Shown here in pieces: positions 1 to 64,000 of a stretch of DNA of 64,000 nucleotides; within the stretch, counting starts at the first letter, position 1, and every line of letters begins with the position of its first letter. The notes below the pieces were generated by a model. The model searched no databases. It had not been told where the DNA came from and saw only the letters and a program-made list of their open reading frames with translations. Made by a program: the position numbers and the translations under genes. The stretch is from the NCBI GenBank assembly GCA_964444415.1, contig CAYUHE010000001.1, positions 71,150-135,149 of the forward strand, in the 5' to 3' direction. The stretch comes from an uncultured Gammaproteobacteria bacterium. Lineage in GTDB: Bacteria; Cyanobacteriota; Vampirovibrionia; Gastranaerophilales; CAJFVJ01.

Positions 1-1274
1 GCTCGATTTGCTAAAATAGTATTCTTTTGCTTTTTGTCTTTTTTGATTTGTCTAGGAAGTTCCATAGGTTCAACAATGCCCCAATTACTGTTTATTGGGC
101 TTAATGATTTATGATCTTCAAAGGTAATATATTGAACTAAAGCCCCAAGCATGCTTTCTGATGAAAGCTCCAACAAAGGCTCGTTTTTAAGAAATTTGGA
201 CATGTTTATACCCGCCAAAAGCCCTGAGGCAATGGATTCGGTATAACCTTCCGTACCTGTAATCTGCCCTGCGAAAAACAAATCTTCTCTTTTTTTTGTT
301 TGCAAAGTTCTTTTTAAAACTTTTGGACTGAAAACAAATGTATTTCTGTGCATCACACCATATCTGACGATATTAGCCGATTCAAGCCCAGGAATTTTTT
401 GAATAAGTTCTTTTTGGGCACTCCATTTCAAATTTGTCTGAAAACCCACCATATTATACAAATTCGCAGCCATATCATCTTGCCTGAGCTGAACAACTGC
501 ATAATTTTTTTCGCCTGTTCTCTCATCCACAAGACCAACTGGTTTCAAAGGACCAAAACGCAAAGTATCCACACCCCTTGAAGCTAAGACTTCAACAGGC
601 AAACAAGACTCGAAAAACTTGGCATCTTTTTCGAAATCTTTAAGCTCAATTTTGGGAGCATTAACTAAAATATTGTAAAATTCTGCATACTGCTCTTTAT
701 CCATAGGACAATTTATATAACAGGCATCGCCTTTGTTATAACGATTTGCCACAAAAGCAATGTCAAAATTTATACTGCTTTTTTCGATAATAGGCGCAAT
801 CGCATCAAAAAAAGCCAGATGGGCTTCACCAGTAAAGGCCTTAATTTCATTACTTAAATCTTCTGAAGTCAAAGGTCCTGAAGCTATAATGGTAGGCCCC
901 TCAGGGATTTTCGTGATTTCTTGCCTGATAAAATTTATTTTGGGATTTTCTTCTATCAAACGCTCAATTTCAGAAGAAAAAACTTCTCTATCTATAGCCA
1001 AAGCATTCCCTGCCGGCACAGAACAACGTTTTGCTACTTCTATCAAAACCCCGCCGAGCAAACTCATTTCTTCTTTCAAAAGACCTGATGCCCCTGTAAT
1101 ATCTAAAGAACCTAAACTATTACTGCAAACAAATTCTGCCGGTTTTTCAGACTGATGTGCGCCTGTAGTTTTGAGAGGACGCATTTCATAAAGGTCAACT
1201 TCGATGCCTCTTTTTGCGAGCTGAAAAGCAGCCTCTGTACCTGCCAAGCCTGCCCCTATAATGCAAACTTTCAA
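1..1274 (-). CDS. trmFO: tRNA (uracil-5-)-methyltransferase TrmFO (Gid), truncated by the window edge
   Basis: Manual translation from TTG at 1274: MKVCIIGAGLAGTEAAFQLAKRGIEVDLYEMRP...ELVCSNSLG-like motif (EFVCSNSLGS), later FAGQITGTEGYTES. Absent from the ORF track because its stop lies outside the window. Confidence 0.95.
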   Translation of the reverse strand, partial: MKVCIIGAGLAGTEAAFQLAKRGIEVDLYEMRPLKTTGAHQSEKPAEFVCSNSLGSLDITGASGLLKEEMSLLGGVLIEVAKRCSVPAGNALAIDREVFSSEIERLIEENPKINFIRQEITKIPEGPTIIASGPLTSEDLSNEIKAFTGEAHLAFFDAIAPIIEKSSINFDIAFVANRYNKGDACYINCPMDKEQYAEFYNILVNAPKIELKDFEKDAKFFESCLPVEVLASRGVDTLRFGPLKPVGLVDERTGEKNYAVVQLRQDDMAANLYNMVGFQTNLKWSAQKELIQKIPGLESANIVRYGVMHRNTFVFSPKVLKRTLQTKKREDLFFAGQITGTEGYTESIASGLLAGINMSKFLKNEPLLELSSESMLGALVQYITFEDHKSLSPINSNWGIVEPMELPRQIKKDKKQKNTILANR

Positions 1275-1275
1275 A

Positions 1276-2268
1276 TTACTGCTCCATATCTTTGAAAGGA
1301 GTCGTATCATTATAGCTCGCCATATTTATAAAGGTATATAAAACTTGCGAACTGAAATTCTTTGAACCGACCTCTAAAATTATTTTAAGAGCATCTTTTG
1401 TATTTTTAACCCCTGTTCTAAGTCTACCTGTAATCAAATTATCATAATAGTTACAGATATTTATTATCTGACTGTACAAGCTTATTTGATTATCGGAAAT
1501 GCCATAAGGATAGCCTGAGCCGTCATGGTTTTCGTGGTGTTCTAAAACAGCACGGCATACATTTTCAGGAAAACCGAAATCATTTTTCAAAAATTTATAG
1601 CCTATCTGCGGGTGAAGCTGTAAAACTTTTTGCTCTTTAGGAGTCAAACTTTGTTTTATTAAAATGTTTTTATCAATTTTGGTTTTGCCGACATCATGCA
1701 GCAATGCAGCTAAAGCTACATCGTTAATGGCAAGCTCTTTCAATTTCATTTTAGAAGCTAAAATTATTGCCAAAATGGTAACATTAACTGAATGTGTCTG
1801 GTAATAACCGCCCATAAGCTGAACCTGCGAACGATATACCACATTTTCAACCGTAGGCAAGATAACTTCTATAATCCTGTCTCTGGCCTCTGTAAAGACT
1901 TCTTGGTTATTTACTTCATGCAAAATATATGAACCAAGAGCTTGCAAATACGTTTTTTTGATTCCAAGCTGTTCTTGAACTTCGATTATGGATGCGCTGT
2001 TGATTTTGAAATCTTCTTTAAAAAACTCATTCCAATAATCTTTTTCGGTAATTTTTTTCTCATCGCCTTGAAGATCTTTGTCTATAGTTTTTAATGCTTC
2101 ATCCTGCTCATTTTCGTCAATATATATTGCAGAAAAATATCTTAATTGAAGCAATTTTCCAGGGGTTAGAATTTTCCCGGACTCGAAAATTCGCTCACCA
2201 TTTTCATTGTAAATATTATATGGTAAAGCCTGATGTTCTATAAGGTCTTCTGTTCTAATTTGTTTCAA
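1276..2268 (-). CDS. HD-GYP domain protein (cyclic dinucleotide phosphodiesterase family)
   Basis: HDVGK, HHENHDGSGYPYG motifs. Confidence 0.9.
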   Translation of the reverse strand: MKQIRTEDLIEHQALPYNIYNENGERIFESGKILTPGKLLQLRYFSAIYIDENEQDEALKTIDKDLQGDEKKITEKDYWNEFFKEDFKINSASIIEVQEQLGIKKTYLQALGSYILHEVNNQEVFTEARDRIIEVILPTVENVVYRSQVQLMGGYYQTHSVNVTILAIILASKMKLKELAINDVALAALLHDVGKTKIDKNILIKQSLTPKEQKVLQLHPQIGYKFLKNDFGFPENVCRAVLEHHENHDGSGYPYGISDNQISLYSQIINICNYYDNLITGRLRTGVKNTKDALKIILEVGSKNFSSQVLYTFINMASYNDTTPFKDMEQ

Positions 2269-2380
2269 TTTGATAACCTCTATGGTCGACTCAATCCATT
2301 CTTACAACTGTAAAAAAGTATAAAAATCTAATTCTAATTATATCCTTTTTCAATTTTATTGAAAAATTTTTTCAGTCAAA

Positions 2381-2698
2381 TCAATTATTTAGTCGACTTT
2401 GTTCTATGCGAACATAATCGCATAAATTTTCGAGCTTTTTATCTTCCATCAATTTCAAAAAATCGGAAATATCAGCGATTTTATTCATTGCAAAGGCAAC
2501 TTCTGAAAGCAAAGCACAGTCATTGCAAAAAATAATATCCATGGAATACATTATAGAACCGGCTGTGGGCTTGTCTAAACCGCAGCAAGAGCAGGCAAAA
2601 AGCTCCGTTTCGGAATTTGGATTATCTTCAATATCATCCAATCTCATCTGCTCCATAACTTGTTGCATATCTTCGATAACTTTCATTTCTTCAGACAT
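2381..2698 (-). CDS. Small acidic hypothetical protein with putative Zn-binding Cys motifs
   Basis: Likely start MSEEMK at 2698; CSCCG...FCNDC. Confidence 0.65.
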   Translation of the reverse strand: MSEEMKVIEDMQQVMEQMRLDDIEDNPNSETELFACSCCGLDKPTAGSIMYSMDIIFCNDCALLSEVAFAMNKIADISDFLKLMEDKKLENLCDYVRIEQSRLNN

Positions 2699-2773
2699 AG
2701 ACTTATTCCTTAATAATATATAGTTGCGAAAAATTTTTAGTGCTAAAATTATCCTTATTAAATATAATACCAT

Positions 2774-3802
2774 ATGGATTTTTTTATGAAAGCTGCTGTA
2801 TTAAAAGAAAAAAATATTTTTGAAATTGAAGATATTAAAAAACCCGAACTTGAAGGTAAAGGTGCTTTAATAAGGGTTTTGGGCTGCGGTCTTTGCGGCT
2901 CTGATATTGTCAAAATAAAAACAGCTATGGCAAAAGAAGGTTCAATTTTAGGACATGAAATAGTTGGTATTATTGAACAAATACAAAGCGAAACTGATTT
3001 TGAAGTGGGCGACAAAGTTGTATTAGGACATCATGTTCCCTGTTTCAATTGTGAATTTTGCAAAGGCGGAAGTTTTTCAATGTGTAAAACTTTTAAAAAA
3101 ACTAATATAAAACCGGGCGGTTTCTGCGAATACCTAAAAGTCTCTGAAGCCCATCTCAAAAATACCGTATGCAAAGTGCCTGAAAATATGTCAGACATAG
3201 TGGCATCATTTACAGAACCTCTGGCTTGCTGCATAAGGGCAATAAAAAGAGCTTCCATTCAAAAAAATGACACCGTCTTAATCATCGGCCTTGGCTCAAT
3301 AGGACTTTTAATGGGTCAAGCAGCTCAAGTTTACGGAGCAAAAGTCATCGGCTGTGATATTTTACAAGACAGGCTTTCTATGGCAAAAAAACTCGGCTTC
3401 AATGAAACAATTTTATTTCAAAGCAATGAAACGACTTCTGACCTTTTAAAAAAGAAAATGCATGCTCTATCAGGTGTTGACAAAGTAATTTTAACAGCAG
3501 GAAATGATAATTCTATTGCTTTTGCACTCAAATCAATTCGTGATGGCGGCGATATAGTGATTTTTGCAAGTGTAAAATCAAATGACAAAGGCTTTTCCAA
3601 CAATGAGATTTATTATAGGGAATTAAGCATCAAAGCCAGCTATTCTCCGACACCTGCTGATATAAAAGAATCCTTTTCTCTACTAAAAGATGGTAAAATA
3701 AATGTAGAACACATAACTGAAGTTTATGATTTTAAAGACCTAAACCAAGCTGTGAGTGACTTTGTAAGTAACAAAATTCTGAAAGCGTATATCAAAATAT
3801 GA
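2774..3802 (+). CDS. Zn-dependent medium-chain (sorbitol/iditol-type) dehydrogenase
   Basis: CGLCGSD, GHE, CxxCxxC-x7-C structural Zn site, GLGSIG Rossmann motif. Confidence 0.9.
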   Translation: MDFFMKAAVLKEKNIFEIEDIKKPELEGKGALIRVLGCGLCGSDIVKIKTAMAKEGSILGHEIVGIIEQIQSETDFEVGDKVVLGHHVPCFNCEFCKGGSFSMCKTFKKTNIKPGGFCEYLKVSEAHLKNTVCKVPENMSDIVASFTEPLACCIRAIKRASIQKNDTVLIIGLGSIGLLMGQAAQVYGAKVIGCDILQDRLSMAKKLGFNETILFQSNETTSDLLKKKMHALSGVDKVILTAGNDNSIAFALKSIRDGGDIVIFASVKSNDKGFSNNEIYYRELSIKASYSPTPADIKESFSLLKDGKINVEHITEVYDFKDLNQAVSDFVSNKILKAYIKI

Positions 3803-4848
3803 AAATGAATGCAGTACGGTTTTATGCCCCTGAGAATATAAAATATGAACAAATAGAAGTTCAAGAGCCTAATGACGACGAGATTTTAGTCAAAGTCATG
3901 GCAGCTTTAACTTGCGGTACCGATGTCAAAACCTACCATAGAGGGCATCCTGTTCTTATAAAAACCACCCCATCAGGTTTTGGGCATGAATTCGCAGGCA
4001 TAATAGAAAAAATAGGCAAAAATGTTGAAGGATTTAAAGTCGGAGACAGAGTTGTAGCGGTAAATACAGCTCCTTGCATGGAATGCTATCATTGCAACAT
4101 AGAAGAATATAATCTTTGCGAAAATTTAGAATTTTTAAACGGCGCTTATGCAGACTACATAACAATTCCAAAACAAATTGCGAAAATCAACACATATAAA
4201 ATACCTGACCACGTATCTTTTGAAGAAGCTGCTTTTGTTGAACCTTTAGCAAATGTAGCACATGGCATCGAGAGAACCGAGATTAAGCCGGGGCAAACCG
4301 TGGGAATTATTGGCTTGGGGCCTATAGGTCTTATGCTTACACGTTTAGCAAAGCTAAAAGGCGCAAAAGTAATAGTAGCGGGCAGAAATCCGATGAAATT
4401 AGCTTTGGCTCAGTCTTTTGGAGGCGCTGATGCAATAATAGATTTGAATCTAGAACCTGATCCTGAAAGAGCATTCAAAAATCATACCCCTGAAGGCAGA
4501 GGTCTTGACGTTATCATTGAAGCTGTAGGATTGCCGGAGATTTGGGAAAGAACATTCAAACTTGTCAGAAAAGGCGGTACAGTACACCTTTTTGGCGGGT
4601 GCAAATCAGGAACCAGCGTAAATATAGATACGCACAGACTGCATTATGATGAAATAAGAGTCATTGGCGTTTTTCACCACACCCCAAAATATGTAAAACA
4701 AGCACTAGGCTTGATTTGTTCAGGGCAAATTGATGTAAAAAAATTAATAACTCACAAAATGCAGTTAAAAGAACTTGAAAAAGCTATAAAAATGCATAAA
4801 AACGGCGAAACTCTTAAAATACTTATTTCTCCGACAGGACAAAGCTAA
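3799..4848 (+). CDS. Zn-dependent medium-chain dehydrogenase (second of tandem pair)
   Basis: TCGTD, GHEFAG, CMECYHC...C, GLGPIG; ATGA-type overlap with upstream gene. Confidence 0.9.
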   Translation: MKMNAVRFYAPENIKYEQIEVQEPNDDEILVKVMAALTCGTDVKTYHRGHPVLIKTTPSGFGHEFAGIIEKIGKNVEGFKVGDRVVAVNTAPCMECYHCNIEEYNLCENLEFLNGAYADYITIPKQIAKINTYKIPDHVSFEEAAFVEPLANVAHGIERTEIKPGQTVGIIGLGPIGLMLTRLAKLKGAKVIVAGRNPMKLALAQSFGGADAIIDLNLEPDPERAFKNHTPEGRGLDVIIEAVGLPEIWERTFKLVRKGGTVHLFGGCKSGTSVNIDTHRLHYDEIRVIGVFHHTPKYVKQALGLICSGQIDVKKLITHKMQLKELEKAIKMHKNGETLKILISPTGQS

Positions 4849-4911
4849 CTCTTCCAAGTAGGTACTCCAGCCGTAATCGCTTCGCAAAACGGCTGCAGCA
4901 ACTTCGCCTCA

Positions 4912-4962
4912 GTCCAGTTTCGCCAAATCCAAAACTCTCATTTTGGCTTTGACTTCACATCC
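4912..4962 (-). repeat. Structured intergenic repeat, copy 1 (GGATGTGA-stem-GAAACTGGAC)
   Basis: Minus strand: GGATGTGA AGTCAAAGCCAAAA tgagag TTTTGGATTTGGC GAAACTGGAC. Confidence 0.7.
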
Positions 4963-5070
4963 TTTTTATTTAATAAACAATGTAACTCTTTGTAAAATTC
5001 ATCCATATGACTAGCACAAAAAGAGATGTTTTTAGTTTAAACTAATAACACGTTCTAAAAAGAAGGCATC

Positions 5071-5790
5071 ATGATAACAAAAATTCGACATCCAAAACTA
5101 AATATGGATCGAACCTTACGATACTCTGAGAGTGCGACAAACAAAGAGTGTGTGCTGCAGAAGAACGAAGAAAAAACTCAAACAATGAATAAATCCGCCA
5201 ACGTAACTTTCACGGGCGGATTTTTTAGTCCTAAAAAACAAGACAGTGTGAATTTTTCAGGAGCGCCTACACCTCCTAAAAAAGATTTTTGGACAAAATT
5301 AGGCGAAAATCCTAAAATTCAAAATTTCATAAAAAGCAAACGATTTGATAACCTCTTAAAAAAAGCAAATGATTTTGCCTGGATGGAAAGCATATTAATG
5401 TTTGCAATAGCAACCACTATCAAACCTGTTTCGATTATGGCATTACCTGTTGCAAAAGAAGAAGACAAAAAATATGCCGCAACAAAAGCATTTTTGGGAG
5501 GAGTTGTCGACTTTTCAATTTCCACCGCCGTCATCTTGCCTATAACCATGGTTATTAACAAATTCAATGAAAAAATCAAAAAAGACCCGACCATTTTGAC
5601 GGACAAAGTATCCTACCTAAAAGACAAAAAGAATTTCAACAATTTCAAAAAAGTTATTGAATACTCACCAAAAATTCTTTTAATCCCTGTAAGATCGGCT
5701 CTTACAATTGCCTTAATCCCTCCAACTTTGAAATATCTCTTCCCTGAAGAAGCTAAAAAGTTGAAATCAAAAAAAGGAGGCGGCAAATAA
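5071..5790 (+). CDS. Hypothetical membrane protein, module A, with F-x-G leader
   Basis: Leader motifs VTFTG and VNFSG; hydrophobic segments; homologous to the N-half of 15382..16773. Confidence 0.8.
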   Translation: MITKIRHPKLNMDRTLRYSESATNKECVLQKNEEKTQTMNKSANVTFTGGFFSPKKQDSVNFSGAPTPPKKDFWTKLGENPKIQNFIKSKRFDNLLKKANDFAWMESILMFAIATTIKPVSIMALPVAKEEDKKYAATKAFLGGVVDFSISTAVILPITMVINKFNEKIKKDPTILTDKVSYLKDKKNFNNFKKVIEYSPKILLIPVRSALTIALIPPTLKYLFPEEAKKLKSKKGGGK

Positions 5791-6476
5791 TGATAAATTC
5801 TATTAACGCCTACACTTCTCAAAATAAATATTTGCCAATCAAGCAAGAAACTTCAAAAAATTCTTCAAATACTAATTTTGGGAAAAATAAAATGCTTGAT
5901 GATTTTTGCTCAAAAATTGCAAATAAAAAACAAACTCAAAATATTATTTTCAAAATAGCAAACAGCGACATTATGAAATCAATTGTAAATTGGGGGGCAA
6001 AAGAAAAAACCACAATTAACAGAAAAGGTGAAATAATCTCCTCGAACAATTCCGATAAAATTAGTCAATATCTTATGGTTGGATATTCTGCTATTTTACA
6101 GACCAATCATATTATTAATATTTTAAGAAACAAAAAAATGCCTGAAGACAGAAAAGAAACATTAGCCATTAACAATGTACTTACTTTTATCCTTCCGACT
6201 CTGGGTGCTTTCACGATAGACAAATCTATAAACAAAGGTATAGACAGATTCCAGCGCTATGCAGAAACAGTCAAAAATAAAAAATTCAACGATTCTCAAG
6301 CAAAAGGCTTAAAAACTTTAAAGACGGTCTTTATCTTCGCAATGATGTATAAATACTTCGCAAACCTTGTAGCTACGCCTCTTGCAGAAGTAACTACAAA
6401 AGGGATGAAACACGCAGGACTCATAGGGAATAAATCTCAGCCAAAAGTCGAAGTTAAGAAAGAATCTTCAAAATAA
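5790..6476 (+). CDS. Hypothetical membrane protein, module B, with F-G leader
   Basis: TAATG coupling to module A; MINSIN...TNFGK leader; homologous to the C-half of 15382..16773. Confidence 0.8.
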   Translation: MINSINAYTSQNKYLPIKQETSKNSSNTNFGKNKMLDDFCSKIANKKQTQNIIFKIANSDIMKSIVNWGAKEKTTINRKGEIISSNNSDKISQYLMVGYSAILQTNHIINILRNKKMPEDRKETLAINNVLTFILPTLGAFTIDKSINKGIDRFQRYAETVKNKKFNDSQAKGLKTLKTVFIFAMMYKYFANLVATPLAEVTTKGMKHAGLIGNKSQPKVEVKKESSK

Positions 6477-7431
6477 CTTCCGCTCTTGATAACAAAGTGT
6501 GATTTTGTTCGATTTTTTCGATAGAATTACCCTTAAACTTGGCTCTTTCAGAAGGGTTTTTAATATATTTATTCAAAAGATTTATCAATTCATCAGTATT
6601 TTTGTACAAAATCAAATCCTTGCCGTCTTCAAAATATTTGGCAGTGTCTTCAACATAATCGCTAATCAAAAAAGACCCCGTAGCAAGAGCTTCAAGCACC
6701 CTTGAATTCATACTCGAAAAACCCTGCTCAAGTGTAATATTCAAAATCACATCTGCACGATGATAAGCTGCAGCAAGATGTTTTTCATCCGGCAGAAACC
6801 CTTTATAGCATTTTTTGTATTCTTCAACTTCTTCTTCATTCAAATAACCTTTTTCAAGCATATTTTTCACACTTTGCTCAAAATGCAGCCCAAAACAATA
6901 TATTGAAAGCATCCCTGGAAAATTCTTCACCACTTGGGCAATGATACTCTCTCTCCTATCTGTCAAAGGGCGCCCTGCAAAAAGAATTTTGGAAGAAGTC
7001 AATTCAATTTCAGGATAATCTTGTTTATAAAGTTCAAAATCAATACCTGTAGACAAATAATGGGCAGGGACCTTAAAATCACAAAGATATTTTTCATCCC
7101 AAGAAAAAACAATCGTTTTTGGCTGATTATTTAATTTATCCAAAAAATCTTCTTTGCCGCCATGGGCAAAAATACTTTTGGGGTCGTCTATAAAATAATG
7201 CACACAAGGTATTTTGAGCGAATTTACAAATTCTTTCACATCTTCTTGCATAAAATGCATATAATCCATCCCAAAAATAAAATCGGGCTCAAAATCTCTT
7301 ACTTTTTCAAAATCAATTTTTCGAATATCATATAAAAGCATCTCAGCTCCAAGCACCTCAAAGCCTTTAGCAATGCCTTTGATAATCATTTCGCCGACTA
7401 TGCTGGCAGGTGAAATAACAAGAATTTTCAT
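6454..7431 (-). CDS. CgeB-like glycosyltransferase (Glyco_trans_1_2 type)
   Basis: LFAGR...R, ILNI...MNSRVLEALATGSFLISD C-terminal GT-B signature. Confidence 0.8.
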   Translation of the reverse strand: MKILVISPASIVGEMIIKGIAKGFEVLGAEMLLYDIRKIDFEKVRDFEPDFIFGMDYMHFMQEDVKEFVNSLKIPCVHYFIDDPKSIFAHGGKEDFLDKLNNQPKTIVFSWDEKYLCDFKVPAHYLSTGIDFELYKQDYPEIELTSSKILFAGRPLTDRRESIIAQVVKNFPGMLSIYCFGLHFEQSVKNMLEKGYLNEEEVEEYKKCYKGFLPDEKHLAAAYHRADVILNITLEQGFSSMNSRVLEALATGSFLISDYVEDTAKYFEDGKDLILYKNTDELINLLNKYIKNPSERAKFKGNSIEKIEQNHTLLSRAEVILKILS

Positions 7432-7438
7432 ATTATGC

Positions 7439-8776
7439 CTATTTATCGTTTAATTTCAAAAGCAAATTATTATGCTTTGCCACAACTTCTCCCGATGAAA
7501 AAACATAATCAGGAAATTCTTTGTCAAAAAGATTTTTGTAAGTCTCATCTTCTTTAAGCATAAAAACCAAGAAATCAGCGTCTTTGCCTTTTTCAATACT
7601 TCCTATTCTATCATCAAGACGCAAAATCCTAGCAGCATTTATTGTCATCATATCCAAAAATTTCAAATCATCTATTCCTTTTTTGATATTTCTGACATAT
7701 TTGGCTTCATTTAATATGCTCAAATCCTTATTGCTGACCAGGCTGTCTGTGCCAAAAGCAACTTTTCCAGGAAAATATTTCATCAAATTAAAAATATTAG
7801 CCGTTTTTTTGTGATGAAATTGGTTACTGCGTGGACAATGAACAACGCTGGCACCCAATTTTGCAAGAGTTTCAAGCTCTTCATCATAAAGCTGATTGAC
7901 ATGAACCGCAATAAAATTATCCCTCATAGCATCAAATTCCTGCAAATAAGCAACAGGCGTAAGACCTTTTTTGTCAGGCTTCATATTTTGAAAATCTATA
8001 AATTTGTGAAGCAAATTAATATCAGAAGTCCCGTTTCTTAGCCAATCAAGCTCATCTTGACATTCTCCCAAATTAGTTTGCAGCAAGGCATGGTGCTTTC
8101 TGGAAAATTTTGCGATAACTTTCCAAAGTCGTTTATGCACATTATACAAAGAATGAGGTGCCATACCCAAAAAAGTATTCTCTTTTTTTCTCAATAAAAA
8201 CTTATGGACCTGTTTTTTAAGTCTTCTAAATTCTCTTTTGCTTGAATTTTTGGAATCGGCGAAAAGCTCAATAAATATATAAGTTTTCAAAGGAATATCA
8301 TTTAAAATATCAAAAAAATCTTTTTCGGATGAGACTTGTGCAATCGTTGTAGTCCCAGACAAAATAGACATTTCAAGGCCTTTTTTAAATGAATTTATTT
8401 TGTCTTTTTTATTCCAGCAAGAATATTCTTTAAAAACATTCATCATCCAATTCATAAATCTTTCAGGCGGAATATATCCGACCACAAAAAGTTTTTTCAA
8501 AGTCAAAATAAATCTTTTGATGAGCGCATTTTTATTTTTTGGTTTATAAGTCCCAACATCAGTATATTGCAGATGTGTATGCATATTTATAAAACCGGGG
8601 GTCAAAATCGCATTGCCATAATCATAAAACTCATATTCTGCATCGCCAAAATATTCTTGAATTTTATCATCATCAATAATATCGAGTATTTTACCCTCTT
8701 TAACGACCAGAGCCTTATTTTCAAGAACTCCCTCATTCGCAGGCAAAATCCACTTAGCTTTATAAACTTCCGACAT
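7439..8776 (-). CDS. Metal-dependent amidohydrolase (MTA/SAH or aminodeoxyfutalosine deaminase-like)
   Basis: PGFINMHTHL, SGTTT, APHSLY, HCPRSN, GTDS, GSIEKGKDAD. Confidence 0.85.
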   Translation of the reverse strand: MSEVYKAKWILPANEGVLENKALVVKEGKILDIIDDDKIQEYFGDAEYEFYDYGNAILTPGFINMHTHLQYTDVGTYKPKNKNALIKRFILTLKKLFVVGYIPPERFMNWMMNVFKEYSCWNKKDKINSFKKGLEMSILSGTTTIAQVSSEKDFFDILNDIPLKTYIFIELFADSKNSSKREFRRLKKQVHKFLLRKKENTFLGMAPHSLYNVHKRLWKVIAKFSRKHHALLQTNLGECQDELDWLRNGTSDINLLHKFIDFQNMKPDKKGLTPVAYLQEFDAMRDNFIAVHVNQLYDEELETLAKLGASVVHCPRSNQFHHKKTANIFNLMKYFPGKVAFGTDSLVSNKDLSILNEAKYVRNIKKGIDDLKFLDMMTINAARILRLDDRIGSIEKGKDADFLVFMLKEDETYKNLFDKEFPDYVFSSGEVVAKHNNLLLKLNDK

Positions 8777-8872
8777 TTTTTTATAACCTTTTTAAAAATT
8801 TTAATAAGACAAAGTCTATTGTACAACACTTTATTATAGATGTTAATAATTTAATACTTTATCTTAACTTGC

Positions 8873-9604
8873 CTACATCCAGTCTAGATATATATTTTTA
8901 ATATTGTTTTTTTCAATAAGATTCTTTATATGGGCCATTCTTTGTTCTCCATTTTGGAAAAATCTTTCATGAGTCTCACAGAAAATATAATCAATATGAT
9001 TATATAAACCTTTTAAAATAATTTTTTCTAAAATTTCAAATTCCGCTCCTTCTACATCAAGCTTTAAAATATATATTCTTTTGGGCAAAATCTCTTTTTC
9101 AATAAATTCGGTGAGGTCTATGACTTCTACATTTTCTTGTAAAATATCTTGTTTATACACTTCAGTATTATCAATTAATGTTATAGATGAGCCGCTAATA
9201 TCCTCTATACCGTCAAAACACAATGAACTTAAAGTTAAAGTTGTATTTTTATCCCATACTGCTTTATCAAAGATTTCTATTTGAGGGGTGGTTTTGAATA
9301 AATCTTTTTGATGATTTGCCAATCTTGAATTTGCCTCAAAAGCATAAACTTTGGCTCCAAAAAGATAAAATAACTCTGTCACATACCCAGCAAGAGAACC
9401 GCAATCTATACAAATAGACCCTTTTGGCATGTCTGATAAAATTTCTAAACATTTTTGAGTTATACTTTGTTGTTTTTTAACAATAAAATTTATTCTCGGC
9501 TCTTTAGCAGCACAGAAAATATCTGGATTTTTATAAAAATTTTCACATCGTTTAGGGTCAATTTCACAAATGTCTTTAGAACATTTTTCTGTATTTCTTG
9601 GCAT
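8873..9604 (-). CDS. FkbM-family methyltransferase
   Basis: IDCGS.AG, VYAFEAN, ILKLDVEGAEFEIL, ETHE. Confidence 0.85.
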   Translation of the reverse strand: MPRNTEKCSKDICEIDPKRCENFYKNPDIFCAAKEPRINFIVKKQQSITQKCLEILSDMPKGSICIDCGSLAGYVTELFYLFGAKVYAFEANSRLANHQKDLFKTTPQIEIFDKAVWDKNTTLTLSSLCFDGIEDISGSSITLIDNTEVYKQDILQENVEVIDLTEFIEKEILPKRIYILKLDVEGAEFEILEKIILKGLYNHIDYIFCETHERFFQNGEQRMAHIKNLIEKNNIKNIYLDWM

Positions 9605-9781
9605 AAATTTCTTCCTTATTATAAATACTCTTTTATAATATCACATCAATTAAACTAAAAAACACTAATCCATTTCGTTTAAATTCCAAGCAATTCCTTG
9701 ACTTGATACTCTACATATAGTGTAATAATGGGGAACGTTTACTAAATTAGAGTGTAATTTTCCATTTGAGTCGGCAAAAAA

Positions 9782-12700
9782 ATGTACATTAAAGAGATTG
9801 AAATAGATAATTTTAAATCTTTTGCCAACAAGGTCACAATACCATTCTTAGACGGCTTTACGACCATATCAGGACCAAACGGTTCAGGCAAAAGTAACAT
9901 AATAGACAGCGTGCTGTTTGCACTTGGGCTGTCTTCTTCGCGTACTTTACGTGCAGAAAAATTATTCCACCTAATAAGCACTCATAACAACAAAAATGAA
10001 GCTGCGGTCAAAATAACTTTCGCGCCACTAGGCGAGGATGAACCTATTGTCGTTTCTCGCAAAATCAAAAAAGCCGGTGCAGGAAACTTTATCAGCTCTT
10101 ATAATTTGAATGGGAAATCATCAACTTTATCAGAAATTCACGACTTTTTGGGAAAATACAACATCTCGCCAAATAGTTATAACGTAATTATGCAAGGTGA
10201 TGTAACAGGAATTACCAACACCAGCTCGAATGAACGCCGAAAAATCATTGACGAAATCGCAGGAGTGGCTGACTTTGACCGCAAAATCGATCAAGCAACA
10301 CGTGAGCTGGAGATGGTCGAAACTCGTGTCGAAAAATCAACTATCATTTTGACAGAAATCGAAGCTCGACTCGAACAGCTTGAACAAGAACGAAAAGAAG
10401 CCCTCAAATACAAAAAACTTAAGGACGAAAAAGTCGAACTCGAAAGCAAAATTTCGACCGTAAAATATTTTGATCTCAAAAACTCAATGGAACGCCTGCA
10501 TGAGAGCATTCTAGATGCCGACAATCAAAGAAAATCAGAACTTGAATCACTCAAAAAACTCTCCAAAGACCTTGCCAAAACTCAAATAGAGCTTGCCGAT
10601 ATCTCTGAACAGGTCAAAACCAAAGGCGAAGCCGAACAAATCGAAATCAAAAAACATGCCGAATCTCTCAAAGGGGAAATTGCACGCAAAAAAGACTCTA
10701 TAGCCTTTAATGACAAACAAATTGAGGATAATAAACTTGTAATAATCAGCTCAAATGAAAACATCGAAAATTTGAAGCAAAAAATCGATGATACGCTTAT
10801 CAAGATTGACGGGAAAAAAGATGACATCAAAATAATCGAAGCGAATATTGAAAGCGAAAAAGCCCAGCTTGAGCAAGTTTTATCACAAGTTACAAACATC
10901 AATCAAAGTACAAACGAGCATGTCGAAAAACGCAACGAGCTCAGACGTACTTTGGAAAAATCCCATGATGATGAAAACAATTTGATTAAAGAAAAACTCC
11001 CGCTTGAAGAAAAGCTTTCATCTCTGAGAAAAGAAATCGCCGAATCAAAACAAATAGTTGAACAGCTTGTAGAATCAAAAAAAATGTTTGATTCAAATGA
11101 AGATATTTTAAAGACTCAAATTGAAGAAACACAAAAGGAACTGATAGACTTTGAATCGGCTCAAAAGAAAATTATGATTGAGCTTGATACTGTCAAAAAT
11201 GAAATTACCGACTCTAGCTATAACGTAAATCTTGCATACCGCAAAATCAGCAATCTTGAAGCCCAAAAACAGGCTTTTGAAGATGCTAATTTCGGTCGAG
11301 CTATCGAAACCGTCATGAATTCAGGATTGGGCGGAATCCACGCTCCGCTGGCAAAACTCGGCAAAGTCGACAAAAAATACTCTCTTGCCCTAGAAGTCGC
11401 AATGGGTTCTCGCATGAGGTATATAGTTGTGGACTCGGATGAAGTTGCTTCTGTCGCAATCGAAATCCTGAAATCAGCAAATGCAGGTCGTGCATCGTTT
11501 TTGCCTTTGAATAAAATCCAAAAAGCCCCGGGGAATTTGAAACTCCCAAAAGAACAAGGCGTCATTGATTATGCGATTGATTTGATTGATTATGATGAAG
11601 TTTATGATAATGCATTTTATCATGCCCTTGGAGAAACCCTTGTTGTAGAAGACATGCAGGTTGCCAGAAGACTCTTCGGGCGCTACCGCATGGTCACACT
11701 TGACGGGTCAATTGTCGAAAAATCAGGTCTCATGAGCGGTGGTTCAAATGCCAAAAGCAACCTCAAATTCAGCCAAAATGAAGACGAGGAACTAGAAACT
11801 TACAAAACTCGCTTAAAAGAATTTGAAACCAAGCATCAAGAACTTGAAGCAAAAAAACTTGAGCTTGAAACCAAGCACGAAAAAATCCGCCAACATTACT
11901 CTGGAGCGCTAAATGAGCTTAACAAGAAAAAAATTGAATATGATAATGTAGTTAAAAACCAAGCTGATGCTGACAAAAATATCGAAGCAAAAATTGAATT
12001 TCTTAAAGAATCTGAGCCAAAAGTTGAAGAACTCGGCAAAAATCTTGATGCCATTGAAGCAAAACATATTCAAATCAACGAACTTTCAGCTTCCTTGAAG
12101 GAACAAATTGAAGCCATTGAAACCCAAATGCCTCAAGACGAACTCTCCAAGCTAAATGAACTCACCGAAGGCATCGAGTTTGAAGTCAAACGTCTTGAAT
12201 CCCAAATCGCCAACTGCAACAACGATATCAAAGGCTTTAACATGGAGATTGATTTCAACAAAGAATCAATCAAAAATCAAGAAGAACGCATCTTAAAAAT
12301 CAATGTCGATAATGTCAAACTTGTTGAAGATAAAGAAAAATTCGCCATTGAAATAACAGAAATTCAAACCCAAATTGAAGAACTTGATATCAAAATCAAA
12401 GAAATCGGCGAAAAACTCGGCGAACTTCAAACAAAACGTGACGAACTTCAAAAATCCGTCATTGACATGGAGAAAAACAAAACTGTTTTTGAGGCCAAAA
12501 TTGAAAGAACTCAAGAACAAATAGAGGCTTACAAATCTCGCAGAAAAGAGCTTGAGCCTGAACTCGAAACCATAAGAGAAGAACTCAAAGAAGCAGGCTA
12601 TGACTTATCAAACTTGAAACCACTTGAGATTTCGATCGAAGAAGTTATGAAGAAAATTGCCAGTCTTGACCGCCGTATGGAAGATCTTGGAGCTGTCAAT

Positions 12701-13279
12701 ATGCGTGCAATTCAGGACTATGATGAAGTTGAATCCCGCAAAAATGACCTCCACGAACGCCTCAAAACCCTTGATAATGAACGCAAACAAATCAATGACA
12801 GGATGCTTGGCTATGAAGATTTGAAGAAAAAAGCATTCCTTGAAACATTCCATAACGTAAATGAAAACTTTAAGGATATTTTTGCACAGCTTTCTGACGG
12901 AGAAGGGCAGTTAATTCTTGAAAATGCTGAAAATCCACTCGCAGCAGGGCTTACAATTGAAGCTCGCCCTCGTGATAAAAAAATGCAGCGTCTTGAATCA
13001 ATGTCAGGTGGCGAAAAATCGCTTACAGCTCTGGCATTTGTTTTTGCCATTCAAAGATATATGCCTGCACCATTTTATGCCTTTGATGAGGTAGATATGC
13101 ACCTTGACGGCATAAATGTCGAAAAATTATCTGAAATGATTAAAAAGCAATCGGCACAAACTCAATTTATCGTGGTTTCATTGCGCAAACCTATGATTGA
13201 ATCCGCAAATCGCACAATAGGCGTGACCCAAAAAGAAAAAGGTATTACAAAAGTTACAGGAGTCAGATTAAGTGATTGA
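9782..13279 (+). CDS. smc: Chromosome segregation protein SMC
   Basis: FKSF, Walker A GPNGSGKSN, coiled coils, hinge (GRASFLPL, VTLDG...G...GG), MSGGEKSL signature, FDEVD. Confidence 0.97.
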   Translation: MYIKEIEIDNFKSFANKVTIPFLDGFTTISGPNGSGKSNIIDSVLFALGLSSSRTLRAEKLFHLISTHNNKNEAAVKITFAPLGEDEPIVVSRKIKKAGAGNFISSYNLNGKSSTLSEIHDFLGKYNISPNSYNVIMQGDVTGITNTSSNERRKIIDEIAGVADFDRKIDQATRELEMVETRVEKSTIILTEIEARLEQLEQERKEALKYKKLKDEKVELESKISTVKYFDLKNSMERLHESILDADNQRKSELESLKKLSKDLAKTQIELADISEQVKTKGEAEQIEIKKHAESLKGEIARKKDSIAFNDKQIEDNKLVIISSNENIENLKQKIDDTLIKIDGKKDDIKIIEANIESEKAQLEQVLSQVTNINQSTNEHVEKRNELRRTLEKSHDDENNLIKEKLPLEEKLSSLRKEIAESKQIVEQLVESKKMFDSNEDILKTQIEETQKELIDFESAQKKIMIELDTVKNEITDSSYNVNLAYRKISNLEAQKQAFEDANFGRAIETVMNSGLGGIHAPLAKLGKVDKKYSLALEVAMGSRMRYIVVDSDEVASVAIEILKSANAGRASFLPLNKIQKAPGNLKLPKEQGVIDYAIDLIDYDEVYDNAFYHALGETLVVEDMQVARRLFGRYRMVTLDGSIVEKSGLMSGGSNAKSNLKFSQNEDEELETYKTRLKEFETKHQELEAKKLELETKHEKIRQHYSGALNELNKKKIEYDNVVKNQADADKNIEAKIEFLKESEPKVEELGKNLDAIEAKHIQINELSASLKEQIEAIETQMPQDELSKLNELTEGIEFEVKRLESQIANCNNDIKGFNMEIDFNKESIKNQEERILKINVDNVKLVEDKEKFAIEITEIQTQIEELDIKIKEIGEKLGELQTKRDELQKSVIDMEKNKTVFEAKIERTQEQIEAYKSRRKELEPELETIREELKEAGYDLSNLKPLEISIEEVMKKIASLDRRMEDLGAVNMRAIQDYDEVESRKNDLHERLKTLDNERKQINDRMLGYEDLKKKAFLETFHNVNENFKDIFAQLSDGEGQLILENAENPLAAGLTIEARPRDKKMQRLESMSGGEKSLTALAFVFAIQRYMPAPFYAFDEVDMHLDGINVEKLSEMIKKQSAQTQFIVVSLRKPMIESANRTIGVTQKEKGITKVTGVRLSD

Positions 13280-14075
13280 TAATGTTTTTGAAACAGCTAT
13301 GAATCTGCAAAAATCCAATTCCAAGGACGGCATTGAGATTTTGGTCAATATGGCAAAAAAACAGGAACTTGACCCATGGAACGTCAATATTGTTGATGTT
13401 ACAGACAAATACCTTCAACATTTGGTCGAGCTAAAGCAAAATAATCTTCGCCTAACTGGGCGGACTCTTTTGTTTGCAGCCATTTTGCTTCGCCTCAAAT
13501 CTGATATCCTTGAAGGCATTGACCCTCTTATGCTCGAAGAAGAAATGGTGCAAGGCTTTGAAGAAGATTATGATGACCCTGATTTTGTTGATTATGAACA
13601 ATTGGCCAATCGTGCAAATGTAATCTCTATAGACGAAGCACTTGAGCGTCGTACTAGCGTAAAACTCAATCGTAAACGTGTTGTAACCCTGAAAGATTTG
13701 ATAAAACAATTAGAATTTTATGAAGAACTTGAAAGAAAACGTTCTTTAAAAAATGCTCACGAACGTGCAAAACGCCGAATTCAATCTTATGCGAATTTGA
13801 GTCCGCAAGATATCATAAATCTTGCCCATGACGAATACATCGAAGATAGCATAAAAACCTTGTACACTCTACTTGAGCGTCTTTTTGAATCTAATGAAAA
13901 AATTGAGCTCTCGGAGCTTCAAACTGTCGGAATGGATAAAATTTCGGCTTATATTGCCTTACTCTTTCTCTCCGCAGACGGCAGAGTGGATTTGGTGCAA
14001 GATGAATTTTATTCTGATTTGTATGTAATTGCAGATAACCTGAAAGGAAAAGATGAGCCTAAAGTCCAAAGTTGA
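13272..14075 (+). CDS. scpA: Segregation/condensation protein A (kleisin)
   Basis: LDPWNVNIVDVTDKYL, AAILLRLKS, LVQDEFYSDL; overlaps smc. Confidence 0.9.
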   Translation: MIDNVFETAMNLQKSNSKDGIEILVNMAKKQELDPWNVNIVDVTDKYLQHLVELKQNNLRLTGRTLLFAAILLRLKSDILEGIDPLMLEEEMVQGFEEDYDDPDFVDYEQLANRANVISIDEALERRTSVKLNRKRVVTLKDLIKQLEFYEELERKRSLKNAHERAKRRIQSYANLSPQDIINLAHDEYIEDSIKTLYTLLERLFESNEKIELSELQTVGMDKISAYIALLFLSADGRVDLVQDEFYSDLYVIADNLKGKDEPKVQS

Positions 14076-14628
14076 GGCGGTTTTATTTATTACAGCGAGA
14101 GCTGCAACGCCTGAAGAAATTTCTGCCATTTTAAATGCGCCTGTCGAAGATATCGAAGAGGCTTTATTGGACTTGATTATGGACTATGCATCCAGAGAAG
14201 GTGCTCTCGAAATCGATGATGAAAACGGCTACATAATCCAAATCAGGCAAGAATATATGGATATCGTAGAAAAACTTGTACCGGTTGAGCTTACGCCTGC
14301 AATTCTCAAAACTCTTTCGATTATTGCAATCAAAGAACCTATTTTGCAATCAGATTTAATCGACCTGCGCGGCTCAAGTGCGTATGACCATATCAAAGAA
14401 CTATTAATCAAAGGACTCGTAACCAGACGACGTGATTCAAATACACGTTCTTTCAAAATCAAAACTACAGATAAATTTTCAGAATACTTCAAACTCAAAG
14501 GGGATGAGGCCACAGTGGCACAATTTATGGCAGAGAAAAATAAAATAAACCACATAGGTGAAATCGTTGATCAAAAGGAGCTTGAAATAGATGATGATTT
14601 ACTAAATGTCGACATAATCGACGACTAG
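14053..14628 (+). CDS. scpB: Segregation/condensation protein B
   Basis: VEAVLF, LKTLSIIAIKEPI, LRGS, TTDKFSEYF. Confidence 0.92.
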   Translation: MSLKSKVEAVLFITARAATPEEISAILNAPVEDIEEALLDLIMDYASREGALEIDDENGYIIQIRQEYMDIVEKLVPVELTPAILKTLSIIAIKEPILQSDLIDLRGSSAYDHIKELLIKGLVTRRRDSNTRSFKIKTTDKFSEYFKLKGDEATVAQFMAEKNKINHIGEIVDQKELEIDDDLLNVDIIDD

Positions 14629-14642
14629 GAAAGGAAAAGACT

Positions 14643-14918
14643 ATGGATAAAAATGCAAAAATGTCAGCTTTCAACCAGACCAGATATGGTGAGGCTCAAG
14701 CTATGCTTAACCAAAAAAAATCGGCTGGAACTATAACCAAAACATCAAAATTCACCATGCCGGATGGAAAAGTCTTGGTTAGAAACCCAAAATCAAACAG
14801 AATAGACTTCAAAACTCTTTTTTCGGGCTTGCATGATAACAACAATACCAATACAATCAGTAATTTCAAGCTAATTTCTGATAATATGATGGCATCCTAT
14901 AAAAAAATAAATAAATAA
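14643..14918 (+). CDS. Hypothetical protein
   Basis: ORF with AGGA SD directly after scpB; no recognisable motif. Confidence 0.55.
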   Translation: MDKNAKMSAFNQTRYGEAQAMLNQKKSAGTITKTSKFTMPDGKVLVRNPKSNRIDFKTLFSGLHDNNNTNTISNFKLISDNMMASYKKINK

Positions 14919-14920
14919 GC

Positions 14921-15304
14921 TTAACCGAACAAACACTCCCAAAGAGATTGTTCTAAAAGAGCTTTGTATTTGAATTTTCCGTATTGAGGAAATAAAACAT
15001 CCTCAAAATAATCTTCTATCTTCTCTACATCGTAAGCACAAATAAGTACTATGTCAGGATTTTGCTCTTTTACGTTACTTGGAGCAAAAGCTTTAAACCC
15101 TTTATGCTCTAAAGTTTTAGAATCAAAATTCTTGTCCGCTATACCTATGATATTAAGTCCGCTTAAATCAAAATTTTCTATGATTTCATCAAAATACATA
15201 CCTGCAGCATATAAAATGACTTTTTTATTCTTGTATTTTTTTGCTAATTTATCTATTTTTTTTTGAAGTTTAAGTTCTTGCAATTCTTCTAATATACCGC
15301 TCAT
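14921..15304 (-). CDS. Hypothetical protein, small Rossmann-like domain
   Basis: KVILYAAG...IIGIAD...PDIVLI; GGGAG SD; resembles the N-terminal domain of 24449..25579. Confidence 0.7.
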   Translation of the reverse strand: MSGILEELQELKLQKKIDKLAKKYKNKKVILYAAGMYFDEIIENFDLSGLNIIGIADKNFDSKTLEHKGFKAFAPSNVKEQNPDIVLICAYDVEKIEDYFEDVLFPQYGKFKYKALLEQSLWECLFG

Positions 15305-15381
15305 AAAGACTCCCTCAATATATAATTACAAATCTAATTATATTTTTTTGAAAAACTCAAGTCAAGATTGTATATATCATT

Positions 15382-16773
15382 CTATTTTTTAACAACTTCA
15401 GGTCTTTTTAAAGGAGTTACTTTTGTCGGTTCTTTCATAAAATTCTTTTTGTAAAAATCTGCCAGAGGTGTCGCTACAACAGGCACTATATATCTGTATA
15501 TAAAGGCAAAAGCAATCATTGTAGGGGCTACTGAGCCTATATTGCCAGCACGGAATTTATATTTTTCAAGATAATTTGCTCGCAGTTCTCTTGTTCTTTC
15601 TAAAGGGGTTAATATTTTATTTTGTTTTTTCTCTATAGCTTTAAAGAATCCTTGTTTTTCTTCTTCTTGCATTATTTTTTCGATATTTTCTTCAAAATGA
15701 CTCCTCTTATATTTTTGATAATTTTCGCCCATCTCTTTGAATTTATCTTTTATTGCTTCACCCAAAGCAGCTGAAACTATAGCGGAAACCCCCCAAACTA
15801 TAAATTGATTTGCAGCAAGAGTTTTTTTGCGGTCTTGTTCTATTTTCGGGCTGCTTATTGTCGAACCTGCATATACCAAAGTTCCCAAAAACGCTGTCCC
15901 TGAAGTAAACAGATTCTTTACAGCTGAATCTGTTTTCTTATCATTAGCCATTTTTTCAGATAAATTCTTTACTTTTTTATTCCCAGCAGCTCTCTCAATA
16001 AAAGACTCTATTTTCTTTATAAATTTTTGACCCAAATTCAATTTTTCGGGAACTTGCCCTTTAAATTGAGGCTGAGAAGAATTATTTTCAAAAGCTTTAA
16101 AAGAAGCGGTTAAAGGCTCTTTCGGTTTTGAGGATGTAGAAATATTAGATGATTCATTTGTCTTTTGGATTGGTGGCTTTTGCTGCGTTTTATTTTTGCC
16201 GTCTTTATCTTTCTTAAAGAAAAGCCCCATTACAGTTGGAATCAATGCAATAGTGCCGGCAGCAATAAGCGGCTGCAAAACAAATTTTGGTCCCCAGCTC
16301 ACTATAAAATTAAATGCATCTTTATTTTTAGCATTATGCTTAATAAAGCTATTTTTTAAATATTCAGGGTCTTTATCAACTCTTTGAGCAACCTTTTTCA
16401 GGGCCGTACTTACAGGGTTAAACAGCACTATAGCCGTCACATACCCCCAAATCCCAGAAGCCATGCCATGAGCAGATGCGTATTGTTTATCTCTTTTCTC
16501 ACCACCAGGAAGACTCAAAATGGTCAAAGGTCTTAGAACACAAGCCAAGCCAAGAACTGCCGTAGCCTCTAAAAGAACAGGTTTAGCTGTCATTTTTGCA
16601 AATTTTTCAAAACCTTTACTTAGATAAAATTTCTTTTTAGCAGCTTCGCTCATCTTAAAAGGACTGCCTTTGAAATTCACATCCGAAGGTTTATTAGCAA
16701 AATTTCTTGAAAATACCGTTCTATCCCGGCTTTTCAGCCTGTCAGAATTTTGACTTAGTTGAATGACCATCAC
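15382..16773 (-). CDS. Hypothetical membrane protein, A-B fusion with F-K-G motif before each module
   Basis: N-half aligns to 5071..5790 and C-half to 5790..6476; VNFKG and PQFKG motifs. Confidence 0.85.
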   Translation of the reverse strand: MMVIQLSQNSDRLKSRDRTVFSRNFANKPSDVNFKGSPFKMSEAAKKKFYLSKGFEKFAKMTAKPVLLEATAVLGLACVLRPLTILSLPGGEKRDKQYASAHGMASGIWGYVTAIVLFNPVSTALKKVAQRVDKDPEYLKNSFIKHNAKNKDAFNFIVSWGPKFVLQPLIAAGTIALIPTVMGLFFKKDKDGKNKTQQKPPIQKTNESSNISTSSKPKEPLTASFKAFENNSSQPQFKGQVPEKLNLGQKFIKKIESFIERAAGNKKVKNLSEKMANDKKTDSAVKNLFTSGTAFLGTLVYAGSTISSPKIEQDRKKTLAANQFIVWGVSAIVSAALGEAIKDKFKEMGENYQKYKRSHFEENIEKIMQEEEKQGFFKAIEKKQNKILTPLERTRELRANYLEKYKFRAGNIGSVAPTMIAFAFIYRYIVPVVATPLADFYKKNFMKEPTKVTPLKRPEVVKK

Positions 16774-16880
16774 ACATCTCTAGCTATATTACATCTTCTT
16801 TAAGATTCAAACAAAAACTTTCATGTTAGTACCAGCAGTATTTTTTTACAAAAATTTATATAATTCTATAGGAATTCTCC

Positions 16881-17696
16881 TCAAAGTCTATTTTGAGCAA
16901 TAATTATTCGCTCAATTCCTGATAAATCTTTTAAAATTTGAATATTTACAAATTCGTTATGCTCCAAAATCTGAACAATGTTTTGAGACTGCCCTATTCC
17001 AATCTCAAATGCTAAATAACCCTTTTTATTAAGATAATTTTGTGACTGCTCAATGATTTTTTCATAGAACTCTATGCCTTTTTCATCCGAGGTAAAAAGT
17101 GCCAAATGAGGCTCCTTCAAAGCTACTTCCGCCTGCAAATTCGGCAACTCACCTTTTGGGATATAAGGAGGATTTGAGACTATAATATCAAATTTGTCTG
17201 AAATATTTGAAAACAAATCCGAATGAATAAATTCTACTTTTTTGCAAAGAGTTTTGGCATTTATTCGGGCAATTTCAAGAGCTTTTTCGGAAATATCGCA
17301 TGCGCTAACAGCCATACCTGTGATTTTTTGAGCCATAATAGCAATACATCCAGAGCCTGTACCTATGTCCAGAATACTTTTTTCGGGTAACTTAGATACT
17401 GCCTCAACCAAAAGCTCTGTTTCGGGCCTTGGAATAAGTACATGCTCATTCACTATAAATTTTTCACCCATAAAATAGCTATATCCGACAAGATACTGCA
17501 TCGGGATTTTTTCTTTGATTCTTTTTTCTAGCAAAAAATTGATGTTTTCTAAAATTTCTACCGGAAGCTCATGCCCCAGCAAAAAATCTTTTTTTGAAAA
17601 CTCAAAACTATCAAGCAAAAGGCTAATCTCAGCGTCCGCCTGCAAAACATGCATAAGAGGATAAAGTTTTTGGCAAAGCTCTTTATATTTCACCAC
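16881..17696 (-). CDS. prmC: Release factor glutamine methyltransferase
   Basis: VLIPRPETELLVE, LDIGTGSGCIA, SNPPY. Confidence 0.95.
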   Translation of the reverse strand: MVKYKELCQKLYPLMHVLQADAEISLLLDSFEFSKKDFLLGHELPVEILENINFLLEKRIKEKIPMQYLVGYSYFMGEKFIVNEHVLIPRPETELLVEAVSKLPEKSILDIGTGSGCIAIMAQKITGMAVSACDISEKALEIARINAKTLCKKVEFIHSDLFSNISDKFDIIVSNPPYIPKGELPNLQAEVALKEPHLALFTSDEKGIEFYEKIIEQSQNYLNKKGYLAFEIGIGQSQNIVQILEHNEFVNIQILKDLSGIERIIIAQNRL

Positions 17697-18420
17697 TAAC
17701 CGCTACATCATTTTCAAGTGTAATAACTAATTTAGTTCCTGACGGCAAGTTTATCGGCTGACCTTTATGGAAAAACAACCAGCCAAGCCCTAATGAAAAT
17801 CCTGATACAGCACCAATAACACCTCCTACCAAAGGGTATGGCATCAAAAGACCAAATCCAAAACCTGCCAAAGCTCCACCTATTGAAGTAATAGCAAGCA
17901 AAGATGAAATTTCTTGAAACTGTTTTGATTTGTCAGCACCAAGAAGCATGCTCGAATTGTCTTTTGTTTTTATATTCGCAACTATAGGGAGTTTAAGGTC
18001 TTCACCGCAATCAATTTCTTCAAAAACAACTTGTGCTTTTGCATTTTGGTACCAAATGCCTTTTCTTCTGAGTTTGGTTATTTTGCCTGAAACAATCGAA
18101 CCCTCAGGTGCGATTATTTTATTGTTAATTTCTAACGGAAAAACCAATTTTGCCCTGACTTCATCGCCAATACTTGCTGTTTCAGAATCTATTGTATCCT
18201 CCAATTCGATAGCCAAATTGTCGCCAGCTTTTAAATAACCGTAGTCTTCAGCTTCTTCTGAAGTTGAATCCTGATTTTGCTGTTCTTGAAAAATTTCTTC
18301 TAATTGAGCTTCTATATTATTGCCGTATTGCTGAGGATACGTATTTGCAAAACAAAAATTCAATCCAAAAAAGCTTATAAGAAGTGCGATTGTTATTATT
18401 TTCCTGCTATAAAATTTCAT
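17683..18420 (-). CDS. Exported/membrane protein with TrbI/VirB10-like beta domain and glycine-zipper hairpin
   Basis: Sec-type signal; IDSETASIGD.V.AKL..P......APEGSIVSG; GGALAG...GGVIGAVSG; LPSGT. Confidence 0.6.
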   Translation of the reverse strand: MKFYSRKIITIALLISFFGLNFCFANTYPQQYGNNIEAQLEEIFQEQQNQDSTSEEAEDYGYLKAGDNLAIELEDTIDSETASIGDEVRAKLVFPLEINNKIIAPEGSIVSGKITKLRRKGIWYQNAKAQVVFEEIDCGEDLKLPIVANIKTKDNSSMLLGADKSKQFQEISSLLAITSIGGALAGFGFGLLMPYPLVGGVIGAVSGFSLGLGWLFFHKGQPINLPSGTKLVITLENDVAVSGEI

Positions 18421-18428
18421 ATTCCCTA

Positions 18429-18614
18429 CTATAAATCTTTTGGTTTAAACTTGAAAAAACCTGTTAAAATATCCTTCTCTTCAGATAAATTTTGGTGTAA
18501 AAATTTGACCATCTGTTTCTTTATAGGGTCAGAGGCTTTTTGCTCCAAATTTCTAAATGCCTTTTTGGAGTCTTTTTGATTTTCTATTAACTTGAATGGT
18601 TTTTTTTCTTTCAT
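18429..18614 (-). CDS. Small basic hypothetical protein
   Basis: Likely start MKEKKP at 18614; lies in front of the 17683 and prmC genes. Confidence 0.45.
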   Translation of the reverse strand: MKEKKPFKLIENQKDSKKAFRNLEQKASDPIKKQMVKFLHQNLSEEKDILTGFFKFKPKDL

Positions 18615-18904
18615 GATTATTATTTTACCTGCATAAAGCAATAAACACAACTAAAGTTGTATTAAATTCGTACCTTTTGGGAATATTCAAATAAAACCAA
18701 AATGCTATATTGAGTATGTGAGTTGTTCCCCCCGAGTTAGCATATTTAAAAACACAAAACCCTTGATGTTTTAAAAAATTTAAACAACTTATACACAACG
18801 TAAAAATCGAAGCTTGTTTTTTTGAAAAAAGTTTAATAATTTTTTCTCAAAATAGCACAGCTCTAGGTTTTGCGCCCATTTATCAATACATATTGAGCTA
18901 TTTC

Positions 18905-18933
18905 ACACGGATGTTAAATATTAAAGAAGGAGA
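18905..18933 (+). promoter_or_regulatory. Putative CsrA-binding site plus SD in the flagellin leader
   Basis: ACACGGATGT (ACA-CGGA-TGT mini-hairpin) matches ACANGGAUGU; second GGA in the SD GAAGGAGA. Confidence 0.55.
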
Positions 18934-18939
18934 TTCCCT

Positions 18940-19788
18940 ATGAGCGTAGTAGTAAATACCAATCTGGCGTCTGCAATGGTGCAGAAAAACTTAGGTAAAG
19001 CAACACTTGACCTTGGTAACACAATGAGAAAGTTATCAACAGGTATGAGAATCAATTCAGCAGGCGATGATGCTGCAGGATTGTCACTATCTGAAAAACT
19101 GAAAAGTCACATTGATTCATCAGAAATCACTAAACTAAATGCACAAAGCGGTATTAATATGCTGCAAGTTGCAGAAAGTGATTTAAGCGTTATTCAAAAC
19201 AATTTACAAAGAATGAGAGACTTGTCTATACAAGCAGCTAACGGCGTCTATTCAACTTCAGAACGTAAAATGATTAACCAGGAATTCCAAGAGCGTATCA
19301 AAGAAATTGACAGAATTTCACAAAGCTCACAATTCTCTGACTTATTCTTATTGAACGGGTCTTTGGGACCATCAGGTTCACAATTAAAACTGCAAGTTGG
19401 AACTTATGCATCACCTGCAACAACAAATACAATCAACATCGGTGCTGCATTCGCAACAACAAACACTGTAGCACTCCATCTTAACACCTCTAATGTCACA
19501 ACTGTAACTTCTGCCCTTGCATCTATCGTATCATTAGATGCAGCTATAAGTACAGTTTCCAGCAGAAGATCATTAATCGGTGCCAATATTAACCGCTTGC
19601 AAAGTACTGTAGAAAGAATTGATGTAAGAAAAGAAAACCTTCAAGCATCATACTCAACAATTAGAGATACAGATATAGCCAAAGAAACAGCTAATCTCTC
19701 TAGACTACAAGTATTGCAACAATCAGGAGCAATGCTGTTGAAACAAGCTAACCAAACAACACAGTTAGCTCTGCAATTACTACAATAA
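18940..19788 (+). CDS. fliC: Flagellin (short type)
   Basis: VNTN...KLSTGMRINSAGDDAAGL N-terminus; IRDTDIAKE...QAN...LQLL C-terminus. Confidence 0.96.
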   Translation: MSVVVNTNLASAMVQKNLGKATLDLGNTMRKLSTGMRINSAGDDAAGLSLSEKLKSHIDSSEITKLNAQSGINMLQVAESDLSVIQNNLQRMRDLSIQAANGVYSTSERKMINQEFQERIKEIDRISQSSQFSDLFLLNGSLGPSGSQLKLQVGTYASPATTNTINIGAAFATTNTVALHLNTSNVTTVTSALASIVSLDAAISTVSSRRSLIGANINRLQSTVERIDVRKENLQASYSTIRDTDIAKETANLSRLQVLQQSGAMLLKQANQTTQLALQLLQ

Positions 19789-19832
19789 GAAATTTTAACC
19801 TAATATAAATCAGCTCAAGGGAAAAATCACTA

Positions 19833-19859
19833 CCCTGCGGAAATTCCGCAGGGCTTTTT
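19833..19859 (+). terminator. Rho-independent terminator of flagellin
   Basis: CCCTGCGG aaatt CCGCAGGG cttttt. Confidence 0.85.
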
Positions 19860-19862
19860 ATT

Positions 19863-19980
19863 GCAATTTTTACGGATGTGAAAAGATTCTGAAATGATTA
19901 ATTTCAGAATCTTTGAAACTGGACGAGGGCGACGTAAGCGGTTGCAAAGCAAACGCCACAGGAGCAATTTTACGGATGTG
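19863..19980 (+). repeat. Structured intergenic repeat, copy 2, with terminal direct repeat
   Basis: GGATGTGA AAAGATTCTGAAAT gatta ATTTCAGAATCTTT GAAACTGGAC; GCAATTTT(T)ACGGATGTG at both ends. Confidence 0.7.
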
Positions 19981-20044
19981 TCGTAAAAGTCGTTTGTTTT
20001 ATGTATTCCAATTATTTTTAAAAAAATGCTAGAATATAGGTACT

Positions 20045-21196
20045 ATGAGTTTAATTAAAGAATTTATCAAAGCTCTTCCGGCAAGTACCGATTGCGAAGT
20101 AAAAGCTATAATAAATAGTAATCAAGACTATTTATTATATAAAGGTACAATAATTGGAATAGACGATAAACTTGACATAAGAGATATTCCTCCTGAAGCA
20201 GCCGTAGAAATTATTGATGCTTCTTTTTGCAAAATAACAACAGGGCTTGTCGATACTCATACCCATGGCGGGTTTGGGTGTTATTTTAATGATTGTTCTG
20301 AAGACAGTCTATACAATCTTCTTTTTCAACTGCCAAAACATGGCATAACCTCAATATTGCCAACAGTTATGACTGGCTCTGATTATGAAATACGAAGTGC
20401 AATTTCAAAAATAAAAAATGTTGCAAATTCAGCCCCAAAAGGTGCTTGCAAAATAGAAGGCATACATCTTGAAGGTCCATATTTGGCAAAAAAATTCGGT
20501 GGGGTTCATCCTCCTGACTATCTAAAAATGCCTTCAATCGAGCATTATCAAAAAATTGAAGATGATTTTATTAAAGTTGTTACTTTGGCTCCTGAATTGG
20601 ATAAAAGTAAACTGCTTACAAATTACCTAAAATCGAAAGGTGTAATCGTTTCAGGCGGTCACTCTGAAGCTTCACCTGAAGCAATGGCAGATATTTTTCA
20701 AGTTACTCACCTGTTCAATGCTATGCTTCCTATCAACCATAGGACCCCTTCTATTACTTCTGATGCACTTTTCAGAGATGATGTAATTGTGGAAGTTATA
20801 GCAGATGGCATACACATTGATACAGAAACTCTGAAACTGATTTTCAAAATTAAAAAACCCGAAAAAGTCATACTTATCAGCGATGATCTTCCTATTGCAG
20901 GTTCTAAAGAGACAAAAGGGAACTTTGCAGGGCAAGAAATTAACATAAGAAACGGCAAAGCCCTAAACGGCAACGGTACAATTGCAGGAAGCATTAAATT
21001 CTTAGATGAAATCGGCGATAGACTAATCAAAGAAAAATTGATTAATTTTGATACTTTCATTCAATATGCATCAACTAATCCTATTAGAAATTATCACCTG
21101 AATTATGCTTTGGCTTTGGGCAAAAAAGCTGATTTAGTACTTTGGAGAGGCGATAAGCCTTACATGGCAATCATTGATGGCGTAGTAGCAGACTAA
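20045..21196 (+). CDS. nagA: N-acetylglucosamine-6-phosphate deacetylase
   Basis: DTHTHG, GIHLEGP, TLAPE, THLFNAM, IADGIH, LISD. Confidence 0.92.
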   Translation: MSLIKEFIKALPASTDCEVKAIINSNQDYLLYKGTIIGIDDKLDIRDIPPEAAVEIIDASFCKITTGLVDTHTHGGFGCYFNDCSEDSLYNLLFQLPKHGITSILPTVMTGSDYEIRSAISKIKNVANSAPKGACKIEGIHLEGPYLAKKFGGVHPPDYLKMPSIEHYQKIEDDFIKVVTLAPELDKSKLLTNYLKSKGVIVSGGHSEASPEAMADIFQVTHLFNAMLPINHRTPSITSDALFRDDVIVEVIADGIHIDTETLKLIFKIKKPEKVILISDDLPIAGSKETKGNFAGQEINIRNGKALNGNGTIAGSIKFLDEIGDRLIKEKLINFDTFIQYASTNPIRNYHLNYALALGKKADLVLWRGDKPYMAIIDGVVAD

Positions 21197-21220
21197 TTTT
21201 CTAATTTGTGCCATTTCTAT

Positions 21221-21288
21221 GACGTCCAGTGTCGTAAAAGCCCGAAAACTAATCGTTTTCGTGCCTTTACTCACATCCGAAAGGTCGC
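21221..21288 (-). repeat. Structured intergenic repeat, copy 3
   Basis: Minus strand: GCGACCTTTCGGATGTGA GTAAAGGCACGAAAAC gatta GTTTTCGGGCTTTTAC GACACTGGACGTC. Confidence 0.7.
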
Positions 21289-21394
21289 TCGCATTAAACG
21301 AGTTCTCTCTTGGCTCACGCCATTCGTTACACTCTCTGCTCGCAATCCGTTTTTTATAGTATAATTATTTTTGCTAGCAAAAAGGAAAGCAAAA

Positions 21395-22624
21395 ATGATT
21401 ATTCCGAGTATAGATATAATGGGTGGCAAAGCCGTTCAGCTTGAGCAAGGCCAAAAAAAAGTTTTAGAGAGAACTGATATTTTTGAATTAGCAGAATATT
21501 TTTCTCGTTTCGGAGAAATTGCAGTCATAGACCTCGATGCAGCTATGGGCCAAGGTGATAATGAAGCCCTTATCAAACAACTATGTGCCAAATTTTCTTG
21601 CCGTGTCGGTGGCGGAATTCGTGACATCGAAAAGGCTCAAAGACTTATTTCTTACGGCGCTCGAAAAATCATCATCGGCACAGCCGCAAATGAAGAATTT
21701 TTGTCAAAACTCCCAAAAGACAAACTAATCGTTGCAATTGATGCTAAAAACGGCAATGTAGTAACAAAAGGTTGGGCAGAAGATACAGGCGAAACTCCAG
21801 AAAACTGGATTGGGCGCTTTGATAATCTTTGCTCCGGATATCTTTATACAATCGTCGAAAAAGAAGGTATGATGGGCGGTACAGACCTTAAAGCTATCAA
21901 AAAAGTCTGCAAACTTACCAAAAATCCTATCACCGCAGCGGGCGGAATTTGTACTGTAGAAGAAATTGTCGAACTCGAAAAAATGAACATCTCATCACAA
22001 CTCGGAATGGCAATCTACACAAATGCTTTGAGCCTTGAGGATGCTTTTTGCGCTGTTTTGGATTTTAAAAAACAGCAAGGGCTCATCCCGACAATAGTAC
22101 AGGATATCAAAACCAAACAAGTCCTTATGCTGGCTTACAGCAACCAAGAAGCTGTCAGAAAAAGCCTAAAAACCGGCAAATCTACTTATTTTTCACGCTC
22201 TCGCAATGAACTTTGGACAAAAGGTGAAACTTCAGGAAATATCCAAAAACTTGTTAGTGCAAAGTTTGACTGCGATAGAGATACTCTTCTTTATAAAGTT
22301 GAACAAACAGGACCTGCTTGCCACTTAGGCAGTTTCACTTGTTTTGAAGACAGGGATTTTGTGATTGAAGATTTGTACGATTTGCTTTTAGAAAGAAAAG
22401 CAACCTTGCCTGAAAAATCATTCACCACAAAGCTTTTTAAGGATACTGGATTTTTGAATTCCAAAATTCTTGAAGAAGCAAACGAAGTCGTAGATTTTGA
22501 AAACGGCGAAGATGATTTAGGCTGGGAAACAGCCGATTTGACTTACTTTGTACTTGTTCTTATGGCAAAAAACAACGTAACACCACAAGAGGTTCTAAAT
22601 AACTTATCCTCAAGAAGAAAATAA
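21395..22624 (+). CDS. hisIE: Fused HisA-like isomerase / phosphoribosyl-AMP cyclohydrolase HisI / phosphoribosyl-ATP pyrophosphatase HisE
   Basis: MIIPSIDIMGGKAV...VGGGIR (HisA); GLIPTIVQD, SRSRNELWTKGETSGN, DCDRD, ACH...CF (HisI); SFTTKLF...ETADL (HisE). Confidence 0.9.
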   Translation: MIIPSIDIMGGKAVQLEQGQKKVLERTDIFELAEYFSRFGEIAVIDLDAAMGQGDNEALIKQLCAKFSCRVGGGIRDIEKAQRLISYGARKIIIGTAANEEFLSKLPKDKLIVAIDAKNGNVVTKGWAEDTGETPENWIGRFDNLCSGYLYTIVEKEGMMGGTDLKAIKKVCKLTKNPITAAGGICTVEEIVELEKMNISSQLGMAIYTNALSLEDAFCAVLDFKKQQGLIPTIVQDIKTKQVLMLAYSNQEAVRKSLKTGKSTYFSRSRNELWTKGETSGNIQKLVSAKFDCDRDTLLYKVEQTGPACHLGSFTCFEDRDFVIEDLYDLLLERKATLPEKSFTTKLFKDTGFLNSKILEEANEVVDFENGEDDLGWETADLTYFVLVLMAKNNVTPQEVLNNLSSRRK

Positions 22625-22627
22625 CCA

Positions 22628-23872
22628 ATGCAAATAATCAATTTCGAAAATTTAACCGCTGATTTTTATACCTATCAAGAATTTGAAGGCATCAACTCTG
22701 TCTGCGATATCATAAAAGATGTCAAAAATCGTGGTGATGAGGCAGTAATTGAATACTCGCAAAAATTCGGTGATGGTGATATAACAGCACTTGAGCTCAC
22801 CGAAGAAGAAATCGAAACAGCTATAAAATCAGTCCCTGATGATGTAATCGAGGCAATTAAAACCTCTATTGCAAACGTCAAAGCCTTTGCCCAAAAACAA
22901 TTTTTGAGCATAAATAACATCGAAATGAACCTTAACGGAGCAATTTTAGGGCATACAATAGTACCACTCGAAATAACAGGAGCTTACGTTCCTGGTGGAA
23001 ATTATCCGCTTCCTTCATCAGCCATTATGTCTGTCGTGCCAGCGAAAGTCGCAGGAGTCAAAGAAGTAATCGTCTGCTCACCAAAAATAAAGCCCGAAAC
23101 AATTGCAGCAGCAAAACTTTCAGGTGCAGACAGAATTTTCAGAGTCGGCGGAGTGCAAGCAATTGCAGCAATGGCTTATGGGACGCAAAGCATCCCGAAA
23201 GTAGACAAAATTACAGGCCCTGGAAACAAATACGTCACCGCAGCCAAAAAAGAAGTCTACGGTGTTTGCGGAATAGATTTTTTGGCAGGTCCATCAGAAG
23301 TGATGATAATCGCCGATGAAACTTCAAATGCGGAATTTATCGCAGCTGATATGCTTGCTCAATGTGAGCATGACCTTGATGCAAGAGCGTATTTGGTTAC
23401 AAATTCAACAGAATTGGTCGAAAAAGTCAAAAAAAATATCAAAAAATTCTTACCAAATCTAAAAACTGCAGAAATTGCAGCAAAATCTATCGAAAAATCA
23501 ATCGCGATAATTGTCAAAGATATTAAAGATTCAATCGAAATTGCCAATAAAAAAGCCCCTGAACACCTAGAAATTTGCTTCGCACAGGCAGAAGAATGGA
23601 TGCCAAAATTTACAAATTACGGCTCATTATTCATTGGAAATTACTCGGCAGAAGTCCTCGGTGACTACTGTTCAGGCACAAATCACGTTTTACCGACCAA
23701 TGGTATTGCCAGATATTCAGGCGGTTTAAGTGTTTTTGATTTTATCAAAATCCAAACTTTTCAGGAAGTTCCAAAAGACTCAAACCTCTTTGCTGTAGCT
23801 TCAAAAATTGCTGAAACCGAAGGGCTTATGGCTCACAAACTTTCTGCAGATTTGAGAATTTCAAATTCGTAA
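22628..23872 (+). CDS. hisD: Histidinol dehydrogenase
   Basis: YVPGG, GPGNKYV, AGPSEV, QCEHD, APEHL, GDY.SGTNHVLPT. Confidence 0.96.
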   Translation: MQIINFENLTADFYTYQEFEGINSVCDIIKDVKNRGDEAVIEYSQKFGDGDITALELTEEEIETAIKSVPDDVIEAIKTSIANVKAFAQKQFLSINNIEMNLNGAILGHTIVPLEITGAYVPGGNYPLPSSAIMSVVPAKVAGVKEVIVCSPKIKPETIAAAKLSGADRIFRVGGVQAIAAMAYGTQSIPKVDKITGPGNKYVTAAKKEVYGVCGIDFLAGPSEVMIIADETSNAEFIAADMLAQCEHDLDARAYLVTNSTELVEKVKKNIKKFLPNLKTAEIAAKSIEKSIAIIVKDIKDSIEIANKKAPEHLEICFAQAEEWMPKFTNYGSLFIGNYSAEVLGDYCSGTNHVLPTNGIARYSGGLSVFDFIKIQTFQEVPKDSNLFAVASKIAETEGLMAHKLSADLRISNS

Positions 23873-23935
23873 AATTTGGACTTTTTACCTATCCTCTAAT
23901 ATAATTAACTTATCAGAATTTAAAGGAATAAAAAA

Positions 23936-24424
23936 ATGGATGAAAAAGATTTAGAAAAAAGTACATTAGCTGACGGCTTAGGCTTGAAACTTGTTGAAGC
24001 GTTGCAAAACCAAACAAACGCCGATGGCGATTATATCGAGGAACCAGTAAAAATTTATGAGGAAAAAACTGAATTGAAATCAGAATTGCCTCAAATCAAT
24101 ATTTCCAGCGATAATTATGTCCTTTCAGAGAACGTAACCAAGCTTATTCATCTTGTAAATAGCCTGCCTGCAGATGTTTCCAAGCAAACAGGTGCTGTTA
24201 TTATCAAGCAAACTATGGAAGCTATGGGAACGTCAATGAGAGATTTGATGATTGAAGCCAAACAAGTGCAAGAAAACATCAACGGCAATATTCGCAGTTG
24301 CATGAGCGATATTGAAGAAGCCAAAGCAAGCATTAAAAGCCACGAAGCTCAAATAAAATCTTACAAAAATCTTTCGACTGAGTTGAATGATTTGGTCGGA
24401 CTGTTTATTATAACTGAGAAATAG
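23936..24424 (+). CDS. Hypothetical protein with C-terminal coiled coil
   Basis: ORF with AAGGA SD; helical C-terminus. Confidence 0.65.
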   Translation: MDEKDLEKSTLADGLGLKLVEALQNQTNADGDYIEEPVKIYEEKTELKSELPQINISSDNYVLSENVTKLIHLVNSLPADVSKQTGAVIIKQTMEAMGTSMRDLMIEAKQVQENINGNIRSCMSDIEEAKASIKSHEAQIKSYKNLSTELNDLVGLFIITEK

Positions 24425-24448
24425 TATAGAAAAGGTGTATTTACTAAA

Positions 24449-25579
24449 ATGCAAAATTTACAAAATGAAAAAGACTATAAAATCTTACAAGAAAATATAT
24501 TTGAAAAACACAAAACCGTTTTAAACCTTTTTAATCAAAACAATCCAGATATCTATATCTACGGTTGCGGAAAATATGGCGATTTAATTTTAAATATATG
24601 CAAAGAAAATAATATTAAGCCAAAAGGTTTTATAGACACCTATTCAAACGCTGAAGAAATTCAGGGATTAAAAGTTTTCAAATTCAGTGAAATTGAAAAT
24701 AAAAAATCTTTAATAATAGTTGCTTCTCTTTTTTATGCTTGTGATATTTGCCAACTTCTAAAAGTAAACGGCTTCAATAATTTACTTTCTTTCTTAATCT
24801 TATTTATCCATTATAATAAATATCTTGATGAACCTACCACCTTTGAAAACACCTTATATGATTATATTTTAGATATTGTTTCAAATTATGATAAATACAT
24901 CGAAACATTAAATTTGCTAGAGGATGAAACATCAAAACAAACCTTTAAATACCTTATGAATTTAAGAAAAAACCTTGATTATGCAAACCTCTTTAATTTA
25001 TTTCGACCAATAAGAGATATATATTTCGAAAAAGAAATATTGCACCTGACAGAAAATGAAGTTTTTTTAGATGGTGGCGGTTTTATTGGTGATACTTCTT
25101 TGCAATTTATTTCAAGGACTAATGGCAAATACAAAAAAATATTTCTTTTTGAACCCTGCAAAGAAAATATAAATGCCGCTATTTTGAACTTAAAACCATA
25201 TAAAAATATTGAATTTATTCAAAAAGGAATCAGCAACAAAAATGCTTCTGTAAATTTTGAAACAAATTTGAATAAAGCAGGATGTTATGTCTCAGAAAAA
25301 GGGAATGACTCAATAGACTTGGTAAAAATCGATTCTGTGATAGATGAGCCTGTAACTTTTATAAAATTTGATATCGAAAGTGAAGAAAAAAACGGACTTT
25401 TAGGCGCAGCTGATTTGATTAAAAAATACACCCCAAAATTAGCTATATCCGGGTATCACAAGCCCAGAGATCTTTGGGAGCTTCCACAAATTATAAAACA
25501 AATTAATCCTGATTATAAAATTTATTTTAGAATGCACGAATACTCTATAGAATCTGTATTCTATGCCATACAGCCATAA
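24449..25579 (+). CDS. FkbM-family methyltransferase with N-terminal Rossmann-like domain
   Basis: IYIYGCGKYG; FLDGGGFIGDT, FEP, FIKFDIES.E, PKLAISGYH. Confidence 0.88.
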   Translation: MQNLQNEKDYKILQENIFEKHKTVLNLFNQNNPDIYIYGCGKYGDLILNICKENNIKPKGFIDTYSNAEEIQGLKVFKFSEIENKKSLIIVASLFYACDICQLLKVNGFNNLLSFLILFIHYNKYLDEPTTFENTLYDYILDIVSNYDKYIETLNLLEDETSKQTFKYLMNLRKNLDYANLFNLFRPIRDIYFEKEILHLTENEVFLDGGGFIGDTSLQFISRTNGKYKKIFLFEPCKENINAAILNLKPYKNIEFIQKGISNKNASVNFETNLNKAGCYVSEKGNDSIDLVKIDSVIDEPVTFIKFDIESEEKNGLLGAADLIKKYTPKLAISGYHKPRDLWELPQIIKQINPDYKIYFRMHEYSIESVFYAIQP

Positions 25580-25610
25580 AAAAAACCGACTTCTTTGTGG
25601 GAAATCGGTT
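25578..25610. terminator. Rho-independent terminator (U-tract on the minus strand)
   Basis: A8-CCGACTTC tttgtgg GAAATCGGTT. Confidence 0.7.
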
Positions 25611-25720
25611 GAAGTCTTGTTGACTCCTCTAAGCGGTTAGTGAAAGGTATGTCGGTGTGTGTTGGTTGGTTGAAATCTTTTAGGTGACTTGCCTCTACTT
25701 TTTTTATTCCTCTTTACACT
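25578..25720 (-). ncRNA. Candidate small RNA (~140 nt)
   Basis: ORF-free, GC-richer island ending in a minus-strand terminator with no coding gene to terminate; AC-rich central tract. Confidence 0.4.
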
Positions 25721-25905
25721 TATATAAAAACATCCCAATATAAAAAATTGCTAAATTGGATGCATTTTATATATATTATTTTTAATATTTCTTTACATTA
25801 AATAAAAAATCATTAATTCCAGAGGTTTTTAGAGATTATTCCAAAGAATAATAATGCCAGCGTTAAATCTATGACACGCGAGAAAATTTTTGTTAGAATG
25901 TTTTT

Positions 25906-27951
25906 ATGGAAAAAATTCTTTTAATATCTAACGATAAAAATCTTAGCGACACCTGTTCTTCAGTTTTTATTAAAAATGATTATAAATTTGAAGTGGCTAA
26001 CGATAGGCACCAAATAGATTTTATTGTTACAAAATTCTCTCCTGATGTGATTTTGGTCGATATAGATTTTGAAGATACTGATATTCAGGTGCTTTGTAAT
26101 AATTTAAAGCTTTATTCTCAAAGTGATGACATTCAGCTAATCCTTATTACAAATGGTGAAAAAACGCTCATTGACGCACTAAGCAGGATTGATGGGTATA
26201 TCGTAAAACCTTTCAAAAATGAGATTTTACTCTCAACCGTCAATGCCCATATACGTACCAAAAAACGTCTGGATATGATTTTCAGTAAAACAAGTGAACT
26301 GGCAAGAAGCCTTTACCAGCTAAATGTTATGTATGATACAAGCTCACAGCTTGCAGGGACTTTGGACAAGCAAAAGCTGATAGACGTTATGAGAGAAGGC
26401 TTTGAACGCAGCATCAGTTTCGCGATGTGTGCGATTTTAATTGTTTCAAAAGATGATGTTCAACTGATTATAAACTCGCTTCACCCTGTCTCAGAAAGGC
26501 TCGAAGCGGCAATCAAACTACGCATGATGCTCAATTATAAAAATCTATTTTTTGAAAAAAGATGCCCTGTAGATTTTGTAATTGATGATATTGAAGTTAC
26601 CCGCTCCTCCAAACATTCCGATGGTACTTTCGACATAAAAATCGTTGATTTTGACACTTTATTTTCGCCAATCAGCACAACTGACAAGTTTTTTGGTCTT
26701 GTTGAAGTTTTTCGTGAAGAAAAATTTTCTCAAGAAGATGCAACATGCTTTCAAACCCTTGTGAAACAAGTTTCTTTACCGCTTGAAAGTGCCAATCTCT
26801 ATGAAGAATTGCAAAATACAAACAAAAAACTCGAAAAACTTGAACAGCTTAAGTCTGAATTCATATCAATAGTCTCTCATGAGTTGAGGACACCACTTAC
26901 AGCTATCAAAAACTCTTTGAACATTATATTAAGCGGAAAATCAGGAGAACTTCCTTCTGCTATGTCAAATTTTTTGAATATGGCAAGCAGGAATGTTTCT
27001 CGCCTTGCAGGAATTATCAATGACCTACTGGATTTGTCAAAAATTGAAGCCGGAAAAATGGATTACCGTTTTGAAAAATTTGAAATAAAAACGCCTTTGG
27101 ACAATGTTTATGGGACTTTCATTTCTATGGCGCAAGAAAAAAATATAGACTTGAGCTTTACTATTCAAACTGATTTGTCCTCTGGGTACGGGGATTTGGA
27201 TAGAATTGAGCAAGTATTATCCAACCTCGTCTCCAATGCAATAAAATTCACCACAGAAAATGGAAATATCACTATTTCAGCTCAAGATGCAACTGAAGAT
27301 GACATCAAAAATTGCCCTGCAAATCTCGGCAATGGTTACATAAAAATATCCGTAAAAGATACAGGTATTGGCATTTCATCTGAAGATATGCCAAAAGTTT
27401 TTGATAAATTCCAGCAAATTGAAAGTGCTCTTGTCAGAAAAGTCGGTGGGACAGGACTTGGTCTTTCTATTGCAAGACAACTTGTAGAAGATCACAGGGG
27501 CTGTATTTGGGTCGAAAGCGAAGTCGGGCTCGGAAGCGAATTTTCATTTTTGATACCCAAGGCTCAAGAACAAAATATTTTTGTACTTGAACTCGACAAA
27601 CTCATCCAAAAATCGAAGCAAACGCACTCTAATTTGGGTATGATTGCTATAAAAGAAAAAGGGACAGAATTTATAAGTGAATTTGTCAAAAACCCAAGCA
27701 TTGTAACTAAATATGACAAAGCGAGAATTTTTACCTCTTACGGTGAAAATTCAGCCACAATGCATATAATTTTGCCTGAAGCCAATAAAATGGCGCTGGA
27801 TATTTTACTCCAAAAAGTTAAAGAACTAATAATCTCTCAAAATTTCAAGTATAATGTTTCATTAGGAGGAGTTATTTATCCTGAAGATGCAATTAATTCG
27901 AATGAATTATTGCAAAAGATCGAAGAACATATGACAGAGTTGGTTTTGTAG
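25906..27951 (+). CDS. Hybrid sensor histidine kinase (REC-GAF-HisKA-HATPase-degenerate GGDEF-like tail)
   Basis: VILVDID...VKPF; SHELRTPLTAI; NLVSNAIKFT, DTGIGI, GGTGLGL; VSLGGVIYPEDA tail. Confidence 0.9.
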   Translation: MEKILLISNDKNLSDTCSSVFIKNDYKFEVANDRHQIDFIVTKFSPDVILVDIDFEDTDIQVLCNNLKLYSQSDDIQLILITNGEKTLIDALSRIDGYIVKPFKNEILLSTVNAHIRTKKRLDMIFSKTSELARSLYQLNVMYDTSSQLAGTLDKQKLIDVMREGFERSISFAMCAILIVSKDDVQLIINSLHPVSERLEAAIKLRMMLNYKNLFFEKRCPVDFVIDDIEVTRSSKHSDGTFDIKIVDFDTLFSPISTTDKFFGLVEVFREEKFSQEDATCFQTLVKQVSLPLESANLYEELQNTNKKLEKLEQLKSEFISIVSHELRTPLTAIKNSLNIILSGKSGELPSAMSNFLNMASRNVSRLAGIINDLLDLSKIEAGKMDYRFEKFEIKTPLDNVYGTFISMAQEKNIDLSFTIQTDLSSGYGDLDRIEQVLSNLVSNAIKFTTENGNITISAQDATEDDIKNCPANLGNGYIKISVKDTGIGISSEDMPKVFDKFQQIESALVRKVGGTGLGLSIARQLVEDHRGCIWVESEVGLGSEFSFLIPKAQEQNIFVLELDKLIQKSKQTHSNLGMIAIKEKGTEFISEFVKNPSIVTKYDKARIFTSYGENSATMHIILPEANKMALDILLQKVKELIISQNFKYNVSLGGVIYPEDAINSNELLQKIEEHMTELVL

Positions 27952-27964
27952 ATAAGGGGTATGC

Positions 27965-28333
27965 ATGCGCAAGACAGTTTTAATTGCAGATGATGAAGTT
28001 GATATTGTTGAAACACTTCAATTTATGTTGCAAGCCGAAGGATTTGACTGCAAAGTAGCTTATGACGGCGAAGAGGCTCTTGCTCTGGCAAAAAGCGTCA
28101 ATCCTGATTTGATGATTCTGGATGTTATGATGCCTAAAATCAACGGCTACAAAGTTTGCCGCTTGCTCAAATTTGATGCAAAATATCGGGATATTCCGAT
28201 TCTGATGGTGACCGCTCGCTCGCAAGATGAAGATAAAATCATCGGCGAAGAAACAGGAGCAAACGAATATATCACTAAACCTTTTGATATTGAAGCAGTA
28301 GTTAACAAAGTCAAAAAATATTTGGGTGAATGA
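27965..28333 (+). CDS. Single-domain response regulator
   Basis: IADDE, LDVMMP, VTA, ITKPF. Confidence 0.93.
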   Translation: MRKTVLIADDEVDIVETLQFMLQAEGFDCKVAYDGEEALALAKSVNPDLMILDVMMPKINGYKVCRLLKFDAKYRDIPILMVTARSQDEDKIIGEETGANEYITKPFDIEAVVNKVKKYLGE

Positions 28334-29706
28334 TGCAAGAAATTTTAACAAACAAAACGGTAGAAAAACTCAAACATGACCTCGTAAAAGAAGGAATGGT
28401 AACTCACGACGAGCTCAATCATGCACAAGAAATTTCACAGGCTCAAAGAGTAAATTTAGCCCAGGCTCTAATCAAATCAGGCGTTTTAAATGAAGAAATT
28501 TTGTTAAAATTTATCGAGTCCAAACTTCATATACCTTATGTGAATTTGGATGATTACACTCTGGATGAGAGGCTTTTGAGCTATATCGACCCGACAGATG
28601 CCAAAAAATACCGCGTCATTCCACTATTCAAAATCGAAGATGTTTTGACGGTTGCGATGTGTGATCCGATGGATTTGTTTGTAATTAACAATCTAATAAA
28701 ATCAGATGAAATAAAAGTCGAACCGATTATTTGCTCGGAAAATAGTATTTTAAAGGCAATTAACAGATATTATTACAATCAAGAAACCTCTATTTCTTTT
28801 GAAAAAGATGAAATTATTGATTGGCGAGATATTTTGAATAACGAAAAACAAGATGAAAATCATCTGAAAAATATCATCGAAACAATTTTAAGACAAGCCA
28901 TACAAGAAAATGTTCATGAACTATTCTTTGAACACAAATCGTATGGCTTGAGTGTTATTTTTAGGAAAAACGGCGAAATTGATAACAAAGGTGAAGTCCC
29001 TTCTCTTTTGATACCGCTATTTATTTCAAAATTGAAATCCTTATCAAGGCTTGACCCTAACGAATCCGAGCTTCCACAGCTTGGAAAACTTGTATTCAAA
29101 CTCAACGATATTGACTACACAACAAGCGTTTCGGCTTTCCCAACAATTAACGGCGAAAGAATTTTCTTAAAAATCTACAGTCCTCCAAAAAACCTGAGCG
29201 ATTTGGCGTTGCCTTTTGAAAAATTGGATTATTTGAAACAAGCTATCCAAAACCAAGGTATAATACTCGTTTGCGGCAGCGGCTTGAGCGGCAAAACCCA
29301 TGTAATTTATTCGATGCTAAAGGAATTTTCGAACAATTCTTTGAATGTAATGACCATCGAATCTATAGTCAAATATGACCTTGAAAATATTAATCAATGC
29401 GAAATAAACGAAAATGTCGGACTAAATCTTGATAAAGCTATGCGATTTATAGAATTCCAATCGCCTGATGTTGTTTATTTTGAGGGTCTTAATACCAAGT
29501 CAGGGCTGGAATATTTTATTTCTTTGGCACTCAAAAACAAACTTGTGATTACCGAGTTTTTGGCTGACGGAATGGAAGATTTACGCAAAAGATTTTCTTT
29601 TAAAGAATTTGACATCATCAAAAAACTTATTACCTGTTTGATTTTTATCCACAACCAGAGCAGTATTGAAGTTTTCACAAAAGAAGAATTGAAAAAATTT
29701 ATTTAA
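28330..29706 (+). CDS. Degenerate PilB/GspE-family ATPase-like protein with N-terminal MshEN-like domain
   Basis: LVKEGMVT...LIKSGVL; IPLF...VAMCDP; LPQLG; PTINGER; GSGLSGKT; canonical Walker B GEIRD and His box absent. Confidence 0.8.
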   Translation: MMQEILTNKTVEKLKHDLVKEGMVTHDELNHAQEISQAQRVNLAQALIKSGVLNEEILLKFIESKLHIPYVNLDDYTLDERLLSYIDPTDAKKYRVIPLFKIEDVLTVAMCDPMDLFVINNLIKSDEIKVEPIICSENSILKAINRYYYNQETSISFEKDEIIDWRDILNNEKQDENHLKNIIETILRQAIQENVHELFFEHKSYGLSVIFRKNGEIDNKGEVPSLLIPLFISKLKSLSRLDPNESELPQLGKLVFKLNDIDYTTSVSAFPTINGERIFLKIYSPPKNLSDLALPFEKLDYLKQAIQNQGIILVCGSGLSGKTHVIYSMLKEFSNNSLNVMTIESIVKYDLENINQCEINENVGLNLDKAMRFIEFQSPDVVYFEGLNTKSGLEYFISLALKNKLVITEFLADGMEDLRKRFSFKEFDIIKKLITCLIFIHNQSSIEVFTKEELKKFI

Positions 29707-29740
29707 CATATAATATTAAAGTACAAGTAGGAGTTAGATT

Positions 29741-30262
29741 ATGCCTGAATTAGTTAGAAAAATTATAAGAGATGTTCCCAATTTTCCAAAAGAAGGAATT
29801 ATTTTCAAAGATATAACAACTGTTTTGAAAGACTCAGAAGGTCTCAAACGCACCATTGACTACTTAACAGAGCAGTTCAAAGACAAAAAAATTGATTATG
29901 TAGCAGGAATAGAATCCCGCGGATTTATCTTCGGAACGCCTCTTGCATACAACTTGGGTGCAGGGTTTATAGTCGTTCGCAAACCGGGCAAATTGCCTGC
30001 TGCGGTAGAAAGTATCACTTATGACTTAGAATACGGTTCAGACACCTTAGAAGTCCATAAAGACGCTATCGAGCCAGGAAAAAGAGTTTTAATTATAGAT
30101 GATTTACTTGCCACAGGCGGAACAGCCGCAGCAGCTTGCGATTTAGTCAAAAAAATCGGCGGTGAAGTTGTAGGAATAGCCTTTATTATTGAAATCGAGG
30201 GGCTTGGCGGAAGAGATAAATTGCCTAAAGATATAGAAATTGTTTCAATGGTAAATTGCTAA
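29741..30262 (+). CDS. apt: Adenine phosphoribosyltransferase
   Basis: [40 protein letters not shown]. Confidence 0.97.
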
Positions 30263-31101
30263 TGCTAAAAAAATTAATCGGAAAAATGATTATCCTAACA
30301 ATTGGTGCTTTTTTAGTTGCGCTTGGGCTAGATTGTTTTTTGGTTTGCAACAAAATTATAGATGGCGGAATTATAGGGATTTCAATAATTCTCAGCTACC
30401 TAAAAGACTGGCCGCTGGGTGCTTTGATTGTCTCTTTAAATATTCCTTTTTTCCTTTTCGGATACCAAAAACTCGGGAGGAAATTTCTTTTAAGTTCACT
30501 TTATGCTATTTTTTGCCTAGGCGCTTTTGTAACTTTGCTTGCATCTTGCCATAAAATTACAGGGAACTTACTTTTGGCTTGTGTTTTCGGCGGACTTTTG
30601 GTCGGTGCAGGAGTAGGCCTAATCATCAGAAATAACGGGTCTCTTGACGGTACTGAAGTTATTGCCATTTCAATTGCAAAAAAAATTGGTTTTTCTGTCG
30701 GCGAAATTGTAATGTTTTTTAACGTCTTTATCTTGACAGCAGCAGGCTTTGTCTTTGATTGGGACAAAGCCATGTACTCTATTTTAGCTTACTTTGTAAT
30801 TTTTAAAACTATCGATGTTGTTTTAGAAGGCTTTGACGATTCAAAAGCCATGCTTATTGTCTCTGACAAACCCGATGAAATCGCCGCAATAATTATGCAC
30901 GAACTCGGCAGAGGCGTAACTTTTTTGCACGGGCAAGGGGCTTACAGCGGAATTGATAGAAAAATAATTTATTGCATCATAAACAGGCTTGAAATCTCAA
31001 AAATCCGAGACGTAGTTGTAGAACATGACTCAAATGCTTTCATTACAATCGAAAACGTCCACGAAGTTCAAGGCGGAGTCATCGGCAAAAAACTTTTTTA
31101 A
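30262..31101 (+). CDS. YitT-family membrane protein (DUF161/DUF2179)
   Basis: DGGIIGISI, LNIPFF, GSLDGTE, RGVTFL.G.GAYSG, D.NAFI. Confidence 0.9.
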   Translation: MLKKLIGKMIILTIGAFLVALGLDCFLVCNKIIDGGIIGISIILSYLKDWPLGALIVSLNIPFFLFGYQKLGRKFLLSSLYAIFCLGAFVTLLASCHKITGNLLLACVFGGLLVGAGVGLIIRNNGSLDGTEVIAISIAKKIGFSVGEIVMFFNVFILTAAGFVFDWDKAMYSILAYFVIFKTIDVVLEGFDDSKAMLIVSDKPDEIAAIIMHELGRGVTFLHGQGAYSGIDRKIIYCIINRLEISKIRDVVVEHDSNAFITIENVHEVQGGVIGKKLF

Positions 31102-31112
31102 ATATTAACCTC

Positions 31113-31177
31113 ACGTCTAGTGTAGCAAATGCCCACCAACTCACATTGCCGTGCTTTGCTCACTTTTGTAAGGTCGA
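31113..31177 (-). repeat. Structured intergenic repeat, copy 4 (degenerate)
   Basis: Minus strand: TCGACCTTACAAAAGTGA GCAAAGCAC...GGGCATTTGC TACACTAGACGT. Confidence 0.5.
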
Positions 31178-31285
31178 CCCCTGACAAGCCTCAAAATTAA
31201 AAATTTTGGACTTGTGCAGTAGTCTCAGATTGTAAACTCCCTCCAAGTCTGATAAAATGAGATGTAAAAAAATTCAGGGAGATTC

Positions 31286-32407
31286 ATGATGATTGTAGGC
31301 GTGATTAAAGAAATTAAGGCGAATGAACACCGTGTAGCACTTGCGCCGTCAGGCGTTGATGCTTTGGTAAAAAACGGACACTCCGTATTAATCGAAAAAG
31401 GTTCCGGATTAGGCAGCGGCATAAGTGATGAGGATTTTATCCAAGCAGGAGCAAAAATACTAAATACACCCCAAGAAGTTGTCGATAAAGCCGATATGAT
31501 TGTCAAAGTAAAAGAACCTCTGCCAGCAGAATATGACCTTTTTAAAGAAAATCAAATCCTTTTTACATATCTCCATTTGGCAGCTGAACCAAAATTAACT
31601 GAAGCTTTAATCAAAAACAAAGTAACTTCGATTGCATATGAAACAATTCAAGATAATAAAGGAAACCTCCCTCTATTGCAACCTATGAGTGAAGTTGCAG
31701 GAAGAATGGCAGTACAAATCGGAGCCCAATTTTTGGAAAAACATTACGGCGGTTCAGGTATTTTGCTAGGTGGAGTACCGGGAATTCCGACAGGAAAAGT
31801 TGTCATCATAGGTGGCGGAATCGTAGGACTGAATTCAGCAAAAATGGCAGTAGGTTTGGGCGCAGATGTCACTATTATGGATATTTCTTTAGATAGACTT
31901 CGCTATATTGATGATATTTTTGCAGGTCGAGTAAAAACGCTTCATTCAAACCCCTATAACATAGCGCACGAAGCTAAAACAGCTGATTTATTAATTGGAG
32001 CAGTTTTAATTCCAGGTGCAAAAGCCCCGCATCTTGTCACTGAAGATATGGTAAAAACAATGAAAAAAGGGTCTGTAATTGTAGATGTAGCAATTGATCA
32101 AGGCGGTTCTGTCGAAACAATTGACAGAGTAACTACTCACGAAAATCCTGTTTTTGAAAAACATGGTGTATTGCATTACTCAGTAGCAAATATCCCAGGA
32201 GCGGTCGCCAGAAGCTCAACCTTTGCACTCACTAATGCAACTTTGCCCTATGTGTTAAAGCTCGCAAAAAAAGGTCTGGCTGCCGTTAAAGACTCTTCAG
32301 CTTTGGCAAAAGGTGTAAACGTCCTCCATGGTTCAATTACTTGCCAATCGGTAGCCGAATCTTTAGGCAAAGAATACACACCTCTTGAAAAAGTTTTGGG
32401 TATGTAA
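31286..32407 (+). CDS. ald: Alanine dehydrogenase
   Basis: KEIKANEHRVAL, VKVKEP, TYLHLA, PMSEVAGR, DVAIDQGG, VANIPGAV. Confidence 0.97.
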   Translation: MMIVGVIKEIKANEHRVALAPSGVDALVKNGHSVLIEKGSGLGSGISDEDFIQAGAKILNTPQEVVDKADMIVKVKEPLPAEYDLFKENQILFTYLHLAAEPKLTEALIKNKVTSIAYETIQDNKGNLPLLQPMSEVAGRMAVQIGAQFLEKHYGGSGILLGGVPGIPTGKVVIIGGGIVGLNSAKMAVGLGADVTIMDISLDRLRYIDDIFAGRVKTLHSNPYNIAHEAKTADLLIGAVLIPGAKAPHLVTEDMVKTMKKGSVIVDVAIDQGGSVETIDRVTTHENPVFEKHGVLHYSVANIPGAVARSSTFALTNATLPYVLKLAKKGLAAVKDSSALAKGVNVLHGSITCQSVAESLGKEYTPLEKVLGM

Positions 32408-32509
32408 ATCTATACTTGAAAAAAGTACCTCGAGATGAAATCCCTAGCAAAGCTCTAGGCGAATAGACATAGAGATATGCACCTACTTGGCTGCGGAGCA
32501 AAAATGGTT

Positions 32510-32535
32510 AGATGCCGAAATAAATTCGGCATGAC
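32510..32535 (-). repeat. REP-like 26-bp palindrome
   Basis: GTCAT GCCGAA tttat TTCGGC ATCT; sister copy at 61310. Confidence 0.65.
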
Positions 32536-32565
32536 ATTTTAAAGCTTTGTTTTAAAATAAATTTA

Positions 32566-34356
32566 TTACTTCAATCTTACCCAAGAAGCTTTGCGAACTC
32601 TCACATTCTCTGGTGTAATTTCGACAAGCTCATCTTCTGCAATGTATTCAAGACAATCTTCAAGCGTCATAAGACGTGGTGCTTGCAATGTAACCATTAC
32701 ATCCGCGCCTGATGAGCGCATATTTGTAAGCTGTTTTTTCTTGCAAATATTAACAAGCAAATCCATCGGTCTATTGTGCTCACCGACTATCATTCCGCGA
32801 TAAACTTTAGTTTTTGGATTCAAGAAAAATACGCCTCTGTCTTCAAATTGTCGCAAAGCATAAGGAATTGCTTCGCCGTCTTCATGTGCAATCAAAGAGC
32901 CATTTCTAAGCTTTTGAATTTCGCCGGCGCTAGGTTTGTACTTGTCAAAAACATGGTACATAATACCTTCGCCTTTTGTCATTCTGATAAAATCGCTTCT
33001 GAAACCAATCAAGCCGCGAGCAGGAATTGAAAAATTCATGTTTGTTCTAATTCCGTTTGATTGCATCTCTCTCATTTCGCCTTTTCTTTGGGCTAATTTG
33101 TCAATACAGCTTCCTGCAAAATCAGATGGTACATCAATCACAAGGTTTTCATACGGCTCATGTTGAACTTCATCAATTTCTTTAAAAATTACTTCCGGTT
33201 TTGAAACCTGAAACTCATACCCCTCGCGGCGCATTGTTTCAATCAAAATCCCAAGGTGCAATTCGCCTCTTCCTGAAACTCTGAAAACATCAGTATTTTC
33301 AGTATCTTCAACTCTCAAACTGACATTTTTTTCTAATTCTCTATAAAGTCTTCTACTGATTTGCCTTGAAGTAATAAATTTGCCTTCAAGTCCTGCAAAA
33401 GGTGAATCATTTACAGAAAAATTCATCTGTAATGTAGGTTCATCAATGTTAATTAGTGGCAATGCCTGTGGATTATCAATTGATGAAATTGTTTCACCGA
33501 TTTGCACATCAGGAAAACCGCATATACCGACAATATCACCGGCTTGCGCCGATTGAAGATCAACTCTGTCAAGACCTTCAAAGCCAATCAATTTGGCAAC
33601 TTTACCACGCTGAATTTTATCCTCTCGAGTCAGCAAAGTAACCTGCTGTCCGCTTTCGATAATGCCGTTAACAATACGTCCGATGGCTATTCTGCCCACA
33701 TACTCATTGTAATCAAGAGTTGTTACATGAAACTGCAAATTTTCTTTGGCATTTCCTGTTGGAGGTTTGATATCCTTGATGATTGTGTCAAAAAGAGGTT
33801 TAAGATTATCAGACTCATCTTCAACTTCTTTTTTTGCAATTCCGCTAACGCCACTTGCATAAACCACAGGGAAATCGAGTAAATATTGATTATCTGTAAG
33901 TTCTAAGAATAATTCAAATACTTTGTCCAAAGCTCCGTGTGGATCAGCTCCTTGTCTGTCAATTTTGTTGATTACGACAACAATTCTAATCCCAAGCTCA
34001 AGAGCTTTTGAAAGTACGAAACGAGTTTGCGGCATCGGACCTTCAGCTGCATCAACAATAAGCAATGCTCCATCCACCATGCCAAGTACACGTTCAACTT
34101 CTCCGCCAAAGTCTGCGTGACCCGGTGTATCGACAACGTTGATTTTGTAACCACCATAATTAATACAAATATTTTTTGAAAGAATGGTAATCCCTCTTTC
34201 ACGTTCTATATCATTAGAATCAAGCACGCAAGTTTGCACAACTTCATTATCTCGGAACACACCGCTTTGCTTAAGCATTCCATCTACCAAAGTAGTTTTG
34301 CCGTGGTCGACGTGTGCAATTATAGCGATATTTCTTCGCTTTTCTATTGATTTCAT
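32566..34356 (-). CDS. typA: Translational GTPase TypA/BipA
   Basis: [55 protein letters not shown]. Confidence 0.97.
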
Positions 34357-34517
34357 TTTTTCTTCCTCATGTCTTCTTATATATAAGATACCAAAGATAT
34401 AACTTTAAAACCAATTTTTTTAAATTTAATGAATTGTAAAGTTTTTTGAAATTTTTGAATTTTGCAAAAGCATATCGTTTTTATATTAAGGGACTTCTAA
34501 TATTTACAATTTAATAT

Positions 34518-34549
34518 AAAAAAAGCCCCGCATTTTACGGGGCTTTTTT
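34518..34549. terminator. Bidirectional Rho-independent terminator after the sigma factor gene
   Basis: A7 GCCCCG catttta CGGGGC T6. Confidence 0.85.
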
Positions 34550-35500
34550 CTATTTAAGATAATCTTTGAGATGTTTTATCTCATCTCTTGCACGAAGTTT
34601 TTTAATCGCGACATCTTCTATTTGTCTGATACGTTCTTTTGAAAAGCCCATTTTTTGGCCAAGTTCTTCGAGAGTTTTTTGTTTTGTTCCATAAATCCCA
34701 AATCGCTCAATCAAAATGGTCTGTTCACGCTCAGTCAAAAAACAAAGTACTTTTTCTATATCTTGAGACAAAAGTTCTTCTGTAGTCTCGCTACTTGGAC
34801 CTTTATGCAAAGTGTCTGGCACATAATCCTCTAAGAACAGTTCGTCACCAATTTGCATATCAAGAGAAATAGGTTCTCTAATCATTGCTTTTCTGATGTT
34901 TGCAATTTTCAGTTTGCTCAAATCCATTTTTTGCGCCAATTCCATATCAGTCGGCTCTCTGCCAAGCTCATTAGAAAGATCATGCATAGTTCTTTTTAAA
35001 ATTCTGATTTTATCAGACATGTGAACAGGTATTCTGACCGTACGAGAAGTATTTGCAATAGATCTAATTATTGTTTGTCTAATCCACCATGTTGCATACG
35101 TCGAAAATTTGAATCCTCTTTTGTAATCAAATCTCTCTGTCGCACGCATAAGTCCAAGGCTACCCTCTTGAACCATATCCATAAATAAAACGCCTTGCCC
35201 GACATATTTTTTGGCAATACTGACTACAAGACGCAAATTTGCTTGCACAAGTCTGTCTTTCGCCTTTTTTGCCTCATCTTTAGGGCCTTCTTTTATAATT
35301 TGCCCGAGCTCAAGTTCCTGAGGTGTTGTCAATAATTTTTTCTTACCAATATCTTTCAAATACATTTGAAGAATATCATCAGAATATGCACTAGTGCATT
35401 TATCAAAATATTTTTCTTCTTTTTCCTCTGTCCCATCATCAATTAATGCGTCTATCAATTTTTCTTGGACATCTTCTATAATTTCTACTTTAAAATTCAT
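34550..35500 (-). CDS. RNA polymerase sigma70 factor, RpoD-like lacking region 1.1 (group 2-like)
   Basis: MYLKDIG (1.2), ANLRLVVSIAKKY, GFKFSTYATWWIRQ, TLEELG...SKERIRQIE. Confidence 0.92.
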   Translation of the reverse strand: MNFKVEIIEDVQEKLIDALIDDGTEEKEEKYFDKCTSAYSDDILQMYLKDIGKKKLLTTPQELELGQIIKEGPKDEAKKAKDRLVQANLRLVVSIAKKYVGQGVLFMDMVQEGSLGLMRATERFDYKRGFKFSTYATWWIRQTIIRSIANTSRTVRIPVHMSDKIRILKRTMHDLSNELGREPTDMELAQKMDLSKLKIANIRKAMIREPISLDMQIGDELFLEDYVPDTLHKGPSSETTEELLSQDIEKVLCFLTEREQTILIERFGIYGTKQKTLEELGQKMGFSKERIRQIEDVAIKKLRARDEIKHLKDYLK

Positions 35501-35588
35501 AATTCTACTATTCCTATCATTCCGTTTAGTAATCTTTTTGCTTATTATATTACTAGACGATAGGATTGGTAAAAAGTTTCATATTAGA

Positions 35589-36278
35589 CTAAAAGCCTAA
35601 CCTTATAAGACTAAAAGGTCTTCTTTCTAATCGTTGACTAACTAAAGACATTCCATAACAAATGACAAAATATACGATAGCTATAAGGACTAAAATCTCT
35701 GTCTCTCTAAAGGTTCGCTCATAAATCAATTCGCCTGAACGGGTAAATTCAATAAGCCCAATCACAGAAGCCAAAGATGTATCTTTCACAAGAGAAATAA
35801 ATTGGCTGACAAGAGCTGGCATCATTCTGCTAATTGCGCAAGGCAAAATAATATATTTGAGCCTCTGAAAAACATTCAATCCAAGAGCTTTCGCCGCCTG
35901 AATTTGGGTCGCCTCGACTGATTTCAAGCCACTTCTGACAATTTCTGCAATATAAGCTGACGTAAACAATGACAAAGCAATATAAGCAGATTGAAACTCA
36001 AGTGCGCCAAAAATATCATCATGAAATATATTTATACTAGCCAAAATCGGCGAGCAAGTAAGATAAATAAACACAATATAAAGCACCAAAGGGATACTTC
36101 TTGTGATTTCGATAAAAAATGCAGAAATAATTTTTAATGGCAAAATATTTGAATACCTTGCTATACCAAGAAGAGACCCCAAAATCATACTCGTAACACC
36201 GGAAAGCAATCCGAGCATAATTGTTATGCGAAGACCCTTAAAAAGCAGTTCGGAGTTGAGGATTATGTCATGCATCAA
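35589..36278 (-). CDS. Polar amino-acid ABC transporter permease
   Basis: SAYIAEIVRSG, LVKDTSLASVIG. Confidence 0.92.
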   Translation of the reverse strand: MMHDIILNSELLFKGLRITIMLGLLSGVTSMILGSLLGIARYSNILPLKIISAFFIEITRSIPLVLYIVFIYLTCSPILASINIFHDDIFGALEFQSAYIALSLFTSAYIAEIVRSGLKSVEATQIQAAKALGLNVFQRLKYIILPCAISRMMPALVSQFISLVKDTSLASVIGLIEFTRSGELIYERTFRETEILVLIAIVYFVICYGMSLVSQRLERRPFSLIRLGF

Positions 36279-36949
36279 ACCCTAGCCTCCCTACCGTAGA
36301 CTTTCAGTTTTTTCTCCAAAATATTTGTAATCAAAGCCACAAACCCCGACAAAACCATATACATCAAGGCTCCAACTAAGAAAAACTCATAAATCCTAAA
36401 ATCATCTGCCGCACCTTTATAAATTACATAAAAAATATCCACAACGGCAATAAAACTGACCAAAGAAGAGTTTTTAATCAAATTGATAAACTGGCTTCCT
36501 AAAGCAGGGATGACTATTCTGATTGCTTGAGGAAATGTAATCAAAAAAAATGTCTGAAAATAATTTAGCCCCAAAGCATACGATGCCTGCGGCTGCTGTT
36601 TGGCAATCGAATTCATACCTGAGCGCAAAACTTCAGCAATATACGCCCCTGTATAAAGGCTAAGGGCAATAATACCGCAGTTTATGGGCGAAAAACTAAG
36701 ACCAAAATGCGGATAAACTTTATAAATTATATAAAGCTGTATTAAAAGCGGGACATTTCTTGCGGCTTCAACATAAATATTTGTGATGATTTTGGCAAAA
36801 TGATTGGGCAAATCTCTCAAATAAGCAACAAAAACGCCCAAAATAAAGGCGAAAATGCTGCTTAATATTGAAACTCGCAAAGTTATCATCAAACCTTGCA
36901 GAAGAAGTTCTTTAGCCTGTAAAATAACTGAAAAATCAATGGTGTACAT
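36275..36949 (-). CDS. Polar amino-acid ABC transporter permease
   Basis: RNVPLLIQL, GAYIAEVLRSG, LIKNSSL. Confidence 0.92.
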   Translation of the reverse strand: MYTIDFSVILQAKELLLQGLMITLRVSILSSIFAFILGVFVAYLRDLPNHFAKIITNIYVEAARNVPLLIQLYIIYKVYPHFGLSFSPINCGIIALSLYTGAYIAEVLRSGMNSIAKQQPQASYALGLNYFQTFFLITFPQAIRIVIPALGSQFINLIKNSSLVSFIAVVDIFYVIYKGAADDFRIYEFFLVGALMYMVLSGFVALITNILEKKLKVYGREARV

Positions 36950-37729
36950 TTATTTTACCCATTTGTGTTTAATTTTCTTAAGAGTACCGTCTTTTTCCAT
37001 ACGGTATAATGACTCGTCAATAGCCATTCTTAGCGTTTCTGTCTCTGTACCTTTTTTGATAGCTATGCCATAAGGCTCTTTCGTATATCTTTCTGGTAGG
37101 ATTTTGAAATTTTTATCAGTATCCAAAAATCCGTACAAAATACTGTCATCTGTCGTAAGGGCATTGCCGCGACCTGCTTTAAGGGCTGAAAATGCATCGT
37201 TATAAGTTCTAAATCCTTGAATAACGGCATCAGGAGCCATCATTCTAATATTTTTTTCTGAAGTCGAACCAAGAACTATGATAACTTTTTTGTTATTAAG
37301 ATCTTTAATCCCACGAATATCACTATTTTGAGGAATCATTATAGCTTGCCCGGCAATATAATAAGGCTGTGAAAAATCAACTACCTCAAGCCTTTTGGGA
37401 TTAATTGTCATAGTTGCAATAACCACATCAATCGCATCAGATGTAAGCATGAAAATCCTGTTGGATGAAGTCACCTGCTTGAATTCGACAGCATTTGGAT
37501 CGCCCAAAATGCTTTTTGCCATTTCTCTCGCAATATCTATATCAAAACCCTGAACCTGATTTTTTTCATTTACAAATCCAAACGGCTTACTGTCATATTT
37601 TACGCCTACAATCAATTTCCCACGCTGTTTTATTTTGTCCAATTTGTCCATTTGAGGCTGATCAGACTTGAAGCTGCAGCCTGCCAAAAATATAATTAAG
37701 GATAAACTTAAAAGTAATAATTTTTTCAT
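36950..37729 (-). CDS. Polar amino-acid (Glu/Gln/Asp) ABC substrate-binding lipoprotein
   Basis: LAGC lipobox; [29 protein letters not shown]. Confidence 0.92.
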
Positions 37730-38451
37730 ATATTTACACTTTCTAAAAAATCTTTCGTAGCTTGTTTTTCAGGATTATCAAAAAATTCATCCGGTTTATT
37801 TTCTTCGATTATTTCTCCATGAGACATAAAAAGAATTCTGTTGGCGATTTCTTTTGCAAATTTCATCTCATGAGTAACAACTATCATCGTCATGCCTTCT
37901 TGTGCAAGCCCTTTCATTACATCCAAAACTTCTTGTGTCATCTGAGGGTCAAGAGCCGACGTTGGCTCATCAAAAAGCATTATATCAGGTTGCATGGCAA
38001 GACTCCTGGCTATAGCAACCCTTTGAGCCTGACCGCCTGAAAGTTCATCGGGGTATTTGTTAATTTTTTCCAAAAGCCCGACTTTTTCCAAAAGTTCCAT
38101 TGCAATGAATTCCGCTTCATTCTTTGAAACACCCTTCACCTTTATCGGCGCAAGGGTAATATTTTGCTTTACCGTCATATGCGGGAAAAGATTAAATTGT
38201 TGAAAAACTATGCCCAATCTTGTTCTTAAAAGATTAATGTTGGTATGTTTACAATTAATTTCTTGCCCGTCAATATAAACTTTGCCTGCACTAAGTGGCT
38301 CAAGGCCGTTAATGCATTTAAGAAGTGTACTCTTGCCGCACCCTGATGAGCCAATAAGGGTAATGATTTCACCTTCTTTAACTTCAAGATTTATATTGTT
38401 CAAAATTCTTGTTTTACCAAAATATTTTGATAAATTAACTATTTTTATCAT
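37726..38451 (-). CDS. glnQ: Polar amino-acid ABC transporter ATP-binding protein
   Basis: [33 protein letters not shown]; likely start MIKIVN at 38451. Confidence 0.9.
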
Positions 38452-38578
38452 GTTAAAAGCCTTAAAATTGTTATAATGAGCATTGCATTCCTGACTTAAG
38501 GATATTATAGTTGAATATAGTATTTTTAGGCTCATTTTCTTAAATGAAATGTTATATAATAAAAAACGCGAGGTTGTA

Positions 38579-39094
38579 ATGACAAAATATTTATCAATAG
38601 GAAGAATTTTAAATTTTCACGGGATAAAAGGCGAGGCAAAAGTCGGTTATACCAAAGGAAAAGAGGACCAACTTTTATCAATCGAGCAATTCTTAATCGA
38701 AAAAGACGGAAAACAGATTTTTTTGACACCTGAATCGGTGAAATTTCATAAACAACATGCCTTGATAAAATTCAAGGAAATCAACACTATCGAAGAGGTT
38801 CAGGCATTAAAAAATATTGAACTAAAAGCTGACAAAACAAAAGTTCAAGACTATCTTGAAGAAGATGAATATCTTATTGATGATTTGGTAGGACTTGACG
38901 TTTATAACACAAAAGATGAATATATCGGTAAAGTCAAATTCCTTGAAGCACAACCGGGTAGTGAGCTTTTGTCAATTGAAGATGACAACAAAAAGATGCA
39001 CCTCGTACCTTTTGTTAAAAAACTTGTACCTGTTATAGATTTACAAAAAAACATGATAATAATAGATGAAATCCCTGGTTTGATTGAAAGATAA
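38579..39094 (+). CDS. rimM: 16S rRNA processing protein RimM
   Basis: [33 protein letters not shown]; upstream of trmD. Confidence 0.93.
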
Positions 39095-39771
39095 TGCAAT
39101 ACGACGTAATAACTTTATTTCCGGATATGATAAAACAGCATTGCTCACACAGCATTGTTTCTCGAGGCATCGAAAGTGGCTGTATGAGAGTAAATACAAT
39201 CAATCCGCGTGATTTTACAGAAGACAAACACCACAGAGTCGATGACACTCCTTATGGAGGCGGAGCCGGCATGGTACTTATGTGTGAACCATTTTTTAAA
39301 GCTTATGAAAGCATTGAGAAAAAACCTAAAATAAAAACCCTAATGCTAACTCCACAAGGCAAACCTCTTACGCAAAAAATTGTAAAAGACCTGTCTGAAT
39401 ATGAACAAATCATACTCCTTTGCGGGCATTATGAGGGTTTTGACGAGAGAATTAGAGAAGGTATAGAACTTGAAGAGATTTCTATCGGGGATTTTGTTTT
39501 GACTGGTGGAGAATTGGGGGCTTTATGCATCATAGATGCCACAAGTCGCCTTATTGACGGTGTTCTAGGCAAAATTGAGTCTGCCCAAGAAGACACCTTC
39601 GAAGACGGGCTTCTTGAATATCCACAATACACAAAGCCTTATGATTTTAGAGGAATGAAAGTTCCTGATGTCTTACTCAGCGGAAATCACAAAGAAATCG
39701 CAAAATGGAGACACGAGCAAAGACTTTTGCGTACAGAGCAAAAACGACCTGATTTGTACAAAAAAATCTAA
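39094..39771 (+). CDS. trmD: tRNA (guanine37-N1)-methyltransferase
   Basis: VDDTPYGGGAGM, CGHYEGFDER, SIGDFVLTGGE, LLEYPQYT. Confidence 0.97.
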   Translation: MQYDVITLFPDMIKQHCSHSIVSRGIESGCMRVNTINPRDFTEDKHHRVDDTPYGGGAGMVLMCEPFFKAYESIEKKPKIKTLMLTPQGKPLTQKIVKDLSEYEQIILLCGHYEGFDERIREGIELEEISIGDFVLTGGELGALCIIDATSRLIDGVLGKIESAQEDTFEDGLLEYPQYTKPYDFRGMKVPDVLLSGNHKEIAKWRHEQRLLRTEQKRPDLYKKI

Positions 39772-40010
39772 TTCCTCTCATCGGTATCGAGATTTTTGTA
39801 CTGCTCTATCAATTCTGTCTCGGGATAACCCTCTATATCAAGCTCATCAGAAGGTTCGTCATAAATAGATTCACCGTCATTACAAAACAGGATTATTTCT
39901 CGTCTGTCAGTATGAGGCAAAAGTTCTTCTTCGTCCAAAACCAGAACTTCGCAGTCTATATATTTTCTTTTCGATTCAGAATAAAGTTTTTTATTAATAG
40001 TATGTGCCAT
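39768..40010 (-). CDS. Small acidic hypothetical protein
   Basis: AAGGAAGTG SD before MAHTINKK. Confidence 0.55.
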   Translation of the reverse strand: MAHTINKKLYSESKRKYIDCEVLVLDEEELLPHTDRREIILFCNDGESIYDEPSDELDIEGYPETELIEQYKNLDTDERN

Positions 40011-40110
40011 CTTTTTCACTTCCTTTACTATTTTCATCTTCAGATTAGCATATCAAATTTGTTTTTTTATGCCACGAAATACCAATAATATTTTGGAGTA
40101 TAATTTACTT

Positions 40111-41496
40111 ATGAGTATAGATAATGCACTAGTCAAAAAAATAGAAAAAATATTTGGCAAAGACAACGTCTTGAGACAATTAGAAGATTGCTACCCATAC
40201 GCTTTTGATGTCATTGAACAAGGCGATAATGTCAGCATTCCTGATGTTGTAGTTTTCCCTGAAAACAAAGCACAAATTCAAGAAATAGTGAAATTTGCCG
40301 ACGAAAATAACCTTGCCATAATTCCACGCGGAGCTGGCACAAATCAAGTCGGCTCTTGCATCCCCGAAAAAAATGGCATCGTGATACATTTTTCCAAAAT
40401 GGATAAAATTCTGGAAATTGATGAAGCAAACTTAAATTGCACAGTTCAAACAGGTGCAATTATCGGAAATATTCAAAGCGAAGTCGAAAAAAAAGGATTA
40501 TTTTTCCCCCCTGACCCATCAAGCCTTGCCGTATCAACTATCGGAGGTGCTATAGCCCAATCGGCAAGCGGCCCAAGACATTTCAAATACGGCGGAACCA
40601 GAGACTACATTATTGATTTGGAAATAATCACCGCAACAGGCGAAATAATCCATACCAGCTCAAAAACACCCAAAAACGTTGCAGGATACAATCTTACACA
40701 ACTTTTTGTGGGATCTGAAGGCACTCTTGGAATAATCACCGAAGCCACGCTAAAATTGATTCCAAAGCCTGATGTACAAAGGGTCATGCTTGCATTTTTT
40801 GACAGCCTCGAAGACTCTGCGAACGCAGTTTCTTCAATAATAAAACATTGCCTACGACCATCCACTATTGATTTAATGGATGAAAAAACCATCGAAACAA
40901 TAGAAAAATTTTATCCGACAGGAATTTTGAGACTAGCACAAGCGTGCTTGATTATTGAAGTTGATGGCACAGAACTTGATGTTCAAGATCAAACCAAAAA
41001 AATAATTGCCGTTTGCAACGACCATAAAGCTTGCGAGATAAAATTCGCCCAAAATAAAGACGAATCAGACAAAATCTGGTTCGCTCGCAGACAGGCTTTC
41101 AGCTCTGTAGCCAAGTTAAATTTTGATATAGTAACCGAAGACATCGTTGTTCCACCAAGCAGACTTGTTGATATGGTCAAAAAAATCCAAGAAATTTCAA
41201 AAAAATATGGCCTGGTAATTACAATAATGGGGCATTCAGGCGATGGGAATTTGCATCCGAATTTTTCTTTGGACCTAAGAGATGAAGACCAAAAAAATCG
41301 CTACAAACTAGCAGAAAAAGAAATGTTTGACTATGTAATTGAGCTTGGCGGTACAATTGCAGGCGAACATGGCATAGGTTCTGCTAAGAAAAAATACATC
41401 GGCATGGTGAATTCTGAACTCAATCTTCAATTTATGAAAAAAATAAAAGAAGTTTTTGACCCGAAAAATATTTTTAACCCAGAGAAAATATTATGA
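40111..41496 (+). CDS. glcD: FAD-linked oxidase, glycolate/D-lactate dehydrogenase GlcD-like
   Basis: PRGAGT, PPDPSS, STIGG, KYG, GSEGTLG, GHSGDGNLH, GEHGIG. Confidence 0.85.
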   Translation: MSIDNALVKKIEKIFGKDNVLRQLEDCYPYAFDVIEQGDNVSIPDVVVFPENKAQIQEIVKFADENNLAIIPRGAGTNQVGSCIPEKNGIVIHFSKMDKILEIDEANLNCTVQTGAIIGNIQSEVEKKGLFFPPDPSSLAVSTIGGAIAQSASGPRHFKYGGTRDYIIDLEIITATGEIIHTSSKTPKNVAGYNLTQLFVGSEGTLGIITEATLKLIPKPDVQRVMLAFFDSLEDSANAVSSIIKHCLRPSTIDLMDEKTIETIEKFYPTGILRLAQACLIIEVDGTELDVQDQTKKIIAVCNDHKACEIKFAQNKDESDKIWFARRQAFSSVAKLNFDIVTEDIVVPPSRLVDMVKKIQEISKKYGLVITIMGHSGDGNLHPNFSLDLRDEDQKNRYKLAEKEMFDYVIELGGTIAGEHGIGSAKKKYIGMVNSELNLQFMKKIKEVFDPKNIFNPEKIL

Positions 41497-42653
41497 AAGA
41501 GTTTTTAGACTACAAAGATGAAATCTATACATGCTCAAGATGCGGTTTGTGCCAAAGTGTTTGCCCTGTTTATGAAGTTACAAAAAAAGAAACCATGGTT
41601 TCTCGAGGCTTTTTTTCGCTCCTGAACGGAATCGTAAAAGGTCATCTCAAATTCAACAAAAAAATCAGAAAAAATATCGATAAATGCCTCACTTGCAACA
41701 AATGTAAGGAATATTGCCCCTCAGGAATCGACGCTGAAAAAATTATGATTTCGGCAAAAATAGCCTCATACACTTACGCACCTTTATGGAAAAAACTTAT
41801 TTTAAGAGGTCTCTATTCGAAAAATTTTTTGAGATTAGCAAGCCTAATCAAACTATATTTATTTTTCCCAATCCTGAATTTCAGCAAAATCGGTAAAATT
41901 TTGTATGAATTTTTGAACCCAAACATCAAATACAAAAAACAAACCCCAACCAAAACCTCAAATTTGAAAGTGGTAATCTTCTCAGGATGCATAAACAACT
42001 ACTTCAATTCATCTTCTTTGAATGCAATAAAAATGATTTTGGAGCAAAACGGAATAAAATACACCATGCCCGACTTTGACTGCTGCACCATGCCCGCATA
42101 TAATATCGGCGATATCGATAATTTCAAAATATTTGCAGAAAAAAATCTCCTAAAAGTCGCTGATAATATAGATTACATCCTATTTGACTGTGCAACTTGC
42201 AAGAAAGCATTCAAAACTTATATCGAAGTACTGGATGGAAAAATACAACAAAAAGCTATAAATATTTTTAATAAATGTAAACACATTAATGAATTTTTGC
42301 TTGAACAAAATATTGCCCTGCCAAATATAGTTGAAAAAGCCTTTTATCACACGCCTTGCCACCTTGATTGCGAAGAAGCAACAAAAGAACTTATGCTAAA
42401 AATGAATATCGAAGTTGTACCATCAGAAAAACGCTGCTGCGGCTCTGCAGGACTGTTTTTTATAGAAAATATTAAGATTTCTAACACCCTTGCTACAAAA
42501 AAAGCTCAAGAAATCAATATTTCTGATGCAAAATTTGTTATGACAGATTGTCCATTATGTCGCCTTGGGCTAATAAAAGGTCTTGTTTTTGATAATTTTG
42601 ATAAAAAAATCTTCAATTTTGCAGAAACTATTGTTGAAAAATATAAAAATTGA
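41493..42653 (+). CDS. glcF: Fe-S oxidoreductase subunit GlcF-like (2x4Fe-4S plus CCG domains)
   Basis: CSRCGLCQSVCP, CLTCNKCKEYCPSG, FSGC, HTPCH, CCGSAG, CPLC. Confidence 0.82.
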   Translation: MKEFLDYKDEIYTCSRCGLCQSVCPVYEVTKKETMVSRGFFSLLNGIVKGHLKFNKKIRKNIDKCLTCNKCKEYCPSGIDAEKIMISAKIASYTYAPLWKKLILRGLYSKNFLRLASLIKLYLFFPILNFSKIGKILYEFLNPNIKYKKQTPTKTSNLKVVIFSGCINNYFNSSSLNAIKMILEQNGIKYTMPDFDCCTMPAYNIGDIDNFKIFAEKNLLKVADNIDYILFDCATCKKAFKTYIEVLDGKIQQKAINIFNKCKHINEFLLEQNIALPNIVEKAFYHTPCHLDCEEATKELMLKMNIEVVPSEKRCCGSAGLFFIENIKISNTLATKKAQEINISDAKFVMTDCPLCRLGLIKGLVFDNFDKKIFNFAETIVEKYKN

Positions 42654-42817
42654 TATTAAAGTGTTCAAAAACCGATATTTCGTTTTGTAAATTTTTGTAA
42701 ATTTACAATAATATTTGCGCTAAAAAGGTTCATAAAATCCATGTCTATACTTATTATAAGAAAATAAAGTATTTTTTCATTTTGCATTCGGTTAGACATT
42801 CCAAAAAAGGAGAACGT

Positions 42818-45544
42818 ATGAAAGTTTCAAGCATTGACACTCAAGCGAGGCTTAATTTTGCTACGAATAATTTGGCTAAATCCCAAAAAATTGATGACTC
42901 GCAAACCCCTAAACCTACTAGCATTGAAACAAGTACCCCTCCTATTGCCAAAACCGTACCGGTGAACTTTACTTCGATACATAGAATGAATAAACCTTCA
43001 GCGGTTATAACTTTTGGCGGAACAAAAAATAAAGACCAAGTTCTTTTTGTTGCTGCAGAACACTATGATCAAGTCGGCGGCGTTGCGACAGTTGTTAAAG
43101 ATTTTGAAACTTTTTCACCAAAAGAAAAAGAAATGATTTGGACTCCGTATTATAACGGTGAAGTTAAATATGATCCTAAAACAGGAAAAGAAACGGGTGA
43201 AGCAGCCGTTCTTAAAAAACCTGACGGAACACCTATTTATACCAAAATGGATTTAACCAAAAATTATCTTGAAGATGTATTAAAAGATAAAAAAAATTAT
43301 GTAGAACTTGAAAAAGTATCTGAAAAAATGATGCAATTTGCTGAAGATGATATAGAAATTGCACTTTATCGAGTCAAAGGAACAAATCATGGGATGGTCT
43401 TTACTAATTCTACTGCCAGAATGGCAAAGCCTTATGCTCAAATGGCAGGTAGCCATGGAGATGAAGGTCTTTATGCTTATTCCTCAGCAGGTGCGGCTCT
43501 GCCAAAAACTTGGAAAGGTGATCCTTATGCACAATTTAGTAAAGCAGTTACAGAACTTTTGCCTGAACTTGAAAAACAAGGATTTGCTCCTGAAACAGTA
43601 ATTTGTAACGATGCTCAAACTGCTTTTATACCTGAATTTATGGCTCAAAGAAGTAAATCTGGCGATGCTTATTATCAAGCAATGAAACCTACTTATGTCA
43701 CTCATAATTTAGGCAATGGCAGTTATACAGGCCCGACGAATTATCAAAATTTAGCAACTAGCTTTATGACAAAAGAACAAATCGCTGCGGTTAAAAAAGA
43801 TCCTGCATTTATTGAAGCAATTGTTGAAGGTGAAACGGAAAAATATTTTGCAAAATTAATGCCAGAAATTGAAGCAGCAAGTTTAGGCAACAGCCCAAAT
43901 GCAACATTGATACCTCTTCTTCATCGTAAAAACGATTATGTCAAAGCAATGACAACTGTTTCCGAAAATTATGCGGAACAAATAGCAACAAATCCTAAAA
44001 AATCTCCTCAAAGCGTCTATACTCTTTGGTCAAAACTTTATAAAGAGGGTAAAGTCGGTGGTATTTTAAATCCATGTAACAACCCCGCATTTACTATACA
44101 TGGACCACTAAACGGTCAACCTGGATATAGTAAGGCTCAGCAAGCACTCAATACTAATACTGCTACTGAAGAAACCATTCCTGCTTTTGAAATTCTTAAA
44201 AAAGATGCAACTTATGAAGAAATGAAAGCGGTTAAAAATAATAATAAAAAGAATTTATTCCACAGGCTAAATGGGACTTTCCATACTAAAGACATAGGAA
44301 ACATCATTGGCGGTGCATCTGATAAAACCACGAAGATAATTGGGTCTATAGACAAAAAATGGATTGACAAAATAGATAATGGTGAAAATGTAAAACTTTT
44401 TGTAAGTTGGGGCCGTGCCGATTTCCAAAAAGGTTTTGATATAGTCCTTGATTCTTTTGAAAAACTTACTGAAAAAATCGGAACAGAAAATTCTGTACTG
44501 GTATTTGGTGGTCCTCTAGGAAAAGATGCTGACTCAGAAAAAATTCGCGAAAAAGTCAAAACTATGCTTAAAGACGATAAATTTAAAGGCAGATTAGTTT
44601 TGATAGACGGATTTGCTCCAAATGCTCCATTATCAAGTGCCGCTGATTCTGCCGTTTTTGCTTCAAGATTTGAACCTTGCGGGCTTACTGATTTAGAAGC
44701 ATTAAGATTTTATTGTACGCCTGTAGTAACCAATACTGAAGGGTTATCTCAAAAGAACCCTGACCCTAGAATAGCAAGCGAAAAAGACATTGCCACATCA
44801 TACAAAACCACTAACGAATTTTATATGCATGATGAAATCCTAAAAACAAAAACACCTAAACTCACCGAAGTTTATGAAAAATTGGTAGCATATGAGAAAG
44901 CAGCTCTCCAATATAAAAAAGTAGACGCTAGCGTTATTGATACATTAGCAGCAGAAAATGTAAAGAATTCAACCATATATAAATATCTAGAAAAAACCTA
45001 TATTGATGATATTTTGTCCGATGAACTAGCAGAAGCAATGGCGGCAAATATTAATCAAACCGATGAAACTTCAAAATTAATTTATGAAAATCATAAAAAA
45101 CTTGATACAACTTGGGAAGGAAATGCAAAACTTCATCCTCACCCATCGAACAAATCTTCAAGACAACTGTATCAAGAAATTCATATTGATCCCACTCCTA
45201 CAAAAGCCGAGAAAACTTTATTCAATTTTGATAACAGCATAATGAATAAAATCAAAGATTCTACCGAAGAGACCTCTAAAAAAATCGGCAAAGAAATAGG
45301 AGAAGGATCGAAAAACTTCTGGAAACAGCATGGTGGTAAAGTCGGTATTGCAGCAGGAGCTGTAGTTGTAATAGGCGGCTTAGCTTCTTATTTCGCCAAG
45401 CCTAAAAACGCGTCGATAAACGCTGACGGTGACGCTTTTCAAAGAACTTCTCCAAATAAAAACAACAAAGTACAAAACAAACCTACAAATGCCTCAAATA
45501 AACATAATCAAGCTCAAAAACAACAAACTGCAAAAAGAGCTTAA
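42818..45544 (+). CDS. Divergent GT5 glycogen/starch synthase-like protein with F-x-G leader and C-terminal membrane anchor
   Basis: VLFVAAE...QVGGVATV, ICNDAQTA, THNL, TTVSENYAEQI, GILN, GRADFQKGFD, SRFEPCGL; TM GKVGIAAGAVVVIGGLASYF; start at ATG 42818 after AAGGAGA. Confidence 0.88.
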   Translation: MKVSSIDTQARLNFATNNLAKSQKIDDSQTPKPTSIETSTPPIAKTVPVNFTSIHRMNKPSAVITFGGTKNKDQVLFVAAEHYDQVGGVATVVKDFETFSPKEKEMIWTPYYNGEVKYDPKTGKETGEAAVLKKPDGTPIYTKMDLTKNYLEDVLKDKKNYVELEKVSEKMMQFAEDDIEIALYRVKGTNHGMVFTNSTARMAKPYAQMAGSHGDEGLYAYSSAGAALPKTWKGDPYAQFSKAVTELLPELEKQGFAPETVICNDAQTAFIPEFMAQRSKSGDAYYQAMKPTYVTHNLGNGSYTGPTNYQNLATSFMTKEQIAAVKKDPAFIEAIVEGETEKYFAKLMPEIEAASLGNSPNATLIPLLHRKNDYVKAMTTVSENYAEQIATNPKKSPQSVYTLWSKLYKEGKVGGILNPCNNPAFTIHGPLNGQPGYSKAQQALNTNTATEETIPAFEILKKDATYEEMKAVKNNNKKNLFHRLNGTFHTKDIGNIIGGASDKTTKIIGSIDKKWIDKIDNGENVKLFVSWGRADFQKGFDIVLDSFEKLTEKIGTENSVLVFGGPLGKDADSEKIREKVKTMLKDDKFKGRLVLIDGFAPNAPLSSAADSAVFASRFEPCGLTDLEALRFYCTPVVTNTEGLSQKNPDPRIASEKDIATSYKTTNEFYMHDEILKTKTPKLTEVYEKLVAYEKAALQYKKVDASVIDTLAAENVKNSTIYKYLEKTYIDDILSDELAEAMAANINQTDETSKLIYENHKKLDTTWEGNAKLHPHPSNKSSRQLYQEIHIDPTPTKAEKTLFNFDNSIMNKIKDSTEETSKKIGKEIGEGSKNFWKQHGGKVGIAAGAVVVIGGLASYFAKPKNASINADGDAFQRTSPNKNNKVQNKPTNASNKHNQAQKQQTAKRA

Positions 45545-45651
45545 ATTAAGATATATTAATTTTATTAAAACATCTTGAAAGTTTCATTTTAAAGTACTAA
45601 AATAGTTATAGTATTTCGCATTCTATTTAAAGTCTAAAAAAAGGAGAAAAT

Positions 45652-45996
45652 ATGAAGGTTTCTGGTATTAACAACCCAGCAAGGCTTAGTTTTGCATCAA
45701 AAAACACAGCCGCAAAAAATCCTGAAAAAAAATCTTCTTGTAATTTTTGCGGTAATGACTCAACAACAGTCGGGGCGGCCATAATAAGTGCCTCTGCCCT
45801 AATCGGATTCTTAATTTATCTTGGATTAGCTCCTCAAGGCAAAAAAGCTGCTACAAAAGAAGTTGATTCTTTTCAACTCCAACAAAAGACAGCTCCTTTC
45901 AGCCAAAATTCTGAAAAAAACTTGGCACTAAATAGACCCTCTAATAAACACTACCAAAGATTATTGAAAAAACAAGAAAGATTAAAAACCGCTTAA
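45652..45996 (+). CDS. Small single-TM protein paralogous to the leader and tail of the GT5 protein
   Basis: MKVSGINNPARLSFA vs MKVSSIDTQARLNFA; TM; DSFQ/DAFQ; SNKHYQ/SNKHNQ; AAGGAGA SD. Confidence 0.8.
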   Translation: MKVSGINNPARLSFASKNTAAKNPEKKSSCNFCGNDSTTVGAAIISASALIGFLIYLGLAPQGKKAATKEVDSFQLQQKTAPFSQNSEKNLALNRPSNKHYQRLLKKQERLKTA

Positions 45997-46748
45997 TTAA
46001 CAAGCGCCTTGTGCAAAATAATCCCTGCTGAAACAGCAATATTTAAAGATTCTACTTCATTTTGGAGTGGAATCTTTACGAATTCATGAACATATTCCAT
46101 AGCCTTGGATGACAAACCCTCCGCCTCAGAACCAAACATAATAACAACAGGCATATTAAAATTCACTTTATTCAAATCAATAGGCGACTTGGCAGGGTCT
46201 AAAATTGTCCCGATAAATTTATGATTGCGAAATTGATGCCTGATTTGTTCAAAATCATCATTATGCACAATCGGAATTTGGAACAAATTCCCTGTGGCAG
46301 AACGAATTACCTTGGGATTGTAAAGGTCAACACAATCGCCGCAAAGAACTATCAAATGCACTCCAAGAGCAGTAGCTGTGCGAATTATCGTACCCAAATT
46401 CCCTGGGTCTTTGATATTTTCTAAAAGCAAAACTGTTTTGCCGTTCAATTGTGTGAAATCATATTCTTTTTTCTTAGCCACTGCAATGATTTCAGGAGCA
46501 CTTTGAGTTGTTGATATTTTTTTCAAAATTGCTTCTGTTACCAAAAATTTTTCTTTTGCACTAAAAATTTCTTCCTCTAAAAAAAATAACTTTTCAATTT
46601 CAATCCCAGCTTTTATCGCCTCTTCTATTGGTTTTTTGCCTTCAAGCAAAAAAAGCCCAGTTTCATCTCGAAATTTTTTCTGCTCCAAAGCTGCCGCAAA
46701 TTTCACAACATCATTACTTATACTCGTAATTTTTACTGTTTCTGCCAT
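45993..46748 (-). CDS. TrmH/SpoU-family RNA methyltransferase
   Basis: IKDPGNLGTIIRTA, FGSEAEGL, ESLNIAVSAG. Confidence 0.92.
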   Translation of the reverse strand: MAETVKITSISNDVVKFAAALEQKKFRDETGLFLLEGKKPIEEAIKAGIEIEKLFFLEEEIFSAKEKFLVTEAILKKISTTQSAPEIIAVAKKKEYDFTQLNGKTVLLLENIKDPGNLGTIIRTATALGVHLIVLCGDCVDLYNPKVIRSATGNLFQIPIVHNDDFEQIRHQFRNHKFIGTILDPAKSPIDLNKVNFNMPVVIMFGSEAEGLSSKAMEYVHEFVKIPLQNEVESLNIAVSAGIILHKALVN

Positions 46749-48355
46749 ATTTTTACCTGCTCAATTTCATTTTCTGTAAGCATATTATAATTAATCAATT
46801 TTTCATCGAAAGGTGCCTTAGAAAGTGGTATTATCTTGTAATTTTCATCGATATAAACCACGCGTTCAATCCTTACGCCGAATTTGCCGTCTTTATACAA
46901 CCCTGGCTCAATGCTGAAGCACATATTAGGCTTCAAAATACACTCTCCGTGCTCTGAAGGAGTGATAAAGGGCGGATTTTCATGCACCAAAATGCCAATA
47001 CCATGCCCTGTGGAATGTGAAAATTTGAACCCTTCAAGAGCATTTTTTTCGACAATTTTGCGAACTGCCCAATCAAGTTTTTTGCCTGTAATATTTTTTG
47101 TCAATCTGCAATTTAAACCTGCCAAAAACCCTTTTAATACTGCAGTGTAAACTGTTTTATACTCAAGTGTCGGCTCATTTCCCACAAAAAATGTTTGCGT
47201 AATATCAGTTGCATAACCGCCGCTAAAATATCCTCCGCAATCAAGCAAAACAAGGGTATTATCAATAATTTTTTCAGAAGCAGCATTAAAATGAACACTC
47301 GATGTATCATCACCCGATGCCGCTATAGTCTTGAAACTCAATCCCTTTGCCCAATGGCGTTTAAACATTTTTTCAGTACGATTTTCAAGGTCAATTTGAG
47401 TTTTATTTGATTTATTTCTCATCCATCTTTGAACTTTTTTAATCACTTTATCAGTTTTTTTGAAACATTTTTTCAGATATTCGATTTCATTTTTATTTTT
47501 TATAGCCTTCATCTCGGCTATAGGGCTGCTTTTAACTTCTTTTAAATCATGATGCGCAACTGCTTTATAAGTTTGAAGGTTTATTGAAGATGTTATAATT
47601 TTGGTTTTTTGAGGAATTTTTAAATAATCCAAAAACTCTTCTTCAGGCAAAATTTCGAATTTTTTACCAATCTTGCCCCCAAATGCGCTGATTTTGCAAT
47701 TTGTAAAAATAATGCACTTTTCTCTTTCAACAACTGCCTTTGCCTTAAAACACGAACTATACGGAATAGAATTTGAGCGATAATTTGTCAAATAAGCAAT
47801 TTCATCTAATTTTGTCAAAATCAAAATATCGGTATTCATTTCATCTTGAATAAGACTAAGCTTTTTATCCGCACTCATTCCTGTATATTTTTCTTTCGCC
47901 TGATAGATATTTGCTTTTGATGAAAACGTAAAATCCTGAATGAAATCCTCATCAAACAAAATAAATTCGACATTTTTGAGCTCTTTTTGCATCTCACTAA
48001 AACCTAAATAGCTGATTTTTGAAGAAACCAGTCCAACTTTGACATGCCCTTTTTCATCCAAAATCTCAATTATAGCTTTTCTTTGAGACTGCGAAATATC
48101 AAGTTTTACAACATCTATAAGGCTTTGATGAACTTCATCATCAGCCTGCTTGTGGTATCTGCCATCCACAAACAAAAATGCGGAATCTACCCCTACCAAA
48201 ACATCGCCGGTAGAGCCTTTGAAGCCTGTTATATGATACCTTGAATTTTCGCAAAGAGGTACATATTCATTTAAATATTCATCCGTTGATGAAACTAAAA
48301 AATAATCGAGATTTTCTTGAACCATCAACCGTCTTAGATCGCTTAGCTTACTCAT
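46733..48355 (-). CDS. pepP: Xaa-Pro aminopeptidase (M24)
   Basis: DEYLNEY, TGFKGSTG, VDGRY, LDCGG...TDIT, HSTGHGIG..VHE, SIEPGLY, GVRIE. Confidence 0.88.
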   Translation of the reverse strand: MSKLSDLRRLMVQENLDYFLVSSTDEYLNEYVPLCENSRYHITGFKGSTGDVLVGVDSAFLFVDGRYHKQADDEVHQSLIDVVKLDISQSQRKAIIEILDEKGHVKVGLVSSKISYLGFSEMQKELKNVEFILFDEDFIQDFTFSSKANIYQAKEKYTGMSADKKLSLIQDEMNTDILILTKLDEIAYLTNYRSNSIPYSSCFKAKAVVEREKCIIFTNCKISAFGGKIGKKFEILPEEEFLDYLKIPQKTKIITSSINLQTYKAVAHHDLKEVKSSPIAEMKAIKNKNEIEYLKKCFKKTDKVIKKVQRWMRNKSNKTQIDLENRTEKMFKRHWAKGLSFKTIAASGDDTSSVHFNAASEKIIDNTLVLLDCGGYFSGGYATDITQTFFVGNEPTLEYKTVYTAVLKGFLAGLNCRLTKNITGKKLDWAVRKIVEKNALEGFKFSHSTGHGIGILVHENPPFITPSEHGECILKPNMCFSIEPGLYKDGKFGVRIERVVYIDENYKIIPLSKAPFDEKLINYNMLTENEIEQVKIWQKQ

Positions 48356-48367
48356 TTCACTCCCATT

Positions 48368-49849
48368 TTATAAAGAATTCAGATAATAAATAAATGCTCG
48401 AACGCCTGCGCCTGTAGGCCCTTTTGCAAGGCCTCTGATTTCTTTATCGCTAATTGCACACCCTGCAATATCAAGGTGAATCCAAGGAATATCTGTCACA
48501 AATTCCTTCAAAAACGCTGCCGCTGTCATAGTTCCTGCCAAACGACCGCCTGTGTTTTTCATATCCGCCACATCACTTTTAATGGCGGTAGTATGCTCTT
48601 CATACAAAGGCATTTGCCAAAAACGTTCCCCTGCTTGCGCTGCAGAAGCTGTCATTTTTTCAATCAAATCTTGGTTATTTCCGATAATTGCTGCGGCTTC
48701 TTGCCCAAGAGCCACACAACAAGCCCCTGTCAGGGTTGCTATATCAATTATTTCATCGACTTTCAAATCACAAGCATAACAAAGAGCATCTGCAAGGGTC
48801 AAACGACCTTCTGCATCGGTATTATCGACCTCAATCGTCTTTCCGTTCAACGCCGTCAAAATATCTCCTGGCCTGTAAGACGAACCTGATGGCATATTTT
48901 CAACTGCTGCAATAATTGCATGGATTTCAATGTCAAGATTCATTTCTTTTGCATAGTTCATAACACCCAAAACGCAAGCAGCGCCTGACATATCGCCCTT
49001 CATTTCTCTCATCGAAGAAGCGGGTTTAATATCAAGTCCACCACTATCAAAAGTCACGCCTTTACCAATGATTGCGACCTTTTTTCTGGGATTTTTCGGA
49101 ATATATTTCATATGAATAAATTTCGAATCATTTTCTGAACCGATTCCTACCGCATAAAAAGCCCCCATGCCCATTTTTAAGGCATCTTTACCCTCAAGCA
49201 CAGTTGCATCAATCCCTTTAATATTAAGAGCTATTTCAGCCAATTTTGCAGGATTGACAACCATTGCAGGCTCATTAATCAAATCTCTTGCAAAGTTCGT
49301 AGCATTAGCAACAATTTTGCCTTCTTTTACCCCAGCTTCAATTTGCGGGATTATTTCATTATTAATTTCAACAATAACAAACTCTTCTGCTGAGTCTGAT
49401 TTTTTTGTTTTATATTTTTCAAACTTGTATCCTCCGAGCAAAGTCCCTTCTGTTATTACTTTTGCGCACTCTTTTGGATCCAATCCGCCAATTCCTGCAC
49501 CATGCAAAATTGAACAGATTTTTTTGGCCTTCACTATCTTTTCGCACTTTTTGATAATTTTTGCACTCAACTCACGAAGTTTTGTTAAATCAAACTCTTT
49601 TTGCTCCCCAAGCCCTACCAATAGGACTTTTGAAGCTTTTATTTTACCGTAAGTCTGCAAGATATAAGTATCACCGAATTTGCCTTCAAATTTATCTTTA
49701 TTAATTACAAACTCACTAATCAACCCGCCTAAAGCCTCGTCTACTGCACCTGTAGCTCCTGAAGGTAATTTTATGCCTTTAAATAAATTCACAATGACTA
49801 CATCGCAATCTATCTCCGCCAAAGAGGCGTTTTTTACCCTAATTTCCAT
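48368..49849 (-). CDS. pepA: Leucyl aminopeptidase (M17)
   Basis: GKGVTFDSGG, MKGDMSGAA, NTDAEGRLTLAD, ATLTGA. Confidence 0.96.
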   Translation of the reverse strand: MEIRVKNASLAEIDCDVVIVNLFKGIKLPSGATGAVDEALGGLISEFVINKDKFEGKFGDTYILQTYGKIKASKVLLVGLGEQKEFDLTKLRELSAKIIKKCEKIVKAKKICSILHGAGIGGLDPKECAKVITEGTLLGGYKFEKYKTKKSDSAEEFVIVEINNEIIPQIEAGVKEGKIVANATNFARDLINEPAMVVNPAKLAEIALNIKGIDATVLEGKDALKMGMGAFYAVGIGSENDSKFIHMKYIPKNPRKKVAIIGKGVTFDSGGLDIKPASSMREMKGDMSGAACVLGVMNYAKEMNLDIEIHAIIAAVENMPSGSSYRPGDILTALNGKTIEVDNTDAEGRLTLADALCYACDLKVDEIIDIATLTGACCVALGQEAAAIIGNNQDLIEKMTASAAQAGERFWQMPLYEEHTTAIKSDVADMKNTGGRLAGTMTAAAFLKEFVTDIPWIHLDIAGCAISDKEIRGLAKGPTGAGVRAFIYYLNSL

Positions 49850-49964
49850 TATGAAACCTCGCAAAATCTAAAAACTATATCCCATTATTATACCGCTTTT
49901 TATTGTAAATTCAATGAAGCAAGTTGGAAAATCCAATTTCTACAAAATTGAGATTTTCTAATTT

Positions 49965-50032
49965 GCGACCTTCGAAGTGTGAACATATGCCTGACCTTGG
50001 TCAAGGGTTAGGCATATGTGAAACCGGACATC
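49965..50032 (+). repeat. Structured intergenic repeat, copy 5
   Basis: GCGACCTTCGAAGTGTGA ACATATGCCTGACC...GGTTAGGCATATGT GAAACCGGACATC. Confidence 0.65.
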
Positions 50033-50092
50033 TTGAGGATAGCTTTCTTTTCGCTTATAATAAAATCAAGAGAATAGACGGGTTTTAAAAAG

Positions 50093-51229
50093 ATGAAAAT
50101 TCACGAATATCAAGCAAAAGATTTGTTTAGAGAATATAAAATCCCTGTGCCTGATGGTTTTTTGGCAGTCAATTTTGAAGAGGCTCAAAAAATAGCTGAA
50201 AAAATAGGTTATCCTTGCGTGATAAAAGCGCAAGTTCATTCTGGTGCGAGGGGTAAAGCAGGCGGAATCAAAGTTGCCAAAAATCAAGAAGAATTTGAAT
50301 TCCACGCCAAAAATATAATCGGAATGGAATTAAAAAGCATCCAAACAGGTGATGACGTCAAAATTGTACGCAAAGTCCTAATTGAACAAGGCGTAAACAT
50401 TGACAAAGAGCTTTATTTGGCAATCACAGTCAATCGAAACACCGAAAATATCGTCATAATCGCCTCTGCTTTTGGCGGAATGGACATTGAAGAAGTCGCC
50501 GAAAACAACCCTGACAAAATTATCAAAGAAGATATCGAAATCACAAAAGGATTGTCTCAAAAAAACCTCGATAATATCAATGTCTGTCTCGGTTTTAACT
50601 GTACAAATATTATTAAAGGGCTTTATAAATTATTTGTACAAAAACATTGCTCGCTTGTAGAGATAAACCCTCTTGTAGTAACAAAAGAAGGCTCTATTCT
50701 GGCAATTGACGGCAAAGTTAACTTCGATGACAATGCACTTTATTTGAACCCCGAACTTCTTGAGCTGCGTGATTTTGATGAAGAAAATCCTCTTGAAGTT
50801 GAAGCTTCAAAATTTAATTTAAATTACATCAAACTCGACGGCACAATTGCCTGTATGGTAAATGGTGCAGGGCTTGCAATGGCTACAATGGATTTGATAA
50901 AACTTGCGGGGAAATCTCCTGCAAATTTTCTTGATGTCGGAGGCGGAGCAAGCAAAGAAAACATCGAAAATGCCTTTAGAATCTTGCTTTCAGATAAAAA
51001 TGTCGAAGCTATTTTGATAAATATTTTCGGCGGAATTTTGCGTTGTGATATTCTGGCTCAAGGCGTCAAAGATGCTGCTCAAGCTCTTGATATCAAAATA
51101 CCTATCATAGTAAGGCTTGAGGGCACAAATAAAGACCTTGGGGCAGAAATTTTAAACACTTCAGGAATGAAATTTATTGTCGCAAAAAATTTGGACGAGA
51201 TTTTGAAAGCTTTAGGAGAATTAAAATGA
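50093..51229 (+). CDS. sucC: Succinyl-CoA synthetase beta subunit
   Basis: [59 protein letters not shown]. Confidence 0.95.
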
Positions 51230-52107
51230 CAATTTTTGTAAATAAAGATTCAACGGTTATAGTCCAAGGTATCACAGGTTCTCAAGGAGCTTTCCACAGC
51301 GAAAAATGTCTCGAATACGGCACAAAAATAATTGGCGGAACAAGCCCAAATAAAGAAGGGCAGACAATTTTTGGCTTACCTGTATTTAATACGGTTCAAA
51401 ACCTTATACAAAAACTTGGCGTAACGCCTGATGTTTCGATGATTTTTGTCCCACCAAAATTTGCCAAAAACGCAATTTTAGAAGCCTCTGATGCAGGGGT
51501 CAATCTCATAATCTGCATCACAGAAGGAATTCCTGTACTTGAAATGATGGAAGTCAAAAAGCACCTTGCCAAAAATGGAACAAGACTAATCGGACCAAAC
51601 TGCCCCGGAATTATATCTTCAGAAGAATGCAAAATCGGTATCATGCCGGCTCATATTCACAAAAAAGGTCCTGTAGGAATAATTTCTCGCAGTGGGACTT
51701 TGACATATGAAGCCGTGTATCAGTTGACCCAACTGGGTATCGGGCAATCAACCTGCATCGGAATCGGCGGAGACCCTATTATTGGAACAAACTTCATTGA
51801 TTGCCTAAAAGAATTTGAAAAAGACACCGATACCAAAGTCATTTGCCTCGTGGGCGAAATCGGTGGTGATGCAGAAGAACAAGCCGCCGAATACATCAAA
51901 AAAACCATGGCAAAGCCTGTAGTAAGCTTTATAGCCGGAGTTTCTGCTCCAAAAGGCAAGCGTATGGGGCATGCAGGGGCAATAATTTCTGGCAAAAAAG
52001 GTTCTGCCCAAGACAAAATTAAGGCTCTTGAAAATGCCGGAATCACTGTCTGTACTTCGCCTGCAGAGATTGGTGTAACGATTAGTAAACTTATTTCAAA
52101 TATCTAA
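51226..52107 (+). CDS. sucD: Succinyl-CoA synthetase alpha subunit
   Basis: [40 protein letters not shown]. Confidence 0.96.
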
Positions 52108-52170
52108 CAAATTCATAACTTTATAGCTTATTATCTAAAAAAGAGGTTGTGTTTCTACAGAAGAGTCTAA

Positions 52171-54705
52171 ATGTTAATTACGCCCATTCAAAAAAGCTAT
52201 GAGATTTTCAAAAGAAATAATGACTTAGCTTGTACGTCTGTAAAAAGTTTGCAGCTAAAGCCTCAGCCTGAACGCGACCAGATAAATTTTTCCGGTAAAA
52301 AAGGCTACAAATTTGATTTAAAAAATATGCCGAATTTGCCATGTGCTTATTGCGCAAAAACTATGATAACCACAGAGGAACAAATCCGTTTTGGTGAAAA
52401 AATTGCTACTTTAACAGGAGAAAAACTACGAAACGCTCTTGAGTTTATCGCAAAAGAAGACCAATTCCCAATTGAACAAAGGGTTGCAAAATTATTAATA
52501 AGGCAATCCAAACAAAAACCTGATAGAGATGCCCAAGAACTCTTAATGAGTGCCTTTCCGTGGGTAGAAAAAAAGCTGGTTAAACAACAAAAAGAAATTT
52601 TAGACAAACTTCCTGAGTTTATTAATAATCTAACAGGAAAAACTAAAGAACTAACGATGCACAAATTTAATGAAATTAATTTAATTCTAAATCACTGTGC
52701 TCCTGATTATATTTTTAAGAAAAAAGCCGCTATAAGAGGGTTTCACAAAGTTTTTAGAGAAGAACAAGACCCTAATAATCAAATGATTCTTGACAAAAGT
52801 TTGGGAATTTTAGCATCACTACCTACTTCCAGAAATAATTTAGAAGCTTTTGTTGTCAAATATAGCCGAAGAGGTTCAAGAGAAATCGGCGAAAGACTTT
52901 TAGACCCTTTCTTATCCAGTACGGAACATATTGAACCAAACTCTGAAAATGGTGTGTCTAAACCCTATAATTATTTGGCTGCACATAAAAGTTGTAACGA
53001 AAAAAGAGGCTCAGAGCCATTTCACCTGTTTGTTTACGATAATCCACAAGTAATTCCAAATATAGAAAACCAGATCAAAATTATTGCAAAAAAAATTGAA
53101 AATTTTGAAATTTTTGGACTTGAAAATTATCCGCCCCAAGTCACAAGGACTTTAAAAAAACTTTCCCATGGACAAATAGATATTGATATGAGCGGTTTTA
53201 TTCCTCCTGATAAAACTTTTAGAACATTCCATGAGCTAGGTAGCAAACAACCTCAAAAAAAAAGTTCAACAACAAATAAAGTATGGCGCCACCCAAATGC
53301 AAACTCGGGTTCAAGCTCAAATCAAACAACAAAAGCCAAATTAAGCAAGCAAGCTCAAAAAGAAATTGAAATTAAAAAACTTTTTGAACTCCTTAAATCA
53401 AGTACTCCTCAACAGACCCCGACTCCTCATCCTGTTTACAAAAAGAAGCTGCCAAAACCAATTGAGCCTGTTAAAACAAAAGAGGAACACCCAACCGAAA
53501 TTTTGAAAAAAGAACTAATAAATATGTTTGAAGCCCAACCATTGAAAGACCTCTCAACTAAAATACGATCAGAACTAATCGCCAGAGAGAGTGATGCGAA
53601 TAAAGAAATTCTAAACACAAATACTGCTTTATTATATGAAAAAGCTAAAGAAGAAGAGAGAATTTCAAATTGGACCCAAAAAATATACTCCTCAATACAA
53701 AAAGAACAGAAAGCTAAAGACGAAAAGGGGAAACAAAAAATTGTTGACTTGTTCTTATCTTCCCCGACAGAAGGTCTAAAAGAACAAATTCGTGCAGAAA
53801 TAATCTCGAGAGAAAGTGACCACGTCAAAGCAACCTTGGCAATAAGCTTTGATTTGCCAAATGAGAGAATGCAGATAGAAAAAAGAATTTTAAATTGGAC
53901 CAGAGAAATACACTCCTTAATACAAAAAAGACAAAAGTCGCCAGAAAGAAATCTCGCAGACAAAAATTTTCAAAATGGCGAAACAGACACAAAAGCACTT
54001 AAAAAAGAAATCGCCTCTTTATTTGTAAAATCTCCAGGAGAAGGGCTAAAAGAACAAATCCGTACAGAAATAATCTCAAGAGAAAGTGACAGAATTAAAG
54101 AAATTTTGAGTATAGATCCCGAACTACTAAACAAAAGAATGAAAATAGAAAAAAGAATTTCTGAATTAACTAATGAACTATATAGTTCTGTTTTATTAAA
54201 GAAAAAATCAATCGTTAACCCCGTAAATCAGATATCTCTCGTAACAGAACAACCTAAAACATATCCTATTAACAAATTTGAATCTAAAGATGATAAAAAA
54301 AAGAGAGAAATTTTTGAACTGTTTATCTCCTCTACTGCAAAAGATTTGAAAGAACAAATTCGTATGGAAATAATTTCAAGAGAAAGTGATGGAGTTAAAG
54401 AGCTTCTGGGCATAAATCCCAAATTGCTGGCTAATAAAACTCATCTGGAAAAAAAGATTTCTAATTTGACTAAACAAATCTATGAAGCAGTTGAACAAAG
54501 ACAAAATGAAAATCCTCATCTTAGACCCCAAGAACCTAAAAATAATCAATCAAATGAAAAAACTGTAATTAAAAAAACTAAAACCCCTGTTATTATAATT
54601 AAACAGGAGCAATTACAAGAAGCTTTGGGAAATAAAAAAACAGGAAACTTGAGACAACTGAAAAAATTAATGAAGCAGCAAATAGCGCAAAAAGGTAATT
54701 CATAA
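52171..54705 (+). CDS. HNH-endonuclease-like protein with F-x-G leader and four C-terminal helical repeats
   Basis: INFSG leader; PCAYC; STEHIEPNSENG...NYLAAHKSCNEKRG; four L(K/S)xxIRxE(I/L)I(S/A)RESD repeats. Confidence 0.75.
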   Translation: MLITPIQKSYEIFKRNNDLACTSVKSLQLKPQPERDQINFSGKKGYKFDLKNMPNLPCAYCAKTMITTEEQIRFGEKIATLTGEKLRNALEFIAKEDQFPIEQRVAKLLIRQSKQKPDRDAQELLMSAFPWVEKKLVKQQKEILDKLPEFINNLTGKTKELTMHKFNEINLILNHCAPDYIFKKKAAIRGFHKVFREEQDPNNQMILDKSLGILASLPTSRNNLEAFVVKYSRRGSREIGERLLDPFLSSTEHIEPNSENGVSKPYNYLAAHKSCNEKRGSEPFHLFVYDNPQVIPNIENQIKIIAKKIENFEIFGLENYPPQVTRTLKKLSHGQIDIDMSGFIPPDKTFRTFHELGSKQPQKKSSTTNKVWRHPNANSGSSSNQTTKAKLSKQAQKEIEIKKLFELLKSSTPQQTPTPHPVYKKKLPKPIEPVKTKEEHPTEILKKELINMFEAQPLKDLSTKIRSELIARESDANKEILNTNTALLYEKAKEEERISNWTQKIYSSIQKEQKAKDEKGKQKIVDLFLSSPTEGLKEQIRAEIISRESDHVKATLAISFDLPNERMQIEKRILNWTREIHSLIQKRQKSPERNLADKNFQNGETDTKALKKEIASLFVKSPGEGLKEQIRTEIISRESDRIKEILSIDPELLNKRMKIEKRISELTNELYSSVLLKKKSIVNPVNQISLVTEQPKTYPINKFESKDDKKKREIFELFISSTAKDLKEQIRMEIISRESDGVKELLGINPKLLANKTHLEKKISNLTKQIYEAVEQRQNENPHLRPQEPKNNQSNEKTVIKKTKTPVIIIKQEQLQEALGNKKTGNLRQLKKLMKQQIAQKGNS
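53497..54510 (+). repeat. Four intragenic ~70-aa repeats
   Basis: LSTKIRSELIARESD / LKEQIRAEIISRESD / LKEQIRTEIISRESD / LKEQIRMEIISRESD, each followed by E(E/K)(R/K)I..(W/L)T. Confidence 0.85.
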
Positions 54706-54758
54706 AAGAAATTTTAGTCGTATAATATAACAATGCACAAGACTAAAAGGATTTTTTT

Positions 54759-55265
54759 ATGATAAAAATGAATGTAATGGGTATAGCCATCGATACAAGA
54801 ACAGGCTCACCTATTGTTGTTTTGAAAGATGAAGATAACAGACGAGCTTTGCCTATTTGGATTGGCTCAGCCGAAGCAAGTGCTATTATACGAAAAATTG
54901 AAAATATACCCGTAGCCCGCCCTATGACTCATGATTTAATCTGTACAATCATAGATGAAATGGGTTATGAAGTAACCAAAATTGAAATTCACAATGTCGA
55001 AAAAGAGACTTATTTTGCAAGTATTTTCTTGGATAACGGTGATGATGAAATCGTAATAGATGCCAGACCATCAGACGCAATTGCAGTTGCAATAAGAACA
55101 AAAGCCGATATTTTTGTAACTCCGAATGTAATCGCTGAAGGAACAATTTCGACAGACAAAGAAAAAGATGAAAAAGAAGACCAAGAATTCAAAAACTTTA
55201 TAAAAGATATAAAAGCTTCTGATTTTCAAAAACTATTAGATGAAAACAAAGATTCTAACCAATAA
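54759..55265 (+). CDS. Bifunctional nuclease family protein (DUF151)
   Basis: ALPIWIG.AEA, RPMTHDL, IDARPSDAIAVA. Confidence 0.92.
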   Translation: MIKMNVMGIAIDTRTGSPIVVLKDEDNRRALPIWIGSAEASAIIRKIENIPVARPMTHDLICTIIDEMGYEVTKIEIHNVEKETYFASIFLDNGDDEIVIDARPSDAIAVAIRTKADIFVTPNVIAEGTISTDKEKDEKEDQEFKNFIKDIKASDFQKLLDENKDSNQ

Positions 55266-55510
55266 CAAAGTCTTTGAAGGCTAAATTTCTTGAAAATAAT
55301 AGAAATAGCTCTAAAAAATAGCCGAAAGACTGTTTTTTTGTTTCATTTTTTTTACAAAAATGACATTATTCGTTTATAATAAATGTTTTTTTATTATTAT
55401 TATTACAAAGTGTTAAATTTTTTATTGGGTTAAGCAATTCTATTATTTAGAAGTTTTATAAAAATATAACTAAACAATAAAGCGTAAGGAAAGGCTATAG
55501 GAATACAAAA

Positions 55511-56002
55511 ATGGTACAGTATCTTACAAAAGAAGAAGTTAGACAATGGCGAAGCTCTCTAGAAAAGATAACATTAGAAGAATTTGCAAGAAGACTTGGA
55601 AAAGAAATTGAAGAGAATAAGAGAACTCACGACATAATTGATATGATTGTGAATAATGAATCTGTTTCATCAACAGAAGATATATCAAAAACTAAATCTG
55701 AAACAGAAGTCAAAGCAAAACCAAAACAACAAGCAGAGCCAAAAACTGAAGAACCCAAACAAAAACAATCTGCTAAAGTCGAAATTACTCTTGCTTTTAG
55801 CAAAAGTTTGACTGAAAGAGAACAAAGAGTTTTTGAATATCTGTCAGAAAACAAAGGCAAATCTGTTAAAGCTCAAGATTTGGCAAGCGTTTTGGATATC
55901 CCTCGTGATTATATTTACAAATATATCCGCAACCTTCGCAAAAAAATGGAAGAAGACCTTCTTATAAACTCTGACGAAGGCGGCTTCATCCTGAATATAT
56001 AA
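55511..56002 (+). CDS. Putative transcription regulator with C-terminal winged helix
   Basis: LTEREQRVFEYL...KYIRNLRKKM...GGFIL resembles OmpR-type wHTH; no receiver domain. Confidence 0.65.
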   Translation: MVQYLTKEEVRQWRSSLEKITLEEFARRLGKEIEENKRTHDIIDMIVNNESVSSTEDISKTKSETEVKAKPKQQAEPKTEEPKQKQSAKVEITLAFSKSLTEREQRVFEYLSENKGKSVKAQDLASVLDIPRDYIYKYIRNLRKKMEEDLLINSDEGGFILNI

Positions 56003-56024
56003 TTTTTCAATTCAATAACTTTTT

Positions 56025-56055
56025 AAAATGCCCTTTCATAAGAAAGGGCATTTTT
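56025..56055. terminator. Rho-independent terminator
   Basis: AAAATGCCCTTTC ataa GAAAGGGCATTTTT. Confidence 0.85.
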
Positions 56056-56059
56056 CTAG

Positions 56060-56251
56060 GGCGAGTTCTACTCCCGTCATACCCAAGGGCACCCTCCCTT
56101 CTCCGCTTAAGTAAACTTCAGCAAGAAGAAGAGCTGAAAATCCGCTTCTTGGATTATTTGACAGCTCACCACCTTTAACTTCATTACAATTTTGCTTTCG
56201 CAAAATCTTCATTTCATCAGGTGCTTCGCATGGCGAGTTCTACTCCCGTCA
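56060..56251. repeat. ~190-bp hairpin-rich element bounded by a perfect 20-bp direct repeat
   Basis: GGCGAGTTCTACTCCCGTCA at 56060-56079 and 56232-56251. Confidence 0.7.
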
Positions 56252-56260
56252 AAAATCCGC

Positions 56261-56290
56261 AAAAAAAAGAGGCTTTGTTTCCAAGCCTCC
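56261..56290 (-). terminator. Terminator of the fliJ-fliK-flgD-flgE operon
   Basis: Minus strand GAGGCTT ggaaaca AAGCCTC followed by a T-tract. Confidence 0.75.
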
Positions 56291-56333
56291 TCATACAAGT
56301 CAAGAAAGGTTAGTTATTATGGGTTAAAGTTTA

Positions 56334-57815
56334 TTATCTACCCATTTGTATCAGCTGCTGAAGAACTCTGCTTACTGTATCAAAAGTACGGGAGTTTGCT
56401 TCAACGCTTCTTTGGGCTACGATTAATTCTGCGAATTGTTTTGTTAAATCAACGTTTGATGATTCCAAGGCACCGCTTACAACTCTTGCAAAACCGTTGT
56501 TGCTTGCGATTGAATACATTACATCACCTGCGTTTGGCCCTGGAGTAAAGTTATTGTTACCTACTGAAACCAAACCTTTGTCGTTAACGACTGAGGCCAA
56601 TTGCAACTGCAAGTTTCCGGCTTCTATCATGGCACCATTGACTGTAATATCCTTACTTTCAATTTTTGCACCATTTGCCATTTTGTAGATAAGCTGTATA
56701 TTTTTGCTTCCATCTATAATCTCCGATGTAACTTTATCACCATTTGAATATGTAGCTTCGATTGCACCGTTACCTGAAATATAATAAGAAACTAATTTAC
56801 TTGCGTTCAAAATATTATCAGCAGGACTTATAGTTGATTCATAATCAAGGATTTTACTTGTATAAGTAATTGTTCCAAGTAAAGGGTTGGCAACATTGCT
56901 ATCAACTCCGGCTACGGCTGCTAATTTTGTTTCATCAGTAAAGTTACTTGCTTTTGAAATAAGGTTAATTGCTGAAATACCAACAATTTGGTTAGGAGCT
57001 ACTAATCCATTATCAAATTCTTTATCAATTGTAAAATTTAATGTCCCATTAGAAGTTGTAGGCGTTGCCAATGTAACACCATGAATGTGAGTTGGCACAG
57101 CAGATACCCCTATTGTAGCATCTATAGCCGCATTAACCTGTGTCATAATTTGAGCTAAATTCGTTGCAGTTGAAATATTAACAGGAACTGTTGTTCTTTT
57201 AGTACCCCCATTTGAGACTATTTCTATCTCAAAATCACGAGTAGGAAGAGGTGTTGTACTCTTCTCAAATTTTAAGCCATTCAACTCAGCTAAAGGAGAA
57301 GTTGCAAAATCTACTGCTTTGCTATTTCCTTGTGTGGATAATGTCAACATTGGAGGAATTCTTATCGGAATAGCAGACCCGTCAACAGAATAAGATGTAT
57401 CTGTTCCAAGAACTTTGTTACCGTTAGATGTTACAAGATAACCGGTTGAATCAACGGAGAAATTCCCTGCTCTTGTAAGCAAAGTTTCGCCGTTTGAACC
57501 TTCTACACAGAAAAAGCCTTGTCCATCAAGATAAAGATCTGATAGAACCCCTGTAGATTGGTTTGCACCTGTGGTGAAATTTTTGCTTATGCTTGCAGTC
57601 TTTGTTCCTAGACCTATTTGCATAGGATTTTGTCCGCCTAAAGCTTTAGTAGGCGCAGAACCCAAAGTCAAAGTTTTGGCATATACATCTGAAAAGTTAA
57701 TCATAGACTCTTTAAAGCCAACCGTATTGATGTTTGCAATGTTATCAGAGATAACATCGATTTTTTGCTGGGATGTTTGTATCCCACTTATTGCTGTGTA
57801 AAAACCTTGTGACAT
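56334..57815 (-). CDS. flgE: Flagellar hook protein
   Basis: DVISDNIANINTVGFK, IGLG, DGQGFF, TRAGNF, ALESSNVDLTKQFAELIVAQR. Confidence 0.95.
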   Translation of the reverse strand: MSQGFYTAISGIQTSQQKIDVISDNIANINTVGFKESMINFSDVYAKTLTLGSAPTKALGGQNPMQIGLGTKTASISKNFTTGANQSTGVLSDLYLDGQGFFCVEGSNGETLLTRAGNFSVDSTGYLVTSNGNKVLGTDTSYSVDGSAIPIRIPPMLTLSTQGNSKAVDFATSPLAELNGLKFEKSTTPLPTRDFEIEIVSNGGTKRTTVPVNISTATNLAQIMTQVNAAIDATIGVSAVPTHIHGVTLATPTTSNGTLNFTIDKEFDNGLVAPNQIVGISAINLISKASNFTDETKLAAVAGVDSNVANPLLGTITYTSKILDYESTISPADNILNASKLVSYYISGNGAIEATYSNGDKVTSEIIDGSKNIQLIYKMANGAKIESKDITVNGAMIEAGNLQLQLASVVNDKGLVSVGNNNFTPGPNAGDVMYSIASNNGFARVVSGALESSNVDLTKQFAELIVAQRSVEANSRTFDTVSRVLQQLIQMGR

Positions 57816-57873
57816 TTGAGTTTTCTCCCCTCTGTATAATTATTTTAAAATCTTAATTCACATTAACTGCTAA

Positions 57874-58434
57874 TTATGTTGTTGTTTTAGCTACTTGCCC
57901 TGTTGTAGAATTTATTTGATATTGATTCAATAAACCGCTGTATTGATTCGCCGCAGAAGCACCTGTGAGAGTCCCGTGGGTAATGCCTGTTGTTGTTCCG
58001 CCTTCTGCAACCGATTGTATATTTTTCAAAGGATATGCTGTTCTTGTTGTATCCCCGTCAAAAATTACAGATGTTGAAGAACCGTTAGTTCTTACTTCTG
58101 CTATTTTGCCTGACAAAGTTGATCTGCCTTGTTTATCATTAGGATCCAAAATTGTTACTTTTTTGCCCATCAATGAATAGGCTTGAGTCATAGAATTTGC
58201 GCTATTCATTTTTTGCAACTCGTTAACTTGTGTAAACGTTGCATTTTGAAGCATCATTTGTGAGTTATCTGTAGGTTTTGTAGGATCTTGATTTTTCATC
58301 TGCTCAAGCATCAATCTTAGAAAAGCATCTTGACCCATCTCACTAGTACCCATTTTACTTCTGGCCGCATTGGCTGCATTGGTACTATTAGAGATTTGCG
58401 TCATCGTGTTATTAATTTCATTTACTGAACTCAT
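57874..58434 (-). CDS. flgD: Flagellar hook capping protein
   Basis: QDAFLRLMLEQMKNQDPTKP. Confidence 0.92.
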   Translation of the reverse strand: MSSVNEINNTMTQISNSTNAANAARSKMGTSEMGQDAFLRLMLEQMKNQDPTKPTDNSQMMLQNATFTQVNELQKMNSANSMTQAYSLMGKKVTILDPNDKQGRSTLSGKIAEVRTNGSSTSVIFDGDTTRTAYPLKNIQSVAEGGTTTGITHGTLTGASAANQYSGLLNQYQINSTTGQVAKTTT

Positions 58435-58464
58435 CTTACTATTTCTCCCCTTTTTATTTCTTAA

Positions 58465-60321
58465 TTAAACCCTGTAATCCACTAACCCTGAATCTTGTGC
58501 CGCTTCATTCGGCTGTTGTTCTTCTTGTATATCTTGATTAATTTCACTTTTAGCTGATTGATTATTTTTTTCATCCCCCCAAGAATCCTTATCTGAATTC
58601 TGCGCATTACCTTGAGAAAAATCTTTCGGGTTTTGCTCTTGAGCAAATTGCATATTATGTTCTGAACGATTTGGTTCTTCAAGCTTAACGACCAAATTCG
58701 CACAAATTACGCCTTGTTGTCGCAAAGTCTCTTTTAAATCTTGTATATTTTTGTTTAAAGAATCTACGGCTTCTTGTGTTTCTGCCTTAAATTCAGCGCT
58801 TATAGTCCCTTTTTCATTCATAATATTAAGAGTTACTTTGCCCAAACTTTCAGGTTTCAAAATCATTGTAACTTCTGATTTATTAGCAGAAATATTTCCT
58901 TGAATATTTTTCATAACCTGATCGAACACATTTTTTTCAAGCATATTATTAGTATTTGCCAGCTGAGGCAAATTGTTCATTTGCAAATTGCCTTGCATAT
59001 GATTTTTAGATGTGTCCAAAGTTATACTAGAAGCCATAATACTGGCTTTCAATTGAGCCTGAGCATCTTGATGTGCCTGAGCGAACTCTTGTCCAAAGTT
59101 TTGTCCGAAGTTTTGCCCAAAATTTTGATTATTCATAGCTGCATTTTTGAAATCCGCTTGAGCTTTAGCATCGGTTTTTTCATCAGGCACAGCATTATGC
59201 TTAGCAGCTGTATCAACTTTTTTAATAATATCTTTGTTTAAAAGCTTATCCAATTCATTAACAGTTCCCAGGTTCTCACTTACAACATTAGCTGCAAGCC
59301 TCTCCATGCTTACTTTATTTTGAATATTTTCTTCAGCAACAGTTTCCGGCTTTTTATTTGCCTCCAAATTCGCTACTGAATTATCTTTTTCTTTTTTGGC
59401 TTCTTGATATTTTGTTTTCACTTCAAGTTTTTCGATTTTTACATCTTTCAAATCGACATTGATTTTTGGCGTTAAAGCCTCACCTGTAGCTAATTTTGGA
59501 ATATTTTCAAGTTCTGTAGATTTGACACTTACCAGCAACTTTTCTGTCGAAACATCTTTTTCTTCAACTTCTTTTGATTTAGTAGCTGAAAGTTTTATTT
59601 CTTTTTCATTTTTGCCATTTTTTTCTGAATTTTTGCTTTTAACTTCTTGCATATTGCTCATCATCGCCAAAACTTGAGCTTCAACTTCTAAGTTTTGAAG
59701 ATTGTCGACTAATACCTCAGTGCTTCCTTCTTCTGCTTTAACTTCAGCCTTTTCAGCTTTTTCTGACTCGTCTGAAGTTTTTTCTTTTGCTTCTTTTTTT
59801 GAACTCTCTTTAGATTCTTTTGAAATTTTTGTCTGTTCAATTTTTTCTGAAGTCTCTGGAGTTTTTTCTTTTACTTCATTTTTTGGTGTTTCTTTAGAAG
59901 TATGTTGGACTTGCTGTTGTTGTGCTTGTCCTGCAATAGAATTCACTCTAGGAGCTTCTTGAGATTTGGTTTCTGCTCTGTTTATATTTTGTTCAGACGA
60001 AGTCTCTTTAAAAAGTTCATGTTTTTTAGGTTGTTCATTAGCGCTTGCACTAGTATTATAAGATTGTGAATAATACTTATCATCAGACATTTTCGAAGCA
60101 GTATCAGACATGAAATTGCTTGTACTTGAGCCATTTGAAAACATTTGTTTATAATCAAATTGATTTTGGAATTGCGTATCAAACTGATTATTAAAAATAC
60201 TTGTAAATTGTTTAGAAATAGTTGAGAAATTTTGAGTCGTAAATTCGTCTTTTTTTGCGAATTTTTCTGTATCGACTCCGCCGCTTAATTTATTCAACAT
60301 TTCATTCATTCCGATGGTCAT
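58465..60321 (-). CDS. fliK: Flagellar hook-length control protein
   Basis: Long low-complexity N-region; C-terminal LKPESLGKV...L..TL.QQG domain; upstream of flgD. Confidence 0.88.
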   Translation of the reverse strand: MTIGMNEMLNKLSGGVDTEKFAKKDEFTTQNFSTISKQFTSIFNNQFDTQFQNQFDYKQMFSNGSSTSNFMSDTASKMSDDKYYSQSYNTSASANEQPKKHELFKETSSEQNINRAETKSQEAPRVNSIAGQAQQQQVQHTSKETPKNEVKEKTPETSEKIEQTKISKESKESSKKEAKEKTSDESEKAEKAEVKAEEGSTEVLVDNLQNLEVEAQVLAMMSNMQEVKSKNSEKNGKNEKEIKLSATKSKEVEEKDVSTEKLLVSVKSTELENIPKLATGEALTPKINVDLKDVKIEKLEVKTKYQEAKKEKDNSVANLEANKKPETVAEENIQNKVSMERLAANVVSENLGTVNELDKLLNKDIIKKVDTAAKHNAVPDEKTDAKAQADFKNAAMNNQNFGQNFGQNFGQEFAQAHQDAQAQLKASIMASSITLDTSKNHMQGNLQMNNLPQLANTNNMLEKNVFDQVMKNIQGNISANKSEVTMILKPESLGKVTLNIMNEKGTISAEFKAETQEAVDSLNKNIQDLKETLRQQGVICANLVVKLEEPNRSEHNMQFAQEQNPKDFSQGNAQNSDKDSWGDEKNNQSAKSEINQDIQEEQQPNEAAQDSGLVDYRV

Positions 60322-60786
60322 TTAGTTAACCTTTTCCCTAATGTCTAGTCTAAATCGAGCCTGGGTAACATCTTCCAGTTCTTTTTGTTCTTGGAATTGA
60401 AACTCTATAAGAAATTCGTGATAATGTTTTTCTTTCAGCTTCTCTAACATTTTTGCAGCTTTCAAGGCTTCAATTACCTCTTGTTGTTTCAGCTCTAGCT
60501 CTTGCTCCGTATCGGCAATTATCTTGTGCTGATTTTGGATATCAACGGATAATTTTTCGATATAATCCTGATGGATTTTGATAGTAGTGAAATCAATACT
60601 TACGTTTTGACTTAATATACCATCCAGAGACAATCTTGTTTGGTCTTGCTTTTGAATAAAATTCTCCAGCTCGTCCGTTTGTCTTTTCAATAAGGCTTGT
60701 ACTTTTGACATCTCGAGTTGTTTATCCTCGAGCTCTTTTTGACGTTTATCAAGTACAATTTGAAGTTTAAATTTAAATTTTTTCAC
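60322..60786 (-). CDS. fliJ: Flagellar export protein FliJ
   Basis: KFKFKLQIVL.., coiled coil, LEKLKEK...EQKELED. Confidence 0.88.
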   Translation of the reverse strand: MKKFKFKLQIVLDKRQKELEDKQLEMSKVQALLKRQTDELENFIQKQDQTRLSLDGILSQNVSIDFTTIKIHQDYIEKLSVDIQNQHKIIADTEQELELKQQEVIEALKAAKMLEKLKEKHYHEFLIEFQFQEQKELEDVTQARFRLDIREKVN

Positions 60787-60966
60787 TTCAACCTCTGTCC
60801 CACCAAAGCTTATAAAAAGCTATATATGAAGATTACAACATGTTTTAAGTTCCCTCATCCTCTAAAAAGACCATTTCGAGTTTTTTTATTAAAGCCAAAA
60901 AAAGCTTGTCTTTTCTAGCTGCTAAGATATAAAATAGTTTAAAGACTACTTTTAAAAAGGACTTTT

Positions 60967-61305
60967 ATGTATAAAGAAGATTGTATTTTTTGCAAAATTG
61001 CCCAAAAACAAATCCCTTCTGGAATAGTTTTTGAGGATGAAAATATCCTTGCATTCAAAGATATTGCACCAAAAGCGCCGACTCATATCTTGGTCATCCC
61101 AAAAGCCCACTACGAAACCTTATCCGATGTAGATGATGAAATATTGCTCGGCAAACTTTTAGCGGCAGTACAAAAAATCACTAAACAACTTGGCATAGAG
61201 CACTACCGAACTGTAATCAATAACGGTTCAGGCTCAGGACAAGAAGTTTTTCATGTACACTTGCATATTCTCGCAGGTCGAAAACTTACTTGGCCACCGG
61301 GGTAA
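60967..61305 (+). CDS. hinT: Histidine triad nucleotide-binding protein (HinT/PKCI-like)
   Basis: CIFCKI, FKDIAPKAPTHILVIPK, GQEVFHVHLHILAGR...WPPG. Confidence 0.93.
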   Translation: MYKEDCIFCKIAQKQIPSGIVFEDENILAFKDIAPKAPTHILVIPKAHYETLSDVDDEILLGKLLAAVQKITKQLGIEHYRTVINNGSGSGQEVFHVHLHILAGRKLTWPPG

Positions 61306-61309
61306 ATAC

Positions 61310-61335
61310 GTCATTCTGAACTTGATTCAGAATCT
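61310..61335 (+). repeat. REP-like 26-bp palindrome
   Basis: GTCAT TCTGAA cttga TTCAGA ATCT; stem covaries with the 32510 copy. Confidence 0.65.
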
Positions 61336-61513
61336 TGCCATTCCTCACCTACGCGGTGGGCGGAAACTTTTTGCCTAAAAAGTTTCATAAAAATGCTCGC
61401 CTGTTATCGTTCATACCTTTCTAAGCTCATCTCGCTAGGCTCGCCAAGCAGTTCTCGCCTCCCTTCCCCTCCATCAGAGGGGAGGGCGCTCGATTTCGCT
61501 AAAAAATGTTTAT

Positions 61514-62305
61514 TCACTTGCCACAAGGCGAGGTTATACCCATATCTTCTTTTATACATTTTTCGTTATATGCAAATAATGGTATATCATACAAATCACC
61601 AAAATTTTCATATATAACTTTTGATGCCTTTAAAAAATCATTCGGCAACTTTATTCCTAGTTCTTTGGCAGAAGATTTTACTCTTTCATCTGGAACACAA
61701 CAATATGCCCCTTCAATATTTGGGTATATTTTTTGACATCTCAATTCTCGAAGTATTAACGGTATTTTTATACGCATTGATTTATCTTTAGTTCCCAGCC
61801 CTTTAATTTGCCTAATATAATCAATAAAAATAATATAATCTGATTTTTGATTAGATTCTAGTAATTTTTCTTTTATTTCATGCCATTGTCTTGCAATAAC
61901 ACCAACACTTAAATAAAAATCTTTTCTAAAACTTACCTTTTTTCTAGATTCTATGCCTGTATATTCTTTAATTATTGAATGAGCATTATATTCTTTTTGA
62001 CATATCTCTTCCCCTATAAAATCTTGATTTAACCACAATTCTATGTCGGATTTATTAGCAAATTTTAGATATGCAGTAAAATATGCAGCATTTTCCCAAG
62101 GGCCTGTTTTTGACCAAGCTGAAGCTAAAACAAATAATAAAAATAAATCTTCTTCTTTGCTTAAATCCAATCTCATTTGCTCATTATTAGAATTTTTAAG
62201 GTTAAAATTATCAACCCAACCCTTATAGTCATTATTGTCATCAAGATTTACATAAGGCAGATAATCTTTATTTTTTATTACTGCATCTATCAATAGTTGC
62301 TTCAT
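61514..62305 (-). CDS. Hypothetical protein with possible HhH-GPD (DNA glycosylase-like) motif
   Basis: IKGLG...KIPLILREL...CCVPDERVK...YDIPLF; AT-rich. Confidence 0.55.
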   Translation of the reverse strand: MKQLLIDAVIKNKDYLPYVNLDDNNDYKGWVDNFNLKNSNNEQMRLDLSKEEDLFLLFVLASAWSKTGPWENAAYFTAYLKFANKSDIELWLNQDFIGEEICQKEYNAHSIIKEYTGIESRKKVSFRKDFYLSVGVIARQWHEIKEKLLESNQKSDYIIFIDYIRQIKGLGTKDKSMRIKIPLILRELRCQKIYPNIEGAYCCVPDERVKSSAKELGIKLPNDFLKASKVIYENFGDLYDIPLFAYNEKCIKEDMGITSPCGK

Positions 62306-63253
62306 TTACTCTGCAAATCTCTCTTCTGCCAATAAAACCGCACCCATCATGCCGGCGAGATTCCCTGCCTGTGCACGAAGAAGTTTGATTTTTGTTGAAG
62401 CAACAAGTTCTTTTGCCAACTGGTTTTCCATTTTTTTAAGATCGATGCAATCCACCATGCCACCAGAGATTACAATACTTTCAGGGTCAAAAATATTCCC
62501 AAGAGCAATAAGCCCTTTCAAAACAAGATTTTCCCATCTTTCATGAATTCTCTGACAAAGTTTATCACCTTGTTTTTTGCCCTCGATAACATCAAATGAC
62601 GTGATTTCATCGATATTTTTGTCTTTCAAAAACCCTCTGTCACGAGGAGGAACATCAAGAGCCATTTCTTTAGCATTAATTGCGTAGCCAGTACCTGAGG
62701 CATAAGCTTCCCAACAATCAAAACTACCGCAAGTACATTGACGTTTCGGTTCCTCAGAAAGCTGCATATGACCGACTTCTGCGGCCACACCTGATTTTCC
62801 CTTCAAAAGATGTCCGTCGATGATTACTCCACCTCCGATACCTGTTCCGAGAGTAATAGTAATTGTGTTTTGATGCCCTTTTGCAGCACCGATTTTGTAT
62901 TCTGCATAAGCCGCTGCGTTTGCATCATTTTCAAGCAAAACATCCAACCCGAATTGGCTGGTCAAAACATCCTTAAAATCAATAGTGCTATAACCTTCAG
63001 GCATATTCCCTGTTGAACCCAAAACCTTTGTGCCTTCTTTATTCACCGCCCCTGCTGTTGCGATGCCGACAATCTTACATTCGGGATATTTTGCAAGAAT
63101 TTTTTCGACACTCCCTATAATTAAATTCAAAAGTTCTTCTTTTGTGTCAGGGGTCGAAAATTTGAACGGTTCCGCCACAATTTTGCCGTCTTTTATAACT
63201 GCTATATAAATTTTTGTTCCGCCAATATCAATACCTATTGCTGTTTTTGTCAT
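62306..63253 (-). CDS. ROK-family sugar kinase (glucokinase-like)
   Basis: GIDIGGTK, ENDANAAAYAE, TLGTGIGGG, EVGH, CTCG...CWEAYASG. Confidence 0.93.
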   Translation of the reverse strand: MTKTAIGIDIGGTKIYIAVIKDGKIVAEPFKFSTPDTKEELLNLIIGSVEKILAKYPECKIVGIATAGAVNKEGTKVLGSTGNMPEGYSTIDFKDVLTSQFGLDVLLENDANAAAYAEYKIGAAKGHQNTITITLGTGIGGGVIIDGHLLKGKSGVAAEVGHMQLSEEPKRQCTCGSFDCWEAYASGTGYAINAKEMALDVPPRDRGFLKDKNIDEITSFDVIEGKKQGDKLCQRIHERWENLVLKGLIALGNIFDPESIVISGGMVDCIDLKKMENQLAKELVASTKIKLLRAQAGNLAGMMGAVLLAEERFAE

Positions 63254-63255
63254 AA

Positions 63256-63966
63256 CTATTCCTTTATTTCTTGTTGTTGTAAAAGTGCTTCTTTTTCTTG
63301 TTCTTCTAATTGTTTGACTTCATCAGTATTATCTATCAATCCGGCCAAATCACAGATTTGAGCCTTCCATTCTTCCATAATTTCGTCCACTTCTTTTTCA
63401 TAAGAAATAATTTTGCCGATTTTGACTGTCATATCCCCTTCAAAAGGTCTTTTAGCAATTATAAAGTCTTTCATAATTATGCCGACAGGCAATATATCTG
63501 TTTTGGTCAATTTTGCAAGTGTAATAAATCCTTTATTGACTTTATTAAGCTTGCCGTTACGGCGACGCCCTCCCTGAGGGAAAAGTGCCATAGTCCAATG
63601 TTTATTTGCAAGAACGACTTTTGCTGTTTTAATCGTTGAAACTTCAAGTTTGTCTCTATCAACAGCAAAAGCACCAAGCCACCAAATGACAAGGTCGAGA
63701 AAACGAATATCAAAAAGCTCTTTTTTTGCCATAAAAGCTACGGTTTTACCAATAATGGCCGAAATAACAGGTGGGTCTAGAAGAGATAAATGGTTTGCTG
63801 CAACCAAAATTGAACGGTCTTTAGGTACATTCTCCTGCCCTTCGACCTTAAGCTTGTACATTATTTTATAAAACGGCAAAAACAGAAATAGCGCACAAAA
63901 TTTCTGGAAAAAAGTTGAAAAAAATGTGTAGTCCTTAGCTTCTCTCTTGGAAATGTTTTTAATCAT
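63256..63966 (-). CDS. plsC: 1-acyl-sn-glycerol-3-phosphate acyltransferase
   Basis: NHLSLLDP, FMAKKELF, GAFAVDR, FPQGGR. Confidence 0.88.
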   Translation of the reverse strand: MIKNISKREAKDYTFFSTFFQKFCALFLFLPFYKIMYKLKVEGQENVPKDRSILVAANHLSLLDPPVISAIIGKTVAFMAKKELFDIRFLDLVIWWLGAFAVDRDKLEVSTIKTAKVVLANKHWTMALFPQGGRRRNGKLNKVNKGFITLAKLTKTDILPVGIIMKDFIIAKRPFEGDMTVKIGKIISYEKEVDEIMEEWKAQICDLAGLIDNTDEVKQLEEQEKEALLQQQEIKE

Positions 63967-64000
63967 ACTACCTTCTGTAAATTTTCTCTTTTTGGTAATT

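Follow-up and report, generated by a model that had tools for sequence, protein, structure and literature searches.

Paired and fused genes in related systems

The inference of protein partnership from domain fusions (Rosetta-stone inference) is said to go back to Marcotte and Enright in 1999. The two genes described here, A and B, were found both as separate genes and as one open reading frame (ORF) with the same order of parts. Compared with other Rosetta-stone cases, the split and fused paralogues here share one genome, where they lie 9 kb apart, and at least 11 split/fused transitions took place inside one lineage-restricted family.

The DUF606 family and the paired SMR proteins have passed through duplication, heterodimer formation and then fusion, and an antiparallel arrangement has been proposed for them, according to excerpts of PMC3962082. 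The A/B family resembles them, as far as these excerpts describe them, in that its small helical modules are encoded either by neighbouring genes or by a single two-domain fusion, that the number of hydrophobic segments in each module is odd and that the positive-charge bias is near zero. It differs from them in that A and B have no sequence match to any Pfam family, that no single-gene homodimer form was seen and that A and B do not show opposite K+R biases. To our knowledge, neither the DUF606 nor the paired SMR families have long basic leaders that carry an F-x-G motif.

Gene overlap has also been related to complex formation. In E. coli, the genes for heteromeric complexes are enriched in short overlaps including TAATG (30.4 % vs 6.8 %), although only ~30-45 % of pairs would be correctly predicted to form a complex from adjacency and coupling alone (PMC10666635, in excerpts).

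The split gene pair and its fused paralogue

In the 64,000-nucleotide stretch of DNA that was analysed (the window), the ORF list contains gene A (5071-5790, forward strand, 239 aa) and gene B (5790-6476, forward strand, 228 aa). Gene A encodes a polar basic leader followed by module A with three hydrophobic segments; the core of this module (5314..5751, residues ~82-227) gave an HMM match with E=2e-43. Gene B encodes a leader (MINSIN..., TNFGK) followed by module B, for the core of which (5973..6404, residues ~62-205) HMM matches with E=2e-24 and 3e-10 were obtained. The start of A at 5071 is kept in 15 relatives, of which 13 are split and 2 are fused orthologues, with N-termini of the type MIADIRHPKLN. 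Orthologues of B are 41-97 % identical to it, and in 10 cases the records of A and B orthologues have the same longest-contig size. P0043 and P0055 are fused orthologues of the split pair in the window.

The fused A-B gene lies on the reverse strand (15382-16773). It encodes 463 aa when read from the GTG at 16773, but 462 aa from the ATG at 16770 is more likely, because the database copy P0004 is 462 aa long and orthologues begin with M-[VI]-I-Q. Its A module (16204..16656, HMM match E=1e-60) is separated from its B module (15439..16020, E=1e-63) by a variable, basic linker without a hydrophobic segment (16021..16203), which holds a conserved PQFKG (16057-16071).

The earlier note had claimed that the split pair recurs in the same order as this fusion, and matches were obtained for both halves. 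A and the N-terminal half of the fusion share 53 identities over 197 positions (27 %, E=5e-21, BLASTP), and A matched a profile of 12 fused orthologues with a probability of 99.1 % (E=4.5e-19, hhalign). For B, BLASTP aligned the last 47 residues only (40 %, E=4e-5), whereas hhalign aligned residues 108-205 of B with residues 302-444 of the fusion (97.9 %, E=6.2e-13), an alignment that covers both of the sequence blocks quoted earlier. A stop codon in the linker, which would have spoken against a fusion, was looked for and is absent. The fused ORF is genuine, as the same continuous frame is seen in 12 clusters of full-length orthologues and in 94 fused proteins of the family. Its origin in an assembly or sequencing artefact is extremely improbable and was rejected on the 12 full-length fused relatives (38-100 % identity), which come from separate records, and on the syntenic locus L001. 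No third copy was found within the window by tblastn. Judged by its sequence, the window holds two old paralogous copies of an undescribed family, with 27 % identity in A.

Database searches and gene neighbourhood

The best matches of A, B and the fusion in Pfam-A and NCBIfam had E values of 0.017-0.61, far under the curated cut-offs. Among the relatives, any one Pfam family matched at most 6 of the 51 A-type and 5 of the 33 B-type proteins (all with E>=0.018), and a Pfam domain at E<=1e-3 was found in none of 34 long family members. Of the sequence profiles searched against PDB, A1 and A4 gave no matches at E<=10 and A5 gave one at E=2.3 (YebS), which was taken as noise, a profile E<=1e-3 being the criterion for a PDB match. 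Two matches in PHROGs, for A only (E 0.07-0.095), were not counted as membership; PADLOC gave no match, and neither did the phage and plasmid collections that were searched with the fusion by tblastn. The claim that A and B represent an uncharacterised family thus agrees with the outcome of the searches in Pfam, NCBIfam, PHROGs, PADLOC and PDB.

The ESM Atlas pointed to MTP18/MTFP1 (PF10558), with a score of 0.80, which is below the reliability level of the tool; the family is present in 11 % of one Melainabacteria cluster. The likeness is that of a small basic protein with several hydrophobic helices. PF10558 was absent from the Pfam matches of A, B and the fusion as well as from the lists of 25 families per relative (51 and 33 relatives). 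The gene neighbours are housekeeping genes and gave no clue to function.

Family range and split/fused history

A profile search yielded 892 representatives, clustered at 50 % identity, at E<=1e-3. The named records among 34 genome loci were all from Melainabacteria, mostly Gastranaerophilales, apart from one MAG labelled Clostridium. A is followed by B on one strand in 28 of these loci, and the same 34 loci contain seven fused ORFs. The survey of split and fused forms in related genomes that had been proposed bore out the pairing: A adjoins B in all 28 split loci, no stand-alone A or B locus was seen among the loci examined and the order is A-then-B in 94 of 94 fused proteins. Two copies or more can occur on one genome stretch (two in the window and two in L013).

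On a tree of the A domain (164 rows), 24 changes of the split/fused label are needed, and well-supported branches force at least 11 of them. Shuffled labels required a mean of 50 changes, and not one of 500 shuffles came as low as 24. In one orthologue group the fusion arose by a deletion of ~50-70 nt. Lost with it were the stop/start overlap, the ribosome-binding site and ~16-27 codons from the beginning of B; the F-x-G motif was spared.

Signals of translational coupling and the case for partnership

The TAATG that was previously noted between A and B is present at the junction, where the stop codon of A overlaps the start codon of B (5788-5792, forward strand). A GGAGG Shine-Dalgarno sequence, 9 nt upstream of this TAATG, lies in the Gly-Gly codons of A (5776-5780). 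By sequence, the two genes thus have the 1-nt overlap and the ribosome-binding site inside the upstream gene that characterise a translationally coupled pair. The TAATG junction is present in 28 of 28 split loci, and GGAGG is located within the last codons of A in 27 of them. As the GGAGG is written into these codons, A ends in Gly-Gly: a C-terminus of GG plus 1-3 residues was found in 51 of 102 A-only proteins, in 0 of 38 B-only proteins and in 1 of 94 fused proteins. The fixed ribosome-binding site imposes the Gly-Gly C-terminus on these A proteins, and fusion lifts this constraint.

The universal TAATG, the fixed A-then-B order and the repeated split/fused transitions support the earlier proposal that A and B are obligate equimolar partners, and the probability that they form one membrane-embedded unit as such partners is put at roughly 0.6. 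Produced either from TAATG-joined genes with GGAGG in the end of A or from one ORF, A and B would be made in equal amounts and would pack 1:1 into this unit, in which A would stabilise the weakly hydrophobic, polar helices of B. The long basic leaders, the loops and the linker would stay on the cytoplasmic side, and the leader motif would be a docking or assembly element rather than a cleavage site. A role as a small channel or membrane scaffold is a guess; a pore, translocon or carrier, as suggested earlier, would likewise be conjecture. That A and B are co-expressed without binding, acting separately or in sequence, and that their fusion is neutral, is very unlikely. Overlapping pairs do not encode complexes in 55-70 % of cases in the two species studied (PMC10666635, in excerpts), but the adjacency of A and B in 28 of 28 split loci, their order in 94 of 94 fusions, the 11 or more transitions and the fact that no stand-alone A or B locus was seen all argue against such independence.

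Hydropathy, charge and topology

The modules of the family, with a core of ~150 aa for A and ~190 aa for B, contain three hydrophobic segments each. These segments are rich in Gly, Ala, Ser, Thr and Pro, with Lys-rich loops between them, and each module is preceded by a polar leader. Hydropathy peaks reach 1.6-1.9: in module A the Kyte-Doolittle peaks over 19 residues are 1.75, 1.93 and 1.75, while the segments of B are weak (19-residue peaks of 1.0-1.6). From hydropathy alone, we infer that A and B are membrane-embedded. All hydrophilic regions have a net positive charge. In a three-helix model, the mean K+R bias is 0.0 for A (positive in 19 of 51 proteins) and -0.1 for B (positive in 10 of 33). 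Three hydrophobic segments do not fit a module with both termini inside the cell unless one segment is re-entrant.

One conceivable arrangement is an antiparallel heterodimer, in which A and B are diverged duplicates of three helices each, with opposite orientations that are locked by the fusion of odd-numbered modules. The segment count, together with a linker devoid of any such segment, is consistent with this, and the near-zero K+R bias of both modules is as PMC3962082, in excerpts, describes for dual-topology proteins. The same excerpts lead one to expect opposite charge biases in paired antiparallel homologues, however, and both are ~0 here. The arrangement would also mean that, in the absence of a signal peptide, the linker (79-127 aa, net +10) comes to lie outside the cell, along with either the 48-93-aa loop of B or the 62-106-aa leader of split B (net +4.5). 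As for the distant paralogy suggested earlier, helix 1, the charged loop and helix 2 line up in the weak similarity of A and B, but profile comparison gives no significant homology: hhalign gave a probability of 6 % (E=0.0017) for the two halves of the fusion and of 2.5 % (E=0.018) for A-only versus B-only profiles. A B model made from fused orthologues alone matched the A region of six proteins in a set of 170 sequences (i-E 7.7e-6 to 1e-3). Overall, the antiparallel arrangement is rather doubtful.

Pro or Arg-Pro is conserved inside the hydrophobic segments (R118/P119, P126, P157, P206, P217/218), and amphipathic helices with a hydrophobic moment of 0.5-0.7 flank them. Both features, as well as the net positive charge on all loops and tails, would suit a monotopic or peripheral coat, in which the Pro-containing segments dip as hairpins into a single leaflet or a hydrophobic inclusion and the loops are cytoplasmic; A and B would then coat or shape a surface and not span the membrane. 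Such a layout would suit any number of tandem modules. It is nevertheless an unlikely one: segments 1 and 2 are joined by a short, highly conserved loop with a strong charge, like that of a bilayer-crossing helical hairpin, the peaks of 1.75-1.93 over 19 residues lie in the transmembrane range and inclusion-body genes were not seen nearby.

The leader motif

The motif that had been noted before each half is found family-wide. The leader of A contains it twice, as VTFTG (5203-5217, residues 45-49) and VNFSG (5248-5262, residues 60-64), both on the forward strand; the fusion carries VNFKG (16666..16680, reverse strand) before its A module and PQFKG in its linker, and TNFGK in the leader of B (5871-5885, forward strand) is a weaker form. 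F34 and G36 of VNFKG as well as F237 and G239 of PQFKG are invariant in the 12 fused orthologues, F30 of TNFGK is invariant among B orthologues and T48, G50, F51, F52, S53 and F62 are invariant in 16 sequences of the A-orthologue alignment. In the family, leaders are 30-100 aa long, and the pattern [VILTAPSNQ]xF[KSTNGHQRC]G was found in 149 of 227 A leaders and 106 of 131 B leaders, where shuffling gave an expectation of ~15 and ~9.5, respectively. Conservation is 0.66 for the motif in the linker against 0.26 for the linker itself; generally, the motif is a conserved island (0.66-0.69) amid variable sequence (0.26-0.31). The extreme N-termini of the leaders are conserved too (MNVTLNT in B, MK[IV].. 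in A).

Similar N-termini were observed on unrelated proteins encoded in the window: a starch-synthase-like glycosyltransferase of 908 aa, a single-helix protein of 114 aa and an orphan of 844 aa.

Double-glycine-leader precursors have a short leader ending in GG, GA or GS and a peptidase-domain ABC exporter encoded nearby; the Gly or Ser that sometimes follows F-x-G is reminiscent of such leaders. The earlier suggestion that F-K-G is a cleavage site and the fusion a polyprotein found no support, since the same motif also occurs ahead of stand-alone B and of the A module at the N-terminus, positions at which there is no polyprotein to cut, and since no protease gene was found among the conserved neighbours. 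More generally, a dedicated protease might cut each leader at F-x-G, with the fusion giving rise to mature A and B. Such processing could account for a conserved island with an invariant Gly in variable sequence and for the survival of the motif in the deletion that made a fusion. Its probability is low, however, given that the residue after F-x-G varies (S in 30, G in 25 and K in 25 of 144 A leaders), that the conserved N-termini suggest a function of the leader itself and that fusing the genes repeatedly would bring no gain if the product were cut again. A peptidase-transporter gene was not a conserved neighbour either, and no peptidase-domain ABC exporter was found among the neighbours examined.

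There is a slim chance that the leader (M-x-[IV]-x-x-I..., 30-60 polar residues and phi-x-F-x-G) serves as a lineage-specific tag that is portable between proteins and directs their targeting or assembly. In that case the A/B family would not be a simple transporter but would supply the membrane anchor or receptor for a sorting or assembly system specific to Melainabacteria.

Significance

Melainabacteria are a poorly known gut lineage of non-photosynthetic relatives of cyanobacteria. A and B represent a large unannotated family without detectable relatives that was seen, apart from the one Clostridium label, only in gut Melainabacteria. The immediate value of the family, which is not a solved system, is that it gives structural and biochemical studies a well-defined target. 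It provides a clear case in which a ribosome-binding site constrains the C-terminus of a protein, to Gly-Gly, and in which the constraint is released on fusion. The comparative data lead to a testable prediction, namely that A and B bind 1:1, and the split and fused forms offer a natural series in which the joining of membrane protein modules may be studied.

The split and fused copies in the window

Gene A (5071-5790, + strand, 239 aa in the ORF list) is directly followed by gene B (5790-6476, +, 228 aa), the stop codon of A and the start codon of B overlapping in TAATG (5788-5792, +) and a GGAGG sequence lying ahead of B at 5776-5780 (+). A single A-B ORF of 463 aa is present at 15382-16773 on the - strand. 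BLASTP aligned A with this fusion across 197 residues (27 % identity, E = 5e-21), and hhalign matched A to a profile of 12 fused orthologues at 99.1 % (E = 4.5e-19). The BLASTP match of B was confined to the last 47 residues of the fusion (40 %, E = 4e-5); against the fused-orthologue profile, residues 108-205 of B matched residues 302-444 of the fusion at 97.9 % (E = 6.2e-13), in an alignment that includes both sequence blocks quoted in the earlier note. As both A and B match the fusion halves, the window carries the same two modules twice, once split and once fused, in unchanged order, as that note had proposed. No additional copy of A, B or the fusion was found in the 64-kb window by tblastn with all three proteins as queries.

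The N-terminus encoded from 5071 recurs in 13 split orthologues and 2 fused proteins, 15 relatives in all, which supports the start of gene A at this position; P0188, one database version of A, begins at Met12. For the fusion, ATG 16770 is the more likely start, since the database protein P0004 is 462 aa long and the orthologues start with M-[VI]-I-Q. B (+) and a convergent glycosyltransferase-like gene (6454-7431, -) overlap at their 3' ends by 23 nt (6454-6476), and no terminator-like site was found between the two.

It had also been suggested that A and B are distant paralogs. No match between them was obtained with BLASTP, and the hhalign comparisons were weak, both between the N- and C-halves of the fused orthologues (probability 6 %, E = 0.0017) and between clean A-only and B-only profiles (2.5 %, E = 0.018). 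Helix 1, the charged loop and helix 2 were in register in both of these alignments. Within a set of 170 family proteins, a B model built from fused orthologues only matched the A region of 6 proteins, with i-E values of 7.7e-6 to 1e-3. An iterated B model gave matches to A regions at about 1e-7, which were discounted because contamination of the model is likely. The sequence evidence for paralogy of A and B is weak.

Reality of the fusion and extent of the family

A word-indexed search returned 12 full-length fused relatives of 423-521 aa, with 38-100 % identity and at least 92 % coverage, one of which is named as a hypothetical protein of Candidatus Gastranaerophilales. Both halves are conserved in their alignment, without a break. 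The fusion orthologue of L001, one of the genome loci described below, is 48 % identical and resides in the same neighbourhood as in the window, the common gene order being flagellin, an unknown ORF, a PrmC-like methyltransferase, the fusion, ScpB, ScpA and SMC. The 12 relatives, the unbroken alignment and the synteny of L001 reject the possibility, raised earlier, that the fusion is an assembly artefact.

The fused-orthologue profile, searched against 1.84 billion representatives, retrieved 892 proteins at E ≤ 1e-3, of which 550 fell at or below 1e-10 and 46 at or below 1e-30. Module HMMs divided 170 proteins into 83 A-B, 70 A-only and 8 B-only proteins and 8 A-B proteins bearing a further B fragment or overlapping B match, counts that are biased to fused and A-type proteins and are not frequencies, because the search profile spans both halves and A is better conserved. 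The single apparent "B-A" protein proved to consist of overlapping matches on an A-only protein.

No Pfam or NCBIfam family was recognised in A, B or the fusion; a Pfam scan of 51 A-type and 33 B-type relatives and 34 long members did not recognise the family either, nor was it matched in profile searches of PHROGs, PADLOC and PDB. Phage and plasmid collections gave no match. The ESM Atlas matches were unnamed Melainabacteria clusters and two weak named leads, GAD (12 %, score 0.91) and MTP18 (11 %, score 0.80), neither of which was confirmed by the Pfam scans. No publication on the family was found in literature searches, as judged from their result listings. The description of the family as uncharacterised holds for these databases.

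Genomic distribution and neighbourhoods

Two peptide patterns taken from the alignment of fused orthologues were used to scan genomes, one per species; the 34 loci obtained are not a census. By record title, from which the taxon range of the family is derived, they include 19 Gastranaerophilales, 7 Melainabacteria, 1 Candidatus Scatousia and 1 metagenome-assembled genome labelled Clostridium. The latter locus, L007 (CAUDIU010000064.1, "uncultured Clostridium sp."), shares synteny and close similarity with the Gastranaerophilales loci L004 and L006, and its label probably reflects a mistake in binning or naming. ORF and HMM annotation placed B directly after A on the same strand in 28 loci. Seven fused ORFs were present, in L001, L003, L018, L022, L023 and L031 and as a second copy in L013, and a stand-alone A or B locus was not seen among the 34. 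L013 carries two family copies within 14 kb, as the window does: a split A+B pair (1541-3360, -) and an A-B ORF (9959-10969, +), which is short (337 aa) and has an incomplete B module. The longest contigs are equal in size (e.g., 853,377, 422,625, 403,875 and 47,992 bases) across the records of fusion, A and B orthologues. These contig sizes, rather than coordinates, suggest that other genomes, too, have both paralogues.

A common neighbourhood consists of NadB-NadC, A and B, a HEAT-repeat protein, QueC, DUF366 and SPOR, with six gene clusters conserved in 17-20 of the 34 loci. Other loci have an amidase and a racemase upstream, or a fusion flanked by ScpB and a PrmC-like methyltransferase. 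The neighbours are housekeeping genes that differ between paralogue groups and offer no hint of a function for A and B.

In the window, two FkbM-type methyltransferase genes are located at 8873-9604 (-) and 24449-25579 (+); one of them adjoins a glycosyltransferase and an amidohydrolase closely downstream of the A/B pair. Motility genes are scattered: flagellin (18940-19788), a weak FlgK-like ORF (23936-24424), FlgE/FlgD/FliK/FliJ (56337-60711) and a PilB/MshE-type ATPase adjoining a response regulator (28330-29703). The remainder consists of ordinary chromosomal housekeeping genes. The tRNA and Rfam scans gave no tRNA genes or Rfam matches in the window.

Recurrent fission and fusion

The order A then B was found in all 94 proteins having both modules. 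P0043 and P0055 are fused orthologues of the split pair of the window; their identity to A is 45-49 % in the alignment, and their C-halves correspond to B throughout, block by block. An A-domain tree was made with FastTree from 164 rows, i.e., the 166 proteins past the completeness filter minus two copies of the window's own proteins. Most split A proteins of the loci were left out, as the orthologue-derived model matches them in two pieces and they failed the filter. The split/fused label requires 24 changes on this tree, in which a number of the rows labelled "split" could be truncated fused genes; at least 11 of the changes are imposed by branches whose support reaches 95 % or more. With shuffled labels the average was 50 changes, and none of 500 shuffles was as low as 24.

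DNA alignment within one orthologue group revealed that the fused loci L018, L022, L023 and L031 lack approximately 50-70 nt that are present in the split loci L021, L027, L028 and L029. The missing stretch takes in GGAGG, TAATG and the opening 16-27 or so codons of B (MNVTLNTFN...), while the F-T-G motif is kept in the fusions. This comparison shows a deletion as the origin of one fusion group.

The junction between A and B

TAATG was present at all 28 split junctions, and GGAGG occurred within the preceding 15 nt in 27 of them, L028 having GGGGG. The GGAGG bases form the last codons of A, typically K-G-G-V-K; the A protein of the window ends in KKGGGK. A C-terminus of GG plus 1-3 residues was found in 51 of 102 A-only proteins, in none of 38 B-only proteins and in 1 of 94 fused ones. 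As GGAGG lies in the last codons of A and this ending is found in half of the A-only proteins versus a single fused one, the Gly-Gly tail is best explained as the footprint of the ribosome-binding site of B and not as a protein motif. Many of the remaining A tails end in K-E-G, K-G-V or similar, which, to judge from the protein, could also spell purine-rich sites. K-A, A-A or Q-K-A is a very frequent C-terminus in the alignments of fused orthologues and of B-type proteins; B and the fusion of the window end in K.

Anatomy and topology

Each module has three hydrophobic segments and the linker has none, according to 19-residue Kyte-Doolittle plots, with peaks of 1.75, 1.93 and 1.75 for A, 1.01, 1.63 and 1.36 for B, and 1.84, 1.33 and 1.93 followed by 1.18, 1.64 and 1.69 for the fusion. 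Conserved features of A are an Arg-Pro in segment 1, a Pro-Gly and a charged K-x-D-K-x-Y-A-A loop, and several Pro residues in segment 3; those of B are D/E-R-K-x-T-L-A-x-N, a WW pair and F-x-Y-R-Y...P. A 696-aa fused member (L003:8364-10451) carries an insertion of some 200 aa, without a Pfam domain, between segments 2 and 3 of module A, a loop that evidently accepts large inserts.

All hydrophilic regions have a positive net charge (leaders +4.5 to +7.4, loop 1 about +1 to +1.6, loop 2 about +5, tails +2.5 to +3.8, fusion linker +9.9), and the segments are flanked by amphipathic helices. In a three-helix model with flanking residues only, the K+R bias was 0.0 for A and -0.1 for B, so the topology is not readable from charge. 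In the preferred arrangement, the long basic regions would be cytoplasmic, segments 1 and 2 would form a hairpin and the Pro-rich segment 3 would be re-entrant.

The leader motif

Of 227 A leaders, 149 contain a phi-x-F-x-G motif, mostly [VI]-[SN]-F-[SKT]-G, where shuffling predicts about 15; of 131 B leaders, 106 contain it, against a shuffled expectation of about 9.5. Among the 12 fused orthologues the motif stands out as an island of conservation, with majority fractions of 0.69 and 0.66 compared with 0.31 in the leader and 0.26 in the linker. Conservation is also seen at the extreme N-termini (MNVTLNT in B, MK[IV]..I in many A proteins). A hidden ribosome-binding site is ruled out by the varying middle residue of the motif. 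Cleavage at F-K-G, by which the fusion would be a polyprotein, is possible but unsupported; a docking or assembly strand is favoured.

Outside the family, the motif is not enriched: of 577 ORFs, 3 have it within their first 120 aa, vs 2.5 expected. The leader HMM had one weak match (E = 0.008), to a GNAT-like protein (L016:1357-1989, -). Leader-like N-termini in the window are those of a 908-aa starch-synthase-like glycosyltransferase (42818-45541, +; MKVSSIDTQARLNFATNN...VITFGGTK), a 114-aa single-helix protein (45652-45993, +; MKVSGINNPARLSFASKN...CNFCGND) and an 844-aa orphan (52171-54702, +; ...QINFSGKKGYKF). The first two have 12 of their first 20 residues in common (E = 2e-5). A portable leader on unrelated proteins may be taken as a lead only.

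Probable partnership of A and B

The comparative evidence makes it well supported that A and B act as partners, as was supposed in the earlier note: the two modules are invariably encoded as a pair in a fixed order, with signals for coupling, and have undergone repeated fusion and fission. A and B would be made in equal amounts and would assemble 1:1 as one membrane-embedded unit; fusion may be tolerated because it hard-wires this stoichiometry. Such a unit could possibly be a channel, scaffold or anchor; pore activity is not supported. According to PMC10666635, subunits of heteromeric complexes are over-represented among gene pairs with short overlaps, TAATG among them, in E. coli (30.4 % vs 6.8 % of pairs) and likewise in Haloferax volcanii (45.2 % vs 5.6 %). 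The closest known pattern to the split and fused forms of the A/B family is that of the DUF606 and paired SMR proteins, for which a pathway of duplication, heterodimer formation and fusion has been proposed (PMC3962082). The A/B proteins differ from the pattern given there in that homology of the halves was not detected and an opposite charge bias is absent. In conclusion, A and B are, as far as their sequences indicate, a new, lineage-restricted family of a familiar kind, that of coupled two-part putative membrane proteins.

Follow-up and report, generated by a model that had tools for sequence, protein, structure and literature searches.

The gene described here lies in a 64-kb stretch of DNA (64,000 nucleotides; the window) from a freshwater relative of the gut Melainabacteria that has a long synthase in place of the ordinary one. 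Judged from its sequence, the encoded 908-aa protein is a member of an undescribed, unnamed family of GT5 glycosyltransferases and not an ordinary GlgA. Our preferred reading, to which we give slightly less than an even chance on sequence and structure prediction, is that of a tail-anchored alpha-glucan synthase that would face the cytoplasm and be distinct from the housekeeping GlgA. The protein would then be a catalytically competent, retaining GT5 enzyme of the alpha-1,4-glucan (glycogen/starch) synthase type with a lineage-specific accessory role. Its C-terminal helix would insert post-translationally as a tail anchor, its ~90-kDa catalytic body would remain at the cell membrane on the side of the cytoplasm, and its N-terminal Phe-Gly leader would serve as a general address or processing tag of the order.

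An earlier note on this DNA had described a protein of about 908 aa with a full set of GT5 motifs, a disordered leader of ~70 aa ending in ITFGG, several insertions, a C-terminal transmembrane (TM) segment with a basic tail, a K-x-G-G-L motif that reads Q-V-G-G-V, and no adjacent glg gene, and all of these features were recovered in the present analysis.

Genomic context and a downstream mini-copy

The coordinates of the gene (Table 1) are taken to be right because of the spacing of the Shine-Dalgarno-like element AAGGAGAA ahead of the ATG and because the N-termini of the long-GT5 relatives align at its methionine in the protein alignment. For a strain that is 90–95% identical, 32 differences were listed inside the coding sequence, 21 of them at third codon positions, a pattern that would fit selection on the encoded enzyme. 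The relatives P0004 and P0005 are 59% and 54% identical, and two scans of metagenome contigs returned no relatives above 41% identity.

The AAGGAGAA element is repeated ahead of a downstream 114-aa ORF (P0002), the first 20 residues of which are the same as those of the GT5 protein and are followed by a TM segment (approximately residues 37–62) and a basic tail, without a catalytic body. This junction is kept in the related strain. RNA library X10 contained two 151-nt contigs over the small-ORF region (45643–45793 and 45888–46038) and none over the GT5 gene, and library X13, from the sample of the best DNA holder, contained no contigs; the two libraries speak neither for nor against transcription of the GT5 gene. 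Promoter and terminator scans gave match counts that were not above those of shuffles.

The neighbours of the GT5 gene encode an ABC ATPase, RimM, TrmD, an FAD oxidase, an Fe-S/CCG protein, a SpoU methylase, and M24 and M17 peptidases, and no glg gene was found among these neighbouring window ORFs. Matches to GH13, phosphorylase and sugar-nucleotidyltransferase models were likewise absent from the window, all of them lying elsewhere in the genome. ORF clustering around 71 loci revealed only clade-local synteny, with no glycan-related neighbour and none in common with the window; the clade-local neighbours, as named by eye, included a metallo-beta-lactamase-fold hydrolase, a response regulator and GlmS.

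Table 1. Features of the long GT5 gene and its downstream region (positions in the window).
Feature	Position	Strand	Basis
Open frame, TTG start, 920 aa	42782–45544	+	ORF list
Shine-Dalgarno-like AAGGAGAA	42807..42814	+	5 nt ahead of ATG 42818; read from sequence
CDS of long GT5 protein P0001, 908 aa from ATG 42818, stop codon included	42818..45544	+	
Leader, polar, disordered, residues 1–69	42818..43024	+	pLDDT, hydropathy, family conservation
GT-B core of glycogen/starch synthase (GT5) type, residues 70–795 including four insertions	43025..45202	+	Foldseek, VIA-align, Pfam, GlgA alignment
Q85-V-G-G-V89, counterpart of E. coli GlgA K15-T-G-G-L19 (Lys to Gln)	43070..43084	+	Alignment
Insertion A, ~residues 112–232, mostly beta strands, in N-terminal Rossmann domain	43151..43513	+	Model and alignment; borders approximate
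Insertion B, ~residues 304–375, helical, after H296-N297	43727..43942	+	Model and alignment; borders approximate
Insertion C, ~residues 419–522, between N418 and C-terminal Rossmann domain	44072..44383	+	Alignment; borders approximate
R533-A-D-F-Q-K538, counterpart of R300...K305, phosphate-handling pair	44414..44431	+	Alignment
S616-RFEPCGLTDL-E627 (E619 = E377, C621 = C379, E627 = second Glu)	44663..44698	+	Alignment
Insertion D, ~residues 651–750, helical, ahead of canonical last helix	44768..45067	+	Model and alignment
Canonical GlgA C-terminal helix region, residues 751–795	45068..45202	+	Alignments
Linker, low-confidence, residues 796–841	45203..45340	+	Model pLDDT
Putative tail anchor VGIAAGAVVVIGGLASYFA, residues 842–860, Gly/Ala/Val-rich	45341..45397	+	Kyte-Doolittle (KD) mean 1.98
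Basic tail, residues 861–908, with clade-conserved G-D-A-F-Q-R	45398..45541	+	Alignment, composition
Promoter-like site ahead of P0002, 10/12 matches	45575..45603	+	Consensus match only; regional count not above shuffles
114-aa ORF P0002, head-plus-tail mini-copy of the GT5 protein	45652..45996	+	Sequence comparison

A GT5 fold with a variable donor loop

Both Pfam domains of the class were detected above their cut-offs in the 908-aa protein (Glyco_transf_5, PF08323, 48 bits versus 22.7; Glycos_transf_1, PF00534, 36.3 bits versus 26.4). The predicted structure (pLDDT 78.7, pTM 0.76) contained a GT-B core that was matched by Foldseek at E 1e-19 and that superposed over both domains (model residues 71–795) on six solved GT5 synthases (SSIV, E. 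coli GS, GBSS, A. tumefaciens GS, P. abyssi GS and barley SSI) at Z 21–24 with 417–477 residues aligned. For this predicted model, SSIV (6gne) gave Z 24.3 with 474/493 residues aligned, and E. coli GS (2qzs) gave Z 24.0 with 458/477 residues aligned over model residues 73–794.

Beyond the ~460 residues alignable to the solved synthases, the core contains ~260 residues in four insertion blocks. Residues 651–750 count as an insertion and not as an extension, because the stretch W766...Y785 that follows them is the ordinary last helix of GlgA (W766 being the counterpart of W462, with N769, S780 and Y785 conserved); the idea that this stretch is a special C-terminal motif was rejected.

The residue list used to inspect the active site (D137, H161, N246, K277, R300, K305, E377 and C379 in E. 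coli GlgA) and the roles of R300 and K305 follow passages of PMC13456619. In the alignment, D137, H161, N162 and N246 correspond to D265, H296, N297 and N418 of the 908-aa protein, and K277, R300, K305, E377 and C379 to K477 (within insertion C), R533, K538, E619 and C621, so that among the catalytic residues of E. coli GlgA only Lys15 of KxGGL has changed, its place being taken by Gln85. Across 13 aligned rows (E. coli GlgA, four canonical Gastranaerophilales GlgA and eight long-family members), D137, H161, N162, N246, R300, K305 and C379 were invariant and K277 nearly so, and in a larger set 101 of 102 rows contained all of D265, H296, N297, N418, R533 and K538, the remaining row being without that region. 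The catalytic-loop Glu was never absent and never doubled in the 102 rows, and alternated between EPCGL (36 rows) and APCEL (66 rows) with at least six switches on the tree. F599 aligns with the aromatic residue of the E. coli 'GY' pair, as read from the alignment blocks; we take this aromatic to be Y355 by our own numbering.

The donor loop reads H-Y-D-Q85-V-G-G-V and contains neither the Lys, which is described in a passage of PMC2576272 as strictly conserved in all synthases, nor the preceding Pro (the cis-Pro ahead of the KxGGL loop; PMC6086201). The replacement of Lys by Gln as a peculiarity of this protein was ruled out, as it recurs across the family: 37 of the 94 family rows lack the Lys, and this position has changed at least 12 times. 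On sequence grounds, its loss fits a changed or looser donor site. On the acceptor side, D-W-H has become D-A-Q in this protein and D-x-Q in most of its relatives.

This might alternatively indicate changed chemistry or none, with the sugar going to an acceptor other than glucan (lipid, protein or a special oligosaccharide), or with the protein serving only as a membrane-sited scaffold that binds glucan or nucleotide, an option that we regard as unlikely. The methylglucose polysaccharides, in the making of which the mycobacterial GlgA-like Rv3032 takes part, are an example of such an oligosaccharide. The dispensable donor-loop Lys, the altered D-W-H, the inserted residues without an assigned role, and the adjoining mini-copy, which suggests a separate function for head and tail, would all agree with such a change. 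However, the invariance of the other active-site residues and the ever-present loop Glu are hard to explain without catalysis, and the best structural matches all belong to alpha-1,4-glucan synthases, with GT4 enzymes ranking behind them (Z 19 versus 24).

Leader, putative anchor and basic tail

The leader starts with MKVSSI, contains three Phe motifs (LNFAT at residues 12–16, VNFTS at 50–54 and ITFGG at 65–69) and ends as ...AVITFGG at residue 69. The predicted model has pLDDT below 50 at residues 1–12 and 17–68. The best 12-residue KD mean within residues 1–70 is 0.9, with no hydrophobic core and no signal peptide, and the leader is acid-poor (8 K/R, 4 D/E and 46% S/T/N/Q/P). Among the 69 related loci, 65 start with M[KRQ][IVL]xx[IVLT], and an ISFxG column block is conserved in the family alignment.

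At the other end, VGIAAGAVVVIGGLASYFA is the sole segment of such hydrophobicity in the protein and lies 48 residues from the C-terminus. One hydrophobic stretch close to the C-terminus of a protein that lacks a signal peptide is the pattern of a tail anchor, which makes the membrane anchoring suggested earlier plausible. The segment does not resemble a sortase, exosortase or rhombosortase signal, as the protein is without a signal peptide and the tail measures 48 aa, and the 16 NCBIfam matches listed for the 908-aa protein at E<=1 include no sorting-signal model; that library presumably holds the LPXTG, PEP-CTERM and GlyGly-CTERM models. A C-terminal hydrophobic segment at KD>=1.5 was present in 47 of the 69 related loci. 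The basal family members of a sister genus (genomes G003 and G004) have the leader and no TM segment, indicating that the anchor is not essential to the long GT5 family.

Residues 867–908 contain 8 K/R versus 2 D/E, and the preceding KPKNAS adds two Lys (10 K/R versus 2 D/E), while three Lys also stand ahead of the hydrophobic helix. Under the positive-inside rule, the basic tail favours an orientation with the tail inside and the body outside, which speaks against a cytoplasmic body. For the cytoplasmic side speak the need of the GT5 class for nucleotide sugars and the occurrence of the leader on a SIS-domain protein, an amidohydrolase and a GNAT-like protein.

An accessory family beside the canonical synthase

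The long GT5 family is almost confined to the Gastranaerophilales (Melainabacteria), with a full-length member in 15 of 121 sampled genomes of the order (E<=1e-60). In 12 of these 15 genomes, canonical glgA and glgC score over their curated cut-offs, and the canonical GlgA there has no leader, insertions or TM segment. The 908-aa protein itself scored 85.7 bits against NCBIfam TIGR02095 (glgA; cut-off 328.45), and its best GlgA equivalog score was 59.5 versus 603.

Neither canonical glgA nor glgC was found in the window's genome (96% complete), where the best glgC match, at 60 bits, is RfbF; this leaves the long form as its only GT5. Both genes were also missing from two 99%-complete genomes of the window's taxonomic family. 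The check for a separate canonical glgA, as called for in the earlier note, thus came out negative in this genome and positive for most other holders of the family. The note had named the gene being the sole glgA as a condition against its reading, and for this genome that is literally the case. Since the long family stands beside canonical glgA and glgC elsewhere, their loss in the window's own taxonomic family is, on the sequences compared, a secondary state. At 96% completeness, glgC or glgA of the window's genome could lie in the missing part.

GalU was not found in this genome either. Of its seven NTP_transferase matches, two look RmlA-like by eye, and the five that were scanned are ManC, RfbF, GlmU and a pair of small unassigned ORFs. 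An alpha-glucan phosphorylase (TIGR02094, 473.7 bits versus a cut-off of 191.7) and five GH13 proteins were present. No GH13-type GlgB scored over its cut-off in five genomes; a GH57-type GlgB has been reported in Melainabacteria by a preprint. With the KxGGL Lys missing and neither GlgC nor GalU found, the altered donor proposed in the earlier note is a fair suspicion. Under our preferred reading, the donor in this genome would be one not made by GlgC, or ADP-glucose would come from another source; as no donor pathway was found, the enzyme could also be idle or otherwise employed.

The long form might instead have taken over the job of GlgA as a plain housekeeping glycogen synthase, with a leader and anchor that are decorative or regulatory. 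Being the only GT5 in a genome that keeps a phosphorylase and GH13 proteins would suit this role, and the less derived long form of the sister genus (KTGG, DWH, AYQG, EPCGLTQ and no TM segment) looks like a working GlgA substitute. We nevertheless consider it improbable, as neither GlgC nor GalU was found to supply a donor, the KxGGL Lys is lost, the score against the glgA model is far from its cut-off, and the presence of the long family beside glgA in the other 12 genomes points to a different original job.

An order-wide Phe-Gly leader and the question of export

The N-terminal Phe-Gly leader is an order-wide tag and is not specific to the 908-aa protein. It was defined by an M-x-[IV]-x-x-[IV] start, a polar stretch without a hydrophobic core, and [ILV][STN]F[SGKTA][GA] within the first ~90 residues, conserved among orthologues, all of which is seen in the GT5 protein (MKVSSI...LNFAT...VNFTS...ITFGG). 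A motif-plus-composition screen revealed this leader at 19 of 1666 N-termini of the genome versus 3 of 907 internal-Met windows (shuffle mean 3.9). No Pfam match was found for 16 of 23 tagged proteins; others included a SIS-domain protein, a NagA-like amidohydrolase, a GNAT-like protein, a DSP phosphatase and a caspase-like protein, and in some the leader stands directly ahead of a TM segment. In the genome, an HMM of the family's leader columns detected only the GT5 protein and, at E 0.033, the small ORF; the wider tag is visible by the motif-plus-composition screen and not by this HMM.

Two known types of signal were considered for the leader and rejected. A double-glycine, bacteriocin-type leader does not apply, as the GG is not conserved and many members read F-K-G or F-T-G. 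The flagellar gate-recognition motif is F-x-x-x-hydrophobic, whereas here the fourth residue after Phe is Lys, Pro or Thr.

The leader could be an export signal, which would count against our preferred reading. It might be read, for example, by one of two flagellar-type type III gates, and the exported enzyme or effector would insert its helix in a host, prey or outer membrane and make alpha-glucan from the target's UDP- or ADP-glucose, like chlamydial GlgA, for the secretion of which a passage of PMC4829429 provides the precedent. The leader is indeed polar, disordered, acid-poor and without a Sec-type core, it is enriched at the genome's N-termini, and most proteins carrying it are orphans, others being the phosphatase and the caspase-like protein. 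Moreover, two full-length FHIPEP export-gate genes are present in each of five genomes examined, the basic tail fits a tail-in, body-out orientation, and, with the housekeeping pathway absent, the cell has no obvious use for an internal synthase. However, the tagged set includes ordinary-looking metabolic enzymes and leader-then-TM proteins, the second FHIPEP (FlhA-type) gene stands in a flagellar-type set (adjoining rod, FliE, FliF, FliH and FliI genes), and the sequencing runs containing the window DNA were labelled freshwater or lake water, with no host or prey indicated. We therefore hold this explanation to be doubtful. Action on the cell surface, as proposed in the earlier note, is argued against by the same leader occurring on enzymes that need cytoplasmic substrates and ahead of TM segments.

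A more speculative and very unlikely version makes the protein the cargo of an undescribed, Melainabacteria-specific export route that would read the Phe-Gly leader and deliver the protein helix first into another cell's membrane or an outer compartment, where alpha-glucan would be made from a foreign donor. The second flagellar-type gate would perhaps be used in such a route, and the mini-copy could be a co-exported partner or a decoy.

Implications

Few glycosyltransferases have been studied as closely as the glycogen and starch synthases, and to our knowledge the bacterial ones are taken to be soluble, ~480 aa in length and strictly conserved in KxGGL. What sets the present family apart is that non-photosynthetic relatives of the cyanobacteria keep a second, twice-as-long synthase beside the normal one, and that this long family has a lineage-specific leader and a putative membrane anchor, can lose the 'invariant' Lys, and moves the catalytic-loop Glu between two positions. 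If active, the family would be a natural experiment on the real roles of Glu377 and the KxGGL Lys. It would also be a candidate for bacterial glucan initiation at a membrane, which bears on glycogen and starch priming, and, as a large enzyme with an easy assay, a handle on the Phe-Gly leader of Melainabacteria. In the window's lineage, the long GT5 is the only clue to alpha-glucan making without GlgA, GlgC or GalU. The export route, if true, would give the glycogen synthase that Chlamydiae secrete a counterpart in a free-living or epibiotic bacterium.

Comparison with known systems

With bacterial GlgA (E. coli 2qzs/3cop; A. tumefaciens GS 1rzu), the 908-aa protein shares the GT-B fold, the active-site residues and the last helix (W462), at 20–26% identity. 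It is longer (908 versus 477 aa) by its leader of 69 aa, four insertions, linker, TM segment and tail, and it further differs in the changes of Lys15 to Gln and of D-W-H to D-A-Q, in scoring far under the NCBIfam glgA cut-off, and in that no glgC partner gene was found.

The best structural match was plant SSIV (6gne), and SSIV/SSIII likewise combine a GT5 core with long non-catalytic parts, which in the plant enzymes fix the enzyme's location and allow granule initiation at membranes. However, the extra part of SS4 is an N-terminal coiled coil without a TM segment, whereas that of the 908-aa protein consists of insertions, a leader and a putative C-terminal anchor, and no sequence similarity to the plant synthases was seen outside the core. 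The fungal alpha-1,3-glucan synthases (Ags1/Mok1), in which a single chain joins a GT5 domain to numerous TM helices and to a GH13 domain on the outside, resemble the 908-aa protein in having a GT5 catalytic domain at a membrane, putatively so in the latter. Unlike Ags1/Mok1, the 908-aa protein, with one helix and no pore, would be incapable of exporting its own product.

Compared with the Phe-Gly leader of the order at large, that of the 908-aa protein likewise begins as M-x-[IV]-x-x-[IV], runs on as a polar stretch poor in acidic residues, shows the Phe motif [ILV][STN]F[SGK][GA] and lacks a Sec core, but it carries three Phe motifs, not one, and is attached to a large enzyme of known class with a C-terminal anchor. 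Chlamydial GlgA, finally, does not depart from other GlgA in size or build and lacks a TM segment. As the earlier note had stated, Chlamydiae secrete it by type III secretion; passages of PMC4829429 describe the C. trachomatis enzyme as type-3-secreted, with the signal in its N-terminal 20 residues, and as accepting UDP-glucose. The likeness is that in both cases a GT5 synthase of a bacterium is proposed to act beyond the cytoplasm of its own cell with a non-standard donor, which for the present protein would be by analogy: secretion of chlamydial GlgA was tested with reporters, whereas that of the 908-aa protein is a proposal from sequence.

P0001 has a predicted complete GT5 fold with internal additions

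The open frame at 42782–45544 (+) of the window has its preferred start at ATG 42818, because AAGGAGAA precedes this codon at 42807–42814 and all relatives in the 21-sequence alignment A1 align at its Met. The product, P0001, has 908 residues, in agreement with the GT5 enzyme of about 908 aa described in an earlier note, and exceeded the Pfam cut-offs of both Glyco_transf_5 (22.7) and Glycos_transf_1 (26.4), scoring 48 and 36.3 bits, respectively. It scored 85.7 bits with the NCBIfam glgA model, below the cut-off of 328.45, and none of the NCBIfam GlgA equivalogs came near its cut-off, all lying far under it. Sequence matches to solved structures were confined to its C-terminal half, with 1rzu as the best of them (E 3.8e-8).

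An AlphaFold2 model of P0001 based on alignment A1 reached a mean pLDDT of 78.7 and a pTM of 0.76, with pLDDT below 50 at residues 1–12, 17–68, 211–219 and 822–908. Foldseek searches with this model placed GT5 synthases on top (E about 1e-19). Superposition by VIA-align gave Z 24.3 with Arabidopsis SSIV (474/493 residues, model 71–795) and Z 24.0 with E. coli GS (458/477 residues, model 73–794); GBSS and the GS enzymes of A. tumefaciens and P. abyssi yielded similar values, and GT4 enzymes ranked behind at about Z 19. From these superpositions, residues 71–795 are predicted to be one complete synthase fold with about 260 added residues inside it.

Residues were mapped by aligning P0001 and seven members of its long GT5 family with E. 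coli GlgA (K-12 record) and four canonical GlgA enzymes of the same order, Gastranaerophilales (see table). The conserved block W766...Y785 proved to be the ordinary last GlgA helix (W462), and no hydrophobic core was found in the first 70 residues. The insertions, C-terminal TM and basic tail previously noted were all recovered, the insertions numbering four. Because of its single C-terminal helix, P0001 is likely membrane-tethered.

Positions of the features of P0001, its gene neighbourhood and associated loci
Feature	Position	Remark
First addition in core	P0001 about 112–232	alignment with E. coli and canonical GlgA
Second addition in core	P0001 about 304–375	same alignment
Third addition in core	P0001 about 419–522	same alignment
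Fourth addition in core	P0001 about 651–750	same alignment
Linker	P0001 796–841	low confidence in model
Hydrophobic segment	P0001 842–860	KD 1.98; sole such segment in protein
C-terminal tail	P0001 861–908	48 residues; 867–908: 8 K/R vs 2 D/E
E. coli GlgA K15	P0001 Q85	alignment
E. coli GlgA G17/G18	P0001 G87/G88	alignment
E. coli GlgA D137	P0001 D265	alignment
E. coli GlgA H161	P0001 H296	alignment
E. coli GlgA N162	P0001 N297	alignment
E. coli GlgA N246	P0001 N418	alignment
E. coli GlgA K277	P0001 K477	alignment
E. coli GlgA R300	P0001 R533	alignment
E. coli GlgA K305	P0001 K538	alignment
E. coli GlgA E377	P0001 E619	alignment
E. coli GlgA C379	P0001 C621	alignment
Catalytic-loop Glu site	window 44663–44698	
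Small ORF, 114 aa	window 45652–45996 (+)	107 nt downstream of GT5 gene
Leader-bearing ORF	window 52171–54705 (+)	
Leader-bearing ORF	window 15382–16773 (-)	
Leader-bearing ORF	window 5071–5790 (+)	
Further leader-bearing ORFs	L120–L139	other contigs of the genome (G000)
GH13-like giant, 1392 aa	G000:C2:69072-73247 (L110)	adjoins the 594-aa protein
GH13-like protein, 594 aa	G000:C2:73410-75191 (L112)	
TreZ/GlgB-like protein, 806 aa	G000:C17:7981-10398 (L111)	leader ending VGFGG
GH13-like protein, 511 aa	G000:C19:35897-37429 (L113)	
FHIPEP locus	G000:C1:18668-28765 (L238:4668-14765)	outside window
FHIPEP locus	G000:C5:5104-7089	
FHIPEP locus	G000:C6:64753-65775	

The long family keeps its catalytic residues

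A word-indexed search with P0001 returned 29 matches, the window's own protein included (884–1170 aa, E≤1.2e-81), all of them named at most 'hypothetical protein'. Exhaustive searching gave 418 representatives at E≤1e-3, of which 72 also passed E≤1e-30, and relatives were encoded by 155 of the 163 candidate stretches from species-representative genomes. By hand count, 52 of the 80 kept loci were titled Gastranaerophilales, Melainabacteria, Vampirovibrio or Cyanobacteria, 21 'bacterium' only, and seven otherwise; the nearest ESM Atlas clusters were Melainabacteria 'hypothetical protein' clusters. A full ORF could be read at 69 of the 80 loci, with an M[KRQ][IVL]xx[IVLT] start in 65 and a C-terminal segment of KD≥1.5 in 47. 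At the level of abstracts, no description of the long form was found in the glycogen/starch-synthase literature on Melainabacteria/Gastranaerophilales.

In a more distant subfamily of about 920–1050 aa, all four proteins read combined the same leader with a GT5-like body; a C-terminal TM with tail was present in P0125, P0128 and P0105 and absent from P0118. At least one member of this subfamily retains K-V-G-G-L, and its ORFs of about 1000 aa occur in many genomes of the g4 group.

A tree was built from 96 long-family rows and six canonical GlgA enzymes (IQ-TREE quick search, LG+G4, 862 columns), with the root set on the canonical enzymes by assumption. The rows comprised 15 genome ORFs, 18 database proteins and those GTDB loci with a full ORF of at least 700 aa and the loop motif, others being omitted and identical rows merged. 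The long family formed one clade (SH-aLRT 100), in which the TM-less forms of G003 and G004, two genomes of a sister genus, were sister to all other members (SH-aLRT 99). P0001 grouped with P0004 and P0005 (SH-aLRT 100), its relatives of 59% and 54% identity, and the placement of this trio among its neighbours was weak (SH-aLRT 56).

D265, H296, N297, N418, R533 and K538 were jointly kept in 101 of the 102 rows, the remaining row being without that part, and the K477 position was Lys in 91; the roles of the mapped residues are listed in an excerpt of PMC13456619. Two forms of the catalytic loop occurred, E-P-C-G-L (36 rows) and A-P-C-E-L (66 rows), with at least six switches between them on the tree, and the combinations A..G and E..E never occurred. 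This alternation of the loop Glu between two positions resembles the migration of a catalytic residue. Among contigs aligned with the window DNA from four runs (X1, X3, X10 and X13), those of a related strain, from the lake water of another study, differed from it by 5–10%; of its differences within the GT5 CDS, 21 of the 32 listed fell at third codon positions (20 further differences were not listed). We take these sequence patterns to mean that selection maintains catalysis in P0001. On its fold, its residues and this covariation, P0001 is most economically viewed as a working alpha-glucan synthase.

P0001 as a proposed second, specialised synthase

A single set of 121 Gastranaerophilales genomes, each at least 90% complete, was surveyed for the long family, for glgC and for glgA. 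Long-family matches at E≤1e-20 occurred in 37 genomes and full-length matches at E≤1e-60 in 15; glgC and glgA were each over cut-off in 117. Both canonical genes were present in 12 of the 15 full-length holders. The three holders that lacked them were G000, the window's genome, together with G003 and G004 (both 99% complete), which are all the sampled members of family f1. Outside f1, G019 was without glgC and G123 without glgA over cut-off. A separate canonical glgA, for which the earlier note suggested looking, was not found in G000 (1.88 Mb, 70 contigs, 96.2% complete); there, searches with P0001 itself and with the glgA model each returned P0001 alone. Since the long form coexists with glgA and glgC in other genomes, we read the P0001-type enzyme as a second, specialised synthase.

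Neither GalU nor GH13 GlgB was over cut-off in the five genomes examined, and the window's genus had no GlgC-like gene at all. G003 and G004 each carry a 341-aa GlgC-like gene distant from their long GT5. Seven NTP_transferase matches were found in G000; two (294 and 299 aa) looked RmlA-like by eye and were not profile-scanned, and scans of the other five gave ManC, RfbF, GlmU and two small enzymes that received no assignment. At G009:C4:96744-99696, in a genome from a different family of the order, a GT5-like ORF of 850 aa adjoins a 380-aa GlgC-like nucleotidyltransferase (168 bits, under the glgC cut-off), a candidate partner that would make the donor specifically for a long GT5-like enzyme.

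G000 also has a gene for an alpha-glucan phosphorylase (473.7 bits with TIGR02094) and five for GH13 proteins; these five include the TreZ/GlgB-like ORF, whose N-terminus resembles the P0001 leader. The four odd GH13-like proteins in the table matched the alpha-amylase domain only partially. For Melainabacteria, an excerpt of a preprint on GlgC (10.1101/2021.06.18.448987) describes glgA as 'so far, the only one', along with a GH57-type glgB.

The neighbours of the GT5 gene are housekeeping genes, consistent with the earlier remark that no glg genes are adjacent, and no conserved glycan genes were shared around related long-family loci. Runs holding window 42700–46100 almost whole carried the label 'freshwater metagenome' and came from one study, from which the window itself may derive; smaller shares of window DNA appeared in lake-water (diverged pieces), biofilm and soil runs. 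The window's organism seems to be an environmental member of the order.

The leader, the small ORF and possible export

The leader of P0001 begins with MKVSSI and contains LNFAT, VNFTS and ITFGG within 69 residues of predicted disorder, much as the earlier description of a disordered leader of about 70 aa ending in ITFGG had it. The same leader pattern (an M-x-[IV]... start, a polar stretch and [ILV][STN]F[SGK][GA]) was screened for in G000. A composition-plus-motif screen of its roughly 1666 longest ORFs gave 48 candidates; a tighter motif passed 19 N-termini, set against 3 of 907 internal-Met windows and a shuffle mean of 3.9 (maximum 8, n=20). Of 23 tagged ORFs scanned, 16 had no Pfam match at E≤1e-3, and the others were a SIS-domain protein, an adjoining amidohydrolase, a weak GNAT, a DSP-type phosphatase, a caspase-like protein, an alpha/beta hydrolase and one chance-level match. 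In some tagged ORFs the leader runs directly into a TM segment. Directly upstream of the G003 orthologue, a 334-aa ORF (L007:351-1355 (+)) has a similar leader (...PLSFTGK...), followed by what by eye only is a protein-kinase-like glycine loop.

The small ORF downstream of the GT5 gene has a ribosome-binding sequence identical to that of the GT5 gene and a promoter-like site at 45575–45603. Its first 20 residues share 12 with P0001 (E 4e-4), and its TM and basic tail are collinear with those of P0001 (32% over 88 residues, E 0.16). One RNA library contained two short contigs on the small ORF. In the related strain, a contig of 509 nt connects the end of the GT5 gene with the beginning of the small ORF. 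By these similarities the small ORF is apparently the head and tail of P0001 without its catalytic body, which suggests that leader and anchor may form a unit with its own role.

Both the leader and the basic tail point towards export of P0001 to another cell, which is a less likely possibility and, if true, would be an exciting case. By the positive-inside rule, the basic tail would rather stay inside, with the catalytic body outside. As a nucleotide sugar is needed, the catalytic body would sit in a cytoplasm, most simply that of its own cell. All five genomes examined carry two full-length FHIPEP (FlhA/SctV) genes and one C-terminal-only copy. The second full-length gene of G000 clusters with rod genes, an SLT transglycosylase, FliE, FliF, FliH and FliI, and hook/filament genes are absent near this cluster. 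It is conceivable that this second gate reads the leader tag.

The donor loop departs from that of GlgA

The KxGGL Lys was found within one position in 57 of 94 tree rows; the other 37 lacked it, and it changed at least 12 times. We read this as a donor loop that may be freer in the long family than in textbook synthases. KxGGL is described as strictly conserved, with Lys15 binding ADP-glucose, in an excerpt of PMC2576272, and a cis-Pro is described as preceding the motif in an excerpt of PMC6086201. The altered K-x-G-G-L reported earlier for P0001 holds in the alignment with E. coli GlgA, so that P0001 differs from the GlgA donor loop in being without the KxGGL Lys and also without the Pro that precedes it.
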